Below, piece by piece: positions 1-64,000 of a stretch of DNA of 64,000 bases. The DNA is from Planctomycetota bacterium. GTDB taxonomy: Bacteria; Planctomycetota; UBA8108; SXIK01. Position numbers and translations under genes: made by a program. The notes beneath the pieces are model-generated. The model was given only the letters and a program-made list of their open reading frames with translations, searched no databases and was not told the origin of the DNA. How positions within the stretch are numbered: the stretch's first letter is position 1; each line of letters opens with the position of its first letter. The stretch spans positions 5,856,001 through 5,920,000 of the forward strand of contig CBDCXR010000004.1 of assembly GCA_965223845.1 (NCBI GenBank), written 5' to 3'.

Positions 1-589
1 GTTTCGGGTCGAGCGCGGCGAGGAGCGCAGCCTCGTAGCGCGCCGTGGTTTCCTCCTTCGCGCGGGTCGCTTCGCCCTCTTCGATCTCGTGGAGGAGCCG
101 AGCGACCGCGTCGCGGCGGAACGCGGGTGCGGGGTCGTCGAGCATCCCCGGGATCAATCGCTCGACGGCGGACGGATCGACGGCGGTGAGCCAATCGTAG
201 GCGAGCCGCCGCGCACTCGCGTCGCGTCCGGTGTCGCGAACGAAGGCGTCGAGCGCGTCGACGGGGAGTTTTCCCCGCGCGGCGAGTGTGCGTTCCGCGA
301 TCGCATCGACCGCACTCCGAAGCCAGTTCGCGCCGATCGGAGCCTCGGCGTCGATCGCGCCGAGGATGGCCGGGATCGAATCCGCCTTGCTCTTCTCGAC
401 GAGCTCTCGCCACGCCGATCGCGCGTCGTCCGCCCCGGCGCCCTCGCGTCCGGCGCGTGCGATGCGCCCGGCGAGCGCCGTGACTCCGTCGTTCTCGGGT
501 GCGGCGTCGACCGAACCGCTTCCCGCCGCGATGAGGAAAGAAAGCAAAGCGCACTTCGCCGAGTGCAGCAGAATCGTTCTGAGTGTCAC
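1..589 (-). CDS. Secreted conserved hypothetical protein (helical, planctomycete-type); runs off the left edge
   Basis: Not in the ORF track because it has no stop in the window. Manual translation from GTG at 589 gives MTLRTILLHSAKCALLSFLIAAGSGSVDAA (signal-like)...GANWLRSAVDAIAER...ARRLAYDWL...IPGMLDDPAPAFRRDAVARLL, open to base 1. Confidence 0.75.
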   Translation of the reverse strand, partial: MTLRTILLHSAKCALLSFLIAAGSGSVDAAPENDGVTALAGRIARAGREGAGADDARSAWRELVEKSKADSIPAILGAIDAEAPIGANWLRSAVDAIAERTLAARGKLPVDALDAFVRDTGRDASARRLAYDWLTAVDPSAVERLIPGMLDDPAPAFRRDAVARLLHEIEEGEATRAKEETTARYEAALLAALDPK

Positions 590-927
590 TGAGGTTCCCT
601 TTCGACTGCGCCGCTTGGAGCAGGCCGCGCGACCGAAGTCGCGAAGCATCGACCACGGAATCGTTCTGCACAGTGTCGTCGGGTCTCGAACGGCTGTCAT
701 GAAAAAAGGCACGCTCGGCGCTGCGATCCTCCCGTCGCCGCGGAGCCGGGTGAGTCCGCGCGGGGTAACCGCCGCGTCGAAATCGCCGACGCGGAGTCCT
801 CGCGTCCTTCGGGATATGTTTCCCGAGGTTTCCGTGGTTCGCGCGGCGCGCCCGCCCGAGGATAGTCTTCAGACCGCCGCGACGGTGCGACGGGAGTCGA
901 TCGAATGGAATCAGGGCGTACGCTCTC

Positions 928-1566
928 GTGGAATCGACCGAGCTGTTTAGAGAAGACAAGGTGAAGGCGCTTCTCGGGGGGAGTCCCGCCGATGCGACGC
1001 GAGGACTCGAGCAGATCGCGGTTCACCTCCGATTCGGAATCTGCGGCTGGATTCGGCGGCAGTTCCCCGGGATGTCGCCCGAAGATCTCGCCGATACGTG
1101 GCAGGAGACGCTCGTCTCCGTGCTTCGCGCGGTCCGCGAGAAGCAATTCGATCGATCGCGCGAGCTCGCACCGTGGGTCGCGACTCTCGCCTATCGGCGC
1201 GCGGTCGATCTCCTCCGGCGGCGAACCACCGACGGCGAGGCCCTCGATGCGGTGAGGGCGGCGCTCGAAGAAACTCCGCTGGGAGATTGGCGGCGCGAGC
1301 TCGGCCGGATGCAGAGCGCGGAGGTCTTCGAGCTCGTTCGGCGCGAGATCGTCGCGCTTCCCGAGCGCCAGCGCGTCGTCCTTCAAGTCTTCAGCGATCA
1401 TTACCCCGAGACGGCGAGCATGGAACGGCTCCGCGTTCTCGTCGCGGAAACCTCCGGCGAGACGGTGAGCCTCGCCGCCGTCAAGCGCGCCCTTCAAGAG
1501 GGGCGGCGCAAGCTCCGGACGGTCCTCGGCCGCCACGGATTCTCCAACACGAGGAACGAATCATGA
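928..1566 (+). CDS. ECF-type RNA polymerase sigma-70 factor
   Basis: Region 2 (PEDLADTWQETLVSV...WVATLAYRRAVDLLRR) and region 4 (IVALPERQRVVL...VSLAAVKRALQEGRRKLR). Confidence 0.85.
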   Translation: MESTELFREDKVKALLGGSPADATRGLEQIAVHLRFGICGWIRRQFPGMSPEDLADTWQETLVSVLRAVREKQFDRSRELAPWVATLAYRRAVDLLRRRTTDGEALDAVRAALEETPLGDWRRELGRMQSAEVFELVRREIVALPERQRVVLQVFSDHYPETASMERLRVLVAETSGETVSLAAVKRALQEGRRKLRTVLGRHGFSNTRNES

Positions 1567-2936
1567 ACCCGCCCCGCAAACCACATCGTGGGGACGAATC
1601 GAAGGGAGCCGAGCGCGGCGAAGATCGTTCGCGCGACGAACTCGCTCTCGATGCTCTACTCGCGGAATCGCTGCGATCTCCGCCGCGGGCTCCAAGCTTG
1701 AAGGATCTGCGGCAATCGGAGAGCGATCTCGGCGAAAGTGATCGCGCGGCGCTCGAGGCGCGGGAGACGCGGGCGAAAGGGTCTCCGCGCTTCTCCGACA
1801 GCTCGCGTGGGATCGGACCTCTTCGCGATACGGTCGCGCTCGACGCGGTCGGTCGTCGTAACGGGGCAGCGACGGGACGTATCGAAGGGCAGACGGGGGA
1901 AAGCGTGCGCTGGGCGCGAACGAGTTCGCGCGAGCGCGGATCGGGAAATTTACACCTCTCTCGGGAGACGAGAACGATGCAGAAGCTCCTCATTTCGAGT
2001 CTGGCCGCCGTCGCCGCCGTGGCCGTGATCGCGCTGGGAATCTTGGGTCCGTGGAACCAGACGCCGCAGACTGCGAGTATCGATGAGGACGCTCGCTTGG
2101 AAGTCGAACGACTCCGCAGCGAATTGGTCACACTTCAGGGACAGATCGATCAGCTTTCCCAGTCGTTCGAGTTCGCGATGATCGAGCGGGCGGACGAGGG
2201 AGATGACGGCGAAGACGGCGCCGCCGCCGCGTCTGAGGAGGGCGGCGGGGCGAAGAGCGCGCTCGCGGCGGCGGAAGAGCTGCGCCGGACGAGTGGCGAC
2301 GAGGGTCTACGCGCGTACGTCGCGCAGGTCATCGAGGATGATCGACGCGAGCGAGCGGAGAAGCGGCAGCAGGCGATCGCGCAGCACCAGGCGGAGATCG
2401 AGGCGCTTCACCAGGGACCCTACGGCGACCAGAACTTCCGAGTGAACTCCATGGCGAAGAAACTCGGGCTGAGTGATCGGCAAAAGCAGCACTACTACGA
2501 CCTCGTCGTCGACTACAACGCGCAGATCAAGACGGCGCGCCAAGAGGAGGCGAAGGACCGTGCGAACCGCCAGGTCTACCGCGACCGCCGGAAGGTGATC
2601 CGAAAGGAGTTCGCGACCGTCTTCGCCCAGGCGCTCGATCCGGAGCAAACCGAGGTCTTCAACGCCCTCAATGAATGGGAAACGCGACCGGACGGAAGCG
2701 TCGTGAATGCGGTCACCTTTCACGACACTTGGGGTGGAAATCAGGGGGCGGCGGCCCTCACCCCGTCGGTCCGGTATTACAACTACATTCACACCACGAC
2801 CGACGACGGCACGGCGGCGACCGGGACGGTGGAAGCATTCGCGAAGCCAATCGTGGAGAAGCTCGAGCGGGCGACCGTCGAGCTCCAGGTGGAGCACGAG
2901 AGGGCGGCTTCGTCGGCGGGGGCGAGCGACAAGTAG
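1563..2936 (+). CDS. Putative anti-sigma / membrane-anchored coiled-coil protein (alternative start at 1977)
   Basis: ATG overlaps the sigma stop (ATGA at 1563-1566). One hydrophobic segment (LLISSLAAVAAVAVIALGILGPW) follows an in-frame ATG at 1977, then a coiled coil and a Spy/CpxP-like helical region (MAKKLGLSDRQKQ). Confidence 0.6.
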   Translation: MNPPRKPHRGDESKGAERGEDRSRDELALDALLAESLRSPPRAPSLKDLRQSESDLGESDRAALEARETRAKGSPRFSDSSRGIGPLRDTVALDAVGRRNGAATGRIEGQTGESVRWARTSSRERGSGNLHLSRETRTMQKLLISSLAAVAAVAVIALGILGPWNQTPQTASIDEDARLEVERLRSELVTLQGQIDQLSQSFEFAMIERADEGDDGEDGAAAASEEGGGAKSALAAAEELRRTSGDEGLRAYVAQVIEDDRRERAEKRQQAIAQHQAEIEALHQGPYGDQNFRVNSMAKKLGLSDRQKQHYYDLVVDYNAQIKTARQEEAKDRANRQVYRDRRKVIRKEFATVFAQALDPEQTEVFNALNEWETRPDGSVVNAVTFHDTWGGNQGAAALTPSVRYYNYIHTTTDDGTAATGTVEAFAKPIVEKLERATVELQVEHERAASSAGASDK

Positions 2937-2982
2937 AACTTGTCGAGTGTCCTCGAGCTTCTCGTCGGTTGACGAGAATCGG

Positions 2983-3138
2983 TCACCACGAAGGGCACGA
3001 AGGACACGAAGAGAGGCGATAGGAACGGAGAACGAGAGAGAGACTGTTTGCCGCGAATCGCCTTCGCGGGGCCACACACCCTCTCTCACTCTCTCCTATC
3101 AACTCTTCCCTTCGTGTCCTCCGTGCCCTTCGTGGTGA
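2983..3138. repeat. Long intergenic inverted repeat / hairpin between convergent genes
   Basis: TCACCACGAAGGGCACGAAGGACACGAAG (2983-3011) versus CTTCGTGTCCTCCGTGCCCTTCGTGGTGA (3110-3138), 28/29 complementary; inner pairing GATAGGA/TCCTATC, GAGAGAG/CTCTCTC and CCGCGAA/TTCGCGG. Confidence 0.9.
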
Positions 3139-3163
3139 TTGACTCTTTCAGCCACCCGCAGCG

Positions 3164-4645
3164 CTAAGGATCCCCGCCCTCACCGAGCTCCCCCATCCGA
3201 GCGATCACGGCCCGAGTCCGCGGCCCGCGCTCGACCAACCACCGGGTTCGCCAATCCATCTCCCGCCGGAACCCTCCCACCCGTCCCCGGCGAACTTTGA
3301 GCGCGTTCAGATCGCCATTCCAGTTCGGCGTCCCGAGGCGATGGAAGAGCTCACCGGTTTTCTGCTCGCGACAGAGCGCGATCTCGACCTCGCGCATAGT
3401 GTCGAAGCCCGAGGCCTTCGTCGCGGTGTCGAGACTGTGATCGTCGGGCGCGGTGCCGTCGACGAAGCGAAGGAACCGACGAAACTCGGCGGGTGGATCG
3501 CGCTGGAGGTCCTCGTACGCGAGGACCAATCGCGACTCGGGACTCGCGGCGGCGAAGTCGAGGAGCTCGAGCACGAACGCCGAGACGCGCTCGACGCCGT
3601 AGATGTCCGACCCGGCGAAGTTCCGGAGCGAGCCCACGGCGACCCCTTCCCGCGCGCGCTTTTGGTGATAGTAGGACGTCACAACGTCGCGTGGATCGCG
3701 CGTGAGGATCACGCAGCGCTTCCGGGCGAGATCCTCGGCGAAGAGGAGCCTTGGCTCACCTCGGCAATCCTGGAAGAGATCGAAGTAGTTGTGCGTGAAC
3801 AGGACGCCCGGGCTCCGTTCAGCGGGCGGAAAATCGAGCGAGAGCGGTCTCCCGTCGCGGTGAAACCGATACTGTGCGAGAAAGTACCGAAGCCACGTTC
3901 GGCCCGACTTCGGCACGGAAAGCACCACCACGTCGGCGTCGCGCGTCCTTCGCTCGAGCCGTTCTCGCTTCGCCTTGAGGTCGTGCGGGCGCCACTCGAG
4001 CCATTCGTTCGAACGGACGTTCTCGTCGATCGTCGAGTAGGCTAGCCCTCGTTTCGCGGCGACGAAATGGAAGCTGAGCTGATCGCGGCGACTGAAGCGC
4101 GCGATCTCGCTCCACCAATCCTCCATCGCTTCCATGACACGCGGATCTCGGTGACGCCGGAGGATCACCATGCACGCGGGAATCGGGGTGTCGCCGGAAT
4201 ACCCCGCGGCGCGATAGGTCTCGATCTGTCGCGCGATGGTTTCGGGATCGTCTTTCCCGGCGCGGATGCACGCTTCCGCTTCGGCCCGGATCCCGGCGCG
4301 GTCTTCGGGATGCCGGAAGAGGGAGAGATTCTCCTCGGCGAGCCCGCGCTGGAGGAGAGCGCGAAGGTCACCGCGGTGGTCGAGATTCGCGTCGACCCAC
4401 ACGCTCGTGTCGTACTCGGGAAAGTACCGGTGCGGGAGAATCTTCGGCTTCTTCGCCGTGCGCACCGGATCGCTGAAGTGCTCGTCGAACCGGCGCAGCT
4501 TCCAGACCCGCGAGCGAAGCGACGGATTGTCGGTGAAGCAGACGTAATCGAAGTCGTCAACGGGCTGCGGAGGATCGCGGAGCTCGTCGTAGTTCCCGCA
4601 GATGGCCGTGTAGACCACGACTCGCTCTTTCGTCGAGACCATCAC
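3164..4645 (-). CDS. DUF616 (TOD1/MUCI70-like) glycosyltransferase domain fused to a sulfotransferase domain
   Basis: N-half YTAICGNYDEL, YVCFTD, PKILPH, SVWVDAN, SRRDQLSF; C-half PAPS-binding motifs SVPKSGRTWL and RDPRDVVTSYY, plus LAYEDL and KVRRGRVGG. Confidence 0.8.
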   Translation of the reverse strand: MMVSTKERVVVYTAICGNYDELRDPPQPVDDFDYVCFTDNPSLRSRVWKLRRFDEHFSDPVRTAKKPKILPHRYFPEYDTSVWVDANLDHRGDLRALLQRGLAEENLSLFRHPEDRAGIRAEAEACIRAGKDDPETIARQIETYRAAGYSGDTPIPACMVILRRHRDPRVMEAMEDWWSEIARFSRRDQLSFHFVAAKRGLAYSTIDENVRSNEWLEWRPHDLKAKRERLERRTRDADVVVLSVPKSGRTWLRYFLAQYRFHRDGRPLSLDFPPAERSPGVLFTHNYFDLFQDCRGEPRLLFAEDLARKRCVILTRDPRDVVTSYYHQKRAREGVAVGSLRNFAGSDIYGVERVSAFVLELLDFAAASPESRLVLAYEDLQRDPPAEFRRFLRFVDGTAPDDHSLDTATKASGFDTMREVEIALCREQKTGELFHRLGTPNWNGDLNALKVRRGRVGGFRREMDWRTRWLVERGPRTRAVIARMGELGEGGDP

Positions 4646-5532
4646 CCGTCCTCGTCCGCGTGGGGCGGCGGCTCGGCGCGCGCCCCGTCGAGTCGCCGAC
4701 GGAGGACCGTCGTGATGTGGACGCGCTCAGAAATGTCGAACTCGCCGCTTTCGACGAGCTGCGCGATCACGTGCACCGGACCGAGCTCCGGGCGCTTCGA
4801 GTCGTGAAACGCCACCTCACCGCCGGGAACGAGGTGCGGAAGCCAGCACGCGATGTCGCTCTCGACGGCTTCGAGTCGATGATCGCCGTCGATCCAGAGA
4901 AGTCCGACGGGGAGAGTCCAGCCGCGCGCGAGCACGCTCGAGGACAAATTGACGAGCCGCACCGACTCCGCGGTCCCGAGCGCGAGCATCGTGCGGAAGA
5001 ACGCGGCGCGATCGGCGGGACCGAAGCGCCCACCGTTCGCGCCGCGGAACTCTTCGTGCGGTTCGATCGCGTAGACGGGAAGATTCGCACCTGCGCGGGT
5101 TCCGAGCGCGAGCGCCGCCGTCGATTGCCCGCGGTAGCTGCCGATCTCGACAATTACGCCCGAGCTCGCCCGCGCGGCGAGGTCGTAGAGGAGCGCGCAT
5201 TCGGAGTCGTGGATCTTTCCTTCGAGCGAGCGCACGGCTGCGAGCGCTTCCTCTCGCGTCGCCGTGTTCGCGTCGAGCGGGCGATCCACCGAGAACGGCG
5301 GGAGCGCGGCGAGTCGATCGCGCAACCGCCCGCGGATGCGCTCTTGAAGCACCTCCGGGGCGGGGTCGAGCGGCTTCGCGCGCCAGCGCCGGGAGAGCTC
5401 GCCGAGCGCGTTCCCCGTTTTCCAGCGTCTCGTCTCGAGGACCGTCGACAGAAGGCGGTCGAGCTCCTCGTAGATCTCGAGCGGGCAGCTTTCGCCTCCG
5501 CCTTTGCACGAGCTTCGGTCCGGGTCTTTCAC
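4642..5532 (-). CDS. Class I SAM-dependent methyltransferase (Methyltransf_24-like)
   Basis: IVEIGSYRGQST, YAIEPH, LLWIDGDH, LVPGGEVAFHD; 4-bp overlap with the downstream gene. Confidence 0.85.
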   Translation of the reverse strand: MKDPDRSSCKGGGESCPLEIYEELDRLLSTVLETRRWKTGNALGELSRRWRAKPLDPAPEVLQERIRGRLRDRLAALPPFSVDRPLDANTATREEALAAVRSLEGKIHDSECALLYDLAARASSGVIVEIGSYRGQSTAALALGTRAGANLPVYAIEPHEEFRGANGGRFGPADRAAFFRTMLALGTAESVRLVNLSSSVLARGWTLPVGLLWIDGDHRLEAVESDIACWLPHLVPGGEVAFHDSKRPELGPVHVIAQLVESGEFDISERVHITTVLRRRLDGARAEPPPHADEDG

Positions 5533-5679
5533 ACCTCGAACTCTTACGCCTCAGTTCATCTCTTCTTCGTCTTCCTTCGCGCTCTTCCCAAACCCTTCGT
5601 GTGAATCTCATTACGGAAGGGCTAGAGCGGCACTAGATTTTCATCGAAGCGAGAGGCGCGGTCCAGCCTGCGGTGGTCG

Positions 5680-8600
5680 TCAGCAACTCGTATACGACTC
5701 GCATCCGAGCGACGACGCGGGATCCGGGTCGGGCCCGCAGTCGGTGCCATCGGGTCCCGCGCCCCCGATCGGCGGTGGGCCGTCGCCGAAGAGGCGATTG
5801 AGGCCGAAGATCGGATCGGCGATGTTGTAGCTCGTGTCGCCGTTCACATCGCCCGTCTCCGCACAGCTCGGCGGGGCGCCGTCACCGAAGAGGCCGTTCA
5901 GCATGTAGATCATGTCGGCGATGTTGACCTGCGCGTCGTCGTTCACATCGCCACGGCGGATCTCCGGCTGGGGCGGAGAATCGACGAGCGCGGCGATGCG
6001 GTCGGCGTCGAGCGCTTCGTTGTAGATCCGAACATCGTCGACGATCGAGTCGTGGCCGCGCGCGTTGAACGCGCCGAAGGCCCCGATCTTCGCCGTGCCG
6101 GCGTTCCACCCGTCGCGCACACCGATCGCGGTTCCGCCCTGCGACGGGAGGAGCAGAACCGTTTCCTCCGGCTCGCCGTTCACGTACATGAGCTTCTCGC
6201 CGCCCGCGCCGGTCGACGTGATCGCGACGTGATACCATTCGCCGGGCTCGAGGATCGTCGTACCGACCGGGATTTCGGCCGCCGCGCCATCCCAAAAGAG
6301 GAGCACTCGCTCCTGCAGAATGCCCTCGAACGTATTGTTCATGATGGTGAAGCCGATCGCGTCGCCCGGCGTGTTCACAAGCTGGTACTCACCGGGATTC
6401 GTCACGGCGACGCCCGGGTTCACCCACAGCGCGATCGTGAACCCACCGGTATCGAGCGCATTGACGGCCTGAATCGGAAACTCGACCGCGTTGTCGGTCG
6501 ATTCGTCGGCGCCGAGATCGAGTGCACCTCCCACCGCTCCCTGGACCCATTGTGCGTCGTTTTCGTTGACGAATCCGCGCAGAGTGCCGATCGCTCCGCC
6601 GGCGAGATCGATCGCGATCGACCCCGCTCTTTCGTCGAGCTTGAAATGATGGACGAGGCCCGGCTCGACGCTCTGCTCGAGCGTTCCGAACGAGACGACG
6701 CGATCGATGAAGCCGCCGCGCGAGTCCTCGGCGTGAATCTCCGCCGAATAGATCTCGCCCGCAGCGAGCCCGCCGAAGGAAACGGAACGCGTCGTTTCCG
6801 TGCCGCCGATGACGAGGTCGCCGCTGATGTCAGAGCCGTTCAACATCACCGAAATCGCGCCCGGATCGATCGCCGCGCCGGCGTTCGGCGTTGATACGTC
6901 AAACGAAAACCCGCTCGCGGCGTCGTGGAAGGCATCGCCGTCGGCCGGCGAGAGATTGGAAATCTGAAGTGGCGAAGGAGGAGGAAACGGGACGAGCTCC
7001 TCGATTTCATCCTCCTCGAGGAGGCGCGAGTAGATGCGGACATCGTCGACGACCGAGTTGTGCGTTCGTCCGCCGTTGATCGATCCAATCCGCGCGATGC
7101 CCTCCCCCCAGCCATCGGCGACGGCCTCCGGGGCTCCTCCCTGCGACGGAAGGAGCAATTCTTGTTCGGCCGGAAGCCCGTTGATATAGAACTGCCGCTC
7201 GCCCCCTCCACCACCCGACGTAAGGGCCACGTGGTACCACTGGCCCGGCTCGAGGCTGTCGACGCTGACCGTGATGTTCGGCGGGCTTCCGTCCCAGAAG
7301 AGGAGGACACGATTCCGCTGCGTTCCTTCGAACGTCCCGTTCATGATCGTGAAGCCAACGGCGTCACCGGGCGTCGAGAGAAGCTGGTACTCTCCCGGGC
7401 TGCTGATCGCGTCGCCGGGCTTCAGCCACATCGCGATCGTGAATCCGCCGGTCTCGAAGGCGCTCAGAGCCTGGATGTCGAACTCGACGAAGTTGTTGCT
7501 CGAGCCGTCGGCACCGAGGTCGAGCGCCCCATCTTCTTGTCCTTCGACCCACTGTGCGTCGTCGTTCGCCTCGAAGTTGACGAGCTGTCCGACCGCGCCC
7601 CCGGCGATGTCGATCGCCTGCGTCCCAGCGGTTTCGTCGAACGGGAAGTGATGGAGAAGGTCGCCGTCTTCGCTCGGCATCGCCGTTGCGAAGCGATGCG
7701 TCCGCTGGCACAGTCCGCCGGCGCTGTCGCTCACCGAGATGACGGCCTCGTACGCGGTTTCCGGTTCGAGCGACTCGTACGACACGGCGCGGCGCGTGTC
7801 GGTGCCCCCGATCACGAGGTCTCCCGTGACGTCGACGCCGTTGAGGACGACCGCGATCATTCCGGGATCGATCGTCGTTCCCGCGCCGTTCGCAACGACG
7901 TCGAAATGAAAACCATCGCCCGCTTCGTGAAACGTCTCGCCCGCGGGTGGAACGAATGTGTCGAACCCCGGCGCCGGCGCCGGTGGATTCGATTGAATGG
8001 CGTCGATTTCCTCCTCCGAGAGCGCTTCGTCGTAGATGCGAACGTCGTCGACGATCGAGTTGTGAGTGCGAGCTTGGTTGATCGCACCGATGCGCCCGAC
8101 TCCGGCCGGCCAGCCGTTGCGGACTCCGACTCCCGATCCGCCCTGAGACGGCACGAGGAGCGTCAAAGGTTCCTCAACTCCGTTCACGAAGATTCGCTTC
8201 TCGCCCCCGGCGCCGGTCGACGTGATCGCGACGTGGTACCACTCGCCCGGTTCGAGAGAGGTCTCACTGATCGGGATTTCCGGGAGTGAGCCGTCCCAGA
8301 AGAGCAGGACGCGCTCCTGAAGAACGTCCTCGAACGTGTTGTTCATGATGGTGAACCCGATCGAGTCGCCCGGCGTCGAGAGAAGCTGAAACTCCCCTGG
8401 CGAGCTCGTGAAGTCTCCGGGGTTCAGCCACATCGCGATGGTGAATCCACCGGTCGCGCTCGCGTCGACGGCCTTGAGGTCGACCTCGACCCAGCCGGGC
8501 GCCCCCGGCGTGCCGAGATCGCATGCACCGCCGAACTCGCCGGGAACCCACTGGCCGTCACCGGCGTCGTCGAATCCGACGAGTCGGCCGTCGCTCCCAC

Positions 8601-8724
8601 CGACACAATCGGCGGCGACCAGGCCTTCCTCTTCGTCGAAGCGCCAGTGATGCACGAGATCTGCGCGCGCGTGAACACCGAGCGAGACTAAGAACACAAG
8701 GAGCGAGATGGAACGAGTCTGCAT
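5680..8724 (-). CDS. Secreted protein with three LamG/concanavalin-like jelly-roll repeats, two Ig-like spacers and a C-terminal dockerin-like domain
   Basis: Signal peptide from ATG 8724 (MQTRSISLLVFLVSLGVHARA); 3x (HHW/F.FDE...GGFTIA.W..PG...WYHVA.T...DDVRIY); C-terminal IRRGDVNDDAQVNIAD...GDVNGDTSYNIAD. Confidence 0.85.
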   Translation of the reverse strand: MQTRSISLLVFLVSLGVHARADLVHHWRFDEEEGLVAADCVGGSDGRLVGFDDAGDGQWVPGEFGGACDLGTPGAPGWVEVDLKAVDASATGGFTIAMWLNPGDFTSSPGEFQLLSTPGDSIGFTIMNNTFEDVLQERVLLFWDGSLPEIPISETSLEPGEWYHVAITSTGAGGEKRIFVNGVEEPLTLLVPSQGGSGVGVRNGWPAGVGRIGAINQARTHNSIVDDVRIYDEALSEEEIDAIQSNPPAPAPGFDTFVPPAGETFHEAGDGFHFDVVANGAGTTIDPGMIAVVLNGVDVTGDLVIGGTDTRRAVSYESLEPETAYEAVISVSDSAGGLCQRTHRFATAMPSEDGDLLHHFPFDETAGTQAIDIAGGAVGQLVNFEANDDAQWVEGQEDGALDLGADGSSNNFVEFDIQALSAFETGGFTIAMWLKPGDAISSPGEYQLLSTPGDAVGFTIMNGTFEGTQRNRVLLFWDGSPPNITVSVDSLEPGQWYHVALTSGGGGGERQFYINGLPAEQELLLPSQGGAPEAVADGWGEGIARIGSINGGRTHNSVVDDVRIYSRLLEEDEIEELVPFPPPSPLQISNLSPADGDAFHDAASGFSFDVSTPNAGAAIDPGAISVMLNGSDISGDLVIGGTETTRSVSFGGLAAGEIYSAEIHAEDSRGGFIDRVVSFGTLEQSVEPGLVHHFKLDERAGSIAIDLAGGAIGTLRGFVNENDAQWVQGAVGGALDLGADESTDNAVEFPIQAVNALDTGGFTIALWVNPGVAVTNPGEYQLVNTPGDAIGFTIMNNTFEGILQERVLLFWDGAAAEIPVGTTILEPGEWYHVAITSTGAGGEKLMYVNGEPEETVLLLPSQGGTAIGVRDGWNAGTAKIGAFGAFNARGHDSIVDDVRIYNEALDADRIAALVDSPPQPEIRRGDVNDDAQVNIADMIYMLNGLFGDGAPPSCAETGDVNGDTSYNIADPIFGLNRLFGDGPPPIGGAGPDGTDCGPDPDPASSLGCESYTSC

Positions 8725-9300
8725 AGGAGTCCCTCGGGCGTCTCTCGTGGGGCACGGAATCCGTCCGCGTACCGGAGTCAACCGAACGACGACTTCGTCG
8801 GCGACCAAATCGTCGCGAAGCTCGACGATTCCGCCGGATTCGCCGACGGCTCGCGCGGTGATCCCGTTCGCGACGATCGTTTTCCGTTCGCGAACCGGTG
8901 CGTCGACAGATTCCTAGAAATCAGGTTTCTTTCCGACCGAAAGACCATGCTCCCCGACGTTCCGGCTCGGCGCAACCTACATGTCGACGCGACACCAGCG
9001 TTCGGTCGCGACCTTCGAGTACGGCTCCGTGCCGAATCCGTGCGAGCGGTCTGAGCTTCCGAGGTCGTGGCGCGGAGAGTTGGTCACCCTGACTTGATCC
9101 CGAGGCGCGGAGGAAGGCGGCGACCGGCCCGTTGACGGTGTGCTCGAGCGCGGTCTCGGACCCGCGCCCGTCGTCGACGCTCCCTTTCGCCTTCGCCGAT
9201 CCACGGCCGGACTCGAGGTGGCGGTCCAGACACAAAAGAAGATCGCGCGACCATCGCCCTCCGGGGACAGCGCGCGACCTTCCGTTGCGCGGAGCTACGT

Positions 9301-9339
9301 CCCCTCGCCGGCGTGGGGTGACTCGCACGCCGGGAGGGG
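9301..9339. terminator. GC-rich hairpin just after the 9353-11140 stop codon; possible terminator
   Basis: CCCCTCGCCGGCGTG ... CACGCCGGGAGGGG inverted repeat; no clear U-tract. Confidence 0.4.
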
Positions 9340-9352
9340 TTGCGTAAGCCGC

Positions 9353-11140
9353 CTAAAAATTGAGCAAATCGGAATCGTCCGCGGCGTCTTCGGACTCCAG
9401 CTCGACGGGATCCGAATCCGCGTCATTCGCCGGTTCCGGCTCGTTCTCGACCGGCTCGTCGAAATCCGCCGCGGGAGGATCCACGTCGTCGCCGAGGTCA
9501 GGGGCGGGTAGGGGTGGAGCGGGCTCTGCGGGGACTCCGAGTAGAGGAGCGGGCTCACTCACTGGCTCGGGATCCGCGTCCGGGACGACCGGCCGACTCG
9601 GCGGCAGTGCGGGCAAGCTCTCCGGCACCGGAATCGGCCGCGACTCGTTGCGAGTCCTGCCGCGGGAAGGAGCTCGAATCGGCGCGGGCCGCTCGCCGGG
9701 GATCCGCGGCGCTAGACCGGACTCCCCGACACCGGTGCTCCTCTGGACCGGGAGGGCGAGTTTCGAGGGAGTTCTCGAAGTGTGTCGAGATCGAGGCACG
9801 GCCGGCAGCCGTCTCCGCGCGTCGGACGATTTCGTCGAGAGCGCTCGCTCTACGAGGCGTCGGATCTCCGTGAGCTCGCGCCGGATCGAGCTCACTTCGA
9901 TCCAGATCTGTTCGATGTCACCACCTCGCGCGCGCCGCGCTCTCGTCGCGCTCGGACGCGCGACCGAGCGCGGCTCGTCCGGTCCGCTCTCTACCGATCT
10001 CGTCGAGCGCCGACGGCGACTGCGCGAGGTTCTCGGCTCTGCGTCGCTGCTCCGTCGCACCGAGCGCGTCGTTCCACTCGAGCGTCGGGCTCCGGACTGG
10101 TTGTTCGAAGATCGGATTCCCGAGCCCGCCAGCTCGGCTTTTTTCGCCTGCATCTGGGAGATCGCGGCCTGGAGCGCTTCGACCTGCTTCCGGAGTACCT
10201 GGATCTGATTCTCCTTGAACTGGAGCTCTCGCTTGTGCCGTACGCTGTCCTTGTTCACAGAGTCCGGACTCGCTTCGTCGTGGCCTTGTCCGGCGTAGAC
10301 GCCGTCGCTCGCGATGTTCCCCTCAACGACGTAGGTCCTTCTCTTATCCGAGTACTCGTCGCGCCTCGACTCCTTCTTGCCTTGGGTCCTTCCCTTTTTC
10401 TTCGAAGTCTCGCCCACGAGGCCGCTCACTCGAGAGCCGTCCGGCGCCAGCACCTCGATGAGCTTGCCGCCCTTCCCGAGATCGGTCACTTCCAAGAGCT
10501 TTCCTTCGAACGTGAACACGTCCCCGTCCTCGGTGTCGAACCGATAGAGCGTCCGTACCCGATCGTCTCCATCGGTGGGGACCAAGTTGAGGTTCTGTGC
10601 CTCGTTGCCGAAGAGGTCGAGCTCGACGAAGTCTCCGTCCGCCGTCGTCACGACCCTGAGGAGCTTGGTCTTTTCTTTGTTCGCCTTCGCTTTTCCCACC
10701 GTCTTCACGGGCTCGGTGAGACGAACCGTTTTTCCTTCCTCTGTGACGAGCAAACGAAAGTCGTTTCCTCCGTCTGGATTCGGCCCGACGAGGACGTTGT
10801 TCCCGTCGGTGACCGTGACGGTTTCGCCGATCCGGATCGTCTTTCCATCCTGGGTAATGAGGAGCCTGAAGTCGCCTCCTCCGTCGGGATCCGAGCCGAC
10901 GACGACGTTGTTTCCGTCGGTGACCGTGACGCTATCTCCGACGAGGACCGACTTTCCGTCGGTCGTGACGCTCAACGGAAAATCGTATCCTTCGAGTGGA
11001 TCGGAAGTGGCGGTGAGCGCGCCCTCCTCGGTTCCCGTTTCGGCTTCGACGACATCATCTCCGTCGGCGGCCAAACGCCCCGCGGTGACGATTCCCGCAA
11101 GCGCGGCAACGCAGAGAATTCGCTGGTGTAGACGACTCAT
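9353..11140 (-). CDS. Secreted hypothetical protein (N-terminal beta repeats, coiled coil, Pro/acidic disordered tail)
   Basis: Signal peptide MSRLHQRILCVAALAGIVTAGRLAA; ~37-aa internal repeat; coiled coil QIQVLRKQVEALQAAISQMQAKK; third gene of the ECF operon, with 4-bp overlap. Confidence 0.7.
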   Translation of the reverse strand: MSRLHQRILCVAALAGIVTAGRLAADGDDVVEAETGTEEGALTATSDPLEGYDFPLSVTTDGKSVLVGDSVTVTDGNNVVVGSDPDGGGDFRLLITQDGKTIRIGETVTVTDGNNVLVGPNPDGGNDFRLLVTEEGKTVRLTEPVKTVGKAKANKEKTKLLRVVTTADGDFVELDLFGNEAQNLNLVPTDGDDRVRTLYRFDTEDGDVFTFEGKLLEVTDLGKGGKLIEVLAPDGSRVSGLVGETSKKKGRTQGKKESRRDEYSDKRRTYVVEGNIASDGVYAGQGHDEASPDSVNKDSVRHKRELQFKENQIQVLRKQVEALQAAISQMQAKKAELAGSGIRSSNNQSGARRSSGTTRSVRRSSDAEPRTSRSRRRRSTRSVESGPDEPRSVARPSATRARRARGGDIEQIWIEVSSIRRELTEIRRLVERALSTKSSDARRRLPAVPRSRHTSRTPSKLALPVQRSTGVGESGLAPRIPGERPAPIRAPSRGRTRNESRPIPVPESLPALPPSRPVVPDADPEPVSEPAPLLGVPAEPAPPLPAPDLGDDVDPPAADFDEPVENEPEPANDADSDPVELESEDAADDSDLLNF

Positions 11141-11835
11141 CCTCGGCTCCTTTCCGAGAGAGGTGGATTGTTCGGGCTCGGACTCTCTTCGATTTCGAGA
11201 CGCTCGCTCCCCGGAGACGACTCGACGCGGCGTTCGAGGGAATTGATCCGTTCCCGCGTGGACTGAATTCGCGCGCGGATTTCCGTGCGCTCGATCGCGT
11301 CTTTGGGAAGCTGTTCGCTGAGGTCGAGAAGCTCGCGCAGGTCGCCGCGGAGCGCATCGACTTCGAGGCGGATGACCGCTCGATCCTCCGGGTCGAGACG
11401 GTCGGGTGAGGGGAGCGGCTCGACCACAGCCGCTCCTTCGCGCGTCACCGAGACGTCGTCGAACGCGTCGGCGCGCGACGAGTCAACATGCGGTGCACCG
11501 GGCTGCAGGGGCGCGGTCGTGCCGGAAGACGCGCTGTCCTGCGCGACCGGTGGAGCGTCGTCGCTACGGTGATCCGCTCCCCCGCCGTCGAGCGCGAGCA
11601 TCGCGGCAACGAGTACTCCCGCGGCGAGGCCGGCTGCCGCGAGCACGCCGCGTCGACCGCGACGGCGCTCCGCCGACGACTGGACCCTCGCGACGGCGAG
11701 GACGCGCGTGCGAACCTCACCGGACGGCTCCTCGAGCTCGAGTCCCGAGCGCCGCCAGCCGGCGAGAAGATCGAGCGTCGGCTCGCTCGGCTCGCCGGAT
11801 TCGTCGAAAAGATGGTCGATGCGCTCACGCGTCAT
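11137..11835 (-). CDS. Putative membrane anti-sigma factor
   Basis: Follows the ECF sigma; GAAAGGAG RBS before ATG 11835; EEPSGEVRTRVLA...RRRGRRG-VLAAAGLAAGVLVAAMLAL (TM), then a coiled coil. Confidence 0.7.
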   Translation of the reverse strand: MTRERIDHLFDESGEPSEPTLDLLAGWRRSGLELEEPSGEVRTRVLAVARVQSSAERRRGRRGVLAAAGLAAGVLVAAMLALDGGGADHRSDDAPPVAQDSASSGTTAPLQPGAPHVDSSRADAFDDVSVTREGAAVVEPLPSPDRLDPEDRAVIRLEVDALRGDLRELLDLSEQLPKDAIERTEIRARIQSTRERINSLERRVESSPGSERLEIEESPSPNNPPLSERSRG

Positions 11836-12385
11836 GACCGCTCCTTTCACTCCATCCGCCTTGAAGAAGAGATTGCCGTAGCTTCTGCGCGGCGTAACGA
11901 CAGCGCGAGACGACGGTCGACTCGGGCACGTCGAGAAACGCCGCGACCTCGGCGTAGGTCATGCCCACGAGCTCGCGGAGAACGATCGCCTCGCGCTGCG
12001 CGTCGGGAAGCTCGTGGAGTGCCCGGCTCAGCTCGTCCGCATCGAGTGCGCAGCTCGGCTCGGCGCTCGCCGATCGGCGAAAGAGAGGGTCTTCACCGAG
12101 GAGCGTGATCGCGCTGGCGCGTCGTCGTTCGCGGCGCTGGTGGTCTCGCGCGGCGTTGCGAGCGATCGTGAGAAGGTAGGGTTTCATGTTCGGCTTAAGT
12201 TGGATCCGCTTCACACTCCGTACGATCGCCACGAACGTTTCTTGCAGCAGCTCTTCGGCCGTCTCGCGCCGTCCGACGAGGGCGACGAGATAGACATAGA
12301 GCTCCCGCCGGTAGCGGTCGTAAAACTCGGCGAACGCGCGCTCGGAGCCGCGGGCGTAGGCCTCGAGAAGATCTCGGTCCGTCAT
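11825..12385 (-). CDS. ECF RNA polymerase sigma-70 factor
   Basis: TDRDLLEAYARGSERAFAEFYDRY, AEELLQETF, YLLTIARNAARD, LHELPDAQREAIVL...TYAEVA..LDVPESTVVSR. Confidence 0.92.
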   Translation of the reverse strand: MTDRDLLEAYARGSERAFAEFYDRYRRELYVYLVALVGRRETAEELLQETFVAIVRSVKRIQLKPNMKPYLLTIARNAARDHQRRERRRASAITLLGEDPLFRRSASAEPSCALDADELSRALHELPDAQREAIVLRELVGMTYAEVAAFLDVPESTVVSRCRYAAQKLRQSLLQGGWSERSGHDA

Positions 12386-12518
12386 AGGTTGAGTCGACTC
12401 GGAGGAAATCCCTTTGGGATCCAACTGGATAAACGCTCCGGGGACGCGGATTCTTTCAACCGATCTGGAAAAAATGAGCTCGAACCCACTCGAAGTGTAC
12501 GGCCCTTAGGAGTTTCCC

Positions 12519-14555
12519 GTGAAAACGATCACTTTCCTCGCCGTGGTTGCTTCTGTTCCGCTCCTCGCGCAGTCGACCGCCGAGCCGTACGAGCTCGGCC
12601 CCGACTCGGAGCGACGACAGGGCGTCCCCCGCGGGGAGGTGAGCCGGCACGTCTGGGAGAGCGAGGTCTTTCCGGGCACTGTGCGCGAGTACTCCCTCTA
12701 CGTACCCGAGCAGTACGACGGGGAGCGCGCGGCCTGCGTTATGGTGTTTCAGGATGGGCACGCCTACGTGAGCGAGACCGGCCAATTCCGTGTCCCCATC
12801 GTCTTTGACAACTTGATTCACCGCGGTGAGATGCCGATCACGATCGGGATTTTCATCAATCCCGGCCATCACGCGAAAGCGTCGGCGACGGGCGGCGATC
12901 GATTCCCGGAGAATCGCTGGCGATCGAGCAATCGATCCTTCGAGTACGATCGGCTCTCCGACCAGTACTCGCGCTTCCTTCTCGAAGAGATCCTTCCCGC
13001 CGTCGGCGAGAAGTACAAACTGCGCACCGATCCGCGCGGCCGAGCGATCTGCGGGATCAGCTCCGGCGGCATCTGCGCGTTCACTGCGGCGTGGGAGAGA
13101 CCCGAAGAGTTTCACAAGGTGCTGAGTCACGTCGGGAGCTTCACCAACATCCGCGGCGGCCACAACTATCCAGCGATCATTCGAAAAACGAAACCGGCGA
13201 AGCCGATCCGGGTCTTCCTTCAGGGCGGGGAGAAGGACCTCAACAACTCCCACGGGAATTGGTGGCTGGCGAACCTCCAAATGGAGAGTGCGCTCCGCTT
13301 CGCCGGATACGAAACGAAGTTCGTCGGCGGAGTCGGCGGACACAACGGGATCCACGGCGGCGCGATCCTGCCCGATTCGCTCCGTTGGTTGTGGCGAGAC
13401 GAGGTCGCGACGGTACCTGCAGCTGCGGCTCGACTTTCACCGGAGAAGCTTGCCGGGATCGATCCTGCGGTCGAAGCCCTCATCGATGAGGGACGCTACA
13501 AGGGTGCGATCACGGTAGTCGCGCGCGGCGGCAAGATCGCGCACTTTCGGGCGTTCGGTGACCTGCGATCGGACTCGATCCTGCGCATCTACTCGATGAC
13601 GAAGCCGATCGTGAGCGTCGCCGTGATGATGCTCGTAGAGGCGGGAAAGGTCGCGATCGACGATCCGGTCGCGAACTACCTTCCGGAGTTTGCGCGAGTC
13701 CGCGTCTTCGAGAGCGGCGAGCGTGTCTCGCCCCGTCGCCCTCCGACCGTACGCGATCTCCTCCGTCACACGGCCGGTCTCACCTACGGTTCATTCAGCG
13801 ACTCGCCGGTCGACAAGCTCTATCGCGAAGCGGATCTCCTCCGGCGCGATCATACGATCGAGAGCATGGTGTCCGAGCTCTGCGAGCTGCCGCTCCTCTA
13901 TCATCCGGGTGAACGCTGGCACTACTCGGTCAGCGTCGACGTCCTCGGCGCCGTCGTCGAGGCCGCTTCCGGCGAGGCGCTCGATGGTTTCCTTCGCACG
14001 CGGATCTTCGAGCCCCTCGGCATGCGGGACACTGGCTTCGCGGTGTCGGAAGCTCAGCGGTCGCGCTTCGCGACCAACTACGGGCCTGAGCACGACGGAA
14101 GCGGACTCCGCGTGATCGACGATCCGGCGCAGAGCCGCTATCTCACGACTCCGAAGTTTCTCTCCGGCGGTGGTGGACTCGTCTCGACGGCGGACGATTA
14201 CCTCAAGTTCGCGCTCGTGCTCGCTGGTGGCGGCGAATGGGGCGGGGTGCGACTTCTCGAAACGGCGACGGTCGCCGAAATGACACGAAATCAACTTTCC
14301 GAGAGTCTGCTTCCCATCGCGATCGGATCTCCGCGTCCCGGGACGGGGTTCGGTCTCGGCGTCTCGGTCCGCGTCGCGGAAGAACCGCGGGCGCGCCGCG
14401 GCGAGTACGGTTGGGGAGGGCTGGCGAGCACTCAGTTCTGGGTGTCGCCGGAGACTGGCCTCGTCGTCCTCACGCTCGCGCAGCACATTCCGTACACCGA
14501 TACGATCCAGCGTCGCGTCCTTCCGATCGTGTACGACGCGGTGGCCGAAAACTGA
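12519..14555 (+). CDS. Fusion of an enterochelin-esterase-like alpha/beta hydrolase and a beta-lactamase-family serine hydrolase
   Basis: Signal peptide; MVFQDG, nucleophile elbow GISSGG, GGHNG; then SxxK (YSMTKP), LLRHTAGL, PGERWHYS, GGGGLVST, YGWGG. Confidence 0.85.
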   Translation: MKTITFLAVVASVPLLAQSTAEPYELGPDSERRQGVPRGEVSRHVWESEVFPGTVREYSLYVPEQYDGERAACVMVFQDGHAYVSETGQFRVPIVFDNLIHRGEMPITIGIFINPGHHAKASATGGDRFPENRWRSSNRSFEYDRLSDQYSRFLLEEILPAVGEKYKLRTDPRGRAICGISSGGICAFTAAWERPEEFHKVLSHVGSFTNIRGGHNYPAIIRKTKPAKPIRVFLQGGEKDLNNSHGNWWLANLQMESALRFAGYETKFVGGVGGHNGIHGGAILPDSLRWLWRDEVATVPAAAARLSPEKLAGIDPAVEALIDEGRYKGAITVVARGGKIAHFRAFGDLRSDSILRIYSMTKPIVSVAVMMLVEAGKVAIDDPVANYLPEFARVRVFESGERVSPRRPPTVRDLLRHTAGLTYGSFSDSPVDKLYREADLLRRDHTIESMVSELCELPLLYHPGERWHYSVSVDVLGAVVEAASGEALDGFLRTRIFEPLGMRDTGFAVSEAQRSRFATNYGPEHDGSGLRVIDDPAQSRYLTTPKFLSGGGGLVSTADDYLKFALVLAGGGEWGGVRLLETATVAEMTRNQLSESLLPIAIGSPRPGTGFGLGVSVRVAEEPRARRGEYGWGGLASTQFWVSPETGLVVLTLAQHIPYTDTIQRRVLPIVYDAVAEN

Positions 14556-14574
14556 ACCGAGGCACCGGGCGCGC

Positions 14575-17500
14575 TCACTCGCACGGCGGAAAGAACTCGC
14601 ACTCGAGCTCGTCCGCGGTCGGGTCGAATCCGCAGAAGGGATAGAACGGCGCCGGCGGTGCGGATCCGGCCATGAACGAGTAGCCGAGCGTCCACATCAC
14701 GTCGGAGATGTCGACCTCGCCGTCGTCGTTCGCGTCGGCGGCATCCATGCACTTCGGTGGGCGTCCGTCGACGAAGAGGAAGAGCACGGTCCAGATCGGA
14801 TCGGCGATGTCGAGGAGCGAGTCCGAATTCGCATCGCCGCGGACGAACGCGCGCTCGCCGCGCTCGATCGTAACCTGGAACGTACACGTCGACTCGTTCC
14901 CTGCGGCGTCGCGCGCGCGGCAAGTGATCGTGTGCTCGCCGAGCGTGAGGCGACTTCCCGATGGCGGATTGCAGTCGATGAACACCTCGTCGTCGCCCGC
15001 GCAGAGATCCGTCGCGGTCGGGGCATTGAAGGTGACGATCGTCGTACAGGGAATCGGTCCGCGCTCGTTCGTCGGCGGCCAGCCCGGCGGCTTCTGCGCT
15101 TCTTCGCCCACGGAATCGCATTCGAGGAAGAGATCGACGAGGTCGTCGCAGAGAATCTCGGGTGCCGTGCGATCGATGACGGTCACGGTGAATGAGCACT
15201 CGGCTTCGTTCCCTTCGGCGTCCGTCGCCACGCAGGTCACGGTCGTCTGGCCGACCGGAAAGAGGCTTCCCGAGGCCGGAGTGCACACGACCGCGACGTC
15301 GGGATCGCAGGCGTCTTCCGCGGCGACGTCAAAGTCGACGACCGCACCTTCCCCCGAGGTACACTCCGTGACGATCGGCTCGGGACAAGTGAGCGCGGGC
15401 GGCGTGGTATCGACGACGTTCACGACGAACGAGCATTGCGTCGAATTGCCCGAGCTGTCGGTCGAGGTGCAGACGACCTCGGTCTCGCCGAGCGGGAAGA
15501 TTGTCCCCGAGGGCGGAACGCATTCGACCGGAGGTTGGCCGTCGCACGCGTCATTGCTCACCGGGAGGTCGTACTCGACGAGCGCGCCGCCCTCGCGGTC
15601 GCACTGAACCATCATCGTCGGTGGACAGATGAGCTCGGGCGCGACCTCGTCGACGACCGTGATCGTGAACTCGCAGCTCGCCGAGTTCCCGGACGCGTCG
15701 GTTGCGGTACACGTAACGACGTGCGATCCCGGCGGAAGGACACTCCCCGAGGGAGGATCGCACTCGACGACGGGACGCGGATCGCAGTCGTCGGCGGCTG
15801 CCGGCAGCGGAAACTCGACGACCGAGCCTCCGTCCTCGGTGCAGGAGCGCTCGAACCCTTCAGGACATTCGATCGTCGGCGGCGTGTTGTCGAACACGGT
15901 GACGCTAAAGGAGCACATCGACTCGTTCCCGAGATTGTCGGTCGCAGTGCACTCAACGACCGTGACGCCGAGCGGGAAGAGACTCCCCGACGGAGGCACG
16001 CATTCGACGACGGGGTTCGGATCGCCGGAGTCCGACGCGGTGACGTCGAAGCTGACGACCGCGCCGTCGGCCGATGTGCAGTGCGCCTCGATGTCGCTCG
16101 GGCACTCGATCATCGGCGGGCCGGAGTCGGTCACGATGACGTTAAACGAGCATTCGATGACGTTTCCGCCTTGATCGTCGGCGGTGCAGGTGACGACCGT
16201 CGTCCCGATCGGAAACATGCTCCCCGACGGGGGAAGGCACGAGAGGTTCGGGGCGGGATCGCAGTTGTCGTTCGTCACTGGCGTCGTGTACTCGACCACC
16301 GCGCCTTCGGGACTCGTCGCTTCGGTCGTGATGTCGCCGACGCAGAGGAGCTCCGGCACTTCCACGTCGACGACCTCGATGTCGAACGTGCACTCCGAGG
16401 CGTTTCCGCTCGCATCGGTCGCCGTGCACGTGACGCTGTTTACGCCGAGAGGGATGACCGCGCCGCTCGGCGGGTCGCACACGAGGACCGGATCGGCGTC
16501 GCATGCATCGAAGACGACGGGAAGCGGATACTGCACTTTGCCACCGTCGTCGCATTCGACGACGATCGCTTCGGGCGGGCAGACGATCATCGGCGGAGTT
16601 CGGTCGACGACGGTGACGTCGAACGAACATTCCGCTGAGTTTCCGGCCGCATCGGTCGCGGTACAGACGACGGTCGTCACTCCGACGTCGAAGTTTGAAC
16701 CGGACGGAGGGTCGCAGGTGGCAGTCACGGAAGTGTCACACTGGTCCACGGCGCTGACCTCGAACATGACGACCGATCCTTCGGCCGATTCGCACTCGTA
16801 CGTGAAGCTCTCGGGGCAATGGATGGCGGGCGGAAGCGTATCGACGACGGAGACGGAGAACTCGCTCTCGCTTTCGTTCCCGAACTGATCGGTCGCGCGG
16901 CAGGTCACCACCGTGACGCCCGGTAGAAACACCGATCCGCGCGGAGGGTCGCATTCGACCGCGGGTGATGGGTCGCACGCGTCGACGGCCGTTACCGAGA
17001 AGTCGACGGGAGTTCCGCCCGGACCCGCGCACTCGACGATGAGGTCGGCGGGCGCGACGATCTGCGGCGGCGAGAGATCGTCGACCGTCACCGAGAACTC
17101 GCAACTCATCTCGTTTCCGCTCGAGTCCGTCGCCGTGCAGGTGACGAGCGTCGTTCCCATCGGGAAGAACGAGCCCGACGGCGGATCGCACGCGATGGTG
17201 ACGTCGCCGTCGCACTCACCGACGACCACGGGTGCGGGGTAGTCGACGGTGGCGCCGTCGACGCTGTCGCAGTCGACGAGGACATCTTCAAGGCAAACGA
17301 TAGCCGGAGGTGCTTCGTCGACGACGACCACCTCGAATGAGCACTCGGACGAATTCCCCGAGGAGTCGGTCGCGGTGCAAGTCACGGTCGTCGTTCCGGG
17401 CTGGAACGCGCTTCCCGATGGTGGCTCACAGACGATCGTCACTCCGCCGTCCCCGCAGGCGTCGGTCGCCATCGGAGACGGAAACTCGACCTCGACGCCG

Positions 17501-19308
17501 CCTCCGACGGGGCCATCGGCGCTGCAGGAAACTTCGATCGGCCCCTGCGGACAGGTGATCCGCGGCGGGGTCGTATCGCGCACGACAACCGAGAATTCGC
17601 ATTCGGCGCTGTTTCCCGCCTCGTCGGTCGCGACGCAGCGGACGATCGTCTCGCCGAGCGGGAACGCGCTTCCGGACGGCGGGTCGCAAACGACGTCGAC
17701 ATCGGGGTCGCAGCGATCGGAAGCGACCGATCGAAAAAAGACCGGCGTGCCGTTCTCCGATGTGCACTCGACCGTGATGTCGCTTGGGCAAACGACGGCG
17801 GGCGGCGTCGTATCGACGATGTTGACGACGAACTCGCACTGATACATGTCGCCGGCGTCCGTCGTCGCCGTGCAGCGAACGGTGGTTTCGCCGAGGGGAA
17901 AGAGGCTTCCGGACGGCGGATCGCACTCGACGGTCGCCGGCGTCTCGCAGGAGAGACTGAGCATCGGAAGCGGAAACTCGACGGTCGCGCCGCCCGGCTC
18001 CGTCGCTTCGGCGGTGACGTCACCGGCGCAGTAGAGTAGCGGTTCGGCGTCGGCGACGACCTCGACCACAAACGTCGCCTCGGAGGAGTTGCCCGAATCG
18101 TCGCTCGCGACGCAGGTGACGGTGGTCGCGCCGACTGGAAAGACACTTCCGCTCGGCGGGTCGCAAATGATCTCGACGTCGCGATCGCAGATATCGGTCG
18201 CGACCGGCGCGGGATAGTTGACGACGGCGTCATCACCGCCCGCGCAGTCGACGACGATGCGCTCGGCCGGAACGCTGAGCGCCGGAGGAGTCGTATCGAC
18301 GACTTCGACCTCGAACGAGCAGCACTCCTTGTTCCCTTGAAGATCGATCACCTGGCATCGCACCGTCCGGCGACCGAGCGGAAGGATCGTTCCCGGCGGC
18401 GGAAAGCAGATCACCTTCGGGTTCGGATCACAGTCGTCCTCGGCGTGAACGTCGTAGACGATCGCGGCGCCTTCGGGGCACTGGCACTCGAAGGTGAGAA
18501 CGCCTTCGGGGCAGCGAATCGTCGGCGGAGTCGTATCGTCCGGACAGAGCGCGCAATCGCCGGACTCGGGATTCGATCGCCAGACGTCGCGGAGGATGTT
18601 GGCGAGGCGCGCGATCGTGAGCCCGCAGGGATCGCCGCCGCCCGGGCAGCTCGCGAGCTCGCAGAGCGTTTGCGCGGCAGCGAGGAACTCGGAAAGCGGG
18701 GTCGCTTCGGTGACGACGAGCGCGGCATCCGGATCTCCCGCATCCGGATCCGGGACGAAGATCGCGCCGCAGCGAAGGACGACGCGGAAGGGATCGATCC
18801 CGAAACACGAGAGAGTGTTCTCGCTGAGCTTTCCGTCGCCGAAGAGACGCGAGCGGCGGAGGTTGAGCTCCGTCACGAGCGCGTCGGACTTCAGCCAGAC
18901 GCAGGGTTCACCGTCGATCCGATTCGTCCGGAGAATGCGCTGCGCATCCGCGGCAGTCGCGACGACTTCGCCGCACACCGACGGCGGATCGAGTGGATCG
19001 TCCGGCGTCCCGAGCAGCAAGGTCTCGAGCGGATGGTCGTCGAACGACTTGTAGCAGGACCGCGGGTTGGTGCCGTCGTTTGACGGACATGCCCCGGGTC
19101 CACCTCCGTCGCCGGCGTCGAGCGCACCGGCGCCGCCGGCGAGATCGTCGGCCGTCGGACAGCCGAGGTCGATCGGCCCGTCGGCCGAAAGAGGACTCGC
19201 CGCGGAGAACGCGATGGCGGTCATGAGTCCCGCCGCCACTTTCAGAGCGGCCATCCCACGACATCCCCGCACGACGCGCGTCGACGCTTCGTCTCGCATC
19301 ACTCTCAC
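14575..19308 (-). CDS. Large secreted Cys-rich HYR-repeat protein (about 15 HYR domains) with a C-terminal dockerin-like domain
   Basis: About 15 units D..PP.I.CP...C.PPSGS.FP.G.T.V.C.ATD..GN...C.F.V.V; signal peptide (MAALKVAAGL..., possible start 19254); C-terminal FVRGDANSDSLLDIAD...DAADANDDGEVDISD. Confidence 0.9.
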   Translation of the reverse strand: MRVMRDEASTRVVRGCRGMAALKVAAGLMTAIAFSAASPLSADGPIDLGCPTADDLAGGAGALDAGDGGGPGACPSNDGTNPRSCYKSFDDHPLETLLLGTPDDPLDPPSVCGEVVATAADAQRILRTNRIDGEPCVWLKSDALVTELNLRRSRLFGDGKLSENTLSCFGIDPFRVVLRCGAIFVPDPDAGDPDAALVVTEATPLSEFLAAAQTLCELASCPGGGDPCGLTIARLANILRDVWRSNPESGDCALCPDDTTPPTIRCPEGVLTFECQCPEGAAIVYDVHAEDDCDPNPKVICFPPPGTILPLGRRTVRCQVIDLQGNKECCSFEVEVVDTTPPALSVPAERIVVDCAGGDDAVVNYPAPVATDICDRDVEIICDPPSGSVFPVGATTVTCVASDDSGNSSEATFVVEVVADAEPLLYCAGDVTAEATEPGGATVEFPLPMLSLSCETPATVECDPPSGSLFPLGETTVRCTATTDAGDMYQCEFVVNIVDTTPPAVVCPSDITVECTSENGTPVFFRSVASDRCDPDVDVVCDPPSGSAFPLGETIVRCVATDEAGNSAECEFSVVVRDTTPPRITCPQGPIEVSCSADGPVGGGVEVEFPSPMATDACGDGGVTIVCEPPSGSAFQPGTTTVTCTATDSSGNSSECSFEVVVVDEAPPAIVCLEDVLVDCDSVDGATVDYPAPVVVGECDGDVTIACDPPSGSFFPMGTTLVTCTATDSSGNEMSCEFSVTVDDLSPPQIVAPADLIVECAGPGGTPVDFSVTAVDACDPSPAVECDPPRGSVFLPGVTVVTCRATDQFGNESESEFSVSVVDTLPPAIHCPESFTYECESAEGSVVMFEVSAVDQCDTSVTATCDPPSGSNFDVGVTTVVCTATDAAGNSAECSFDVTVVDRTPPMIVCPPEAIVVECDDGGKVQYPLPVVFDACDADPVLVCDPPSGAVIPLGVNSVTCTATDASGNASECTFDIEVVDVEVPELLCVGDITTEATSPEGAVVEYTTPVTNDNCDPAPNLSCLPPSGSMFPIGTTVVTCTADDQGGNVIECSFNVIVTDSGPPMIECPSDIEAHCTSADGAVVSFDVTASDSGDPNPVVECVPPSGSLFPLGVTVVECTATDNLGNESMCSFSVTVFDNTPPTIECPEGFERSCTEDGGSVVEFPLPAAADDCDPRPVVECDPPSGSVLPPGSHVVTCTATDASGNSASCEFTITVVDEVAPELICPPTMMVQCDREGGALVEYDLPVSNDACDGQPPVECVPPSGTIFPLGETEVVCTSTDSSGNSTQCSFVVNVVDTTPPALTCPEPIVTECTSGEGAVVDFDVAAEDACDPDVAVVCTPASGSLFPVGQTTVTCVATDAEGNEAECSFTVTVIDRTAPEILCDDLVDLFLECDSVGEEAQKPPGWPPTNERGPIPCTTIVTFNAPTATDLCAGDDEVFIDCNPPSGSRLTLGEHTITCRARDAAGNESTCTFQVTIERGERAFVRGDANSDSLLDIADPIWTVLFLFVDGRPPKCMDAADANDDGEVDISDVMWTLGYSFMAGSAPPAPFYPFCGFDPTADELECEFFPPCE

Positions 19309-19538
19309 CCTTTCGCGAGTCTCTCGCTCGGCCTCAGCCGATCCGCGCGCGCGGATCAGCGGTACCCGAGCGCCCTATCCTTCGACTCGCAGGATACGGC
19401 CCGCGGCGGGCGCACAACAACCCCGACGCGCAGAGCGGCGCTCGCGGCGACGCGTTCCGGTTCGTCAAACGTTTGGGTTCCGCGCGCCGAGAAACTCGGA
19501 TCCACTCGGCGCGCGTAGCTCGAGATTCAAGCCGGGAG

Positions 19539-20867
19539 TCAGAATTTGACGGTCACGGAGCGGCGCTCTCCCTTTCGAAGAACGTCGAGCCGGAGCACGG
19601 ACCCGGGGCGATAGTGGTTCAGCCGCAGGTACGCGTGAAACTCGCCCTCGGAGCGATGCTCGGTGTGACCGTCGTAGCCGACGATCACGTCACCTTTCTT
19701 GAGGCCCGAACGGCGTACGGCCGAGCCGAAGATTCCGCGGACGTTCAGCGCGAGCTGGTTCGCCGCGATGCCCCGCTCCTTTTTCGCGTCCGGCTTGAAC
19801 GCTTGCACCCAGAGTCCAGGCGACGGCGGCATTCCGTACATCGAACCGCGCCAGGAGAGATTCCCCTCTCGCCATTTTCCCGAGAGCGCGAGCGTCGCGG
19901 CGATGGTTCCGCCGTCGCGTTTCAGCGTCGCGGGGAGCTCCGTCTTGACCGGAAGGTGATGCAGCACGAACTGCACGTCGGCGAAGGAGAGGATCTTTTG
20001 GCCGCCGAGTGTGTCGAGCTCGTCGCCCGGACGGATTCCCGCTCGGGCCGCCGCTGAGTCGGGAACGACCCGCTCGACGCGGCGTCCACCGGTCCTCTCG
20101 AGGACGACGCCGACGGAATCGGGAAGCGGATACTTCCAAAGCTTCCGCGGATCGTACGTCCCCGCGTCGAGGGCGACGTCGTGAAACGCGTCGTAGACGT
20201 TGTGGCAGTGGATGCACTGCTCGCGCCCCGGCTTCCGGGCGAGGATCTTTCGGATGCGCTTCGAAGGGATCTCCTTCACGAGGCGAACCTTCGGCGACGG
20301 TCCCTTCTTCGCCGCGAAGAAGTCGCGGTTCTTCGGATAACGAGAGTGCTCCTCGAGCACGCGCTCCATCGTCTTCGTGAGACCGGCGACGGAGTTGATC
20401 GCCATCGGCCCTTCCTTCGTGCGACTCCCGTACCTCGCGAATACGGTTCCGTCGGAGTGAAGAAAGAGCGCCGCCCAGGTGAGGTCGAAGTCGAATTGAT
20501 GCTGCGCGAGGTCGAGATCGTTCATGCGAACGATGCGGACGCAGACGAACTTCTCGGTCAGCTTCCTCAGCTTCGGATCGCGACGGACAACCTGCCCGTC
20601 AAAGCCTTTGCAGGTCTCTCACGGCACTCACCGAAAGAGGAGAAAGATCGGCTTCTTTTCTCGCGCAGCTTTCGCGCGGGCCGCCTCCCAATCGCCGTAG
20701 ATCCAGTGCGAAGCGATCTCGTCGCCGAGTTCGCGCTGGAGGGAGTCGGCGCCGTCCTGGGCCGGCGCGACTGAAGAAAGTGCGCCGGTGAGAATTCCGA
20801 GCGTGCCGAGCGCGATGAGCGCGCGCAGCGTCCTTCGGGATAAGGAAGATGAGTGCGAACGCGACAT
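19539..20867 (-). CDS. Thioredoxin-like / CxxCH / double-PDZ protein; candidate selenoprotein with two in-frame UGA (UxxU)
   Basis: ORFs 20628-20888 and 19539-20525 are in the same frame and joined by ...LLFR-TGA-GTG-CCG-TGA-GAG-ACC-TGC...(FR*VP*ETCKGFDGQVVRRD..KFVCVRIVRMN). GGAGG RBS before ATG 20867, signal peptide, HWIY.DWEAARAKAAREKKPIFLLFR thioredoxin-like start, CIHCH, two PDZ-like segments. Confidence 0.8.
20582..20600 (-). promoter_or_regulatory. Candidate bacterial SECIS hairpin
   Basis: mRNA GACGGGCA-GGU-UGUCCGUC (8-bp stem including one G-U, G-containing apical loop) starting 18 nt after the second UGA; contains GCAGGU as in the apical part of the E. coli fdhF SECIS. Confidence 0.6.
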
Positions 20868-21084
20868 GCGAACCTCCGGGGAAATCACACGGCATCGAGT
20901 GTCGCGCTAGTTCGGCCGATGATCAATGAAGATTCGTTCGTCGAAGGCAGTGTGGCCCCGGCTCTGTGCGCAGGCCGGTCCCGAGCGCGCGTAATGCGAA
21001 GTGAAAAACCGCCCCGTCCGCAGCCTCGAGCGGTCGGGGCGGTTGCCGAGATGCGCGAGGTACTGCGCTCGCGCGCGAACGGTC

Positions 21085-21798
21085 TTACTTGCGAAGGCGC
21101 ACGCGGCGGAGCGTCACGCGCGCGACCGGGTTTTTCCAGTCGCTCTCGGAAGATTCGAGGTCACCGACACCGTGGATGCCCGAGTGCACGTGTACGAACC
21201 CTTCCGCACCCTCGGTTGCGCGGACGCCCGGGTTGCCGCAAGGAGGTCCGGGAATGTGCGAGCAGAGCTCGTTGTTGGCTTCGCTTCCGGCGTCGTAGCC
21301 GCGAAGGAGGAACGAGCGCTCGCCGTACGTCGGTGCTCGCTGACCGCGCATGGCGTAGAAGCCGTCGTTCGTCGTCACCATCATGCCGACGAGGGAAATC
21401 CACGAGGCGCGCCGCGAACCGTCGATCACCTTCGTGACCGTCTCGCCGGGAAGTATGGGGCCGTTCTCGCCCGTGGCGAGTTGAACGTCGCGCACCTGAG
21501 AGCTGCCGGAGAGTTTGTCGATGAGCGGATCGTTCATCGCGTCTTCGGCCACCGCGGCGAGCTCGTCTGACGCCGGCGCCCCGAGAGTGAAGAGCGGCAT
21601 CATGTCGCTCGAGTGAGCGTAGATGATCGCGGGCGAAAAGATCTGCCCTCGGGTGATGTTCGTGATGCTCACTTCGATTCCGAAACTAGGCGACTCCGGG
21701 CGCATGATCTGTCGGTGATCCGCCTCGAGCGCCGCGAGTCCGACCAAACCGAGAGATCCGACGACGATCGCGCTGCCCACGATCCGCTTTCTATTCAT
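21085..21798 (-). CDS. Secreted spondin-domain (Spondin_N-like) protein
   Basis: Signal peptide; EVSITNITRGQIFSP..YAHS, ASDELAAVAEDA, GMMVTTNDGF, YDAGSEANNE, HIPGPPC, FVHVHSGIHG, WKNPVARVTLRR. Confidence 0.8.
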   Translation of the reverse strand: MNRKRIVGSAIVVGSLGLVGLAALEADHRQIMRPESPSFGIEVSITNITRGQIFSPAIIYAHSSDMMPLFTLGAPASDELAAVAEDAMNDPLIDKLSGSSQVRDVQLATGENGPILPGETVTKVIDGSRRASWISLVGMMVTTNDGFYAMRGQRAPTYGERSFLLRGYDAGSEANNELCSHIPGPPCGNPGVRATEGAEGFVHVHSGIHGVGDLESSESDWKNPVARVTLRRVRLRK

Positions 21799-21950
21799 GA
21801 CAACTCCTGTTTTCCTCCGATGAGCCCCGTCGACGGAGCTCCTTCGATCGCACTTCGGAACCGCATCCGATAGTGGTTCGTTCCGTTTGAAAACACCGCC
21901 GCGCGGGTCGACACTCTCCCGCGCGCCGCGGGTTCTCGTTCGTGGTAAGA

Positions 21951-21976
21951 TTTGCCGTTCTCGGTCGATCGGTTAC
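21951..21976 (-). promoter_or_regulatory. Putative ECF16/SigF-type promoter pointing at the spondin gene
   Basis: Minus strand GTAACC-N16-CAAA, one mismatch to the GTAACC-N16-CGAA consensus I recall for Caulobacter SigF; lies between the spondin gene and the ECF/NrsF pair. Confidence 0.5.
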
Positions 21977-22016
21977 GGGAATCTTCATCTTCTCGCCCAC
22001 CGGAAATTGTTGTGAC

Positions 22017-22625
22017 ATGCGGCCCCCCACCGGCTCATCCGCAGGTAGGATCGGTTCGAGCGCGACGTCGGGTCCGCCGGATGCGAGTTACGCGGAATGG
22101 ATGGTCGCCTATCAGGCTGGCGATGCTTCGTCGTTCGAGAAGATCTACGGACAACTCGCGCCGGTTCTGCGCGGGTATCTTCGTTCCCTCTGTGCCGACG
22201 CGACGCGGGCCGAAGACTTGCTTCAGGACAGCTTTTTGCAAATCCATCGTTCACGTCACACTTATCAGCCCTCGCGGCCGTTTCGGCCGTGGGCGTTCGC
22301 GATCGCGCGTCACGTCTATCAAACCGATTGCCGCTCCCGGTCTCGGCGTGCGCGCCACGAAAAAGAGGCCGCGGTGGACGACGTGTACGTGCCGCCAGAG
22401 TTCGAGCGGTTCGCCGCGCGCGATGTACTGGCGTCGGCGCTCGCCTTGCTCGCACCGGATCGACGCGAGATGCTCGTTCTCCATCACGCGTTCGGTTTTT
22501 CCTTCGCCGAGATCGGTCGAGTTTTGAGCATTCGTGCCGGCACCGCCAAGGTACGAGCCCATCGCGCGCTCGTTCAGTTGCGGAATCACCTGGGAGCTCA
22601 AGGGAGTAGCGGCGATGTCGAGTGA
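22017..22625 (+). CDS. ECF RNA polymerase sigma-70 factor (SigF/ECF16-like)
   Basis: WMVAYQAGDASSFEKIY, RAEDLLQDSFLQIHRSRHTYQPSRPFRPWAFAIARH, FSFAEIG..L.IRAGTAKVRAHRAL; start uncertain (22017 or 22100). Confidence 0.9.
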   Translation: MRPPTGSSAGRIGSSATSGPPDASYAEWMVAYQAGDASSFEKIYGQLAPVLRGYLRSLCADATRAEDLLQDSFLQIHRSRHTYQPSRPFRPWAFAIARHVYQTDCRSRSRRARHEKEAAVDDVYVPPEFERFAARDVLASALALLAPDRREMLVLHHAFGFSFAEIGRVLSIRAGTAKVRAHRALVQLRNHLGAQGSSGDVE

Positions 22626-23280
22626 ACCGCTTCCCCCTCGATTGAAGGAGGCCGTGTCTGAGGATCTCGCGCCCGTTCGTCCCCTCGGGCCTTCGTGGCG
22701 TCGCGCGCTCGCGGTCGTGCCTTGTCTCGTCGTCGCGGGGGTGATCATCGCGCTCTCCGGAATCCGCGGTGACGTGGACGCGATGGGACCGTGGCTCTCT
22801 TGGGGAGCGTCGGCCCTGCTCGTCGCCATCGCGATCGGCGGATTCGTTCTGCTCGCGCGGGAGTCGGTACCGGGTTCGGGCGTGCCTCTCTCGATGATTC
22901 TCGCTGGCGCGGCGATCGCGGGGGTGATCGAGTTCGCATTCGCGCGTTCGGTGCACCAAGCGACGCCGAATCCCGCGCCGGCGAACCAGACGGTCCAGAT
23001 GGTGGGCGCCTGCTTCGTTGCGATCGTACTCTTTGCCGCGCCCTGTGTTTTCGTGGGCGCGGTGATGGTTCGGCGCGCGCTTCCGGCGCGACCGGCGATG
23101 TGCGGCGCGCTCGCCGGAGCCGCCGGCACGATCGGAGCGGAGGGGCTCTGGCGGCTTCACTGTCCGTTTACCGACGCGGGACACTTCGCGTTCGGCCACG
23201 TGCTTCCCGCGGTCGTGTTTGCGGTCGCGGCGATGTTGCTCTTCCGTCGATTCGCGCGGCCTCGAGGAGAGGTGAGCTGA
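22615..23280 (+). CDS. NrsF/DUF1109-family membrane anti-sigma factor
   Basis: DLAPVRPL N-terminal motif, about six TM segments, RESVPG, GAC, WRLHCP...HFAFGH; overlaps the sigma gene. Confidence 0.85.
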   Translation: MSSEPLPPRLKEAVSEDLAPVRPLGPSWRRALAVVPCLVVAGVIIALSGIRGDVDAMGPWLSWGASALLVAIAIGGFVLLARESVPGSGVPLSMILAGAAIAGVIEFAFARSVHQATPNPAPANQTVQMVGACFVAIVLFAAPCVFVGAVMVRRALPARPAMCGALAGAAGTIGAEGLWRLHCPFTDAGHFAFGHVLPAVVFAVAAMLLFRRFARPRGEVS

Positions 23281-23622
23281 AGGCGGAGTGCGCGGTGCGG
23301 CGGGTGGGGTTCGCATTCGCGCCGCTCCCGCGTCCTCCCCGTTGAGAGCGTCGCGGCCGGCCGAACGGATCGGGCTCCGCGGGCGCCGTTCGGCGGAGTT
23401 CGTCCGCGTGCGCCCGCGCGGGCTCCGGGCTAGCGCGGCCCGGTGCTCTCGGCGACTCGGGAGGCGAAGTTCGCCGAGCGATTCGGGTGGCGGCCGCATC
23501 TCCGCGCGCGCGAGTCCGCTTTGCACCGCTTGCGAACGTCGGCTCCGCGCTCCAAGCTACCGATGCCTGACTCGCCGTTCTCCGAGCCAACGTCACCTCG
23601 CTCTCTCGGAGAACTCGATCTC

Positions 23623-24537
23623 GTGCAACCGCGACGAATACTCTTCGGCGCGACCTATCTCGTCACTCGGCGCTGCACTCAGCGGCAGTTCCTCCTGCGT
23701 CCGGACGAGAGGGTCAATCGTGCCGTGCTCTACTGTCTCGCGTACGCGGCCAACGAAACTGGCGTCGAAATCCACGCGTTTGTAGCGCTCTCGAATCACT
23801 ATCACCTCTTGGTCACCGATCCGGCGGATCGGATCCCGCGTTTCCTGCATCGGCTCAATTCGCTCCTCGCGCGGTGCCTGAACGCCATGCGAGCCCGGTT
23901 CGGCAACCTCTTCGAAACTTCGGGGCCGAGCTATGTGCGGGCGATCGAGCCGAACGACGTGCTTCGGCAACTCGCCTACACGATTTGCAATCCAGTGTCG
24001 TCGGGACTCGTGCTCAACGCGAAGGACTGGCCGGGGGTTCGAAGCGAGCCGAGTCAGTTCGGAACGACGGTGATCGCGGAGAAGCCCGACTGGTTTTTCT
24101 CGGAACAAATGCCCGACGAGGTTCCGATCGTAGTCTCGCCGCCGCCCTGTTTTGGAGGGTGGGATCTCGCTCAGCTCAGGGCGGAGGTCGAACGAACGGT
24201 CGCCGAGCACGAAGCGACCTGCCGCGCGGAGATCGAGCGATCGAAAAGCGGATTTCTCGGCGCGAAACGGGTGAGGAATCAGAGCCCGACCGACTCACCC
24301 GCGGGCTACGAGAAGAAATGGAAGTTGTCGCCGACGATCCAGGCGAAGCGACCCGGGCCGAGAGTCGAAGAGATTCGCGCGCTGATCGCGTTCCGTGTCC
24401 GCTACCGCGCGGTGCTTCAGCAATTCCGCGAAGGTGCGAAAGACGTCGAATTCCCCGCCGGGACGTATTGGATGCGCGTCTTCCATCGCCAGCGGTGCGA
24501 ACGCCTCGTCTCGGGAGCGGTGCCGCTCGCCCCGTAG
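23623..24537 (+). mobile_element. REP-associated tyrosine (HUH/Y1, RAYT-like) transposase
   Basis: GTG at 23623 after GGAGA; PRRILFGATYLVTRRC...FLLRP, EIHAFVALSNHYHLLV (HUH), LARCLN, LAYTICNPVSSGLV..AKDWPG (catalytic Tyr), FPAGTYWMR. Confidence 0.88.
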
Positions 24538-24750
24538 CGGTATCCGCATCACTTCCGACTCTCGACTGCGCCAAGAACTCGGCGCCGCAGGGGGAGAGGT
24601 CTGTCCGGACGGAGCGCTTTTTCGCTTGGAACTGTACAAACTCGCGCCAAGTGTCGCGAAGCGACCGGTTCCCGGGCGAAATGCGGCCAACGGAGCCCCA
24701 TCAACAAAATCCAACATACTCCTTAATAACTAATCATTCCCAGATGAACC

Positions 24751-24847
24751 CGGTTTGTCGCCGCGCCAACCCGGTTCCGGTCCGGCCCCTCGGTTTGTCG
24801 CCGCGCCAACCCGGTTCCGGTCCGGCCTCGGTTCCGGGTCCGGCCCC
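24751..24847. repeat. 40-bp period tandem duplication plus a partial third copy, downstream of the transposase
   Basis: CGGTTTGTCGCCGCGCCAACCCGGTTCCGGTCCGGCC identical at 24751-24787 and 24791-24827; partial CGGTTCCGGGTCCGGCCCC at 24829-24847. Confidence 0.9.
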
Positions 24848-24854
24848 GACCCCC

Positions 24855-25964
24855 CTACGCGATGTGCGCCCCACGCGTCTCGACGTACACCGCGTACAGC
24901 GACTGACTCGCCGTCATGAACAACCGGTTCCGCTTCGTTCCCCCGAAGCAGACATTGCCGCAGATCTCCGGGAGAAGGATCTGTCCGATCCGTTTCCCCT
25001 CGGGCGAGAAGATGTGGACGCCGTCGTATCCTTCACCCACCCAACCGGCGCTCGACCAGATGTTTCCGTCCTCGTCGGCGCGAATGCCATCGGCGAAGCC
25101 GGCGTTCTGTGGCTTCTTGATGGAATCGAGCTTCATGCTCGTGAAGACCCGGCGATTCGTGAGCCGCTTCTCGTCGGCGACGTCCCACACCTTGATATCT
25201 CGGGGCGCCTCGGGGTAGTGCGATGCGCCCGTGTCCGCGACGTAGAGCTTCTTATAATCCGGCGAAAAGCAGAGGCCGTTCGGCTTGTAGATCTCGTCGG
25301 CGACCTTCGCGAGCTTCCCCGTTTTCGTGTCGAGCCGGTAGACCGCTTCCTTGATGTGAAGCGGGCCCTTCGTGCCCTCGTAATGCATGAGGCTCCCGTA
25401 GCCGGGATCGGTAAACCAGATGGCTCCGTCGGGATGGACCACCGCGTCGTTCGGCGCGTTGAGGGGCTTTCCGTCGTAGCGGTCGGCGAGGACCGTCTTC
25501 GTTCCGTTGTATTCGTAGCGGACGAGCTGCCGCGTACCGTGCTCGCAGGAGATCTGCCGGCCTTGGTAGTCGAACGTGTTCCCGTTGCTGTTGCCCGACG
25601 GGTGGCGCATCGTCGAGACGTGTCCGTCGTCCTCGATCCAGCGCTTCTGCACGTTGTTGGGGATGTCACTCCAGACGAGGTAGCGCCCGACGCCATTCCA
25701 CGCCGGACCCTCGGCCCAGAGCATTCCCGTCGCGAGCCGCTGAATCGGCGTGTTGCCGAGCTTGTACTTCGCGAAGCTCGGATCGAGGGCGACGATGTCG
25801 GGATCGGGGTACCGAACCGGTGGCGCGTTCGGACCGTAATCGCGCGCGAGGACTTTCGTTCCGAGCGCCGCCGCGGCGGCGCCGAGAAAAGCGCGGCGGC
25901 CGAGGCGCGGTGCTTGCGGGGCGGGCGTGTCAGCGCATGCGGGCGTGTTCGATCGAGTCGTCAT
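24855..25964 (-). CDS. SMP-30/gluconolactonase/LRE family protein, Tat-exported
   Basis: GRRAFLGAAAAA twin-Arg signal; WAEGPAW, WSDIPNN, NSNGNTFD, LNAPNDAVV, WFTDPGYG, PNGLCFSPD, FADGIRADEDGN, NVCFGG. Confidence 0.93.
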   Translation of the reverse strand: MTTRSNTPACADTPAPQAPRLGRRAFLGAAAAALGTKVLARDYGPNAPPVRYPDPDIVALDPSFAKYKLGNTPIQRLATGMLWAEGPAWNGVGRYLVWSDIPNNVQKRWIEDDGHVSTMRHPSGNSNGNTFDYQGRQISCEHGTRQLVRYEYNGTKTVLADRYDGKPLNAPNDAVVHPDGAIWFTDPGYGSLMHYEGTKGPLHIKEAVYRLDTKTGKLAKVADEIYKPNGLCFSPDYKKLYVADTGASHYPEAPRDIKVWDVADEKRLTNRRVFTSMKLDSIKKPQNAGFADGIRADEDGNIWSSAGWVGEGYDGVHIFSPEGKRIGQILLPEICGNVCFGGTKRNRLFMTASQSLYAVYVETRGAHIA

Positions 25965-26483
25965 CTCGGGATGCTCCTTCTCGCGAGCTGGTCGCGACGA
26001 GTGAATCGGAATCGGGCGCCTCGATCCGATACGCCAACTTGCGGTGGCGCGCCGTGAGTGGGGATGAGAATGAGGCGTGGGAAAGGGTCCGGATGAGCGC
26101 CGGAGTCTTCACTATCGGGGAGAACGAAAGAGCGATGCAAGGACTCGAGACGGGCCCCGGTCGATCGGCGGCTCCGTGGAGACCGCCGGCGGACGGTCGC
26201 CTGCCCCGCTCTAAGTGATTGCTAAGAAGCGAGTTGAGCCCGTGGTCCGAACCCCGAGGCCGACACCTTCGATTTCCCTTTCCCCCGATCCAGATCTGGT
26301 ACAATGGCGAAGCTTATGCGCAGCGCGTACGCACCCGCCGCGCCGAATCGGCGCAGACGAGGGTCGGGTGCCTGACGGTCCGTGTTTTCTCTACGGACGG
26401 GGTCTGCCCCGCGCGAATCGAACGCTGCGGAGCCGCGCTAGCCGACCGACGAACAGCGAACGGAACTGGAACGGAGGCTGACC

Positions 26484-27953
26484 ATGCTCGTCATTCCGGG
26501 CGACCAAGGACGGGTTACGTGCGACGGACTTTCGCGGCGCGAGCTGCTCCGGATCGGAGGCTCCGCGCTACTGGGCCTGAGTCTCCCGCAGCTCCTCGAG
26601 CTTCAGGCCGCATCGGCGGCTTCCGTCGCCGGGAAGTTTTCCGGGGCGGCGGGCTTCGGTAAGGCGAAGAGCGTCATCCTGATTTACCTCCAGGGCGGAC
26701 CGAGCCACCTCGACCTCTGGGACCCGAAGACGGACGTCCCGAGCGATGTGAAGAGCATCTTCAAGCCCATCAAGTCGAAGGTGCCCGGGATGGAAGTCAC
26801 CGAGCTCCTCCCGAACCTCGCGAAGGTGACCGACAAGTTCACGTTCATCCGGACGATGAGCTACACGCCGAACGGCCTCTTCAATCACACCGCGGCGATC
26901 TACCAGATGCTGACCGGCTACACCGCGGACAAGGTGAGCCCGTCCGGCCAGCTCGAGCCGCCGACTCCGAAAGACTTTCCGCACGTCGGCTCGAACATCG
27001 CGAAATTGAAGCCGCCGACCGTGCCGATGCTGCCCTTCGTCATGATGCCGCGGCCGCTTCAGGAGAGTAACGTCGTCGGAAAGGGCGGGACGGCCGGTTT
27101 CCTCGGCCGAGCGTACGATCCCTTTACGCTCTACCCGTCGGGCGACGATCTCGACAACTCGAAGATGGACCGGATCAAGATCGACGACCTCACGATGCGC
27201 CAGGAGCTCACGACTCCGCGAATGCGTCGCCGGGCGAATCTCTTGAAGGCGATCAACGGCGGCATGCCGGCGCTCGAGAAGGCCGTCGCGAAGTACGATC
27301 TCAATCAGTACACCGAGAAGGCGCTCAGCCTCGTTCTTTCGGGACGTGCGCGGAACGCGTTCGATCTCAAGCAAGAACCGGACAAGCTTCGCGACGAGTA
27401 CGGCCGAACGACCTTCGGTCAGTGCTGTCTCCTCGCGCGTCGCCTCGTCGAATCGGGCACGCGCTTCGTCGAGGTGAACTGGCCGAAGATCGCGAACTCC
27501 GATCGCCACTCGTGGGACGTCCACGTCGGGCTCCCCGATCGGATGAAGAAGCTCTCCGGGCCGATGCTCGACCCGGGACTCGCGACCTTGATTCGCGATC
27601 TCGACGACCGCGGGCTTCTCGACGACACGCTCGTCGTCGCCGTCGGCGAGTTCGGCCGCAGCCCGAAGCGCGGCATCAGCACCTCCGGAAACGGAAACTC
27701 CGCCGACGGACGCGACCACTGGCCGTACTGCTACACCGCCGTCGTCGCCGGCGGCGGCGTGAAGCGGGGAAACGTCTACGGTCAATCGGACGCGACCGCG
27801 TCGGGCCCCATCGACAATCCGGTCAGCCCCCAAAACCTGCTCGCTACGATCTACCACGCGATGGGTCTCGACCCGCACATGATGATCTACAACCACCTCA
27901 ATCAGCCTCGGGAGATGGTGCAGGGCGATCCGGTCCTCGACCTCTTCGCCTGA
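26484..27953 (+). CDS. DUF1501 domain-containing protein
   Basis: [81 protein letters not shown]. Confidence 0.93.
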
Positions 27954-28169
27954 TCCAGTCTCCCTAGGCATCGGCGGCCGGACTCCGAAGCGTTCGTCCG
28001 CCGGTCCCGCTCGATCACCGCGACCCACGCCGGGAGATTCGCGCGTCGCGCGAAACATTACCGGAGTTTCGACCGTCGATGCGTTCGCGAACGAGCGCTC
28101 CATTGAAGCGGAGATCGGCGGGCGTCCTCCGGCACCGCCCGCAACCGCGAACGAACACGGAAAGCCAGG

Positions 28170-29573
28170 ATGAATTCGCTCCGATATACGACACTCTTCC
28201 TCGCCGTCCTCGGAGGCGCGAAAGCGGTCCACGCGGACGACGCGACCAGCGGCGAAGGAGTCAGCTATTTTCGCGACGTCTGGCCGATTTTTCGCGCCAA
28301 GTGTCAGGGTTGTCATCAGCCAGCGAAGCCGGGAGGGAAGTTCGTGCTCACCTCACACGAGCTTCTGATGGCCGGGAGCCGCGGCGATCCGGTCGTCGTA
28401 CCCGGAAAGCCGGATGAGAGCTCGCTCCTCGACGAGATCACTCCGGACGGCGACGATCCCCCGGCGATGCCGAAGGACGCCGCGCCCCTCTCGGAAACCG
28501 AGGTCGCGACGATTCGACAGTGGATCGCCGCGGGGGCGAAGGACGACACGCCGGCGTCGGCCAAGGTGAGATTCGACGCCGACCATCCGCCGGTCTACGA
28601 GAACGCCCCGGTCCTCACCGCCGTCGATTGTTCCCCGGACGGAACACTCATCGCGGCGTCGGGTTACCACGAAGTCCTCCTCCACAAGGCGGACGGAACC
28701 GGGCTTGCCGGGCGACTGGTCGGTCTCTCCGAGAGGATCGAATCGCTGCAGTTCTCTCCCGACGGGAAGAAGCTTGCCGTGACGGGCGGATCGCCGTCGC
28801 AGATGGGTGAAGTTCAGATCTGGGACGTCGAGAAGCAGAAGCTGCTCGTCGGGCACGCGACGACATTCGACAGTGTCTACGGTGCGAGCTGGTCGAACGA
28901 CGGGAAGCTCGTCGCCTTCGGCTGCGCAGACAACTCGGTCCGCGCGATCGACGCGACGTCCGGAAACCAGGTGCTCTTCCAGGGCGCTCACAACGATTGG
29001 GTGCTCGGGACCGCGTTCTCGGTAGACGCATCCCATCTCGTGTCGGTGAGCCGTGATCGCAGCATGAAGCTGATCAAGGTCGACACCGAGCAGTTCATCG
29101 ACAACATCACGAGCATCACGCCCGGAGCGCTCAAGGGTGGCTTGATCGCCGTCGACTGCCATCCGAAGGAGGATCGACTTCTCGTCGGCGGTGCGGACGG
29201 CACGCCGAAGATCTACCGGATGCACCGCGAAAAGGCGCGAAAGATCGGCGACGACTTCAACCTCATTCGCGCGTTCGGCGCGATGCCGGGCCGGCTCTAT
29301 TCGGTGGAGTTCAACGCCGACGGCAGCCGGTTCATCGCGGGGAGCAGCTTCAACGGACGCGGGGAGATCCGCAGCTATCAGACGGCGGACGGCAAGCAAG
29401 ATTGGGCGACGAAGCTCGAGACCGCGGTCTATTCGGTCGCTTACAGCCACGACTACGGACGAGTCGCCGTCGGCGGCTATGACGGCATGATAAGGATTCT
29501 CGACGCGAAGAGCGGCGAGGAAGTCCAGCGGTGGGCGGCGGCGCCGGTACAGCGAACGCGCCGCGAGTTCTGA
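28170..29573 (+). CDS. Planctomycete cytochrome c domain + WD40 repeat protein
   Basis: Signal peptide; VSYFRDVWPIFRAKCQGCH, VVPGKPDESSL, PAMP, IRQWIAAGA; WD40-like repeats (FSPDGKKLAV, AHNDWVLG). Confidence 0.92.
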   Translation: MNSLRYTTLFLAVLGGAKAVHADDATSGEGVSYFRDVWPIFRAKCQGCHQPAKPGGKFVLTSHELLMAGSRGDPVVVPGKPDESSLLDEITPDGDDPPAMPKDAAPLSETEVATIRQWIAAGAKDDTPASAKVRFDADHPPVYENAPVLTAVDCSPDGTLIAASGYHEVLLHKADGTGLAGRLVGLSERIESLQFSPDGKKLAVTGGSPSQMGEVQIWDVEKQKLLVGHATTFDSVYGASWSNDGKLVAFGCADNSVRAIDATSGNQVLFQGAHNDWVLGTAFSVDASHLVSVSRDRSMKLIKVDTEQFIDNITSITPGALKGGLIAVDCHPKEDRLLVGGADGTPKIYRMHREKARKIGDDFNLIRAFGAMPGRLYSVEFNADGSRFIAGSSFNGRGEIRSYQTADGKQDWATKLETAVYSVAYSHDYGRVAVGGYDGMIRILDAKSGEEVQRWAAAPVQRTRREF

Positions 29574-29673
29574 GCGCGGCACCGTCGAGCGACGGCCGCG
29601 GGAGAGCGACTCTCCGACGAGAGCGAGCGACGATCACAAAACCAGTCAACGCGCGTGCACGGGAACGAAAACG

Positions 29674-32600
29674 ATGAAGCGAAATCCCTGTGACAACTCC
29701 GTTCGAGTCCGGTGGGCGGCCTGCCTGCTGGTCGGAACCATCGGTTTGCCTCTCAGCGCCGCGGCGGATCCGGCGAAGGAAGCGGCGGACGAAGCGCCTA
29801 AGGCGACCGAGTCGATCCCCGACGGGCGGAGAGTGACTGCGATCGAGGTGTTTCCCTCTGCGGTCGAAATCGCCGATCGCTATCGCTACCGTCAGATCCT
29901 CGTCACGGGCGTGCTCGACAGTGGAGAGCGCGTCGATCTGACGCGTCTCGCCGAGCTGACCGATGCGAACGGTCTCGTCTCCGTCTCGGCGCAGGGCATC
30001 GTGCGACCGAGAAAGGGCGGCGAAGGCGCGATCGCGATTTCGTTCGGCGACCACCGTGCATCCGTTCCGGTGAAGGTCGGTGCGATCGACCGGCCGAGCG
30101 AGGTGAACTACATTCAGGACGTCGCCCCGACGATGTCGCGTATCGGTTGCAACCAGGGAACTTGTCACGGCGCGGCGAAAGGGAAGAACGGCTTTAAGCT
30201 GTCCCTTCGCGGCTACGATCCCGTCTTCGATCACCGCGCGCTCACCGATGACCTGCAGGGCCGGCGATTCAACAAGGCCGCGCCCGACCGCAGCCTCTTT
30301 CTCCTCAAGGTTTCCGGCGCGGTGCCGCATGTGGGCGGCGTCCATACGCAGCCCGGCGAAGCCTACTACGAGATCCTGCGCCAGTGGGTCGCCGACGGCG
30401 CTCCGCTCGATCTCGACGTAGCGCGCGTCGAGAAGATCGACGTTTTCCCGAAGAGTCCGATCATACCGCTTCCGAACATGCGTCAGCAGGTGGCGGTTCT
30501 CGCGACGTACACCGACGGCAAGGTGAGAGACGTCACCGCCGAGTCGTTCGTCGAAGCGAGCAACACCGAGATCATCACCGTCGACGACTACGGCACGGTC
30601 ACCGGTCTCCGGCGTGGAGAGTCGGCCGTCCTCGTTCGCTACGAGGGACGCTACGCGTCACTGCCGATCGTCGTGATGGGTGATCGAACGGGATACGAGT
30701 GGAAGGACGTTCCCGCGTACAGCTACGTCGACGAACTCGTGTACGAGAAGCTGCGCGCAATCAAAGCCCTTCCGAGCGAGGTCTGTACCGACGCGGAGTT
30801 TCTTCGCCGCGTGTCGATCGACCTCACGGGTCTGCCACCGTCGACGAAGGCGATTCGCACTTTCCTGCTCGACTCGCGCGATTCCCGGGTGAAGCGCGCG
30901 GAGGTCGTCGACCGACTCATCGGAAGTCCCGAATTCATCGAGTTCTGGACGAACAAATGGGCCGACCTCCTCCAAGTGAACCGAAAGTTCCTCGGCCCGA
31001 ACGGGGCGAGCGCGCTTCGCGATTGGATCCGCAGGGCGGTCGCGAGCAACACGTCGTACCAGGATTTCGTCTACACGATCCTCACCGGATCCGGATCGAC
31101 GCTGAAGAACCCGCCGGCAGCGTACTTCAAGATTCTCCGGAACGCGGAAGACGCGATGGAGAACACCACGCAGCTCTTCCTCGGGGTTCGGTTCAATTGC
31201 AACAAGTGCCACGACCACCCGTTCGAACGCTGGACGCAGCACAACTACTGGGAGCTCGCGTCGTTTTTCGCGCAGATTGGCCGAAAGGACGCTCCCGGCT
31301 CGAGAAAGATGCCGCGGCGCTCCGCGACCCAGACTCAAATCCCCGCGTTCGAAGAGATCATCTTCGACAAGGAGGAGGGCGAAGTCTCGGCGCCCGATGG
31401 AAGCAAGATCACGGCGGCGTTTCCGTATTCGCACCAGGCGTCGATCCCGGAGAAGTCGAGCCGGCGTGAGCAGCTCGCGAAGTGGCTGACGGCGGACGCG
31501 AACCCGTACTTCGCGCGCAGCTTCGTCAACCGAGTCTGGAGCTACTTCTTCGGCGTCGGATTCATCGATCCGGTCGACGATATCCGTGCCGGGAACCCCG
31601 CCACCAATCCAGAGCTTCTCGATCGGCTGACGGCCGAGTTCGTCGAGAGCGGGTTCGACGTCCGGCGGCTCATGCGGCGCATTCTCCACTCGCGCACCTA
31701 CCAGCACTCGATACGGACCAATCGCTGGAACGCGGACGACGACATTAATTTCTCCCACGCGCTCGCGCGTCGCCTTCCGGCTGAAGTGCTCTTTGACGCG
31801 ATCCACATCGCGACCGGCTCGCGACCGGAACTCCCAGGAACGCGTCCAGGCACGCTCGCGACCGAGCTCGTCGATGCGAGCGTGAAGCTCCCCGACGGCT
31901 TTCTCGATCTCTTCGGGCGTCCGCCGCGAGAGAGCGCGTGTGAGTGCGAGCGGACCGGCGGACTCTCGCTCGGTCACTCGCTCAATCTCGTCAACGGGCC
32001 GACGGTCGCGAACGCCATCAACGATCCGGAGAACTCGATTGCCGAGTACCTCGCGATCGAGAAGCGAGCGCCGAGGATCATCGAAGAGTTGTTCCTCTCC
32101 TTCCTCAGCCGCTATCCGACGAAGGAGGAAACCGACGCTCTTTCCCGGGAGCTCGATCCGAACGACGTCCGGAACCTCGCCGCGCTCAGCCCGGAGGTTC
32201 TCGCCGCCGTTACGGCGCAGCAGGAGGCGTTCGAGAAGGCTCAAGTCATCCCCGAGTGGACGACTCTGAAGCCGGAGCTCGTCCGATCATCGGCGGGAAG
32301 CACGCTCAAGGTTCTCGACGACGGCACGGTGATCGCCGAAGGGGACGTGCCGGATACAGATACGTACACCGTCGTCGCGACGACGAATCTGAAGGATCTC
32401 ACGGGCGTTCGCCTCGAGGTTTTGCCCGACGAAACGCTCGGCGGAGGTAAGGGGCCGGGTCGCGCCGACAACGGGAACTTCGTCCTCACCGAATTCCGTG
32501 TCGCCGCGGTCCCGCTCGCCGGAACGACGAACGCAGCGCAGGCGGTTCTCCAAAACGTCTCGCAGACGTTCACGCAGAAGGACTTCGCTGCTGCCCAGGC

Positions 32601-32997
32601 CTCCGACGGCAAAATCGACAAGAAGGGCTGGGCGATCGGGAACGAGTTCGGAAAGCGCCACCGAGCGGTCTTCGAGTTCAAGGAGAACGTCGGGGCGGAC
32701 GGGGGCTCTCTCCTCACGTTCACGCTCGACCACCAATTCGGCAGCAAGCACTCGATCGGGAAGTTTCGCTTGTCCGTGACGACGACACCGCGGCCCGTGC
32801 GCGTTCTCGGCATCCCGGAAGACATCGCGAGCGCGATCCGAACGCCCAAGGACAAGCGTTCTGACGAAGAAAAAGCGAAGGTCTATCGCTTCTTCGTTTC
32901 GAAGAATCGCGATGTCGCGGACAAGGTGCGGCTCCATTCCGCGCAGGACATCGCTTGGGCGCTCGTGAACTCACCGGCGTTTCTCTTCAATCGATGA
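29674..32997 (+). CDS. DUF1549/DUF1553 (PSCyt2/PSD1) protein with Ig-like domains
   Basis: GCNQGTCHG, DAEFLRRVSIDLTGLPP, NKWADLL, QLFLGVRFNCNKCHDHPFERW, NPYFARSFVNRVW, FGRPPRESACECER, WALVNSPAFLFNR. Confidence 0.93.
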   Translation: MKRNPCDNSVRVRWAACLLVGTIGLPLSAAADPAKEAADEAPKATESIPDGRRVTAIEVFPSAVEIADRYRYRQILVTGVLDSGERVDLTRLAELTDANGLVSVSAQGIVRPRKGGEGAIAISFGDHRASVPVKVGAIDRPSEVNYIQDVAPTMSRIGCNQGTCHGAAKGKNGFKLSLRGYDPVFDHRALTDDLQGRRFNKAAPDRSLFLLKVSGAVPHVGGVHTQPGEAYYEILRQWVADGAPLDLDVARVEKIDVFPKSPIIPLPNMRQQVAVLATYTDGKVRDVTAESFVEASNTEIITVDDYGTVTGLRRGESAVLVRYEGRYASLPIVVMGDRTGYEWKDVPAYSYVDELVYEKLRAIKALPSEVCTDAEFLRRVSIDLTGLPPSTKAIRTFLLDSRDSRVKRAEVVDRLIGSPEFIEFWTNKWADLLQVNRKFLGPNGASALRDWIRRAVASNTSYQDFVYTILTGSGSTLKNPPAAYFKILRNAEDAMENTTQLFLGVRFNCNKCHDHPFERWTQHNYWELASFFAQIGRKDAPGSRKMPRRSATQTQIPAFEEIIFDKEEGEVSAPDGSKITAAFPYSHQASIPEKSSRREQLAKWLTADANPYFARSFVNRVWSYFFGVGFIDPVDDIRAGNPATNPELLDRLTAEFVESGFDVRRLMRRILHSRTYQHSIRTNRWNADDDINFSHALARRLPAEVLFDAIHIATGSRPELPGTRPGTLATELVDASVKLPDGFLDLFGRPPRESACECERTGGLSLGHSLNLVNGPTVANAINDPENSIAEYLAIEKRAPRIIEELFLSFLSRYPTKEETDALSRELDPNDVRNLAALSPEVLAAVTAQQEAFEKAQVIPEWTTLKPELVRSSAGSTLKVLDDGTVIAEGDVPDTDTYTVVATTNLKDLTGVRLEVLPDETLGGGKGPGRADNGNFVLTEFRVAAVPLAGTTNAAQAVLQNVSQTFTQKDFAAAQASDGKIDKKGWAIGNEFGKRHRAVFEFKENVGADGGSLLTFTLDHQFGSKHSIGKFRLSVTTTPRPVRVLGIPEDIASAIRTPKDKRSDEEKAKVYRFFVSKNRDVADKVRLHSAQDIAWALVNSPAFLFNR

Positions 32998-33107
32998 TCC
33001 GCCGTGCTGCTCGAGCGCGAGAGGCGAGCGCTCACGGAGACTGAGACGAGGTCGCCCGATCCCTAGGACGAGCGAGAGGTGAGTCGCGACCCCGTCGTCG
33101 CCGAAAC

Positions 33108-34487
33108 TCACTCTCCGTCCTTCCCTCCGTCCTCTTCGTTCGCGTTCTTCGCGTCCTTTGTGTGAGCCTCTTTTCCCGTTTTGTGCACCTCGCGGCGCCG
33201 AGGCCGCGCTGCTTCCCACTCCGCCCGCGACACCTCGCGCGCCTCGTGGACGAAGAGGAACGTCCCGAGCTTGTTCGAGGTGACGATATCCGGCAGCGCA
33301 TCGGACGTTACGCGGCCCGCCACCACCTGCGTGCCGACGCCCGAGGCCGCGTCGATCAGCCACGGCACGAACTCGACGCCTCCTCCCGGCAATCGCGTCG
33401 TTCGGAACCAATAGATCACCGCCGGTGCATTCGGGTCTTTGTTCCGCTTGCTGAAGCCCGCGCCGTGACGCTTACCGGTGACGAAGTCATCGACGCCGTC
33501 GCCGTCGATGTCGACGAGCGCGAGCGCGTGGATCTGTGAGAACACCGCTCCGTAAGGATTCGCCTCGGGCGAGCCGCCCTTCGCCGGATCGATGATCACG
33601 TGCGGGACGAACTCGATTTCGTCGCCCGAGCGCGTCTGCTCGAAGAAATAGAGCCCGTAGCCGTGCGCACTTCGCGAGGAGACGACATCGCGATCGCCGT
33701 CGCCATCGAAGTCGCTGACGAGCATTTGCGCGCCGCCGTGACCGTCGGCGGGGGCAAAGTCGACCGCGTGCTTCGTCCACTCGCGATTCGCATCGCGCGG
33801 CTGCCGCCACCACCCCGAGCGGTCGAGGACGTCGACTCGCCCGTCGCCATCGAGATCACCGACGCCGAGGCCGTGCGTGAACGCGCCTCGCTTAGCGTCC
33901 TTGTCCGAGAGCGGCCAAAACGTCCACGGCGCAGTCGGATCGCCGGTCGGGGGTCGCGCCCAGCCCCAGCGGCCTTCGCGGAGAAACACGAGCTCCGGCT
34001 GTCCGTCTCCGGTGATATCGCTGAACTCCGGCGATTCGCCGTCCACCGCGTCGACGATGACGTGACGCGGCCAGTGTCCGTCTTGCCCCTTCGGGTTTTC
34101 AAGCAGCGAGGCGCTCTTCCCGGGGAATCCGATGACGACGAGATCGAGCCAGTGGTCGCGATTGAAATCCCAGGGAAACGCGAAGAAGTTGTCGGAGTAC
34201 TTCCGCTTCTCGAAGACGCGCGGCGGGTAGATCTCTTTTCGTCGATCGTACTCCGGACCTAGGTAGAGATACGGACCCGCGACGATGTCGCGAAAGCCGT
34301 CGCGATCGAAGTCGCCGAAGTGAGCGCCTTCAGCGACGAACTCGTGCGCGAGCTGCCGCTTGTGAAAGACGTGAAGCGTGTACGGCTCGGTCGAGTCGGC
34401 CTTCTCTGAGATGTCTTCCCCGATCGCGATCGAAGAAGCCGCGAGGCCGGTGAAGGCGAGAACGCAAAGAACGCGATCGGTACGCAT
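33108..34487 (-). CDS. FG-GAP/VCBS repeat beta-propeller protein, secreted
   Basis: Signal peptide from ATG 34487; repeated GDFDRDG, DFNRDHWLD, DITGDGQPE, GDLDGDGRVD, DFDGDGDRD, DIDGDGVDD. Confidence 0.88.
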   Translation of the reverse strand: MRTDRVLCVLAFTGLAASSIAIGEDISEKADSTEPYTLHVFHKRQLAHEFVAEGAHFGDFDRDGFRDIVAGPYLYLGPEYDRRKEIYPPRVFEKRKYSDNFFAFPWDFNRDHWLDLVVIGFPGKSASLLENPKGQDGHWPRHVIVDAVDGESPEFSDITGDGQPELVFLREGRWGWARPPTGDPTAPWTFWPLSDKDAKRGAFTHGLGVGDLDGDGRVDVLDRSGWWRQPRDANREWTKHAVDFAPADGHGGAQMLVSDFDGDGDRDVVSSRSAHGYGLYFFEQTRSGDEIEFVPHVIIDPAKGGSPEANPYGAVFSQIHALALVDIDGDGVDDFVTGKRHGAGFSKRNKDPNAPAVIYWFRTTRLPGGGVEFVPWLIDAASGVGTQVVAGRVTSDALPDIVTSNKLGTFLFVHEAREVSRAEWEAARPRRREVHKTGKEAHTKDAKNANEEDGGKDGE

Positions 34488-34692
34488 GAACGCCAAGAGA
34501 TCTCGGGGCGGAAGCATCGGAAGACACCCGAATGTAACCTGGATCTCTCCGTCGATGCCACTCGGCGGAGCGCGAGCGCTCGCAAGTTCGAGCGGCGGCC
34601 GGAATCCAGTAGTCGCTTCGGGGGAGCGCCCGTAGCATCGGATCCGGTGAGGGCCGACGGTCGGCTGCGGCGGGTTGAGAGAGGTGCGAGCG

Positions 34693-35310
34693 ATGGCTGA
34701 GGCGCTTCGCTCCTTGGTCGAAAGGGCGAAAGCGGGAGACCGCGCTGCGACCGATGAGCTCGCGCGCTGCGTGGATCGCTTTGTCCGGCTCTTCAGCGGA
34801 TCGCTGAGTCGGCACCTCCGTCGGACTCACGGCTCGACGATCGACTTCGTCAACGAAGGGCTGGCCGAAGCCATCGCGCGCATCGGCGAGTTCGAGTACC
34901 GGAGCGACGAAGAGTTCTACGGTTGGGTGGCACGACTCATCCGCAGTCGCATCCTCGACGCGATTCGGAGTGAAGACCGCCACAAACGCGCGGGCCGACC
35001 GTTCGCGCTCGGTCCGGACGACGGAGTCGCGGCTTCGGGACCGACCCCCTCGCGGGTGATCTCCGGCCGCGAAGTCCGCGAGATCGTGAAGGATGCGGTG
35101 ATCTCGCTCCAAGTCCACCATCCCGAGCCTATGGAAGCGGTCGTGCTCAAGGTGTTCGAGGGCAGGAGCTGGCCCGACGTCCAGCGCGAGCTCGGCGCGA
35201 CATCGGTGAAGCGCGCTCGCACTTTGTGCGCGCGCGGGCTCGATCTCCTCCGCCCGCGTGTCGAGAAGGCGGTGGGCGAGTGCGCGTTTGAGGAGTACCT
35301 CGGACTGTGA
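34693..35310 (+). CDS. ECF sigma factor coupled to a Ser/Thr kinase
   Basis: LVERAKAGDRAA.DEL, FEYRSDEEFYGWVARLIRSRILD, HKRAG.R, PTPSRV; GTGA overlap with the kinase gene. Confidence 0.82.
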   Translation: MAEALRSLVERAKAGDRAATDELARCVDRFVRLFSGSLSRHLRRTHGSTIDFVNEGLAEAIARIGEFEYRSDEEFYGWVARLIRSRILDAIRSEDRHKRAGRPFALGPDDGVAASGPTPSRVISGREVREIVKDAVISLQVHHPEPMEAVVLKVFEGRSWPDVQRELGATSVKRARTLCARGLDLLRPRVEKAVGECAFEEYLGL

Positions 35311-37853
35311 ACCCGCACGACCCGAACGGCACCGGCGGAGCGGACGACGACGCTCTTTTTCTCGAGTTCGTCGACCGACACCGCGAAGAACACGGCGATG
35401 AGATTCCGGCGGAATGGTCGCGCGCGCTCAGGAAGCGCTGCCTCTTCTTTCTGCGAATGGTGGCGATCGATGGTGATTCTCCGTGCGCCGAAGTCGACGC
35501 GGACGTACTCGCGGGCTGGGCCGCGCGGGCGCCGAGCGACGCTCCGCTCGATGGCGCCCGCCCCGTCGATCTCGCTCGCCCGCTCGAGCGCTACGTTGTC
35601 GAGGGCGAACTCGCCCGCGGCGGAATGGGACGCATCGTTCTCGCTTACGATCGAAACTTTCGCCGACGCATCGCGATGAAAGTGATGCGCGGGGTGGAAT
35701 CGCACCGTCCCTCTTCGCGGTTCATCCGCGAAGCCCAGACGACCGCGCAGCTCGAGCATCCGAACATCGGTCCCGTCTACGACATCGGCCTCGATGGCGA
35801 AGGGACGCCCTTCTTCACGATGAAGTGGATCCGCGGCCGCGACTTGGCGGGGATTCTGGCCGTCCGTGACCAGGAGGGCTGGACGCTTACGCGGCTCGTT
35901 CAGATCTTGCAGCAGGCCGCGATGGGTATCCATTTCGCCAACTCGAAGGGAGTCGTCCACCGCGACGTGAAGCCCCAGAACGTGATGGTCGGTGATTTCG
36001 GCGAGGTGCTCGTCGTCGATTGGGGGCTCGCGAAGATCACGGGCGATGCCGACGGCGAGGCCGTCGAAGAAGACGGTCCTGCGAACGCACCGCTCGACGA
36101 TTCGAGTGTGCGAACGCACGGTGCTCCGGTGACACTCGACGGTGCGATCCAGGGTAGCCTTCCGTACATGGCGCCGGAACAAGCTCGCGGCGAAACGGGT
36201 GCCATCGACGCTCGCACGGACGTCTTCGGTCTCGGTGCGATCCTCTACCAGATCCTCACGCATGGTCCGCTCTACGACTCCGAGGTCGCCGACCATGCGC
36301 TCGCCGCCGCGCGCGAGGGCCGCATCGTGCCTCCGAGCGACCGCGCACCGAATCGATCCGTTCCGCCGCGCCTCGAAGAAATCTGTCTTCGCGCGCTTTC
36401 GGTCGAGAAGGAGGATCGCTTTTGCGACGCGCGCGAGTTTCACGATGCGCTCCAGGAGTACATCGAAGGAATCCACAGCGCGGAGCGCCAAGCCGCCGAG
36501 GCGGGGCGCCTCTTTTGGATCGCCGAAAAACACCGCGAACGCCTCGAAGATTCCGGGCGGCGCGCCGATGTGCTCGACGCCGAGACCCGTGCGCTCGAGG
36601 AGCGCCTCGCGGATCACGACCCCGAGTACAAGAAGCGAGGATTCTGGGAGCTGACCGAGCAGCGCGACGCCGCCCGTGAGGCCGCGCGCGCAGAGTTCGC
36701 CCGCACGACGGCGGCGTATTCGGCCGTTCTCAGCATCGACCCCCTGCATCGCGCCGCGCGAGCCGCACTCGCGGATCTCTTCTACCGGCGACTTCTCGAC
36801 GCGGAAGACCGCGGCGATCGCGACGTCGCCGCGGCGTACCGTCAGCTCGTCGATCAGTACGACGACGGCAAGCTTCGCCTTCAGCTCTCGGGCGAGACGT
36901 CGATTCACTTCGAGAGCGATCCTCCCGGGGCAACGGTGATCCTCTCGCGCTTCGAAGGGCGTGGACTTCTCCTCGGCGAAGGAACTTGGGAGACCGTTGG
37001 AACGACCCCGGTCGATCTGCGCCTCCGGCAGGGATCGTACGTCGCGATTCTGTGGAAGAAGGGGTACACCGAAGTACGTTACCCGTTCTTCGTCGAGCGC
37101 GACGCGCCCGTGCGCTGTTCGGTGCGCATGCTCGAAGACGGCGCGCTTCCCGCGGGATTCGTGCAGATCCCGGGCGGAGTCTCGATCATCGGGAGCGACC
37201 GCGATGATGTTCCCTGTCTGCCTCGCGCGCGACAGACGATCGGGGAGTTCTTCATCGGAAGATTCCCGGTGACGTTCAGCGAGTACTGCGAGTTCCTCAC
37301 CGCGAGGTTCCCGCAGGGCGATCTTCCGCCCGAGCTCGAGCCCGCGTTCGGAAAGGAGAAGTACGTCCGGCGGCTCGCGGACGGTTCGTGGGCTCCGGTC
37401 GAGAAGCTCGGACCGGACATCGCAGTCGTCGCGATCACGCATTCCGCGGCACTCGCCTACTGCGAGTGGCTGGGAGAGCGAATCGGAAAACCGGTTCGCC
37501 TGCTCACCGAGATGGAATGGGAGCGCGCGGCGCGCGGTGCCGACGGCCGTGTGTACCCGTGGGGCAACCGCTTCGATTGGGCGCTCTGCAAGGGCGCACG
37601 TTCGCGCGCGGGCGAGCCCTTTCCCGACCCGGTCGGAACGTTTCCGCGGGACGTGTCTCCCTTCGGAATTCGCGATCTCGCGGGTACGGTGCGCGAGCTG
37701 TGCGACGGCTGGGCGAGCGAGGGCTACCGGCCGTTTCGCGGCGGCTCCTGGTACAACCCGTTTCCGTTCGTCTTCCGCGCGGACCTCCGCACGATGCAGC
37801 GCGACGGCAATCGCTCGACGGACGCCGGGCTCCGCGTCGGCTGGAGTGAATGA
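35307..37853 (+). CDS. Hanks-type Ser/Thr protein kinase with PEGA-like and C-terminal FGE-sulfatase (SUMF1-like) domains
   Basis: LARGGMGRI, AMK, RFIREAQTTAQLEHPNI, HRDVKPQN, DWGLAK, GSLPYMAPEQ, DVFGLG; FESDPPGA; FPVTFSEY, RLLTEMEWERAARG, YPWG, SPFGIRDLAG, RGGSW. Confidence 0.93.
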   Translation: MNPHDPNGTGGADDDALFLEFVDRHREEHGDEIPAEWSRALRKRCLFFLRMVAIDGDSPCAEVDADVLAGWAARAPSDAPLDGARPVDLARPLERYVVEGELARGGMGRIVLAYDRNFRRRIAMKVMRGVESHRPSSRFIREAQTTAQLEHPNIGPVYDIGLDGEGTPFFTMKWIRGRDLAGILAVRDQEGWTLTRLVQILQQAAMGIHFANSKGVVHRDVKPQNVMVGDFGEVLVVDWGLAKITGDADGEAVEEDGPANAPLDDSSVRTHGAPVTLDGAIQGSLPYMAPEQARGETGAIDARTDVFGLGAILYQILTHGPLYDSEVADHALAAAREGRIVPPSDRAPNRSVPPRLEEICLRALSVEKEDRFCDAREFHDALQEYIEGIHSAERQAAEAGRLFWIAEKHRERLEDSGRRADVLDAETRALEERLADHDPEYKKRGFWELTEQRDAAREAARAEFARTTAAYSAVLSIDPLHRAARAALADLFYRRLLDAEDRGDRDVAAAYRQLVDQYDDGKLRLQLSGETSIHFESDPPGATVILSRFEGRGLLLGEGTWETVGTTPVDLRLRQGSYVAILWKKGYTEVRYPFFVERDAPVRCSVRMLEDGALPAGFVQIPGGVSIIGSDRDDVPCLPRARQTIGEFFIGRFPVTFSEYCEFLTARFPQGDLPPELEPAFGKEKYVRRLADGSWAPVEKLGPDIAVVAITHSAALAYCEWLGERIGKPVRLLTEMEWERAARGADGRVYPWGNRFDWALCKGARSRAGEPFPDPVGTFPRDVSPFGIRDLAGTVRELCDGWASEGYRPFRGGSWYNPFPFVFRADLRTMQRDGNRSTDAGLRVGWSE

Positions 37854-38097
37854 GCGCGGAAGCTGGCGGGCACGGTGCCCGTGGCTCGTTCGGGGGAAAG
37901 TCGATCGAGGCAAAGTTTGCGGAATTCCCGGTCCCGGGTGACCATGGACGTCGGTCGAACGGGAATCGGTGAGCCTCAGGCGAAACTTCGGGCAGGTTCG
38001 CGGCCGTTTGTCGTTACTTCTCTTCGGAGACGTCGGCACGGAGCCGGGAATGGAAGCTAGTCGGCGCGTGAGTGAGACTCACGCCCGGGTTGGAGCG

Positions 38098-40185
38098 ATG
38101 GGAAGCGTACGAACGAGCTGGGTGGCTCTTCTCTCGCGGCGCGCGCCCGCGGTCGCGCGCATCGTGCTCGCGGCGGCGATGACCTCGATCGCGTCCGCTG
38201 AGGACGGCGCCGCCGGTGGGATCGACGGCGCGCCGGACTTCGTGCGCGGCGACGGGAATCTCGACGGACGCGTCACCGCGGCGGATGCGATCGTTCTCTT
38301 CGAGGTGCTCTTTCGCGGTCGCGAGTCGCCGCCTTGCGACGACGTCCTCGACTTCGACGACAGCGGCACGGTCGATCTCACCGACGGCACCGGACTGATC
38401 GCTTGGACGTTCTTCTCGGCGATCGGGACTCCTCCGCCGGCTCCGTATCCCGAAGCCGGCGCCGACCCGACGGACGATGATCTCTCGTGCGAGGCGTTCG
38501 AGATTACGCCCGCGGAGGAACGTGAGAACGATGCGATCCGCTGGGACGGCCCCGCCACGGGATGTGCCGGAGACGAGCTCGAGTTCTTCGTCCGGCTCAC
38601 CACGTCGGAGCCGATCGAATGCGTCCAGCTCGCCTATCTGGCCACGCGGGACCGGATCAGGAACATCAGCGTCGACTTCGAAGGGACGATCGTTCCCGCG
38701 GAGCTCCAAGAGCAAATCACCGAGGCCGGCTCTCTTCGCTGGATCTACGTCCCCGACCACAGCCCGGAGTTCGGACTCTTTCGCCTCGTGTTCTTGTTGA
38801 AGGGACCGGGTTTCGCGAATCTCGATTTCGCCGCGACGACGAGACCGCTCGACGACGAGCCGATCGTTCGTGTTCTCGTCGAGCTCGGGGACGAGGAAGG
38901 CGACGGTGAGCTGCTTCTTCCGGCGAGCGAAGCGGACCTCGGCGATGGCGCACCTCAGGGGCTGAATGAGCTCTGCACGGAGTCGGGAACGGTGATTCCC
39001 GCGGAGATCGCCTCCGTGTTCGTCTCTACCGAGCCTCCGCCCGAATTCATCCGCGGGGATGCGAACGTGAGCGGTCAGGTGACTCCGCCCGATGCGCTGC
39101 GCATCCTCCGAAAGCTCTTTTTCGACATCGGATCGCTCCCGTGCCGCGATGCGGCGGACGTCAACGACGACGGGCTCCTCGATCTGTCCGATCCGATCAC
39201 GATCCTCGCCTTTCTCTTTACCGGAGGGCTGCCACCGCCTCCGCCCTTTCCGTTTCCGGGCATCGATCCCACTCCCGCGACGTCGCTCGGATGCGAGACC
39301 CCGGCCGTCCAGCCCCCACGGATCGATCTCTCCTACGTTCTCGCTTGGGACGGCGAGCCGGAGCAGCTTCGCGGGGCGAAGGACGTCCCGGTCTTTCTCG
39401 TCGCCACGACAAGCGCGCGGACGGAGTGCTTTTCTATCGCTTACCGAGTCGACAAGCGCATCGCGACGAACCTCCGCGGCGATTTCGCCGGCACGATTCT
39501 GCCGGAGGATCGTCAGGTGGAGTTCCTCGATTCTCCGTTCTTCGAAATGATCGTCGCGCCCATCGACGAACGATTCGATCGTCTCCAGGTCGGAGCTCTC
39601 TTCACCCAGGACGGGACCTTCGATCCGATTCCGTTCGCGGCCACCCAGGGTCCGATCGTCGCGCAGCGACTCTTTCGAGTTCTCATCGACATCCCGGAAG
39701 ACGCTCCGCTCGGCGATCAGCTCGTGTTCGAACCGCTGCCGGCGGCGAATCTGCCGACGGGAAACGCGTTCCCGAACGAATTCTGCGTCTCGGGGCCCGA
39801 CGGCGGGGCGGGTGGTGTCCCCGGCGCGGGCGGCGGCTCGCCCGGCGACGGAGCCGAGGGCGTCCGACCGCGGGCCGACGATCTCACGCTCAAGATCGTC
39901 GGCGGCGAGGAGTTCCTCCGCGGCGATCCGAACGGCGATGGCTCGATCGACATCGCCGACGTCGTCTTCACGCCGAATTGGCTTTTCGGAAAGAGCCGGA
40001 AGCCGCTGTGCATGGACGCGGCTGACGTCAACGCGGACGGCGAAGTCAACGTCAGCGACGCCGCGTATCTCGCGAACTGGCTTTTCTCCGGGACGGCGGA
40101 ACCACCGCCGCCGTTTAACGTCGAGTTCGTCTGCGAGCCGTTCAGCGTCGCGATCAGCTGCGAAGTGAGTCAGTGTTCGGAGTGA
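38098..40185 (+). CDS. Secreted protein with three dockerin-like domains alternating with two homologous beta-rich (cohesin-like?) domains
   Basis: Signal-like N-terminus; FVRGDGNLDG, FIRGDANVSG, FLRGDPNGDG modules; two spacers WDG...TTS...EC..LAY...DF.GTI.P...NE.C. Confidence 0.8.
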   Translation: MGSVRTSWVALLSRRAPAVARIVLAAAMTSIASAEDGAAGGIDGAPDFVRGDGNLDGRVTAADAIVLFEVLFRGRESPPCDDVLDFDDSGTVDLTDGTGLIAWTFFSAIGTPPPAPYPEAGADPTDDDLSCEAFEITPAEERENDAIRWDGPATGCAGDELEFFVRLTTSEPIECVQLAYLATRDRIRNISVDFEGTIVPAELQEQITEAGSLRWIYVPDHSPEFGLFRLVFLLKGPGFANLDFAATTRPLDDEPIVRVLVELGDEEGDGELLLPASEADLGDGAPQGLNELCTESGTVIPAEIASVFVSTEPPPEFIRGDANVSGQVTPPDALRILRKLFFDIGSLPCRDAADVNDDGLLDLSDPITILAFLFTGGLPPPPPFPFPGIDPTPATSLGCETPAVQPPRIDLSYVLAWDGEPEQLRGAKDVPVFLVATTSARTECFSIAYRVDKRIATNLRGDFAGTILPEDRQVEFLDSPFFEMIVAPIDERFDRLQVGALFTQDGTFDPIPFAATQGPIVAQRLFRVLIDIPEDAPLGDQLVFEPLPAANLPTGNAFPNEFCVSGPDGGAGGVPGAGGGSPGDGAEGVRPRADDLTLKIVGGEEFLRGDPNGDGSIDIADVVFTPNWLFGKSRKPLCMDAADVNADGEVNVSDAAYLANWLFSGTAEPPPPFNVEFVCEPFSVAISCEVSQCSE

Positions 40186-40397
40186 CGAGCTCGATTCCTC
40201 CGCACCGCAGATCTGGCCCGCTGCGGGGGTGAATTCGAGAGAGCGCGCCGCCGCGAGAGTCGCTCCCCGGTCGTGGCGATCGACGGGCTCTGCCGAAGTT
40301 CCAAGAACTCGGCGATGTTGGCCTGTCCGCGCCGTCACCGGGTAGATTCCTTGGGAGACTCTACGGTGTCGGCTCCCCAATTGGAGGCGGAGAACGG

Positions 40398-40640
40398 ATG
40401 AGCAAGAAGGGAATGGGATACGCGCGCGTTCTCGGTGTCGTGTCGCTCGCTGCGGCGACGGCGATCGCTGCGGTCTGCTACGTCGGATCGCTCGAACGCG
40501 GCGTTGAAGCGAAGGCCTCCGCCGATCGCAGCGCCGAAGAGCTGAAGCAGGTGATCCGCGAGCAGAACCGTCTCATAGAGGATGCGCGACGCCAGGTCGA
40601 GCTCCGTCCGTCGACGGCTGATCCCGCGCCTGCATTCTGA
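40398..40640 (+). CDS. Small membrane-anchored hypothetical protein
   Basis: GGAG RBS, hydrophobic VLGVVSLAAATAIAAVCYV, short coiled coil AEELKQVIREQNRLIEDARRQ. Confidence 0.6.
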   Translation: MSKKGMGYARVLGVVSLAAATAIAAVCYVGSLERGVEAKASADRSAEELKQVIREQNRLIEDARRQVELRPSTADPAPAF

Positions 40641-40846
40641 GGATCCGGGCGCCGGCATCGGGGCGTCGGAGGGTAGGGCCCGCGCGGCGAGCCGCGGGGC
40701 TGGAGGAGCGCTTCGCTTTCGCAATGAGAGCGGAGCGCTCTCTCTTTTCTTCGAGGAGGGACACCAAAACGACGAGAGCCGAGCTCGTCGCAACGAGCTC
40801 GGCTCTCGTGTTCGGTTGGCGGAAAGGAACGCCTCCCCGACCGTCG

Positions 40847-41941
40847 TCAGTTGACCGGAGTCGGCGGCGTCACCTTCGTGACCTCGCCGGAGAGCGCCTT
40901 CAGGTACTCGACGAGGTCGGCCTTCTCCTGATCGGTGAGCTCGAGCGGCTTCATCTCGGGGTCGAGATTCGGGTTCTTGATTCCGCCCTTCACGTAGAAT
41001 TCGACGGCCGCTTCGAGCGTCGCCTCGCTGCCGTCGTGCATGTACGGGGCCGTGTCGGCGATGTTGCGCAGCGTCGGCGTCTTGTACTTTCCGAGGTCTT
41101 CCGGCTTCTTCGTGTGGTCCATTTGGCCGGCGTGGTTCTTCTGCCAGTCCGGCTGATCGGCCCCGACGCCGAGATTGTGGAACTTCTCGTCCGTGAAGTT
41201 CGCCCCCGCGTGACAAATCGAGCAGCGTCCCTTCACCGGATCGCGGAAGAGCTCTCGCCCGCGCTGGGCCGACTCACTGAGCGCGGTCTTGTCGCCCGCC
41301 TCGAACTTGTCGAACGGTGAATTGCCGGAGACGATGGTCCGCTCGAAGCTCGCGATCGCCTTGCCGATCCGCTCGATCGTGACCGTCTCGTCCTTGAACG
41401 CCGCCTTGAAGAGCGGCTTGTAGCCGGCGATGTCCGAGATCTTCTTCACCGCTTCTGCGTGCGGGAGGTTCATCTCGATCGGGTTGGCGATCGGGCCGAC
41501 GGCCTGTGCTTCGAGACTCGGTGCTCGCCCGTCCCAGAACTGCGCCTCGCTGAAGACGCGGTTGATGATCGTCGGGGCGCTGCGCCCACCCTTCTTTCCG
41601 CCGACGCCGACGGAAACCGGCAGGTTGTCCGTCCAGCCCTTGGCCGGGTCGTGGCACGTCGCGCACGCGACGCTGTTGTCGGACGAGAGCCGCTTGTCGA
41701 AGTAGAGGTGCTTTCCGAGCTCGACCTTCGCGAGTCCTTCCGCGCCCTTCAGCGGATTGTCGGCGGGAATCTTGAGGTCGAAGGCATCGAGTCCCGCGGG
41801 GAGCGCGTTGAGTGGCGGGACGAGATCCCCGCCGCCATCTTCCGGTGGCGGAACCGGATCCTCTTTCCCGCTCGTACATGCCGTCATGAACAGTGCGGCG
41901 ATCGCCGCCGCGGTCGTCGCTCTCGTGATTCGATGGATCAC
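40847..41941 (-). CDS. Di-heme cytochrome c peroxidase/MauG superfamily lipoprotein
   Basis: Lipobox FMTA-C; ELGKHLYFDKRLS, CATCH, QFWDGRA, CSICH, NFTD, KTPTLRNIADTAPYMHDGS, AAVEFY. Confidence 0.93.
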   Translation of the reverse strand: MIHRITRATTAAAIAALFMTACTSGKEDPVPPPEDGGGDLVPPLNALPAGLDAFDLKIPADNPLKGAEGLAKVELGKHLYFDKRLSSDNSVACATCHDPAKGWTDNLPVSVGVGGKKGGRSAPTIINRVFSEAQFWDGRAPSLEAQAVGPIANPIEMNLPHAEAVKKISDIAGYKPLFKAAFKDETVTIERIGKAIASFERTIVSGNSPFDKFEAGDKTALSESAQRGRELFRDPVKGRCSICHAGANFTDEKFHNLGVGADQPDWQKNHAGQMDHTKKPEDLGKYKTPTLRNIADTAPYMHDGSEATLEAAVEFYVKGGIKNPNLDPEMKPLELTDQEKADLVEYLKALSGEVTKVTPPTPVN

Positions 41942-41992
41942 CGTCGGTCTCCTTTCGATCCTTGGATTTGCTGATTCGATCGTCGACTCGCT

Positions 41993-42853
41993 CTACAGCT
42001 CGCGGACGCTCAATTCGAACGAGAGCTCAGCGGTCTTTCCGGCTTCGATCGTCACCTCGCCGGACTTTGCTCCGGCGGTGAACTGAAGCATGCCCGGCTG
42101 ATCGCCGAGCTTTTCGTGCCAGATCTTGTACTTGTAGGTTCCCGGGGGGATTTCGTCGATCGTGAGCGCGCCCTTGGCATCCGTCGCGCCGAGATAGGGG
42201 TTCGAACCGACGACGACCCAGGCCTTCATCCACTTGTGAACATCGCAGGTAAACTCGAGGAGACCGGCCTTCGGAATCGGGCGCGGAGGGGGTTTCGCCG
42301 ACTGATTCGGAAGCGACACGTTGAAGAGGTGACTTCCGTTCAGATACGGATGCGTCGTGTGGAGGATCGGGTCTTCGTTGACGAGCTGGATCTTCGTACC
42401 GACCGTCGCGACCCCGACGTGCGGCGAAAACGAGCAGTCCTTGTTCGAAACGGTGATCGTCTCCGGCGGTTTCTTCGGTCCCGACGCGACGCCTTCGATC
42501 TCGACGACGAGGTTTGCGAGGCCGCGCGACTCGGCATCGACGAGGAGGGCTTCGTCGAAGACCTTGTGCTCACACACCTCGACGTTGATGTTGACGGGCA
42601 CTTCGACCCGACCGGGGATCGATTCGCCCTTGAACGTCGCGCTGACGCTGAGCGCGCCGAGACTCGACGCGTCGGCGGCCGCGACCGTGTACTTTCCGCT
42701 CCCGCCGCCCGGGGTCGCGGTGAGTCCGCCTCCCGCCCCGCTGGGCGGCGGCGTGGGCGCCACCGGGGCCGGCACTTGCTTCTTCGTACAGCCGATCACC
42801 ACGAGGGCGACGAAACAGGCGATCGCCGGCCGGATGGATCGTGCTTCATTCAT
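41993..42853 (-). CDS. Cupredoxin-like / carboxypeptidase-regulatory-like lipoprotein (MauL-like)
   Basis: GAAAGGAAG RBS; lipobox VVIG-C; GLANLVV, NKDCSFSPHV, NEDPILHTTH, CDVHKWM, IPPGTY.YKIWHEKLG. Confidence 0.78.
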   Translation of the reverse strand: MNEARSIRPAIACFVALVVIGCTKKQVPAPVAPTPPPSGAGGGLTATPGGGSGKYTVAAADASSLGALSVSATFKGESIPGRVEVPVNINVEVCEHKVFDEALLVDAESRGLANLVVEIEGVASGPKKPPETITVSNKDCSFSPHVGVATVGTKIQLVNEDPILHTTHPYLNGSHLFNVSLPNQSAKPPPRPIPKAGLLEFTCDVHKWMKAWVVVGSNPYLGATDAKGALTIDEIPPGTYKYKIWHEKLGDQPGMLQFTAGAKSGEVTIEAGKTAELSFELSVREL

Positions 42854-43079
42854 GCGTATTCTTCCTTTCGCGGTCGGTCGCCGACCATGACGTGCACCGT
42901 CAACATGAGTTCGCACCGAAAGTTCGGGAATCGACCCCCGCCGCCTGCCTGATCGCGCTGCCCGCGGCTACCCTCCTGGTCGACTCTCGCGTCGTCCCGT
43001 CTGCTCCGCTCGCGATCCCCCAGTTTGGGCGGATGGTAACACAACAATTTCCCGAACCACAACCGGTCCGGGCGAGCCC

Positions 43080-43547
43080 TCAGGCCGGCTCCCTCCCCCA
43101 AAAAAACCAGATGACGAGCGCGGCCACCGCGAGAAGGGCGGCGGTGCGAGCCCGTCCGGTTGTTCTCGCCGTGTACGGACTCATCTGCTGCCAGCCGGTC
43201 ACGACGAGCAGTGCCGCAGAGGAGAGCGGAACGAGACGTGAGGTGCCGACGAGGAGCGGCCCCCACGCGTCGCCGACATCGAGCGTGCTCGCGATGGCGA
43301 CGAAGACCGCCGCGCCGGCAGTGATCGCACCCCACACCACGTTCCACCGGCCGACGCCGAGTTCGCGGAGGTAGCTACCGGGCGGCTCGTCCTCGAACTC
43401 CGGCACCGGGCCGACGGCCTCCGGGCGAGCGATGCCCTGGGACGAAGAAGCCGGGAGCGAATCGTCGAGGCGGGCCTCGTCGGTGCGAGGTGTGCGCACG
43501 GCGCGCTCGGGCGTGCGCGGCGGGTTCGGGTCGGAAGGTTCGTTCAT
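43080..43547 (-). CDS. Hypothetical membrane protein (about 3 TM)
   Basis: Three hydrophobic segments after a Pro-rich N-terminus. Confidence 0.6.
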   Translation of the reverse strand: MNEPSDPNPPRTPERAVRTPRTDEARLDDSLPASSSQGIARPEAVGPVPEFEDEPPGSYLRELGVGRWNVVWGAITAGAAVFVAIASTLDVGDAWGPLLVGTSRLVPLSSAALLVVTGWQQMSPYTARTTGRARTAALLAVAALVIWFFWGREPA

Positions 43548-43694
43548 ACCAGTACGGTACGGCGCTCCGCGCGAATTGCACGTCCGCGCCCTCCGCGTCG
43601 CAGTAGAATCTGGTCGGAGCTCCCGGGTAGACTCCTCCCCTTTCCGCGGGCAGTCGGACGTTCATCAACACTCGCTAGCAAAGAGACGCGACCC

Positions 43695-44963
43695 ATGACC
43701 GAGCGCAAGGCTCTCGAGTCGACCGACCCTGAAATCGCTGAACTCATTCGTCTCGAGGAAAAGCGCCAAGCGACGACGATTCGGCTCATCCCATCGGAAA
43801 ACTACGCCTCTCGCGCCGTCATGGAGGCGACGGGAACGGTTCTCACGAACAAGTATTCCGAGGGCTATCCCGGCCGCCGCTACTACCAGGGTCAGGAGCA
43901 TATCGATCGCATCGAGCGGATCGCGCGCGACCGTGCGAAGGCCCTGTTCGGCGCTGAGCACGCGAACGTGCAGCCGTATTCCGGATCGCCCGCGAACGCC
44001 GCCGTCTACCTCGCACTTCTCGAGCCCGGCGACACGGTGATGGGGCTCAGCCTTCCCTTTGGCGGCCACCTCACGCACGGCTGGAACGTCAACTTTTCTG
44101 GGATCACCTACCGCGCGATCCAGTACGAGGTGCATCCGGAGACGCACCTCGTCGACCTCGATCAGATTCGCGACACTGCCCGCCGCGAACGTCCAAAGGT
44201 GATCTTCACCGGCGGGACCGCTTACCCGCGGATCTGGGACTTCGCCGGCTTCGCGGACATCGCCCAGGACGTCGACGCGATCCTCGTCGCCGACATCGCG
44301 CACATCGCTGGACTCGTCGCGGCCGGAGTGCATCCGAGCCCGATTCCTCACGCGCCCATCGTCACGACGACGACCCACAAGACGCTCCGTGGACCGCGCG
44401 GCGGGATGTTCCTATCGACCGAAGAGTACGCTCGGCCGCTCGACCGGGCGATCTTCCCGGGCCTTCAGGGTGGACCGCACAATCACACCACCGCCGCCAT
44501 CGCGGTCGCGCTCGCCGAGGCGAACACCGACTCGTTCCGCGAGTACGCTCAGCAGATCGTCAGGAACGCAAAGGCGCTCGCCGAGGCACTGCTCGCGCAC
44601 GGCTTCAAGCTGATCTCGGGCGGAACCGACAACCACCTCGTCCTCATCGATACGACCGTCGGCGCCGGCGAGCGTCCCGAGGTCCCGGGAAAGCGCGCCG
44701 CCGTTGCGCTCGAAAAAGCGGGCCTCGAGTGCAACTACAACACGGTTCCGTTCGATCCCCGTCGTCCGTTCGATCCGAGCGGCGTCCGGATCGGCACGCC
44801 GGCCGCGACGAGCTGCGGCATGAAGGAACCGGAGATGGTGAAGATCGCGAACTGGATGCAGCGCGCGCTCTCGAACGAAAGCGACGAAGCCGAGCTCGCG
44901 AGAATCCGGGCCGAGATCGCGGAGCTCTGCTCGGCGTTTCCCGCGCCGGGGATCGGAGTGTGA
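43695..44963 (+). CDS. glyA: Serine hydroxymethyltransferase
   Basis: LIPSENY, TNKYSEGYPGRRYY, NVQPYSGSPAN, GGHLTHG, DIAHIAGL, TTTTHKTLRGPRGG (PLP Lys), FPGLQGGP, GGTDNHL, SGVRIGTPA. Confidence 0.98.
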   Translation: MTERKALESTDPEIAELIRLEEKRQATTIRLIPSENYASRAVMEATGTVLTNKYSEGYPGRRYYQGQEHIDRIERIARDRAKALFGAEHANVQPYSGSPANAAVYLALLEPGDTVMGLSLPFGGHLTHGWNVNFSGITYRAIQYEVHPETHLVDLDQIRDTARRERPKVIFTGGTAYPRIWDFAGFADIAQDVDAILVADIAHIAGLVAAGVHPSPIPHAPIVTTTTHKTLRGPRGGMFLSTEEYARPLDRAIFPGLQGGPHNHTTAAIAVALAEANTDSFREYAQQIVRNAKALAEALLAHGFKLISGGTDNHLVLIDTTVGAGERPEVPGKRAAVALEKAGLECNYNTVPFDPRRPFDPSGVRIGTPAATSCGMKEPEMVKIANWMQRALSNESDEAELARIRAEIAELCSAFPAPGIGV

Positions 44964-45086
44964 CGCACCCGTCGCGATCGGACGATGCGCGCGGCACTGC
45001 GGGCTAGTCGTCTCTGACGAGAAACGCGCCGCCTCGTGCGGCCCCGCCCGGATGGCCGGCCGCGGATCGGCACGGATACGAGACCG

Positions 45087-45815
45087 CTACGCGACCTGAT
45101 CGCCGTCCGCCTCAGTTTCGCGGCTCGCGATTTCCTCCCTGAGCCGATCACGGAGACTATCGGTCAAGCTGATCCCCGGCGGATCGGTGCGGAGATAGAC
45201 GACTCCGCTGATCCATCCGAGCTGCTCGAATACGTCTTCGAGATCGATACTCGGGATGGCCTCGAGGATCGCTTCGAAGCTGATTCGCCGCTCCGACTGA
45301 AGGGCGAGATCGAGCACGCCGGCGCAATCTTCGAGATCGGCGGAACGCTTCGCGAGTCCGCGCCGCGCAAACCGAACGGCGTTCCTGAGGAGCCGCGGAC
45401 CACTGTAGAGAATGTCGGCGACGAGCTTCACCAGGTTCCCGGGTGTGCCGGCGGAGAGCGGAATGATGCCGGTCGGTCCCCAACCGACGCCGAGTAGGTA
45501 GAGTCCGGCGCTCGCCGCGATTCCGCCACTCGTCGCTTCGACCGCGTAGTTGTCGAAGAGTCGTCGCTGAACGCGCCAACTCTCGTAGAAGACCGCGACC
45601 ATCACGAGAACGGATCCGAGCTTCGCCCATGTCCCCACGTTTCCAGCGCCAAACGGCAGAAAGGAGATCAGAATGTAGAGGACGACGTTCGTGGCGTAGT
45701 AGCCAACGGCGAGGATCAGGGCCCCGCCGAGGAGCGCCGCGGCGGCGAGGAAGAAATCGATCTTCGCTTCGGTGCGAATGTCGTCTTCTAGATACTGGTG
45801 AAGAGCCTCGTTCAC
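45087..45815 (-). CDS. Hypothetical membrane protein
   Basis: Several TM segments in the N-half and a soluble helical C-terminus; codon pattern looks coding. Confidence 0.7.
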   Translation of the reverse strand: MNEALHQYLEDDIRTEAKIDFFLAAAALLGGALILAVGYYATNVVLYILISFLPFGAGNVGTWAKLGSVLVMVAVFYESWRVQRRLFDNYAVEATSGGIAASAGLYLLGVGWGPTGIIPLSAGTPGNLVKLVADILYSGPRLLRNAVRFARRGLAKRSADLEDCAGVLDLALQSERRISFEAILEAIPSIDLEDVFEQLGWISGVVYLRTDPPGISLTDSLRDRLREEIASRETEADGDQVA

Positions 45816-45824
45816 TGCGAAATC

Positions 45825-46108
45825 CTCTGCGCGGTCCGGCCAGCCTTGATTAGGCTAATCGTTGGCGTTCCAGCCGTCACGCTTTGGGTGAGCTGGGCAG
45901 AGGAGATCGTTTCGGCTCGTGCTCGCGGGCTTGTGCCCGCTCCCCGTGCTAGCGGTCGGATACTCGGCCGTCCGACTCGTTCGCGTCTTTCGTGCGCGGA
46001 AGGGCAGAGTGGCGTCGGTGCGGCTGCTCCCTGCCTTGATCCCCGAAAGGCTGTGCTCGCCGTATCTTTCGCCGTCGATGATCGTGATGTCCGATTGACC
46101 GCGCGGGG
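45825..46108 (+). ncRNA. Candidate structured intergenic RNA (unassigned)
   Basis: 12-bp closing stem CUCUGCGCGGUC/GACCGCGCGGGG and at least six internal hairpins; G-U wobbles favour the plus strand. Confidence 0.35.
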
Positions 46109-46145
46109 CCAGGCGTCGTCGAAAGGCTGGCGGCGCGCCGCGACC

Positions 46146-46619
46146 TCACCGGCGCGAAGGAAGCTCCTCGAGGATCTCCTCGCGGAGCTCGAACCGAGCG
46201 ACCTTCCAGCCGTCCTCGGTATCGAGCATTTCGACGGTGATGTGCTCGCGCACGTTCGCCGGTCCTGAGATCCCGACGAGCTCCGCCGGTCCGCGACGGA
46301 TGTCCTGCTCGACCTCGAGGCGCACGCGGCCTTCCGGCAGCGTGGTCTCACTCTCGAGCCGGCGGAAGGGGCCCATCGCGAGGCGATGGTGCTCGTAGTA
46401 GCCCCGGCCCCACTCGCGCTCCTTGCGCTTCAGGTCGGCGAAGAACTGCCGTGCTTCGTCCGTCGCCGCCCACTCCGCGGCCTCGCCGTAGCGCTGTTTG
46501 AGGCGGAGGATATCGAACTTTCCGAACGCGATGTAGGCTTCGGATTCCGCGTACGCGACGTGATAGATCGCGACGCAGCCGAGGAAGATACCAACGAGCA
46601 GAAGAGCGGTCTTGCGCAC
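46146..46619 (-). CDS. Hypothetical exported protein downstream of the pilin gene
   Basis: Signal/TM MRKTALLLVGIFLGCVAIYHVAYA; C-terminal DTEDGWKVARF (NTF2-like ending). Confidence 0.65.
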   Translation of the reverse strand: MRKTALLLVGIFLGCVAIYHVAYAESEAYIAFGKFDILRLKQRYGEAAEWAATDEARQFFADLKRKEREWGRGYYEHHRLAMGPFRRLESETTLPEGRVRLEVEQDIRRGPAELVGISGPANVREHITVEMLDTEDGWKVARFELREEILEELPSRR

Positions 46620-46631
46620 GGATGGAATCTC

Positions 46632-47114
46632 CTAGAGTGGTGGGCTGGTGTGCCCCGCGATTCCGGTCAGGCTGAATCGAATCACTCCGGACGAATCGAC
46701 GTAAAAGTAGCGGTCGCCCGTCTCGCCCACCTGGTTCGGGATCGCGAAGACGCGCCACGGGATCCCGGTGAGGGCGCTGATGACGAACGAATAGCCCGAC
46801 TTGCCGCCGACGTTCGGAGCACCACCGAGTCCGGCGCCCACCGCCCCGTCGAAACCGGCGAGGTAACCGGTATCGCGGATGTGGGACCAGGCCGACGGGT
46901 AACGTCCGAAGCGCGTGCGATACTGCTCCATGACGGTCGTGAGGGACCGGAGGCTGCCGATCGCCGAAGCCTCATTCGCGGATTTTCGGGCGTTCGCGAG
47001 GCTCGGGAGCGCGATCGCAGCCACGATCGCGATGATCGCGACGACGATCATGAGCTCGATGAGAGTGAATCCGCGCTGTGTTCGCGGCTCGGGCTGCAGA
47101 ATTGGTCCGCGCAT
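46632..47114 (-). CDS. Type IV pilin / prepilin-type N-terminal cleavage/methylation protein
   Basis: TQRG|FTLIELMIVVAIIAIVAAIALPSL..AR..ANEASAIGSLR; KSGYSF; TGDRYFYVDSSGVIR. Confidence 0.93.
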   Translation of the reverse strand: MRGPILQPEPRTQRGFTLIELMIVVAIIAIVAAIALPSLANARKSANEASAIGSLRSLTTVMEQYRTRFGRYPSAWSHIRDTGYLAGFDGAVGAGLGGAPNVGGKSGYSFVISALTGIPWRVFAIPNQVGETGDRYFYVDSSGVIRFSLTGIAGHTSPPL

Positions 47115-47352
47115 AGCTTCCTTGTGGTTCGGCGGCCGGTATCTTCTCCCGTTGTCGGTTTCCGGACCGAGGAGACTTGACCCGAACTGCTCCGTCAGGC
47201 GCGTTCCGGGCCGCCGATCGGCGACTCAGAGCGCCCGCGGCCAGATCGCCGCTGGTTCTCTGCGCTGGCGTGGTCCATCATCGCAAGCTACGGCCGCGGC
47301 GCAGAGGAACGGCCCCGCGAGCCCACCGTCGATCGCCGCCGGAGACTGCTGG

Positions 47353-48489
47353 ATGAATCTTCGACCTAGCCTCTACCGCCTCCCCCACCTCGCGGCCGCG
47401 CTCGCTGTTCTGTCCGCACTTCCCGCGTTCGCCCAGCTTCCGCCAGCGCGAACGGGCGACGCCTACGTCTCGAGCTACGGGACGGATGAGATCTACTGCT
47501 TCGATGCGAGCGGCCGGTACAAGTTCCACTTCGACAGCGAGACCCTCGACGGGCCGCGGGGGATCGCGATCACTCCCGAGGGCGAGCTCTTCGTGAGCTC
47601 TCAGCGGAGCCATCGCGTCATCGTCTTCGATCTTTCCGGCTCGCCGAAGCGGGAGATTCAGGCCGAGGGGTTTTCGCAGCCCACCGGACTCGCGTTTAGT
47701 CCGGAGGGCGATCTCTACGTTTCATCGTTCGATCGGTCGGAAGTGTTCGTCTTCGCGGGCGAGAAGCTCGTGCGCACGGTCTCGCACGAGGACTTGCGCG
47801 GTGCGAACTGCGTCGCGTTCGCTGCTTCGGGCGACTATTACGTCGCGAGTCAATCGAACAGCCGCATCCTTCATTTTGATGCCGCGGGCGAGTGGCAGCG
47901 GACGTTTACGGGAGGCAATCTTCGCAGCGCGATGGGGATCGCCGTCTACGAAGGCAAGCTCTACGCGACGGGCGGCGCTAGCAACACGGTGGCCGTGTTC
48001 TCGCTCGGCGGTGAGTTCCAACGCAATATCGATACCGGCGACACGATCTCGGGGCCGCAGGGGATCGCCTTCGACGACCGCGGGCGCTTCACCATCGCCT
48101 CGTTCTACACCGGGAAGGTTGCGACGTACCCGATCGCGGGTGACTCGCCGCAGCTCTTCGACAGTCCCGGGCTCGACGTTGCGCGCAGCATCGCGTACGT
48201 GCCCCTCGAGCCGCTGCGCGAAGTGAGCTTCCAGCGCGGTGACTTCAATCGTGATTTCGCCTTCAACATCAGCGATCCGCTCGCGATCCTCGGCTTTCTC
48301 TTCTCCGGGGTCGGCGACGGACTCTGCCGCGACGCCGGCGACATCAACGACGACGGGAAGCTCAACATCGCCGATGCGACTCGAGCGCTCGGCTATCTCT
48401 TCGGTGACGGTCCGCCGCCCGAGCCGCCGTTCTCCGAAGCGGGCGACGACCCGACCCCCGACGAGCTGCGCTGCTACGCGGCCGAGTGA
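47353..48489 (+). CDS. Secreted NHL/beta-propeller protein with C-terminal dockerin-like domain
   Basis: GGAG RBS, ATG 47353, signal peptide; repeats GPRGIAITPEG, PTGLAFSPEG, AMGIAV, GPQGIAFD; FQRGDFNRDFAFNISD...DAGDINDDGKLNIAD. Confidence 0.85.
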   Translation: MNLRPSLYRLPHLAAALAVLSALPAFAQLPPARTGDAYVSSYGTDEIYCFDASGRYKFHFDSETLDGPRGIAITPEGELFVSSQRSHRVIVFDLSGSPKREIQAEGFSQPTGLAFSPEGDLYVSSFDRSEVFVFAGEKLVRTVSHEDLRGANCVAFAASGDYYVASQSNSRILHFDAAGEWQRTFTGGNLRSAMGIAVYEGKLYATGGASNTVAVFSLGGEFQRNIDTGDTISGPQGIAFDDRGRFTIASFYTGKVATYPIAGDSPQLFDSPGLDVARSIAYVPLEPLREVSFQRGDFNRDFAFNISDPLAILGFLFSGVGDGLCRDAGDINDDGKLNIADATRALGYLFGDGPPPEPPFSEAGDDPTPDELRCYAAE

Positions 48490-48702
48490 ATCGCGACGCC
48501 GTCCCGCACATTCCCCGAAGCGCGGCTCGGGTCGCCGGCGAAATTCGGACGACTCGCGTCTCGCGCGCCGGTTACCATTGACGCTTCATCGAAGGGACGA
48601 GCCCGCCGGGAGGCGATCGAAGACTCGCTCGAAGCTTGCGGATTCGACCTCGGCTCGAGAGCCGTCGGCGCGTGCTCCATACGACAAGGGAAGAAATTCT
48701 TC

Positions 48703-51700
48703 ATGTTGCCGTCCATTTCGCGGAGTCGCCGCTCCGCGCTGCTCGGGGCACTGTGGTGTGGTGTGTTTTCCATCGTCGCGTCGACAGGTGTCCATGCGGA
48801 CATTCTGATTAGTGAGATCCACTACGCGCCCGTGGATGCGAGCGGAGTGCCGCAGCCGAATCTCGAGTTCGTCGAGGTGTTCAACGACGGCCCGGAAGTC
48901 TACGACCTCACCGGCTATCAGTTCGTCGACGGCTTCTCGTTCGAGTTCACCGAGCGGACGTTCATCCCGGGACGCGGCTACATCGTTATCTGTCGAGACG
49001 AGGATGCGCTGCGCGATGCGTACGGCATCACGAACACCGTGGGCAACTTCGACGGCATTCTCGACAACTCCGGCGAACGTCTCAGTCTCGCTAATCCGCA
49101 GGGCGCGATCGTGAGCAGTGTCTCCTACAACGACCGCGGAAAGTGGCCGGCGGCGGCAAAGGGCACGGGGCATTCACTCGCTCTCTTCGACGGCTACACG
49201 GATCCGGGTGAACCGGAGAACTGGCGCGCGAGCACTCAGTTCGGCGGGACGCCCGGCCGGATCAACTTCGCGACGGACGTCACTTTCGAAGATCGAACTT
49301 TGATCGAGCCCGGCGAAGAGTGGCGCTATCGAAAAGGGACGTCGGCGCCGCCGGCGAGCTGGGCTTCGCGCACCTTCGACGATGGCTCGTGGTCGCGGGG
49401 CGAGACCGGAATCGGCTACGGCGACGGCGACGACGCGACGGTTCTCGACGACATGGAGGACAACTATTTGACCGTGTTCTGCCGGAAGTCGTTTGCGCTT
49501 TCGGCGGATGACATCGAGGCGATCGACGACCTCGTCCTTCGTGTCGTCGTCGACGATGGCATCTACGTTTATCTAAACGGAGCCTCTGCCGGCTCGTCGA
49601 ACGGCACGGGTCGCGGTCACGATGACAACGCCGGGAGTGCGGGTGAGCCGGAAACGGTGGAGTTCGACCTCACCGGGCTCAAGGACGAGCTCGTCGTCGG
49701 GACGAACGTCGTCGCCGCGTCCGTTCACAACGCGAACCTCGGGAGCTCCGACCTTTCGTTCATTCCATCGCTTCTCAGCCGACGGCGCATCGAGCCCGAA
49801 GAGACCGCGACCGTCCCGGTCATCATCAACGAGGGGCTCCTTCGATCGGCCGAGCGCTTCGTCGAGCTTCACAACACGAGCGGCGGGACCATCGATCTCG
49901 CCGGGTACTTCCTCACCGACGATTTTGCCGACCTCGAGCGCTACTCCCTGCCGGCCGGGACGACGATCGGTCCGCGCGGCTTTCTTCAGCTCACCGAGGC
50001 CGAGACGGGCCTCGACTTCAGTGTCGATCCCGGTCTCAAGGACCGCGTCTCGATCGCGCTTACGAATCCGAACGGGACGCGTGTCGTCGACGCGTACATA
50101 TTCGAGCCGAAGGTGGACGGGAAGAGCGAAGCGCGCGTTCCCGACGGAATCGGCGACTTCGAGCCGGCAGCGGTCCCGACGCCGGGGGCGGCGAACGAGG
50201 TCGATGTGATCTCGAGCGTCGTTTTCAACGAGATCATGTATCACACGATTTCGGACGACGTCCGCGGCGAGTACATCGAGTTCTTCAATCGCGGGGACGT
50301 CGACGTCGACCTCGGCGGCTGGCGTGTCGTCGGCGTCGACTACGAGTTTCCTCCCGGAACCGTGATCCCGGCGGGAGACTACCGTGTCATCGCCCACAGC
50401 CCGTCGCGCATTCGACAGGTTTACGATCTCGACGAAACCGTCGTGCTCGAGCCCGCGTGGGGAGGACGACTCCGAGACAGCGGCGAGCGAATCGATCTCG
50501 TCGATCTCAACGGGAACACGGCCGATTCGGTTCGTTTCTACGACGGCGGAGAGTGGCCCGTCTGGACCGACGGCCTCGGCTCCTCGCTCGAGCTCATCGA
50601 TCCGTTCGCCGACAACGAGAACCCGCTCGCCTGGGACGCCAGCGACGATTCCGCCAAGGCTCGCGCGACGACGATTCAGTACGGAGGCGTACCGTTCGGC
50701 GGGCGCGAGTCGGACTTCGGAGTCTTTCTCGCGGAGGAGGGCATCGCGATCATCGACGACGTTTCGCTCCAGCGAAGCGGCAGCAACACGAATCTCATTC
50801 GCAATCCAAGCTTTGACTCGAGCACGACCTCGTGGCGCATCGAAGGAACGCACAGCCGCTCGGGCCGAACGAGTGACGACGAGGAGACTCTGCGCGGAGG
50901 CGGCTCACTCAAGCTGATCTGCTGGGGCGGAGGAGGCGACTACAAGGTCAATCGCGTCGAGCAGAACACGTCGACCCAGACGTCCGGCAGCTACTCGGTC
51001 AGCTTCGAGGCGCGGTGGGTCGTCGGTAGTCCGCGCATCATCACGATCGGGGACTACAGCACGGGCCAGCCGTCGAATCCGGGTCTCGCCGGCTCGAATC
51101 GCCTGACCGTTCCGTCGCAGCTCGGCACGCCGGGCGCGGTGAACAGCGTGACGCTGCGGCAGATCGATCGCGCGGGCTCGTCGAACATCGGGCCGACGTT
51201 CGGGGACGCGCATCACTCGCCGGGAGTTCCGTCCTCGGGCGCGGCGGTGACGGTTTCGGCGCGCGTGAGGGATCCCGACGGCGTCGTCAGCGTGAGCGCT
51301 TACTACCGCGCCGAGAGTCCGAATGGATCCTTCACCGAAGTGAGGCTCAGCCACGAGGGCGGCGGGCTCTACCGCGGCACGATTCCCGGGATGAGCCAGG
51401 GAACGAAAGTTCTCTTTTATTTCGAGGCAGTCGACACTCGGGGCGGCCTCTCGCGCTTCCCACGCGACATCGCGCGATCGACGCATCCGCCGATCGTCGA
51501 TCCCGACAGCCCGAGTCGGAACGATCTCCGTTACCTTCTCTATCGTCACGATCGAGCGAGCGTTTCGACCTCGCGCCATGCGCTTCGATTCATCCTCAAC
51601 GAAGCGAGTGAGAGCGAGCTCGGATCGCGCCGCGTACTTTCCAATCAAATGCTCGATGGGACGCTCGTCTTCGGCGACGACGATATCTACTACAACGCGA

Positions 51701-53550
51701 AGATCCGTTTTGCGGGGAGCCCATGGCTCCGTCCGGGCGGCGGATTCGACAAGAGCTACGCGCTCCGGTTCCCGAAGGACAATCCGCTCCACGGCCGGCA
51801 CCGCGCCATCAATCTCGACGAGCACGGCTCGAACGCACGCGAGCGCATCAGCCACTATCTTCTCCGTCACAGCGCGGGCAAGTTCACGAAGCTTCCCTAT
51901 TGGGACTTTCACGCCCTCTCGAGCTTCGAGCTGAACGACGTCCACTCCGACACGAAGGAAATCCTCGCCAAGCCGAACAGTCAGTATCTCAACTTCTGGT
52001 TTCCGGACGACGATGTCTCGCCCTTCTACGAGATGGACGACCGGTTCCAGTTCGACGACAGCGGCAATCGTCAGGGAAACGCCGAGGCGCACGTTCTCTA
52101 TCCGCCCTACGGATCGAGTAGCGGTGGCGACAACAAGGAAAACTATCGCTGGTACTTCGTCCCGCGGGGAAACACGAAGTCCTACGACGAGTTCGGCCCG
52201 CTCATCGCGCTCGCGCAGTTCATGGACGACCGCCGCACTCCGAACGCGACTTTCGACGCCGCCGTGTTCGATCTCATCGACGTCGAAGAACTTCTCCGCG
52301 TCTTTGCGATCGAGCTCAACATCGACGATTGGGATACCTGGAGCGGGCGCCGCGGAAAGAACGGCTACCTCCATCAGTCGAGCTCGGATGGCCTGTGGCG
52401 AAAGATCCCCTGGGATCTCGAGCTCACGTACGGCGACGTCAACGCGACGAGCCTGCCGTCGTCGCCGACGAGTACGTACCGCAATCATTTCCGGGAGATC
52501 GAGCGCTTCATCAATCGACCGGCGATCAAGCGAAGGTACTACGGAATTCTCGCCGAGCAGGTGGATACCTCGAACGGCTTCTTTCACTCGCGGTACCTCG
52601 GCCCCTACATGCAGCGCCTCCAGGCCGACAGCGTCTCGAGCACGGGAATTGGGACGAGCGGCGGGTTCATCGATCAACGCGCCACCCGAATCCGCGGCTG
52701 GATCCGAACGGTCTCCTCCGCGTCGGTCGACTTCGAGATCACGACGAACGACGGGAACGACTTCGTCTCCGAGAACGATACCGTGCGCTTCTCAGGCACC
52801 GCGCCGGTCGAAGTCGCTCACCTCGTCGTTCACCGAAACGGCGATCCGATCGACGTCCAAACGGTGTTCGCCTCGATGACTCGCTGGCAGACCGGGAACA
52901 TGGAACTCGGCGGTGACGTCAACGAGTTCGAGATCCTCGGATTCAACTCGCAAGGGGAGTTTTTCGATAGCGCGACGATCCGAGTCACGGCGCCGTTTTC
53001 CTTCGAGAAACCGGAGATCATTTCGGTGACGCCCGAAAGGGTCGTCGTCGGCGGGACGATCGAAATCCGTGGCACGAACTTTCACCCAGGTCTCGAAGTC
53101 CGGTTCAATGGGTTCATAGTCGCCGAGAACGTCGAGTTCGACCCCGACGTTGATCCGTCCGTCGTTCGCGTTGTCCTCCCCGAGGCGGGACTCACGGCCG
53201 GCGTCGCGACGGTCGCGGTGAAGAACATCGACGGGAAGGAGACGGATCACGTCGTGATCCAGATCATCGAGGATCTCGGAGAGATCGTGTTCATCCGAGG
53301 AGACGCGAACCTCGACGGTGGCGCGAACGTGAGCGATGCCCTCGCCGTGCTCAATCACCTCTTCTCGGATGGATTCGAGCCCGGCTGCCTCGATGCCGCC
53401 GACGTCAACGACTCGGGCGTTGTCGATATCAGCGATCCAGTGAACCTGCTCAATTTCCTCTTCGGCGACGAGGCTCCCCCGCTTCCGCCCTATCCGGACC
53501 CGGGGACGGACCCGACGCCCGACGAAACGTCGTGTCTCGAGGGGCTCTGA
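48703..53550 (+). CDS. Secreted lamin-tail-domain / CotH-kinase-like protein with IPT/TIG and dockerin-like domains
   Basis: LTD starts ILISEIHY, VIINEG, VVFNEIMY; CotH-like KIRFAGSPW, DDWDTW..RGKNGYLH..WRKIPWDLELTY; PEIISVTP TIG; FIRGDANLDGGANVSD...DAADVNDSGVVDISD. Confidence 0.87.
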   Translation: MLPSISRSRRSALLGALWCGVFSIVASTGVHADILISEIHYAPVDASGVPQPNLEFVEVFNDGPEVYDLTGYQFVDGFSFEFTERTFIPGRGYIVICRDEDALRDAYGITNTVGNFDGILDNSGERLSLANPQGAIVSSVSYNDRGKWPAAAKGTGHSLALFDGYTDPGEPENWRASTQFGGTPGRINFATDVTFEDRTLIEPGEEWRYRKGTSAPPASWASRTFDDGSWSRGETGIGYGDGDDATVLDDMEDNYLTVFCRKSFALSADDIEAIDDLVLRVVVDDGIYVYLNGASAGSSNGTGRGHDDNAGSAGEPETVEFDLTGLKDELVVGTNVVAASVHNANLGSSDLSFIPSLLSRRRIEPEETATVPVIINEGLLRSAERFVELHNTSGGTIDLAGYFLTDDFADLERYSLPAGTTIGPRGFLQLTEAETGLDFSVDPGLKDRVSIALTNPNGTRVVDAYIFEPKVDGKSEARVPDGIGDFEPAAVPTPGAANEVDVISSVVFNEIMYHTISDDVRGEYIEFFNRGDVDVDLGGWRVVGVDYEFPPGTVIPAGDYRVIAHSPSRIRQVYDLDETVVLEPAWGGRLRDSGERIDLVDLNGNTADSVRFYDGGEWPVWTDGLGSSLELIDPFADNENPLAWDASDDSAKARATTIQYGGVPFGGRESDFGVFLAEEGIAIIDDVSLQRSGSNTNLIRNPSFDSSTTSWRIEGTHSRSGRTSDDEETLRGGGSLKLICWGGGGDYKVNRVEQNTSTQTSGSYSVSFEARWVVGSPRIITIGDYSTGQPSNPGLAGSNRLTVPSQLGTPGAVNSVTLRQIDRAGSSNIGPTFGDAHHSPGVPSSGAAVTVSARVRDPDGVVSVSAYYRAESPNGSFTEVRLSHEGGGLYRGTIPGMSQGTKVLFYFEAVDTRGGLSRFPRDIARSTHPPIVDPDSPSRNDLRYLLYRHDRASVSTSRHALRFILNEASESELGSRRVLSNQMLDGTLVFGDDDIYYNAKIRFAGSPWLRPGGGFDKSYALRFPKDNPLHGRHRAINLDEHGSNARERISHYLLRHSAGKFTKLPYWDFHALSSFELNDVHSDTKEILAKPNSQYLNFWFPDDDVSPFYEMDDRFQFDDSGNRQGNAEAHVLYPPYGSSSGGDNKENYRWYFVPRGNTKSYDEFGPLIALAQFMDDRRTPNATFDAAVFDLIDVEELLRVFAIELNIDDWDTWSGRRGKNGYLHQSSSDGLWRKIPWDLELTYGDVNATSLPSSPTSTYRNHFREIERFINRPAIKRRYYGILAEQVDTSNGFFHSRYLGPYMQRLQADSVSSTGIGTSGGFIDQRATRIRGWIRTVSSASVDFEITTNDGNDFVSENDTVRFSGTAPVEVAHLVVHRNGDPIDVQTVFASMTRWQTGNMELGGDVNEFEILGFNSQGEFFDSATIRVTAPFSFEKPEIISVTPERVVVGGTIEIRGTNFHPGLEVRFNGFIVAENVEFDPDVDPSVVRVVLPEAGLTAGVATVAVKNIDGKETDHVVIQIIEDLGEIVFIRGDANLDGGANVSDALAVLNHLFSDGFEPGCLDAADVNDSGVVDISDPVNLLNFLFGDEAPPLPPYPDPGTDPTPDETSCLEGL

Positions 53551-53579
53551 GCGCCGCACGAATCGGGAGAACGGAGAGC

Positions 53580-55136
53580 GTGAACGCGTCACAAATCGCG
53601 TCGAGGTCGAGGAGATCTCGGGGAAGGCCGCTTCTCTTGTTCGCGATCGTCGCATTCGGTGCGCGCGACGGGCGAACGGAAGACGGGAAGCTCTGGATCG
53701 AGGCCCAGGACGCGGGCGGCGCTGTCGTCCCCTGCCGCGTCCATCTCTCCGGCGCAGACGGAAAGCCGATTCGAGCACCGGGATCGCCGTTTTTCCGCGA
53801 TCATTTCACGGCTCCGGGCGGCGTCGAGCTGACGCTTCCGGTCGGGAAGTATCGCTACGAGATCGAGCGCGGTCCGGAGTTCGAACGCGCGGCGGGTACC
53901 GTCCTCGTATCGAGTCGCCCTGCGAAGATCGTCGCCAGCATCGGTCGAATCTCCAATCTTCGCGCCGACGGCTGGTACTCCGGCGACCTTCACATCCACC
54001 GTCCTCCCGGCGACATCGAGACTCTCGCGAGAGCGGAGGACCTCGATGTCGCCCCGGTGATCACGTGGTGGAATAACCGGAACCTGTGGAGCGGACGAGC
54101 GCCGCCGAGGCGTGTTCTTCGCCGCTTCGACGGTTCGCGCTACGCGCACGTGATGGCCGGCGAAGACGAGAGGGAAGGCGGCGCACTTCTCTATTTCGGG
54201 CTCGAGAAGCCGATCGAGATCACTGGCGCTTCGCGCGAGCACCCCTCTCCCCTCGACTTCGTCGCCGCTGCGCGCGCCGCCAACTCAAAGGTCTGGATCG
54301 ACATCGAGAAGCCGTTTTGGTGGGACGTTCCGGTGTGGCTCGCGCTCGGCGACGTGCACTCGATCGGAATCGCGAACAATCACATGTGCCGCTCGACCGT
54401 GCTGGGGAACGAGGCTTGGGGGCGCCCGCGCGACACCGAACGCCTCCCCGCGCCGCACGGAAACGGCTACTGGACGCAGGAGATCTACTACCACGCGCTC
54501 AACGCTGGACTGCGAGTTCCTCCGTCGGCAGGAAGCGCGTCGGGCGTTCTTCCGAATCCGGTCGGTTACAACCGCGTCTACGTGCACGTCCCGGGCGAGT
54601 TCACCTACGAGAAGTGGTGGGAGGGCCTCCGCGCGGGACGCTCCTTCGTGACGAACGGTCCGCTCTTGCAGGTGAAGGCTTCGGGAGATCGCCCCGGCGC
54701 GTCGTTTCGGGGTCCAGAGGGTCACCGCTTCGAGATCCCGCTCGAGATCGAAGTGGTTTCAAACGATGCCCTCGATCGAATAGAGCTCGTTCAAAATGGC
54801 GAAATCGCCGTGTCGCTGCCGGCCGGCGGCGCTCGTCGACACCAAGCGCGGGCGACCGTCTTGTTCACGGCGAGCGGCTGGTTTCTCGTCCGAGTCTTCG
54901 CAAGGAACGAGCGCACGTTTCGTTTCGCGTCGACCGCACCGTACTTTGTCGAGATCGGCGCGAACGCGCGCCCCGTGCGAAAACCTTCCACGGAGTTCTT
55001 TCTTCGGTGGGCGCGCGAACGCGCGGATCGAGTTCGAAAGAACCTCGCCGGCGAGCCGAAGAAGCTCGCCGACGTGATCGCGTACCACGAGCGTGCGATC
55101 CGGTTCTGGGAGGAGAAGGTGAGCGAGGCCGATTGA
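53580..55136 (+). CDS. CehA/McbA-like PHP-family metallohydrolase
   Basis: Likely GTG start at 53580 after GGAGAG; VPCRVHL, IERGPEF, GWYSGDLHIH, YYHALNAGLRVPPSAGS, VGYNRVYV, LRAGRSFVTNGP. Confidence 0.8.
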   Translation: MNASQIASRSRRSRGRPLLLFAIVAFGARDGRTEDGKLWIEAQDAGGAVVPCRVHLSGADGKPIRAPGSPFFRDHFTAPGGVELTLPVGKYRYEIERGPEFERAAGTVLVSSRPAKIVASIGRISNLRADGWYSGDLHIHRPPGDIETLARAEDLDVAPVITWWNNRNLWSGRAPPRRVLRRFDGSRYAHVMAGEDEREGGALLYFGLEKPIEITGASREHPSPLDFVAAARAANSKVWIDIEKPFWWDVPVWLALGDVHSIGIANNHMCRSTVLGNEAWGRPRDTERLPAPHGNGYWTQEIYYHALNAGLRVPPSAGSASGVLPNPVGYNRVYVHVPGEFTYEKWWEGLRAGRSFVTNGPLLQVKASGDRPGASFRGPEGHRFEIPLEIEVVSNDALDRIELVQNGEIAVSLPAGGARRHQARATVLFTASGWFLVRVFARNERTFRFASTAPYFVEIGANARPVRKPSTEFFLRWARERADRVRKNLAGEPKKLADVIAYHERAIRFWEEKVSEAD

Positions 55137-55542
55137 GCCAAGAGTCGCGCCTTCGAATCCGCCTCGCTTCGAGTGGAACGATCCCGTCGATACTCATCTC
55201 TCGTGCTCTTCGCGACGTGGTCATGTAGGGCGAAGCTACGCCCCCGCACCGCGGTGAAGCGCCGAAGAGCCAAGGCAGTTTCGGTCGACGAGATTCGGCC
55301 CGGTTTGGCGCGTCGCGTGCGCCGCCGTCGCAACCATCGCTGCGCCAAGCCTTTAAACACAATAGTCGGTACGATTAAATCAAGTCGAAGGGGTCTGTTT
55401 AGAGCAACTTGAACTGCGTCGCGTCATACGAGTATCGCGAAATAGTTCGCATGCGGAAGCTGTTCTCTCATTAATTCGGAGAGAGAGCGCAGTAGATCGC
55501 GATTGACATCTGCGGCCTCCCGGACACGATGCAGGAGCTTGC

Positions 55543-57168
55543 TTGGTGTGGGGCTCCGAAGTGGAAAATCGACACGTAGCGTGGGAAGCGTTCGAGTCCG
55601 CCGAGACGGTGCTCAGTCGGAATCCTTCCGTCCGTGCATCGGAACTCGGGTTCAAGGTCTCGGATGGCGAGTTGTTGCCTCAGCTGGCGATTCGCGTATA
55701 CGTAGACGCCAAGCTGCCCGCCGCCGCGGTCCCTAGAGACTGCCTCATTCCTCCCGTGATCGCTGGACTGCCGACGGATGTGCTCGCCGTCCGTGACGAA
55801 GCGTTCCTCGGACACGACATGGTCGGCGGTGATCAGCTCACGCGAGTCGTGTGGAACGAGTCCGGAACCGGTTCCGGAACACTTGGCTACATGGCTACGC
55901 GTCAGACCGACAGCGCGACGGTGATGCTCTGCAACGAGCACGTATTCCGGAGCGACCTCGGCGAGGGTGAGCGGCGTGAGATCTATCAGCCGGACATTTC
56001 TCGCTGTCTCGGGAGCACCTGTAACAAGGTGGGGTACGTCGCGGACGGTTTCATCGGCGACGTCACCTGGGCGAGTAGCGGCACTCCTTCCCCGCATTTC
56101 GTCGACTGCGCGATCGGTGAAGTCGTCGACGCGAGCTCCAAGCGCGGAGTGAAGGATCTCCCTGCGATTACCGGCGATCAAGATATCTCCACGACACCGG
56201 TCGGTCCCGGCGAGGCTCCACTCCCGGTAAAGAAAATCGGTGCGACGACGGGGCGCACGGAAGGTGTCGTGGTGAGCGTCAACAGTACCGGGCATCAGAA
56301 GGTGGGCCCGATCGAGATTCTCAACCAACCGCGCACCATTCTGATTCGCACGACGAACGGCCCGTTTTTCGAGGAGACGTTTACCGTTCCCGCCGGCGAG
56401 GTGAGCTCCATCAAAGACGCGTTCAACGCGCTTGGAGGTCCCGGCACCGTCTCCGACGCCGGAACCAATCAACTGCGCTTTCGCGTTCCGACGTTTTCTC
56501 GAGGCGGAGATTCGGGATCGGCCATCGTAAGCGCGAGCGGAGGGATCGTCGGCTTGCTATACGCGAGCGCGATCTTCTCGTTTCCCGCCATCGAGGGAAC
56601 AGAGACGGTTCGGAAGACGATCCCCGTCGGCGAGTCGCGGGCGTGCCACATCGGGCCGGTGATGAACCGGATGGGAGTCCGGATCGATCCGTCCACCTCG
56701 CCTAGCGCCGGTCCGGACGTATTCGTGCCCGGTGTCGCGATCGCTGCCAGCAAGCCGGATCCATCGCTTCGAGAACGCATCGACGCGCTGGAGATTCAGT
56801 TGCGTTCCAGCCCAACCGGACGAAGGTTCTTCGAGCTCATTCGGAAGCACGGACGCGAAGTGGTCCAGCTTGTTCACCATCATCGAGCCGTGAAGGTCGC
56901 GTGGCACCGGCACCACGGGCCGGCCTTTGCCGCGCTCGTCGTCGACCACTTGCGCGATTCCGCCCGGTTCGTCCCCCGCGCGCATCAGGGAAAGACGTTC
57001 TCTTCGCTCTTGTCCGCCATGGCCGACGTCTTCGTTCGTCACGGCAGTCCGGCGCTCGGCGCCGCGATTGAAGCCCATCGCTGCCGGTTTCTCGATTGCA
57101 TCGCCCGCAGTCGCAGTGTGGACGAGTTCATGGTTGCCCTGGCAAGCGAACCGAGCGCTGTCGAATGA
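55543..57168 (+). CDS. Trypsin-like (S1, Nal1-type) serine protease 1: prodomain + protease + C-terminal helical domain
   Basis: AGGAG RBS; prodomain LGFK...IRVYVDAK...IPPVIAGLPTDV; GTLG, NEHV (His), VDCAI (Asp), GGDSGS (Ser); no signal peptide. Confidence 0.85.
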   Translation: MVWGSEVENRHVAWEAFESAETVLSRNPSVRASELGFKVSDGELLPQLAIRVYVDAKLPAAAVPRDCLIPPVIAGLPTDVLAVRDEAFLGHDMVGGDQLTRVVWNESGTGSGTLGYMATRQTDSATVMLCNEHVFRSDLGEGERREIYQPDISRCLGSTCNKVGYVADGFIGDVTWASSGTPSPHFVDCAIGEVVDASSKRGVKDLPAITGDQDISTTPVGPGEAPLPVKKIGATTGRTEGVVVSVNSTGHQKVGPIEILNQPRTILIRTTNGPFFEETFTVPAGEVSSIKDAFNALGGPGTVSDAGTNQLRFRVPTFSRGGDSGSAIVSASGGIVGLLYASAIFSFPAIEGTETVRKTIPVGESRACHIGPVMNRMGVRIDPSTSPSAGPDVFVPGVAIAASKPDPSLRERIDALEIQLRSSPTGRRFFELIRKHGREVVQLVHHHRAVKVAWHRHHGPAFAALVVDHLRDSARFVPRAHQGKTFSSLLSAMADVFVRHGSPALGAAIEAHRCRFLDCIARSRSVDEFMVALASEPSAVE

Positions 57169-58757
57169 GCGATTCGAAAAACGACTGGTGGCGGGCTCAC
57201 GCGGAGGCGACGGAAACGATCGCCAATCTCCCCGGCGTGAGAGGCATCGGGCTCGGGATCAAGGAGACGGCGCGCGAATTGACGGGTGAGGTCGCGGTCA
57301 TCGTTTACGTAGATGTCAAGCGGCCGAGCGAGGGACTCGACCCGGCGGAGCGAATTCCTCCAGCGGTCGCCGGCGTGAAGACTGATGTTCAGCGCGCGCT
57401 CAAGATCGCGACGTTTGGGGGTACGACGATCGAAGGCGGCATACAGATTCGCGCGACGCCCGACGATCGCGATCGACCGAAGCCCGGCACACTCGGTTAC
57501 ATCGCTACGCGAGAGTCAGACAGTGCGAATGTGATGCTGAGCTGCCAACACGTCATGCGTTCTCGAGGGGGCGACAATCGGATCTTCCATCCGGACGTCT
57601 CCCGCTGCTGCGGGAAGTTGAAGAATCGGGTGGGTGAAGTCGGCGAAGGGACGATCGGTCACGTGTCGTTCACCAATTCGGTCGATACGTCCATGTATTT
57701 TGTGGACGCCGCGATCGCCTCGATCGATGCGGGCATCAACGCGCGGAAGTTCATCTCGGGTGTCGGAGCGATCAGCGGTTCGGGTGATCTCACCGCGACG
57801 CCAATTGGCGGTGGCAGCTCGACGATCAGCGTCAAGAAGCGTGGCGCCAAAACCGAGCTGACCGGAGGAACGGTGGACGACGTCGCCTATCCGTTCGTGC
57901 AGGTTCCCGGCGCACCGACCGCTCAGCGCGTGATCCGGATTCGACCGGCATCCGGAAACACGTTCCCGTTCAGCATCACTTGGCAGGTTCCGCCGGGTGA
58001 CGTCGCGGGACACGTCGCAAACTTCCCGACGGAATCGCTGGGCGGAACCGCGACGCAAGTCGACTCCGATCGGATTCGATTTGACGTGCCGGTTTTCGCG
58101 GTACCCGGTGATTCGGGTTCGGCGGTGGTAGACACCTCGAGCGGTCGCATCGTCGGACTGGTGTTCAGCGGCAGTGTCTACGTACTGCCGGCGTTTCAGG
58201 ACGGACGCTTGGGAACAGGAATTGTCCCGACGGGGTTCGCCGTCGCCTGCCACATCCCGCCCGTTCTGGCGGAGTTGGGAATCAGGATCGACGCATCGAC
58301 AACGCCGAGCGCCGGCCGACGACGGCTTTTACCCGGAACCGAAATCTCGGCGGACCCGCCGGATCGGCTCGAGCTGATCAACGCCCGCCTCGGTGCCCTC
58401 GAGTCGTCTCTCGATGCCATTCCCGCCGGGCGACGACTGACGAATCTTCTGCGCGAGCACGTCGAGGAGCTCGTCGATCTGGTCCACCACCGCCGGCGCG
58501 TGCTGGTGGAGTGGCATCGCACCCGCGGACCTGCGTTTTCGGCGCTCACGTTGGAAGCGATCGCCGACGGAAGACGCGAGATGCCCGAGGTCGTCAGCGG
58601 CGTCTCGCGCGACGAGATGCTACGGCGCATGCGCGATGTGCTCGCCGTCGAAGGCAGCGCGGCGCTGAAGGAAGCACTGGCGGAAAACGAATCGTTCCTC
58701 CTCGGGTTGTTGGCTGCGAGCCGAACCGTGGACGACTTGGTGGCGAATCTAAAATGA
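57165..58757 (+). CDS. Trypsin-like serine protease 2: prodomain + protease + C-terminal helical domain
   Basis: ATGA overlap; GIGLGIKE...IVYVDVK...IPPAVAGVKTDV; PGTLG, CQHV, VDAAI, PGDSGS. Confidence 0.87.
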   Translation: MSDSKNDWWRAHAEATETIANLPGVRGIGLGIKETARELTGEVAVIVYVDVKRPSEGLDPAERIPPAVAGVKTDVQRALKIATFGGTTIEGGIQIRATPDDRDRPKPGTLGYIATRESDSANVMLSCQHVMRSRGGDNRIFHPDVSRCCGKLKNRVGEVGEGTIGHVSFTNSVDTSMYFVDAAIASIDAGINARKFISGVGAISGSGDLTATPIGGGSSTISVKKRGAKTELTGGTVDDVAYPFVQVPGAPTAQRVIRIRPASGNTFPFSITWQVPPGDVAGHVANFPTESLGGTATQVDSDRIRFDVPVFAVPGDSGSAVVDTSSGRIVGLVFSGSVYVLPAFQDGRLGTGIVPTGFAVACHIPPVLAELGIRIDASTTPSAGRRRLLPGTEISADPPDRLELINARLGALESSLDAIPAGRRLTNLLREHVEELVDLVHHRRRVLVEWHRTRGPAFSALTLEAIADGRREMPEVVSGVSRDEMLRRMRDVLAVEGSAALKEALAENESFLLGLLAASRTVDDLVANLK

Positions 58758-59713
58758 CCCGATTTCCGGCCGAGCAAGATTACGAATCCGCGCTGGTCGT
58801 TGCGAGACGAGCCGCTGGCTTTCGCGGATTGGGGTTCGGCGTGAAGGAAATCGCGGGAAAGGTCACGGGGGAACCAGCCTGGCGAGTCTACGTCGCTCGC
58901 AAGGACGGACTGCGCGCGCTCGCGCCGAGTGAGCGAGTGCCCGCACGTATTCTGGATCTGCCGACCGACGTGATCGAGTACGCAGGGGTGACTCCCTCTG
59001 CGGCGCGTCCATCCGCGGGCGCGGACAGACGTCACTCGTTGTCGGACGGCTCCGCGATCGCGAACCACAAGGGCGTCCCCGGAACCCTGGGCTGTCTCGC
59101 TCGGCTGCGATCTTCGCAGGAGCCGGTTCTGCTCTCCAACTATCACATCCTCTTCGCGAGGAATTCGCAGCGCGGCGATCCGGTCTGGCACGTGCCCGCG
59201 GAAGGGAGCGGCGAGCCTTATCCGATCGGTCGAGTCTTGGGCGGAAAGGTCGGGCGGGTCTCCGATCGAGGCGAGGAAGTTTTCGTCGATGCCGCCTTGG
59301 GGACGATCGACGACGCGCTACAGGACGAATGGATGGAGTCGAACGAAACGCCTGCGATCGAGCCGGACACTGGACTCGCGTCCGCCGTCGCGGGATCGCG
59401 CGTGCGTAAGGTCGGCGCCGCGACAGGGCGGACTTGCGGGCTCGTCGTCGACGTCCGGTACCCGGATCGCTGGTACTGGCAGTATCGATCGGAGAGTGCG
59501 CCGCGGCAGATCCTCGTTCAGTCGGGCGAGCCGGACGGGGGTGTGTTCTCGCGCTCCGGCGATTCCGGCGCGGTCGTTCGCGACGAGTGCGGCGCGGCGG
59601 TGGGGCTGCTCTGGGGAAGCAATGCGCGCGGAGAAGGGGTCGCCTGTCCGATGGGCGCGGTGACGAGAGCCTTGGGAATCTATTTCGACGTCGCGAACGG
59701 GGAAGTGTCTTGA
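58754..59713 (+). CDS. Trypsin-like serine protease 3: prodomain + protease, no C-terminal domain
   Basis: ATGA overlap; GLGFGVKE...RVYVARK...LPTDV; PGTLGC, SNYHI, VDAAL, KVGAATGRTCG, SGDSGA. Confidence 0.87.
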   Translation: MTRFPAEQDYESALVVARRAAGFRGLGFGVKEIAGKVTGEPAWRVYVARKDGLRALAPSERVPARILDLPTDVIEYAGVTPSAARPSAGADRRHSLSDGSAIANHKGVPGTLGCLARLRSSQEPVLLSNYHILFARNSQRGDPVWHVPAEGSGEPYPIGRVLGGKVGRVSDRGEEVFVDAALGTIDDALQDEWMESNETPAIEPDTGLASAVAGSRVRKVGAATGRTCGLVVDVRYPDRWYWQYRSESAPRQILVQSGEPDGGVFSRSGDSGAVVRDECGAAVGLLWGSNARGEGVACPMGAVTRALGIYFDVANGEVS

Positions 59714-61113
59714 GCTACGGTAACGAGTATCAAGAAACGCTGCGTCCCGGGATCCTGATCACGAGCAAGGTCAGTCCACCGGGCGGGACGCTGGGATGTT
59801 TCGCTCGGTTGACTAGCGACCCATCAAAGATCGTGCTCCTCAGCAACAGTCACGTCCTTTACGGCGACGTCCAGTCGCTCGGAGGGGCCGGCGCCGGCGA
59901 CGGAGCAGACGTGGGACAGCCGAGCGTGTCGTGCTGTTGGTGCTGCGCTTGTCGCGTGATCGCCGCGAATCGAACGAACGCCTTCACTCGTGTCACGGTG
60001 AATGTGACCAGCCCGGAAGCGAGCACGGAAACCGGGAGCGAGATCGACTGCGCGATCGCGATTCTCAACGACGATCGTCCGTACACGAACGAAGCGCTCT
60101 ACGGAATGATCACGGGGACGCCGAACTCGGGGTTCGGCGTGTCGGGCGGCGACGCGGTGGAGATGGTCGGTTCGACGTCCGGCCGGTCCTCAGGGACGGT
60201 GCTTTCGTTCACGACGACGGCGACGCTCCAAAACGGTACGCCCGTACCGCCGATTCTCTTTCCTTACACCGTGTCGGGCTCGGAGATCGACGACAACTTC
60301 GCGGGAGTGCCGTCGGGGGTCAACCAGCTGCTGATCGCTCCGGACCCGAACCCTCAGAATTCCAGCCAGAAGACTCATTTCTGCGGCCCGGGTGACTCTG
60401 GTTCCGTGATCGTCAACTCGGCTAAGCAGGTCGTCGGCCTACTCAGTCGTGCTTGGCAGCCGAGCGAATCCAGTCGCGCTTTCCTCAACGCGCGGATGAG
60501 CTCCCCGCTCCCCGACCACGTCGGAACCTTGGGCCTTGCGGCGCCCATCGGAGCCGTCCTCAGCGCGCTCCAAATCCAGATCGATGGCAACATGTCGGGC
60601 ACCGCACCATCTGCGGGGGCATCGCTCGTGGATCTCAAGCGAGGCGAGAGAAGGCGAGCGCTCCAACTGACGCTGCGCGATCTGGAGCGGGAGATCCGCA
60701 CCAAGGCGCTCGGACGGACTGTGATGGACGCGATCGCGCGGCATCGCGGGGAAGTTCTGAGTCTCGTGAACAACGAGCGTCGAGTAGCGGTGGCCTGGCG
60801 TCGTAGTGAAGGCCCCGCGTTCGCCGCGCACTGCCTGCGTAGCCTCGAGGATCACGAATACGTCATTCCTTCGGACGTCCACGGCGTCACTCCTCGGAGG
60901 CTCATCGAGAAGATGGCCGCGGTTCTCAAGCGCTACGGATCCGACGCCTTGCGTCGGGACATCGAAGCCTACGAACGAATCGCGTTCGACTGGATCGTGG
61001 ACACCACGAGCGTTTGGCCGCTGGTGGAGCGCATGAAACGTCTTGAACCCCTCGATCGCGACGACGAGCGCGCGACCGAGGTGGGATCGACCGAATACCT
61101 AAGCTGGGGTTAG
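59710..61113 (+). CDS. Trypsin-like serine protease 4: protease + C-terminal helical domain, no prodomain
   Basis: TTG start overlapping the previous TGA (TTGA); GGTLGC, SNSHV, IDCAI, VGSTSG, PGDSGS; Cys cluster SCCWCCAC. Confidence 0.82.
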   Translation: MSYGNEYQETLRPGILITSKVSPPGGTLGCFARLTSDPSKIVLLSNSHVLYGDVQSLGGAGAGDGADVGQPSVSCCWCCACRVIAANRTNAFTRVTVNVTSPEASTETGSEIDCAIAILNDDRPYTNEALYGMITGTPNSGFGVSGGDAVEMVGSTSGRSSGTVLSFTTTATLQNGTPVPPILFPYTVSGSEIDDNFAGVPSGVNQLLIAPDPNPQNSSQKTHFCGPGDSGSVIVNSAKQVVGLLSRAWQPSESSRAFLNARMSSPLPDHVGTLGLAAPIGAVLSALQIQIDGNMSGTAPSAGASLVDLKRGERRRALQLTLRDLEREIRTKALGRTVMDAIARHRGEVLSLVNNERRVAVAWRRSEGPAFAAHCLRSLEDHEYVIPSDVHGVTPRRLIEKMAAVLKRYGSDALRRDIEAYERIAFDWIVDTTSVWPLVERMKRLEPLDRDDERATEVGSTEYLSWG

Positions 61114-61116
61114 AGC

Positions 61117-64000
61117 ATGGCGGACGAACGCGGCACCTTGGAAGTTCTGGCCACCGGCTTGGGGCGTCTGCTCGAGCCGCTCGCCGTCGGACTCCAGCCC
61201 GAAAAGATCCAGGGATTCTTCGGCCAGCTCGGGTATCCGCTGACGGAAGCTCAGGCGAGCACGTTGAGCACGGCGGCGGGCGGGACTTCGGCGACGCTGA
61301 CGGAGCTGTTCTCCCTCGTTCGCGAGCTCGTCGCGGCAGCGGAGGCTGAAGATACGGATCTCATCCTCGAGAAGGGCGTCCAGACCGCCGTCCGCGTGAC
61401 TCAGGCCATCGTGGGGTTCGCCGACTTGCGGGACGCTGTCAACGGGCTCGGTCTCGCGAGCGCGACACCCGCCGAAATCGCGGAGATTCCCGAGCGGCTG
61501 CTCTCGTATCTCCTCGTCGAGAACCTCGAAGCCCTCCGACCAACCAACGAGATCCTCGAGCTGCTCGGCGTGCTGGAGCGAGTCGAGCACAACGTCGACT
61601 CGGTCGATCCAGACGCGCCCGAGTACACGGTGTCGAGCTTTCATTTCGATCGCTTGTTCGCGTGGCTCGGCGATCCCGGAGGACAACTGAAGTCGCTCTA
61701 CGGTTGGGGCGACTCGAGCTTCGACGGCTCGCTCCTGCTTCCGAAACTGGAACGACTGATCGCCACCACCGGGATGCCAGTGGTCTACCACGAGGCGGAG
61801 AGGCGCCTCGACCTCGTGCTTCTCGAGATCACAGCTCCGTCCACTCTGAATCCGCGCGGATTGCAAATCGCACTCAACACGCAGTTCGACACCGGCGAGC
61901 TCGAGCTTCCGAACGGCGATTTCACGGTCACGTTTCAGCTCGCGGTCAACGGTCCTCCCGGGCTCGCCGTCACCATTCAACCGAACGGCAACGTCGAGTT
62001 GGTGCCTCCGGACACGAGCGCGGAGATCAGCGGTGAAGTGCGCCTGGGATTCATCACCACAGGAGGTCCGTACATCCTCCTCGGCGAAGCCGGCGGCAGT
62101 CGACTGGAGATCGGAGGAATCGGGGCGGAGGCTGGTACGCGCCTCAGCTGGGTGCCCGCCGAGGGTAAGGCGACGGGTGCTTTCGATCTTCTCGGCCGAC
62201 TCGAAGAAGGAAAGGTGGTGATCGATGCCTCGGGGGGCGACGGATTCCTGAACGAGATCATCCCCGGGGCGAAGATCGACGGCGAGTTCGACCTCGCCCT
62301 GGGCTACGACTCCGAGACGGGTTTCTTCATCCAGGGCAGCAGCGCGATCGAGATTCGTCTCCCCCTCCATCTCGACCTCGGCCCGATCGGGTTCGACGCG
62401 CTGACCATCGCGGTTGGTCTCAACTCGGACGACATCGCGGTCCAACTGGGCGCGGACATCAGCGCGAATCTCGGGCCGCTCCAGGCGGTCGTCGAGAACA
62501 TGGGCGTGGAGGCAGCGTTTTCCTTCCCGCCGGGCGGCGGCAACCTCGGTCCGCTCGACCTCGACATCGGCTTCAAACCTCCCAACGGCGTCGGTCTCTC
62601 GCTCGATGTCGGCATCGTCAAGGGCGGCGGCTACCTCTACTTCAACTTCGACAAGGAGGAATATGCGGGTGCGCTCGAGCTCGTCTTCAGCGGCTTTCTC
62701 ACCGTAAAGGCGATCGGACTCGTCACGACTCGCATGCCGGACGGGTCCGATGGTTTCTCGCTGCTGATCATCGTCAGCGTCGAGTTCGGCACACCGTTTC
62801 AGCTGGGATTCGGCTTCACGCTCAACGCGGTCGGCGGCCTGCTGGGGCTCCACCGGACGATGGAGCTCGAGCGATTGGCGGAGGGAGTCCGAACGGGCGC
62901 GATCGAGAGCGTCATGTTCCCGGACGACATCATCGCGAATGCGCCGCGCATCATCAGCGATCTTCGCGAGTTCTTTCCTCCGCAAGCCGACACGTTCCTC
63001 ATCGGGCCGATGGCCAAGCTCGGTTGGGGCACACCGAGTCTCGTGACGGCATCGCTCGGTGTCATCGTCGAGATCCCGCCCGGGAACATTGCGATTCTCG
63101 GTGTCTTGAAGGTTGCGCTTCCCCACGAGGACGCGGCTCTCATCCTCATTCAGGTCAACTTCATCGGCGCCCTCGAAGTCGACAAGAAACGACTGTGGTT
63201 CTTCGCCGGACTGTTTGAGTCGCGGGTGCTTTTCATCACGCTCGAAGGCGAGATGGGGCTGTTGATCGCGTGGGGTGATGACGCGAACTTCGTCCTGAGT
63301 GTAGGTGGGTTCCACCCGAGGTTCAGTCCCCCGCCGCTCCCCTTTCCGAATCCCATCCGGATCGCGATCAATATCCTCAACACGTCGTTCGCCAGAGTTC
63401 GCGTGACCGGCTACTTCGCAGTCACGTCCAACACGGCGCAGTTCGGCGCGCGGGTCGAAGTCTATTTCGGTTTGAGCGCGTTCAACATCGACGGCCACCT
63501 CGGGTTCGAAGCGCTCTTTCAGTTTTCGCCCTTTTATTTCATCGTGAGCCTGTCGGCTTCGCTGAGCGTCAAGGTCTTCGGGATCGGCCTGTTCAGCGTC
63601 CACATGCGAGGCGAGCTCGAAGGCACGTCCCCCTGGCACATCGAAGGGGAGGGTTCGATATCGCTGCTGTTCTGGGACATCAGCGTTCCGTTCAGCCACA
63701 CATGGGGCGAGGACGAGAACACGACTCTGCCGCCGATCGAAGTCATGCCGATTTTGGTCGACGAACTGAGCAAGCTGGACAACTGGACGGCTGAGCTCCC
63801 AGCGGCGAGCTCGCTGCTCGTCTCGCTGCGTGAGGTGACGACCGATAGCGATTTGATCATGCATCCGGTCGGTGTCCTCAAGGTCAGCCAGCGCGCCGTC
63901 CCTCTCGACCTCGATCTCGACACCGTCGGCAATCAGAAGCCGAGCGACGCCCGCCGGCTCACGATCGAAGTGATCGACGCCGACCTGGACAAGGTCGGCG
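61117..64000 (+). CDS. Large beta-rich DUF6603-like protein, truncated at the window end (>960 aa)
   Basis: Not in the ORF track (no stop). ATG at 61117: MADERGTLEVLATGLGRLLEPL...LYGWG...GFKPPNGVGLSLDVGIVKGGGYL...YAGALEL...AIGLVTTRMPDG..GFSLLII...QLGFGFTLNAVGGLLGLHR...GWGTP...SVGGFHPRF...GYFAVTSNTAQFGA...HPVGVLKVSQRAVPL. Confidence 0.82.
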   Translation, partial: MADERGTLEVLATGLGRLLEPLAVGLQPEKIQGFFGQLGYPLTEAQASTLSTAAGGTSATLTELFSLVRELVAAAEAEDTDLILEKGVQTAVRVTQAIVGFADLRDAVNGLGLASATPAEIAEIPERLLSYLLVENLEALRPTNEILELLGVLERVEHNVDSVDPDAPEYTVSSFHFDRLFAWLGDPGGQLKSLYGWGDSSFDGSLLLPKLERLIATTGMPVVYHEAERRLDLVLLEITAPSTLNPRGLQIALNTQFDTGELELPNGDFTVTFQLAVNGPPGLAVTIQPNGNVELVPPDTSAEISGEVRLGFITTGGPYILLGEAGGSRLEIGGIGAEAGTRLSWVPAEGKATGAFDLLGRLEEGKVVIDASGGDGFLNEIIPGAKIDGEFDLALGYDSETGFFIQGSSAIEIRLPLHLDLGPIGFDALTIAVGLNSDDIAVQLGADISANLGPLQAVVENMGVEAAFSFPPGGGNLGPLDLDIGFKPPNGVGLSLDVGIVKGGGYLYFNFDKEEYAGALELVFSGFLTVKAIGLVTTRMPDGSDGFSLLIIVSVEFGTPFQLGFGFTLNAVGGLLGLHRTMELERLAEGVRTGAIESVMFPDDIIANAPRIISDLREFFPPQADTFLIGPMAKLGWGTPSLVTASLGVIVEIPPGNIAILGVLKVALPHEDAALILIQVNFIGALEVDKKRLWFFAGLFESRVLFITLEGEMGLLIAWGDDANFVLSVGGFHPRFSPPPLPFPNPIRIAINILNTSFARVRVTGYFAVTSNTAQFGARVEVYFGLSAFNIDGHLGFEALFQFSPFYFIVSLSASLSVKVFGIGLFSVHMRGELEGTSPWHIEGEGSISLLFWDISVPFSHTWGEDENTTLPPIEVMPILVDELSKLDNWTAELPAASSLLVSLREVTTDSDLIMHPVGVLKVSQRAVPLDLDLDTVGNQKPSDARRLTIEVIDADLDKVG

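Follow-up and report, generated by a model that had tools for sequence, protein, structure and literature searches.

Selenoprotein L is a Prx-like protein in which two selenocysteines (Sec, U) take the place of the canonical CxxC as a UxxU motif that forms a diselenide, and its Sec codons are decoded via a eukaryotic SECIS element in the 3'-UTR. In bacteria, the UXXU Group 4 [NiFeSe] hydrogenases carry two UGA codons three codons apart whose Sec residues act as Ni ligands, and a conserved downstream SECIS is common to the CXXU and UXXU forms (PMC13582414, 2026). How two such closely spaced UGAs are decoded is stated in that paper as an open question. The Trx7/PDZ domain-containing (seleno)proteins, curated as NF041199, correspond to the selenoprotein family named "putative secreted serine protease MucD" in the GOS study (PMC2398784) and to the "PDZ domain-containing protein, pfam13899, CxxU" of a 2022 review (PMC9312934); the tables of this review and of a 2026 review list the motif as CxxU, with one Sec according to the latter.

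The gene analysed here is an ordinary member of this curated family, and the term "hidden" applied to it in an earlier note, made from the sequence without database searches, does not suit its kind, which is already curated and reviewed. With the family as presented in the reviews it shares a Trx7 domain, two PDZ domains and a motif whose second position is Sec; in contrast to the CxxU of the review tables, the first Cys is also replaced by Sec, both here and in 70 of the 150 matches listed from a phylum sample of 401 genomes, 130 of which had a match. By hand count, a further 40 of the listed matches have one in-frame TGA, 1 has three and 39 have none, so that the two-Sec form is the commonest in the sample. 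Judging from the alignments described below, the family motif is [U/C]xx[U/C]xxC, the last two positions of which are the canonical Trx pair. The family is known, while the two-Sec form and the hairpin associated with it (hairpin 1, below) appear not to have been described, although the supplements of the cited papers may list two-Sec members.

Like selenoprotein L, the protein has two Sec with two residues between them in a thioredoxin-superfamily fold, but here the second U alone occupies a canonical position and is followed by a third Cys, and the hairpins are bacterial and in frame. With the UXXU hydrogenases, as reported in PMC13582414, it has in common bacterial UGAs three codons apart and a SECIS present in one-Sec and two-Sec forms alike; it differs from them in possessing a second, UxxU-specific hairpin and in that no tRNA-ReC-like gene was found among the 150 of 1240 first-look candidates scored. 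The VPGUxxT family thioredoxin-like (seleno)proteins NF041382 and NF041383 (32.5 and 24.2 bits, against cut-offs of 275 and 350) display weak N-terminal similarity, a V-P-(G)-U-x-x-[T/C] context and a Trx7-like domain, whereas they lack PDZ domains, carry a single Sec, and have Thr where the resolving Cys would be.

One gene with two in-frame UGA codons

In the window, the whole 64,000-nucleotide stretch of DNA that was analysed, the minus-strand frame that begins with the ATG at 20867 and ends with the stop at 19539-19541 contains no other stop codons than TGAs at 20630-20628 and 20621-20619, just as the earlier note had reported.

19539..20867, minus strand: whole gene, 442 codons plus a TGA stop, with two in-frame UGAs (predicted Sec80 and Sec83); NF041199 member
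20628..20630, minus strand: UGA1, predicted Sec80, an additional Cys/Sec, invariant in the family, at -3 from the canonical active-site residue
20619..20621, minus strand: UGA2, predicted Sec83, where a Trx-fold CxxC has its canonical N-terminal (nucleophilic) Cys
20610..20612, minus strand: UGC, Cys86, the canonical resolving Cys, with its G in the hairpin 1 loop

Translation across both TGAs gives ...PIFLLFR-U-VP-U-ETCKGFD..., a product that ORF calling with Table 11 cuts into an 86-aa and a 328-aa ORF. Among 22 homologs from relatives, 16 read U..U..C at the motif, 2 read C..U..C and 4 read C..C..C; a larger set of 90 fetched homologs comprised 49 two-Sec, 28 one-Sec and 13 Cys forms. A Cys-form paralog lies at G000:C4:324650-325936. 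The C-x-P-C that the earlier note had predicted for homologs at the TGA positions was found, and the alignment of both UGAs with Cys bears out its proposal that a single selenoprotein gene had been annotated as two separate ORFs. A search of a collection of genome contigs with the protein for related loci yielded no confirmed relative. When three flanking products were compared by tblastn with all fetched loci, only the window's own locus was matched, and among ten flanking ORFs Pfam recognized only Beta-lactamase/Esterase, DUF1501 and WD40/PSCyt1 domains, none linked to the gene; as the neighbouring genes are not conserved, the genomic context offers no functional clue.

The genome encodes the machinery for Sec insertion that the earlier note had proposed looking for: a tRNA-Sec (68.1 bits) with a UCA anticodon and a G before the CCA end, selA (536 bits), selB (320 bits) and selD (308 bits). 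Both UGAs are thus predicted to be decoded as selenocysteine via the genome's own SelA, SelB, SelD and tRNA-Sec. Two other readings of the codons were considered. That the gene is a pseudogene, or its TGAs sequencing errors, with the two annotated ORFs correct, would accord with the Table 11 output and with the many public homologs called as fragments of 330-360 aa that lack the catalytic Trx domain, a recurrent fault of annotation. Yet the upstream 86-aa ORF holds precisely this conserved Trx domain, in frame; both TGA positions recur in the 49 two-Sec homologs, which come from 46 genomes with 25 family and 34 genus codes; and a covarying hairpin goes with the TGA-bearing forms. As residues 80 and 83 are encoded only by TGA or a Cys codon in the 90 homologs from other genomes, occurrence of the TGAs by chance can be dismissed. 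A check for TGC or TGT at these sites, also suggested in the earlier note, found the window's letters: contigs from four public runs, all of one study that is perhaps the source of the assembly itself, match the window over 20500-20760 without listed differences, these four assemblies being identical in their letters. No RNA data set was listed among the public runs that carry this DNA. The conserved TGA positions rule out the pseudogene and sequencing-error readings, to which only a negligible probability can be assigned. Decoding of one or both UGAs as an amino acid other than Sec, be it Cys by way of a tRNA-ReC/selC*-type tRNA or something else, draws on the reported enrichment of tRNA-ReC-like genes in genomes with UXXU hydrogenases (PMC13582414). 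It is very improbable here, given the presence of selA, selB and selD and of a single tRNA-Sec-like gene with UCA anticodon and G before CCA: no second tRNA-Sec-like or tRNA-ReC gene occurred among the RF01852 matches (150 of 1240 first-look candidates scored), and six further sub-threshold matches are ordinary tRNA-Ser, -Leu, -Thr, -Tyr or -Gly.

Domain architecture and active site

The whole protein scored 414.6 bits against the NF041199 profile (cut-off 300), with residues 54-441 covering profile positions 1-389 of 390, i.e. end to end, which confirms the assignment to the Trx7/PDZ (seleno)proteins made in the earlier note. Pfam placed a Thioredoxin_7 domain ahead of the two PDZ domains, both of which had been proposed from the sequence, as had the CIHCH motif between them and the thioredoxin-fold domain.

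20763..20867, minus strand: N-terminal signal-like segment, about residues 1-35 of the translation, with basic SRRTLR, a hydrophobic stretch and VAPA-Q
20520..20705, minus strand: Thioredoxin_7 domain, residues 55-116 by Pfam (PF13899); the modelled fold reaches further
20202..20216, minus strand: C218-I-H220-C221-H222, residues 218-222, unchanged in all 78 aligned homologs and at a helix start in the model
19959..20078, minus strand: PDZ domain 1, residues 264-303, by Pfam (PF17820) and model fold
19545..19724, minus strand: PDZ domain 2, residues 382-441, by Pfam (PF13180) and model fold

The N-termini of homologs are likewise hydrophobic. In the structural model, the C-terminal half superposes on the tandem PDZ domains of DegP, DegQ and RseP (Foldseek, E 5e-12 and weaker), from which the protein differs by a thioredoxin-fold domain in place of the protease domain. 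Because Foldseek on the whole model returned PDZ proteins only, the N-terminal domain was modelled separately, and its fold proved similar to those of AGR2, ERp19 and DsbD-gamma. Pfam (E <= 0.1) detected no AhpC-TSA/Prx family in the protein, and no metal or cytochrome family despite the invariant C-I-H-C-H.

Profile alignment with solved Trx-fold proteins sets Sec83 opposite the first Cys of WCTDC (3fk8) and the Cys of the CPHS of AGR2. By this alignment the canonical CxxC is U83-E-T-C86, with Sec80 an extra residue at -3; since the canonical pair corresponds to U83 and C86, the motif would be a U-xx-[UxxC] and not a CxxC turned UxxU. This revises three points of the earlier note: only the second of the two TGAs sits at a CxxC position, the UxxU is not of the selenoprotein L type, and the third Cys, although present as claimed, is the canonical resolving Cys86 rather than an addition beyond the CxxC. 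Residues 80, 83, D90, R111, C218, H220, C221 and H222 do not vary in any of the 78 sequences. Of the 87 parsed homologs, 80 have Cys at residue 86, which is dispensable in the other 7.

These features are consistent with an exported protein of 442 residues that would comprise a signal peptide, a Thioredoxin_7 fold, a helical linker bearing the C-x-H-C-H, and two PDZ domains. We infer that it functions as a putative exported or envelope selenol/thiol oxidoreductase, to which the PDZ domains may recruit peptide substrates. Sec83 and Cys86 would make up the active site (UxxC) that is canonical for the Trx fold, Sec80 at -3 would supply a third, family-specific redox or ligand residue, and the C-x-H-C-H is possibly a second redox or metal/heme site. 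A U-x-x-U-x-x-C in a Trx fold combined with an invariant C-x-H-C-H would constitute an unusual redox or metal centre in a PDZ-bearing protein.

Two hairpins downstream of the UGA codons

Two adjacent hairpins follow UGA2, and the second of these is the hairpin to which the earlier note had drawn attention.

20601..20619, minus strand: hairpin 1, core CCU-GCAA-AGG at 20614-20605 plus outer pairs, -5.1 kcal/mol; found in two-UGA forms
20582..20600, minus strand: hairpin 2, GACGGGCA-GGU-UGUCCGUC, 8 bp, -12.0 kcal/mol

The stem of hairpin 2 starts 18 nt downstream of UGA2, and its loop begins 26 nt past UGA2 and 35 nt past UGA1, as had been estimated. A published bSECIS model specifies a loop of 3-9 nt, a stem of 4-16 bp, a G in the first two loop positions (PMC13188914), a distance of 16-37 nt from the UGA and an MFE <= -7.5 (PMC13188914, Fig. 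2 legend). Hairpin 2, with its GGU loop, 8 bp and -12.0 kcal/mol, conforms to this model for both UGAs, in agreement with the earlier placement of the hairpin in the usual bacterial SECIS window. In a non-redundant set of 44 two-Sec, 25 one-Sec and 13 Cys forms, hairpins at this site of -7 kcal/mol or below were present in 44/44, 24/25 and 1/13, respectively, and occupied the same place in one-Sec and two-Sec forms. The helix is 92% paired across members, a G lies within the first two loop positions in all 69 of the 69 Sec forms, and pair 41-51 covaries (GC 25, CG 9, UA 4, AU 3, GU 2). An Rfam scan of 20400-20800 in the window (E <= 10) returned no family. Covarying, accompanying Sec forms and nearly absent from Cys forms, hairpin 2 behaves as a SECIS would.

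Hairpin 1 starts right after UGA2, between that codon and the SECIS, with its loop beginning 16 nt past UGA1; it consists of 3+4 bp with a bulge and a GCAA loop with G first, and 35 of the 44 two-Sec forms have a G within the first two loop positions. From one member to another its pairing moves by one or two columns, so that holding the register constant leaves hairpin 1 just 63% paired; RNAalifold retained hairpin 2 only. For this reason, window energies with synonymous-recoding controls were used. Energies of -4.5 kcal/mol or below were found at the hairpin 1 site in 39/44 two-Sec forms (it is missing in the remaining 5), 3/25 one-Sec forms and 1/13 Cys forms. The two-Sec forms averaged -5.99, as compared with -2.73 +/- 0.30 for synonymously recoded sequences (z -10.7); no such excess was detected at this site in one-Sec (z 0.6) or Cys forms (z -0.4), nor in flanking control windows. 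Ten phylogenetically independent pairs differ in two-Sec state, for which hairpin 1 was concordant in 7.9 and discordant in 1.1, a modest signal (median p 0.039, range 0.0215-0.18). Hairpin 1 is kept by synonymous codon choice where UGA1 exists, and this selection, together with its tracking of UGA1 gains and losses, argues that it has some function tied to UGA1.

Decoding of the UGAs and chemistry of the motif

The account that best explains the locus overall, and a highly probable one, is an exported Trx7/PDZ protein with a U-x-x-U-x-x-C motif, Sec at both UGAs, recoding directed by hairpin 2, and, in two-UGA members, a hairpin 1 preserved through codon choice. The association of hairpin 1 with UGA1 and of hairpin 2 with all Sec forms suggests one hairpin per UGA. 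Strong, covarying hairpin 2 would direct recoding as the SECIS, and hairpin 1 would serve UGA1, whether by binding SelB weakly as a second site or by keeping the main SECIS near the ribosome; the ribosome would then melt hairpin 1, and hairpin 2 would serve UGA2 three codons later. The full form of this proposal, in which the two adjacent in-frame hairpins are used in turn for two Sec and the U-x-x-U-x-x-C switches between diselenide and selenylsulfide, is advanced tentatively, as possible but short of probable. The earlier note had envisaged one SECIS for two UGAs, and in this the distances bear it out, both being within 16-37 nt, whereas the discovery of a second, two-UGA-specific hairpin does not. 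Since hairpin 2 by itself fits the bSECIS constraints with respect to either UGA, decoding may do without hairpin 1, and it is conceivable, if somewhat doubtful, that hairpin 2 directs Sec insertion at both codons while hairpin 1 does not bind SelB and is instead a by-product, a pause or spacer element, or a shield of UGA2 from release factor 2. The constancy and position of hairpin 2 in one-Sec and two-Sec forms fit such a role, the authors of PMC13582414 propose likewise for the UXXU hydrogenases, and hairpin 1, at -5.1 here and about -6.0 on average, falls short of the published threshold of -7.5 (PMC13188914). Selection on hairpin 1 at synonymous sites only in the presence of UGA1, and its following of UGA1 gains and losses on the tree, speak against its being dispensable. 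As to the chemistry, the U-x-x-U(-x-x-C) and C-x-H-C-H might together bind a metal or cofactor (a soft metal, Fe-S or heme) without diselenide/selenylsulfide cycling: the eight invariant residues span 80/83 and C218/H220/C221/H222, the canonical resolving Cys86 is dispensable in 7/87 homologs, and other bacterial UxxU proteins are listed as metal-binding in reviews (NF041115). This is unlikely, however, in view of the failure to match any metal or cytochrome family at E <= 0.1 and of nearest folds that are thiol-disulfide oxidoreductases.

If the two hairpins are indeed used in turn, hairpin 1 would evolve each time an upstream Cys codon becomes UGA, shaped by the choice of codons and by paired replacements of amino acids near the Cys86 codon, and lying directly against an ancestral SECIS that serves UGA2, to yield a compact tandem recoding signal. 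Such a system would answer the question of UxxU decoding raised for the UXXU hydrogenases (PMC13582414), and the site it produces might alternate between two bonded states, a diselenide (80-83) and a selenylsulfide (83-86). For the general problem of UGAs nine bases apart, the family supplies 44 non-redundant two-UGA sequences together with 25 one-UGA and 13 Cys controls, and in hairpin 1 a specific, mutable element.

The gene and the selenocysteine machinery

The gene at 19539-20867 is a genuine two-Sec selenoprotein gene and belongs to a known, curated family; as such, it is ordinary. On the minus strand, a single frame leads from the ATG at 20867 to the stop at 19539-19541 and is interrupted solely by the TGAs at 20630-20628 (UGA1, Sec80) and 20621-20619 (UGA2, Sec83), reading ...KPIFLLFR-U-VP-U-ETCKGFDGQV... 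when translated through them. ORF calling under table 11 breaks it into ORFs of 86 and 328 aa, and the frame translation bears out the earlier note, which had taken two annotated ORFs to be one frame broken by two TGAs. Contigs from four public runs, all of one study and possibly the source of the assembly, carry identical letters across 20500-20760, with no differences listed.

The read-through protein matches NCBIfam NF041199, 'Trx7/PDZ domain-containing (seleno)protein', end to end at 414.6 bits (cut-off 300 bits); the family that the earlier note had named thus exists and includes this gene. Pfam places three domains in it:

Residues 55-116: Thioredoxin_7
Residues 264-303: PDZ domain 1
Residues 382-441: PDZ domain 2

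The note's proposed check for Sec machinery turned up every component sought in the 7.9-Mb genome (4 contigs, 91.7% complete): one tRNA-Sec gene (RF01852, 68.1 bits; called tRNA-SeC by ARAGORN, anticodon UCA) in which a G precedes the CCA end, together with selA (536 bits), selB (320 bits) and selD (308 bits), each above its cut-off. The six RF01852 matches below threshold turned out to be ordinary tRNAs, and no tRNA-ReC-like gene was seen among the RF01852 matches (150 of 1240 first-look candidates scored).

Homologs and active site

The two UGAs are conserved and occupy Cys positions. In the protein database, full-length homologs of the Cys form carry the motif FRCVPCxxC, in line with the C-x-P-C that had been expected at the TGA positions; many other entries are fragments of 330-360 aa without the Trx domain, called after the TGAs. 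Among 41 related genomes, 22 full homologs divide into U..U..C (16), C..U..C (2) and C..C..C (4). The source genome itself holds three paralogs: the studied gene, a two-TGA copy at C4:861970-863238 (L044; UIPUHAC, 37% identity, both hairpins described below present) and an all-Cys copy at C4:324650-325936 (L043; CVPCDAC, 40% identity, neither hairpin). In an even sample of the phylum, 130 of 401 genomes matched (E <= 1e-30), and a hand count of the 150 matches listed, with 23 more beyond them, gave two in-frame TGAs in 70, one in 40, three in 1 and none in 39; the three-TGA entry is G179:C148:7988-8971. The 90 homologs fetched for comparison (49 two-Sec, 28 one-Sec and 13 Cys forms, with TGA at both, one or neither of positions 80 and 83) are no census, as 20 one-TGA and 20 two-TGA places were chosen deliberately; three of the one-Sec rows were assigned by eye.

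Where the earlier note had seen a CxxC turned into UxxU, the second Sec proved canonical; Sec80 lies outside the canonical pair and Cys86 inside it. In a search of the Trx-domain profile against PDB sequences, the two Cys of WCTDC in 3fk8, a Xylella disulphide isomerase, align with U83 and C86, and AGR2 has the Cys of its CPHS motif aligned with U83. Good-quality AlphaFold2 models (pLDDT 83.0 over the full protein, 88.8 over the domain) begin a helix just past residue 83; the Trx-domain model resembles AGR2, ERp19, a Bacteroides cytochrome c biogenesis-related protein, a DsbH-domain protein and DsbD-gamma. Taken together, alignment, helix start and fold make Sec83-x-x-Cys86 the canonical pair and Sec80 an additional, family-defining residue. 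Residues 80, 83, D90, R111, C218, H220, C221 and H222 are invariant in 78 aligned domain sequences, in which Cys86 is nearly invariant. Cys86 is substituted in 7 of 87 homologs, three of them C..U..G (L047, L055, L078) and four U..U..N/A/F/S (L062, L063, L067, L108), all retaining residues 80 and 83, a pattern suggesting that the 80-83 pair can function without Cys86.

Two hairpins and the decoding of the UGAs

Two hairpins follow the UGAs:

20619-20601, minus strand: hairpin 1, core CCU-GCAA-AGG, -5.1 kcal/mol
20600-20582, minus strand: hairpin 2, the main SECIS, GACGGGCA-GGU-UGUCCGUC, -12.0 kcal/mol

Hairpin 2 is a covarying SECIS. It keeps an identical codon register across all Sec forms and, in non-redundant sequences, reaches -7 kcal/mol or lower in 44/44 two-Sec, 24/25 one-Sec and 1/13 Cys forms. 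Its helix is 92% paired; one base pair occurs as GC (25), CG (9), UA (4), AU (3) and GU (2), the covariation coupling the second base of a variable codon with the wobble base of an Ala/Val codon. All 69 Sec forms have a G within the first two loop positions, and the hairpin lies within the bSECIS constraints quoted in PMC13188914 for both UGAs, at distances of 26 and 35 nt. In three of the four run assemblies compared, contigs end or start at 20583-20614, because an exact 30-32-base word is common to another contig, of 2820 bases, that continues differently. That contig probably carries a homolog belonging to a different organism of the sample, and the word, comprising the 3' half of hairpin 1 and hairpin 2, is a measure of SECIS conservation at the DNA level.

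Hairpin 1, whose loop holds the G of the Cys86 codon 16 nt past UGA1, is tied to UGA1. A hairpin of -4.5 kcal/mol or lower occurs in its window in 39/44 two-Sec, 3/25 one-Sec and 1/13 Cys forms. Against synonymously recoded copies with class-specific codon usage, the two-Sec mean was -5.99 kcal/mol (recoded -2.73 +/- 0.30, z -10.7), the one-Sec mean -2.30 (recoded -2.47, z 0.6) and the Cys mean -2.89 (recoded -2.69, z -0.4); flanking control windows gave z from -2.7 to 2.3, and GC3 was 0.75-0.76 in all three classes alike. On a quick maximum-likelihood tree (87 rows, motif columns masked), the two-Sec state changed at least 17 times, and over 10 independent pairs hairpin 1 was concordant with that state in 7.9 and opposite in 1.1 (sign test, median p 0.039, range 0.0215-0.18).

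Hairpin 1 may aid decoding of UGA1. It could do so as a weak SelB site, with a geometry like that in E. coli, or by compacting the spacer and so bringing the main SECIS near the ribosome; the ribosome would next melt it, leaving UGA2 to be served by hairpin 2. We give this tandem reading, with hairpin 1 for UGA1 and hairpin 2 for UGA2, an even chance or somewhat less. The alternative is that hairpin 2 alone serves both UGAs, for which it is formally sufficient; hairpin 1 falls short of the MFE threshold of the bSECIS model, and its register moves between members, with 63% paired in one register. A single SECIS has likewise been put forward for UXXU hydrogenases (PMC13582414).

Literature, function and surroundings

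The Trx7/PDZ family is already known in the literature. A 2022 review has an entry 'PDZ domain-containing protein, pfam13899, CxxU' (PMC9312934), and the GOS study first described a family named 'putative secreted serine protease MucD', represented by two selenoprotein reads and carrying a CxxU motif (PMC2398784); cross-references suggest that three literature entries, including these, denote one family. The listings consulted in the reviews and papers give UxxU only for Prx-like, NF041115, FmdB and Group 4 hydrogenases, and not for Trx7/PDZ. What appears new is that the two-Sec form is the commonest in the phylum among the matches listed, whereas reviews give one Sec; that the active site is U-xx-UxxC; and that UGA1 comes with a second hairpin.

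The signal-like N-terminus, Trx fold and PDZ domains suggest that the protein works in the envelope as a selenol/thiol oxidoreductase on peptide substrates, and the C-terminal half of the model is like the tandem PDZ domains of DegP, DegQ and RseP. The invariant C-x-H-C-H at a helix start may form a further redox pair or else bind a metal or heme c; the Pfam search of the protein gave no match to a cytochrome family. At residues 9-14 (20826-20843), LSRRTLRAL precedes a hydrophobic stretch and looks twin-arginine-like, a feature not common to the aligned homologs. Neighbouring genes are not conserved beside homologs. Directly downstream on the same strand lies a highly repetitive, Cys-rich ORF of 1577 aa (14575-19308, minus strand), whose N-terminal 400 residues have no counterpart adjoining homologs. 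Farther away, on the plus strand, two genes of kinds that point to Planctomycetota encode a DUF1501 protein (26484-27953) and a WD40 protein whose N-terminus carries a PSCyt1 (Planctomycete cytochrome C) domain (28170-29573).

Follow-up and report, generated by a model that had tools for sequence, protein, structure and literature searches.

An array of four NAL1-like serine proteases precedes a conserved cassette of DUF6603 and three further large proteins in a Planctomycetota genome

The window, that is to say the whole 64,000-nucleotide stretch of contig CBDCXR010000004.1 analyzed here, ends in four tandem serine protease genes (P1 to P4) followed by a large gene designated A (Table 1). The protease genes overlap at ATGA, ATGA, and TTGA junctions (P1/P2 ...cgaATGA, P2/P3 ...aaaATGA, and P3/P4 ...gtcTTGA), and the TAG stop codon of P4 is followed by the trinucleotide AGC and then by the ATG of A at position 61117. 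The original prediction described four overlapping paralogous proteases and a 3-nt gap before a large DUF6603-like open reading frame, and both the junctions and the Pfam assignment (E 1.8e-132 for the in-window part of A) read as described. Its estimate of more than 960 residues for the large protein was correct as a minimum, the full-length protein being 1127 residues and ending outside the window. Extension of the contig to the right completed A and revealed three further coupled genes (B, C, and D), which makes the locus an eight-gene operon; the earlier picture of proteases plus one big protein is therefore replaced by proteases plus a fixed four-protein cassette. Terminator-like hairpins lie 3′ of D, and no immunity-like small gene was found between the coupled operon genes. 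In the leader, a GGAG motif lies 6–9 nt 5′ of the TTG/GTG start of P1, and a scan for the sigma-70 consensus returned 0 sites.

Table 1. Genes and domains of the operon. Coordinates are window positions, except those prefixed L004.
Feature	Coordinates	Strand	Description
Leader	55137..55542	+	~400 nt intergenic, presumed promoter region; no operon ORF inside
P1	55543..57168	+	NAL1-like serine protease, 541 aa; N-domain, protease domain, and CTD
P2	57165..58757	+	NAL1-like serine protease, 530 aa; N-domain, protease domain, and CTD
P3	58754..59713	+	NAL1-like serine protease, 319 aa; N-domain and protease domain, without CTD
P4	59710..61113	+	NAL1-like serine protease, 467 aa; protease domain and CTD, without N-domain
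CTD of P1	56767..57165	+	C-terminal helical domain, ~125 aa; residues 409–541 of P1
CTD of P2	58377-58754	+	Same ~125-aa helical domain
CTD of P4	60661-61065	+	Same ~125-aa helical domain
A	61117..64000	+	DUF6603 protein, 1127 aa; gene ends at 64500, 500 nt past the window
B	L004:497-3814		Outside the window, 3′ of A; 1105 aa, one TM hairpin
C	L004:3816-9479		Outside the window; 1887 aa
D	L004:9476-11404		Outside the window; 642 aa

P2–P4 align to P1 at 31–39% identity (39% for P2). The catalytic residues H133, D188, and S324 in P1 numbering (codons 55939-41, 56104-06, and 56512-14) are conserved without exception in the 4 paralogues and across the 22 sequences of the family alignment. The 4 motif sets quoted in the original prediction (NEHV/VDCAI/GDSGS in P1, CQHV/VDAAI/GDSGS in P2, NYHI/VDAAL/GDSGA in P3, and NSHV/IDCAI/GDSGS in P4) were all found, and the triads are thus intact as claimed; the GDSG motif lies at residue 315 in P2, 269 in P3 (GDSGA), and 228 in P4, with the catalytic serine codons at 58113-15, 59564-66, and 60397-99, respectively. 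The paralogues differ in their outer domains: an N-terminal domain of ~90 residues (alignment columns 10–100) is missing from P4, and the C-terminal helical domain (CTD), which is present in P1, P2, and P4, is missing from P3. A simple hydropathy scan found no hydrophobic signal-like segment at the N-terminus of any of the four, in agreement with the proposal that the proteases have no signal peptide.

Profile searches revealed that these proteases are distantly related to the plant protein NAL1 (NARROW LEAF 1 of rice) and not, as first proposed, to classical trypsin-like S1 proteases. None of P1–P4 matched Trypsin (PF00089), and Trypsin_2 (PF13365) remained below threshold (P2, 19.7 bits where 27.6 are required; P1 and P4, no match), so a classical S1 identity was rejected. 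By contrast, a profile of the 22-sequence family matched 9 distinct NAL1 chains, with E values from 1.5e-20 to 2.4e-18, and the next-best family in the same search of structure chains reached only E 6.2e-5. The profile covers NAL1 residues 84–416, its alignment starting at residue 84 or 114 and ending near residue 456 of 582, and it matches the HV, D.A, and GDSGS motifs. From the numbering in the NAL1 structural paper (PMC12012508), we infer that the aligned His, Asp, and GDSG residues probably correspond to the NAL1 catalytic residues H234, D291, and S385. The likeness to the NAL1 structures (PDB 7y77, 8has, 8pml, and 8pme) extends over the ATP-binding and protease domains: a β-rich domain that can be aligned to the NAL1 ATP-binding domain precedes the protease domain in P1, P2, and P3 and is absent from P4. 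The same paper describes this domain (residues 89–172) as making the trimer contact and NAL1 as requiring assembly into a hexameric cage of 2 trimers, or trimer-of-dimers cage, for activity (PMC12012508).

P1–P4 differ from NAL1 in several respects: (i) P1, P2, and P4 carry the extra helical CTD, which does not align; (ii) NAL1 is a single gene, whereas the window has 4 distinct paralogues in fixed order; and (iii) unlike plant NAL1, the window proteases are bacterial and are coupled to a cassette of giant proteins. At E≤0.01, neither Nal1_C (PF25819) nor NAL1_N (PF25608) matched P1–P4, whereas both Pfam models are found on relatives of these proteins, two of which (P0019 at 35.7 bits and P0026 at 34.3) exceed the Nal1_C cut-off of 26.1. 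P1–P4 are therefore distant relatives and not formal Pfam members, and the hint of a Nal1-type family in the original prediction was well placed. In the PHROGs search, P1 matched phrog_20754, annotated "protease", at 6.2e-20.

The four-protease arrangement is conserved, and so is, across phyla, the full order P1-P2-P3-P4-A-B-C-D. All 5 close relatives, which belong to other phyla, share P1-P2-P3-P4-A-B (loci L005–L009; 4 of 4 when L007, from an unpublished genome, is excluded), with an extra P4 in L006, and D was found in 4 of the 5 genomes. Orthologues are 41–63% identical across these loci and paralogues 25–40%; orthologues of P1 (43–57% identity) and of P2 (53–62%) stand first and second in every array. 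The protease tree resolves P1/P2-type, P3-type, and P4-type groups, each spread over several cassette clades. P2 clusters with first-in-array members of other loci. The P3-type group comprises 9 CTD-less rows with an SH-like support of 99 and lies mid-array in most arrays having one, and the P4-type group (8 rows, support 97) includes the last-in-array members of L083, L084, L085, L099, and L142. In L085, L099, L142, P0033, and P0111, a single reading frame encodes two protease domains. The multi-protease complex put forward in the original prediction is thus plausible by analogy with the NAL1 cage (PMC12012508) and in view of the conserved paralogue order and the natural fusions.

The four proteins encoded 3′ of the proteases form a fixed cassette: of the 68 loci with room for it, 67 have B after A, and the corresponding figures are 46 of 47 for C and 37 of 37 for D. 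Over the whole protein, A matches Pfam DUF6603 (PF20248) with 451.3 bits against a cut-off of 27 (E 5.1e-135), the match spanning residues 417–978 and profile positions 1–501 of 502. The N-terminus of A (MADERGTLEVLATGLGRLLEPLAVGLQ...) is predicted to be helical and, in a simple hydropathy scan, showed no hydrophobic stretch that could serve as a Sec signal peptide. A has no cysteine. A–D are acidic, and their cysteine content falls within the lowest 2–9% of long ORFs in the source genome, whereas the proteases have a normal to high cysteine content; this difference does not suggest a shared compartment. The membrane hairpin of B lies at residues 606–649. No signal peptide, no Walker A motif, and no match to secretion, toxin, or defence families in Pfam, NCBIfam, or PADLOC was found for A–D.

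The AlphaFold2 model of A (pLDDT 77.4, pTM 0.46) has N-terminal helices (residues 7–150) followed by approximately 30 long, antiparallel, amphipathic β-strands over residues 220–870, in line with the β-rich protein originally predicted, and low-confidence linkers at residues 900–909 and 1002–1053, the latter before a small C-terminal domain. Foldseek returned porin-, LptD-, and usher-like matches (E 1e-5 to 1e-3, TM 0.15 or less), and a VIA comparison gave Z 11–13.3 over 250–370 aligned residues with rmsds of ~10–14 Å. The core of A is predicted to be a long antiparallel β-sheet loosely like porin-type barrels, a barrel itself not being established by matches with rmsds near 11 Å and TM of 0.15 or less. 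Against the PDB, the A profile matched only designed coiled coils (E≥0.058), C gave 0 sequence matches, and B gave one row at E 1. The model of D (pLDDT 75.5) had no Foldseek match in the PDB at E≤1e-3, and its best hit in a wide VIA search was a SAM-like helical piece covering residues 117–232 only (Z 6.1). In the ESM Atlas, D was without a usable match and C matched only unnamed clusters of like size; PHROGs contained nothing for A, C, or D and one row at 0.046 for B. A search of viral contigs with D returned one 4-kb contig, matching residues 2–67; with this single partial match, the cassette does not count as a phage feature within the collection searched.

The position before A, in contrast to the cassette itself, is an exchangeable slot. 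In a census of 60 metagenome A-B-C-D loci whose sequence reaches 1500 nt or further upstream of A, 30 slots hold 1–4 NAL1-like proteases (one in 8 loci, two in 13, three in 8, and four in 1), which are the commonest occupants in this A subfamily; the other 30 hold a subtilase (7), an M64 (4) or M14 (4) peptidase, an oxidase-like (2), PLD-like (1), or PhoD-like (1) enzyme, or an unassigned gene (11). Elsewhere in the phylum of the window, PLD-like, S8, and FG-GAP genes occupy the slot. In contrast to cassettes with a single-enzyme slot, that of the window holds 4 proteases. On the tree of A, the different payloads are intermingled. Column-wise comparison of A between 24 CTD-linked and 28 other cassettes revealed that residues 1–460 are more variable overall, and no column block separated the two sets. 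A zymogen cascade dedicated to the DUF6603 protein, as suggested in the original prediction, does not fit a slot that is filled by another gene, including PLD-like, PhoD-like, and oxidase genes, in half of the loci.

Peptidases of four unrelated catalytic classes occupy 45 of the 60 slots, a proportion that also fits a cassette in need of proteolysis. The slot enzyme could cleave A or another cassette protein and thereby free the β-sheet of A for insertion into a membrane, much as proteases release bacterial gasdermins. Such a protease-gated pore, which we consider unlikely, would be in keeping with the amphipathic strands predicted in A and their porin-, LptD-, and usher-like local similarity, with its low-confidence linkers, and with the direct abutment of the protease gene on A. 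However, it would leave the fixed partners B, C, and D without a role and would not account for slots filled by PLD-like, PhoD-like, oxidase-like, or FG-GAP genes; moreover, no region of A was seen to covary with the payload type in the column-wise comparison, and the poor superposition of the A model on known barrels and the lack of any Pfam gasdermin match argue against it. Gasdermin operons, which include one or more adjacent proteases, do resemble the present operon in that a signal-less β-rich protein stands beside proteases of varying class. They differ in that the cassette has 3 further giant proteins as obligatory partners and a slot that can hold non-protease enzymes. A is also about four times larger than gasdermins; no gasdermin family was detected for A in Pfam even at E≤10, and the fold comparison listed porin-type barrels and no gasdermins.

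The CTD is a marker of the proteases that accompany the cassette. All 30 protease-bearing loci include a CTD-bearing protease, and in 29 of them the gene adjoining A bears the CTD. Among 301 genomes of the phylum of the window, 28 have the protease domain and a single one, the source genome itself, has the CTD, at P1, P2, and P4 only. Without a NAL1-like domain, the CTD is found at the C-terminus of 3 subtilases adjoining A homologues. The CTD profile matched 1328 cluster representatives at E≤1e-3; the CTD and a NAL1-like protease domain are fused in 106 of the 106 top full-length database matches, so the CTD may simply be a domain of the protease family. In L010 and L011, distant members of the NAL1-like group whose similarity to the CTD is marginal (E ~1e-3) occur without the cassette. 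The CTD was rejected as a tag common to all payloads, being carried only by NAL1-like proteases and 3 of the 7 subtilases. M14 and oxidase payloads share another C-terminal module, with a hydrophobic tail end in 5 of 6, and no shared C-terminal module was found for M64, PLD, or PhoD payloads. Against the PDB, the CTD profile gave a best E of 0.042. Complex prediction of the P1 CTD with residues 1–420 of A, run without controls, gave no answer, its score of 0.00 lying below the mark of 0.32, and counts neither for nor against binding.

The named systems that we compared do not match the operon. PADLOC-DB v2.0.0 (2023 library) matched 0 of the 8 proteins at E≤0.01, NCBIfam gave nothing meaningful (the only defence-related row being ThcB4, with 15.4 bits against a cut-off of 220), and the literature searched contained nothing on DUF6603 (PF20248) or on bacterial NAL1 homologues, in line with the earlier statement that no named system has such an architecture. 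Tc/ABC toxins and T6SS effectors, which are modular toxin-delivery systems with exchangeable enzymatic payloads, resemble the cassette in combining fixed large structural proteins with a variable hydrolytic enzyme and in their patchy, horizontally transferred distribution. Pfam and NCBIfam found no Rhs/YD, TcA, VgrG, sheath, or tube domains in the 8 operon proteins, and the single Foldseek row for a Tc protein (6suf_F) is not meaningful at a probability of 0.15 and TM of 0.06.

DUF6603 is patchily distributed: of 301 genomes in the phylum of the window, 4 have it, as do 8 of 401 in that of genome G304. In the latter sample, seven other DUF6603 genes encode proteins of 1565–3518 residues, five of them longer than 3200, with different partners. 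D is 55–73% identical across phyla. Transfer between phyla is evident. The patchiness, the transfer, the swappable effector gene, and the absence of a signal peptide from all 8 proteins would suit an intracellular anti-phage or abortive-infection system, in which A–D would sense infection and activate the protease cage or another effector to degrade host or phage proteins in the cytoplasm. We regard this as quite improbable: PADLOC recognizes none of the proteins, which contain neither an NTPase motif nor a nucleic-acid-related domain; the genes flanking the operon are of LTD/CotH/dockerin type, with no defence genes among them; and, in our judgement, PhoD-like phosphatase, galactose/glyoxal-oxidase-like, and M14 payloads seem unusual as defence effectors and D unusually conserved for a defence gene.

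The S8, M64, M14, PhoD, PLD, and galactose/glyoxal oxidase families are known mainly for secreted enzymes, and their members in the slot are without obvious signal peptides. The cassette could move folded, signal-less hydrolases to the cell surface or into the medium for nutrient scavenging, an activity with which the low cysteine content and acidity of A–D and the origin of the hosts from soil, sediment, and water, as given in the sequence-record descriptions, are consistent. This role in exoenzyme export or display is very unlikely in our view, since the cassette has no energy-coupling protein and A no known outer-membrane targeting, and it is found in far fewer genomes than a nutritional trait would lead one to expect. 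In addition, the cell interior is the only location known for NAL1-type proteases (PMC12012508).

The explanation that we tentatively prefer, at somewhat less than an even chance, is that the proteases form a NAL1-like hetero-oligomeric cage that is the exchangeable payload of a membrane-anchored A–D complex; jointly with it, and with the same reserve, P1–P4 may be ancient and non-redundant paralogues within a bacterial branch of the NAL1-type serine proteases (PA-clan fold). The P1/P2, P3, and P4 types would assemble into one ring or cage, which would act as catalytic effector or cargo, and the A–D complex would hold it, release it, or deliver it across a membrane. A dedicated maturation cascade for A would be disfavoured under this payload explanation. 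Its least certain step is the direction of action, which could lead outward or onto another cell, or remain inside the producer, and "delivery" would be argued by analogy, because A–D have no signal peptide, Walker A motif, or match to secretion, toxin, or defence families. More doubtful is the broader proposal that A–D constitute a new membrane-associated machine that moves a folded cytoplasmic enzyme assembly, here a hetero-oligomeric NAL1-like cage of 3 paralogue types, by means of the DUF6603 β-sheet. The C-terminal modules of the payloads would then serve as loading tags, namely the CTD on proteases and subtilases and the tail-anchor module on M14 and oxidase enzymes. The cassette concerned occurs in about 1–2% of the genomes sampled in 2 phyla.

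The conserved set of 3 paralogue types predicts a hetero-oligomeric cage, and none was found described for the NAL1 protease family in the literature searched. NAL1, known for its role in rice yield, thus has an extensive sister family in bacteria, of which the CTD-bearing form alone accounts for 1026 clusters at E≤1e-10. A–D, which add up to about 4,760 residues, correspond to no system described so far and are found with an exchangeable enzyme in hundreds of bacteria from the environment. The locus in the window is a good place to start, since the payload has in NAL1 a relative of solved structure and understood mechanism and its catalytic serines can be mutated. The function of A–D, once known, would define a new bacterial machine, whether it serves in export, in the delivery of toxins, as a gated pore, or in defence.

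A profile (A2) built from the four proteases heading the operon (P1–P4) and 18 database relatives matched rice NARROW LEAF 1 (NAL1) in nine distinct chains (E 1.5e-20 to 2.4e-18) over NAL1 residues 84–416, with the His, Asp, and GDSGS motifs aligned; the second-best family, the staphylococcal Spl proteases, was matched at E 6.2e-5. Pfam trypsin models stayed below threshold for P1–P4, and some database relatives of P1–P4 passed the Pfam Nal1_C threshold. The aligned paralogues share 31–39% identity with P1, and His133, Asp188, and Ser324 (P1 numbering) are invariant among them. NAL1 consists of an N-terminal domain, an ATP-binding domain (residues 89–172) through which the trimers make contact within each trimer, and a protease domain (residues 184–458), and its activity requires a hexameric cage of two trimers (PMC12012508). 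Comparison with P1–P4 revealed that (i) the N-terminal domain (~90 residues) of P1–P3 corresponds to the NAL1 ATP-binding domain; (ii) P4 does not have this domain; (iii) an additional helical domain at the C-terminus (CTD, ~125 residues; alignment A4), which did not align to NAL1, is present in P1, P2, and P4; and (iv) P3 does not have the CTD. P1 also matched the PHROG family phrog_20754 ("protease"; E 6.2e-20), and therefore NAL1-like proteases occur in some phage genomes too.

The source genome (G000; 7.9 Mb in 4 contigs, ~65% G+C) carries the operon behind a leader, with ATGA, ATGA, and TTGA overlaps at the P1/P2, P2/P3, and P3/P4 junctions, respectively, and with the ATG of the next large ORF (A, the DUF6603 protein) three bases past the P4 stop. 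The original prediction of a four-protease array with these overlaps, a 3-nt gap, intact catalytic motifs, and no signal peptide was borne out by the ORFs, the alignment, in which all the quoted motifs are present, and a check of the N-termini, none of which is signal-like in P1–P4. Reading the contig past the window end showed that the operon continues with A, B, C, and D and is followed by terminator-like hairpins and a convergent gene. Just upstream lie a gene, probably unrelated to the operon, for a 1,615-residue protein in which three lamin-tail domains accompany a CotH kinase-like domain and a weak match to dockerin, and a 534-residue ORF; GD(A/P)N.DG dockerin-like repeats akin to those of the 1,615-residue protein end several other proteins of the window.

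Features of the operon, its surroundings, and related loci (unprefixed positions, window; G000:C4, source contig; L-numbers, other stretches or loci)
Feature	Coordinates	Strand	Description
CotH gene	48703-53550	+	1615 aa
Upstream ORF	53532-55136	+	534 aa, between CotH gene and leader; no Pfam match
Leader	55137-55542		intergenic, ~400 nt
P1	55543-57168	+	541 aa
P2	57165-58757	+	530 aa
P3	58754-59713	+	319 aa
P4	59710-61113	+	467 aa
A	L002:6117-9500		1127 aa; Pfam DUF6603, 451 bits, residues 417-978
B	within L004:497-11404		1105 aa; GTGA overlap with A
C	within L004:497-11404		1887 aa; 1-nt gap after B
D	within L004:497-11404		642 aa; GTGA overlap with C
Fifth NAL1-like gene	G000:C4:6176143-6177012	-	lone, ~256 kb beyond the window
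Tandem P4-type copies	L006:5447-8217		58% and 56% identical to P4
Neighbors of a lone protease	L010:6704-9820 and 11467-13524		M23 peptidase with polyglycine-hydrolase-like repeats; pectate-lyase-like protein
Slot proteins	L143:2777-4795, L144:5052-6959, L146:140-2020		~630-670 aa; representative without Pfam family
Interval between A and B	L158:10779-13249		~2.5 kb

A pattern scan anchored on the protease alone, with one genome per species, retrieved 8 loci. Five are close relatives, from metagenome-assembled genomes labelled Planctomycetaceae, Gammaproteobacteria, Chloroflexota, Thiodiazotropha, and Lysobacterales, and the order P1-P2-P3-P4-A-B is kept in all five (4/4 without L007, whose genome is flagged as unpublished). 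Orthologues in these loci are 41–63% identical versus 25–40% for paralogues, and D is present in 4 of the 5 genomes, the contig of the fifth ending early. One of them (L006) has two tandem P4-type copies and hence a five-gene array. Neither A nor B lies within 10 kb of the three distant single proteases (L010–L012), and the neighborhood of the L010 protease, which lies between a peptidase and a pectate-lyase-like protein, differs from the A-B-C-D cassette.

The protease tree (FastTree, SH-like supports) resolved three groups, each represented in several clades of cassettes. First-in-array members make up the P1/P2-type group. The 9 members of the P3-type group (support 99) are without the CTD and sit mid-array in most arrays that have one, and the 8 members of the P4-type group (support 97) come last in their arrays. 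The same full/CTD-less/full layout recurs in a second lineage (L103, L108, and L112). Two protease domains share a single reading frame in three loci (L085, L099, and L142) and in two database proteins (P0033 and P0111), and L106 bears an apparent three-domain fusion with a frame irregularity. The trimer-based cage of NAL1, the three conserved paralogue types, and the fusions together point to a putative hetero-oligomeric ring formed by the paralogue types.

We scanned metagenomes with an alignment of A and retained the best 80 of 420 relatives, 60 of which had at least 1,500 nt upstream of A. NAL1-like proteases directly precede A, in the position termed the slot, in 30 of these 60 loci (one protease in 8, two in 13, three in 8, and four in 1). 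The other 30 have one large gene there, assigned by Pfam on 10 representatives and by BLAST cluster membership: S8 subtilases (7 loci), M64 proteins (4), M14 carboxypeptidases (4), galactose/glyoxal-oxidase-like (2), PLD-like (1), and PhoD-like (1) proteins, three clusters without an assigned family (3, 3, and 2), and singletons outside the Pfam scan (3). By these assignments, peptidases fill 45/60 slots. The slot enzyme (payload) types are interspersed across the FastTree of A, which indicates repeated swaps. Among the 30 non-protease slot genes, only those of L144 and L146 have clear signal-like N-termini, lipoprotein-like (a hydrophobic stretch, then Cys); the similar-sized L143 protein has its hydrophobic stretch further in.

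The CTD profile matched 1,328 cluster representatives at E ≤ 1e-3 (1,026 at ≤ 1e-10), and all 106 top matches of at least 300 residues also have the NAL1-like domain. In the cassette sample, each of the 30 loci with proteases encodes one or more that bear the CTD, the gene adjoining A bears it in 29/30, and among 62 protease ORFs the CTD is found on 51 and GDSG is kept in 61. Across 301 genomes of the window's phylum, the NAL1-like domain occurs in 28, DUF6603 in 4, and the CTD in G000 alone (at P1, P2, and P4); the other NAL1-like proteases, including the fifth, CTD-less G000 copy (profile positions 14–366), match only the protease part. The phylum's other cassettes have a PLD-like gene (G032), a subtilase (G215, contig C113), or an FG-GAP gene (G122) in the slot. 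Three subtilases adjoining A (L118, L135, and L145) bear a C-terminal CTD (E 1e-16 to 1e-19) and no NAL1 domain, and the L118 cassette is nested in a protease-linked clade of the A tree. A different C-terminal module, within the last 150 residues and with the motif C(I/L)(V/I)ATAAYGS...P.V.FLR.LRD, is common to the M14 (L114, L119, L131, and L158) and oxidase-like (L115 and L124) payloads; it is followed in 5/6 by a hydrophobic tail that looks like a tail anchor. C-terminal modules common to unrelated enzymes in one slot suggest putative targeting or anchoring tags.

Among the best 80 of 420 relatives, B comes directly after A in 67 of the 68 loci that leave room for it; the one exception is L158, where an interval separates the two. 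For C and D, the corresponding counts are 46/47 and 37/37. Viral contigs almost entirely lack the cassette. DUF6603 was matched in 8 of 401 sampled genomes of another phylum (that of G304), where the seven other DUF6603 genes encode longer forms (1,565–3,518 residues, five >3,200) with other partners. The A model (pLDDT 77.4, pTM 0.46) has N-terminal helices followed by ~30 long strands; Foldseek listed only giant membrane barrels (SlpA, LptD, MtrB, and ushers; E 1e-5 to 1e-3, TM ≤ 0.15), and VIA gave Z up to 13.3 at an rmsd of ~11 Å. A is thus a predicted porin-like β-meander, short of an established barrel. This modeled sheet and the peptidase bias of the slot would fit a protease-gated pore, which we consider unlikely. 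Two further readings, an intracellular defence system and, least probable of all, an exoenzyme export platform, seem less likely still. B has one strongly hydrophobic stretch (residues 606–649), long enough for a hairpin; it is the only clear membrane segment in the eight operon proteins, none of which shows a clear signal peptide. The same proteins gave no PADLOC match, nothing meaningful in NCBIfam, and no Walker A motif. B, C, and D had no Pfam match even at E ≤ 10. D has >3,231 relatives, the top 120 of which are all 55–73% identical and have no Pfam domain or informative name, and its model (pLDDT 75.5) had no structural match in the PDB. A–D are acidic and have 0, 3, 6, and 1 cysteines, respectively (lowest 2–9% of a crude long-ORF set of G000), whereas the cysteine content of the four proteases is ordinary or high.

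DUF6603 (PF20248) was not mentioned in the literature searched. What is new here is the protease identity, the dominance of the slot by these proteases, the conservation of paralogue types together with the fusions, and the CTD pattern. The likeliest reading, which we hold tentatively, is that P1–P4 are the enzyme payload of an A–D complex: they would assemble as a NAL1-like hetero-oligomeric cage, which the complex would hold or deliver.
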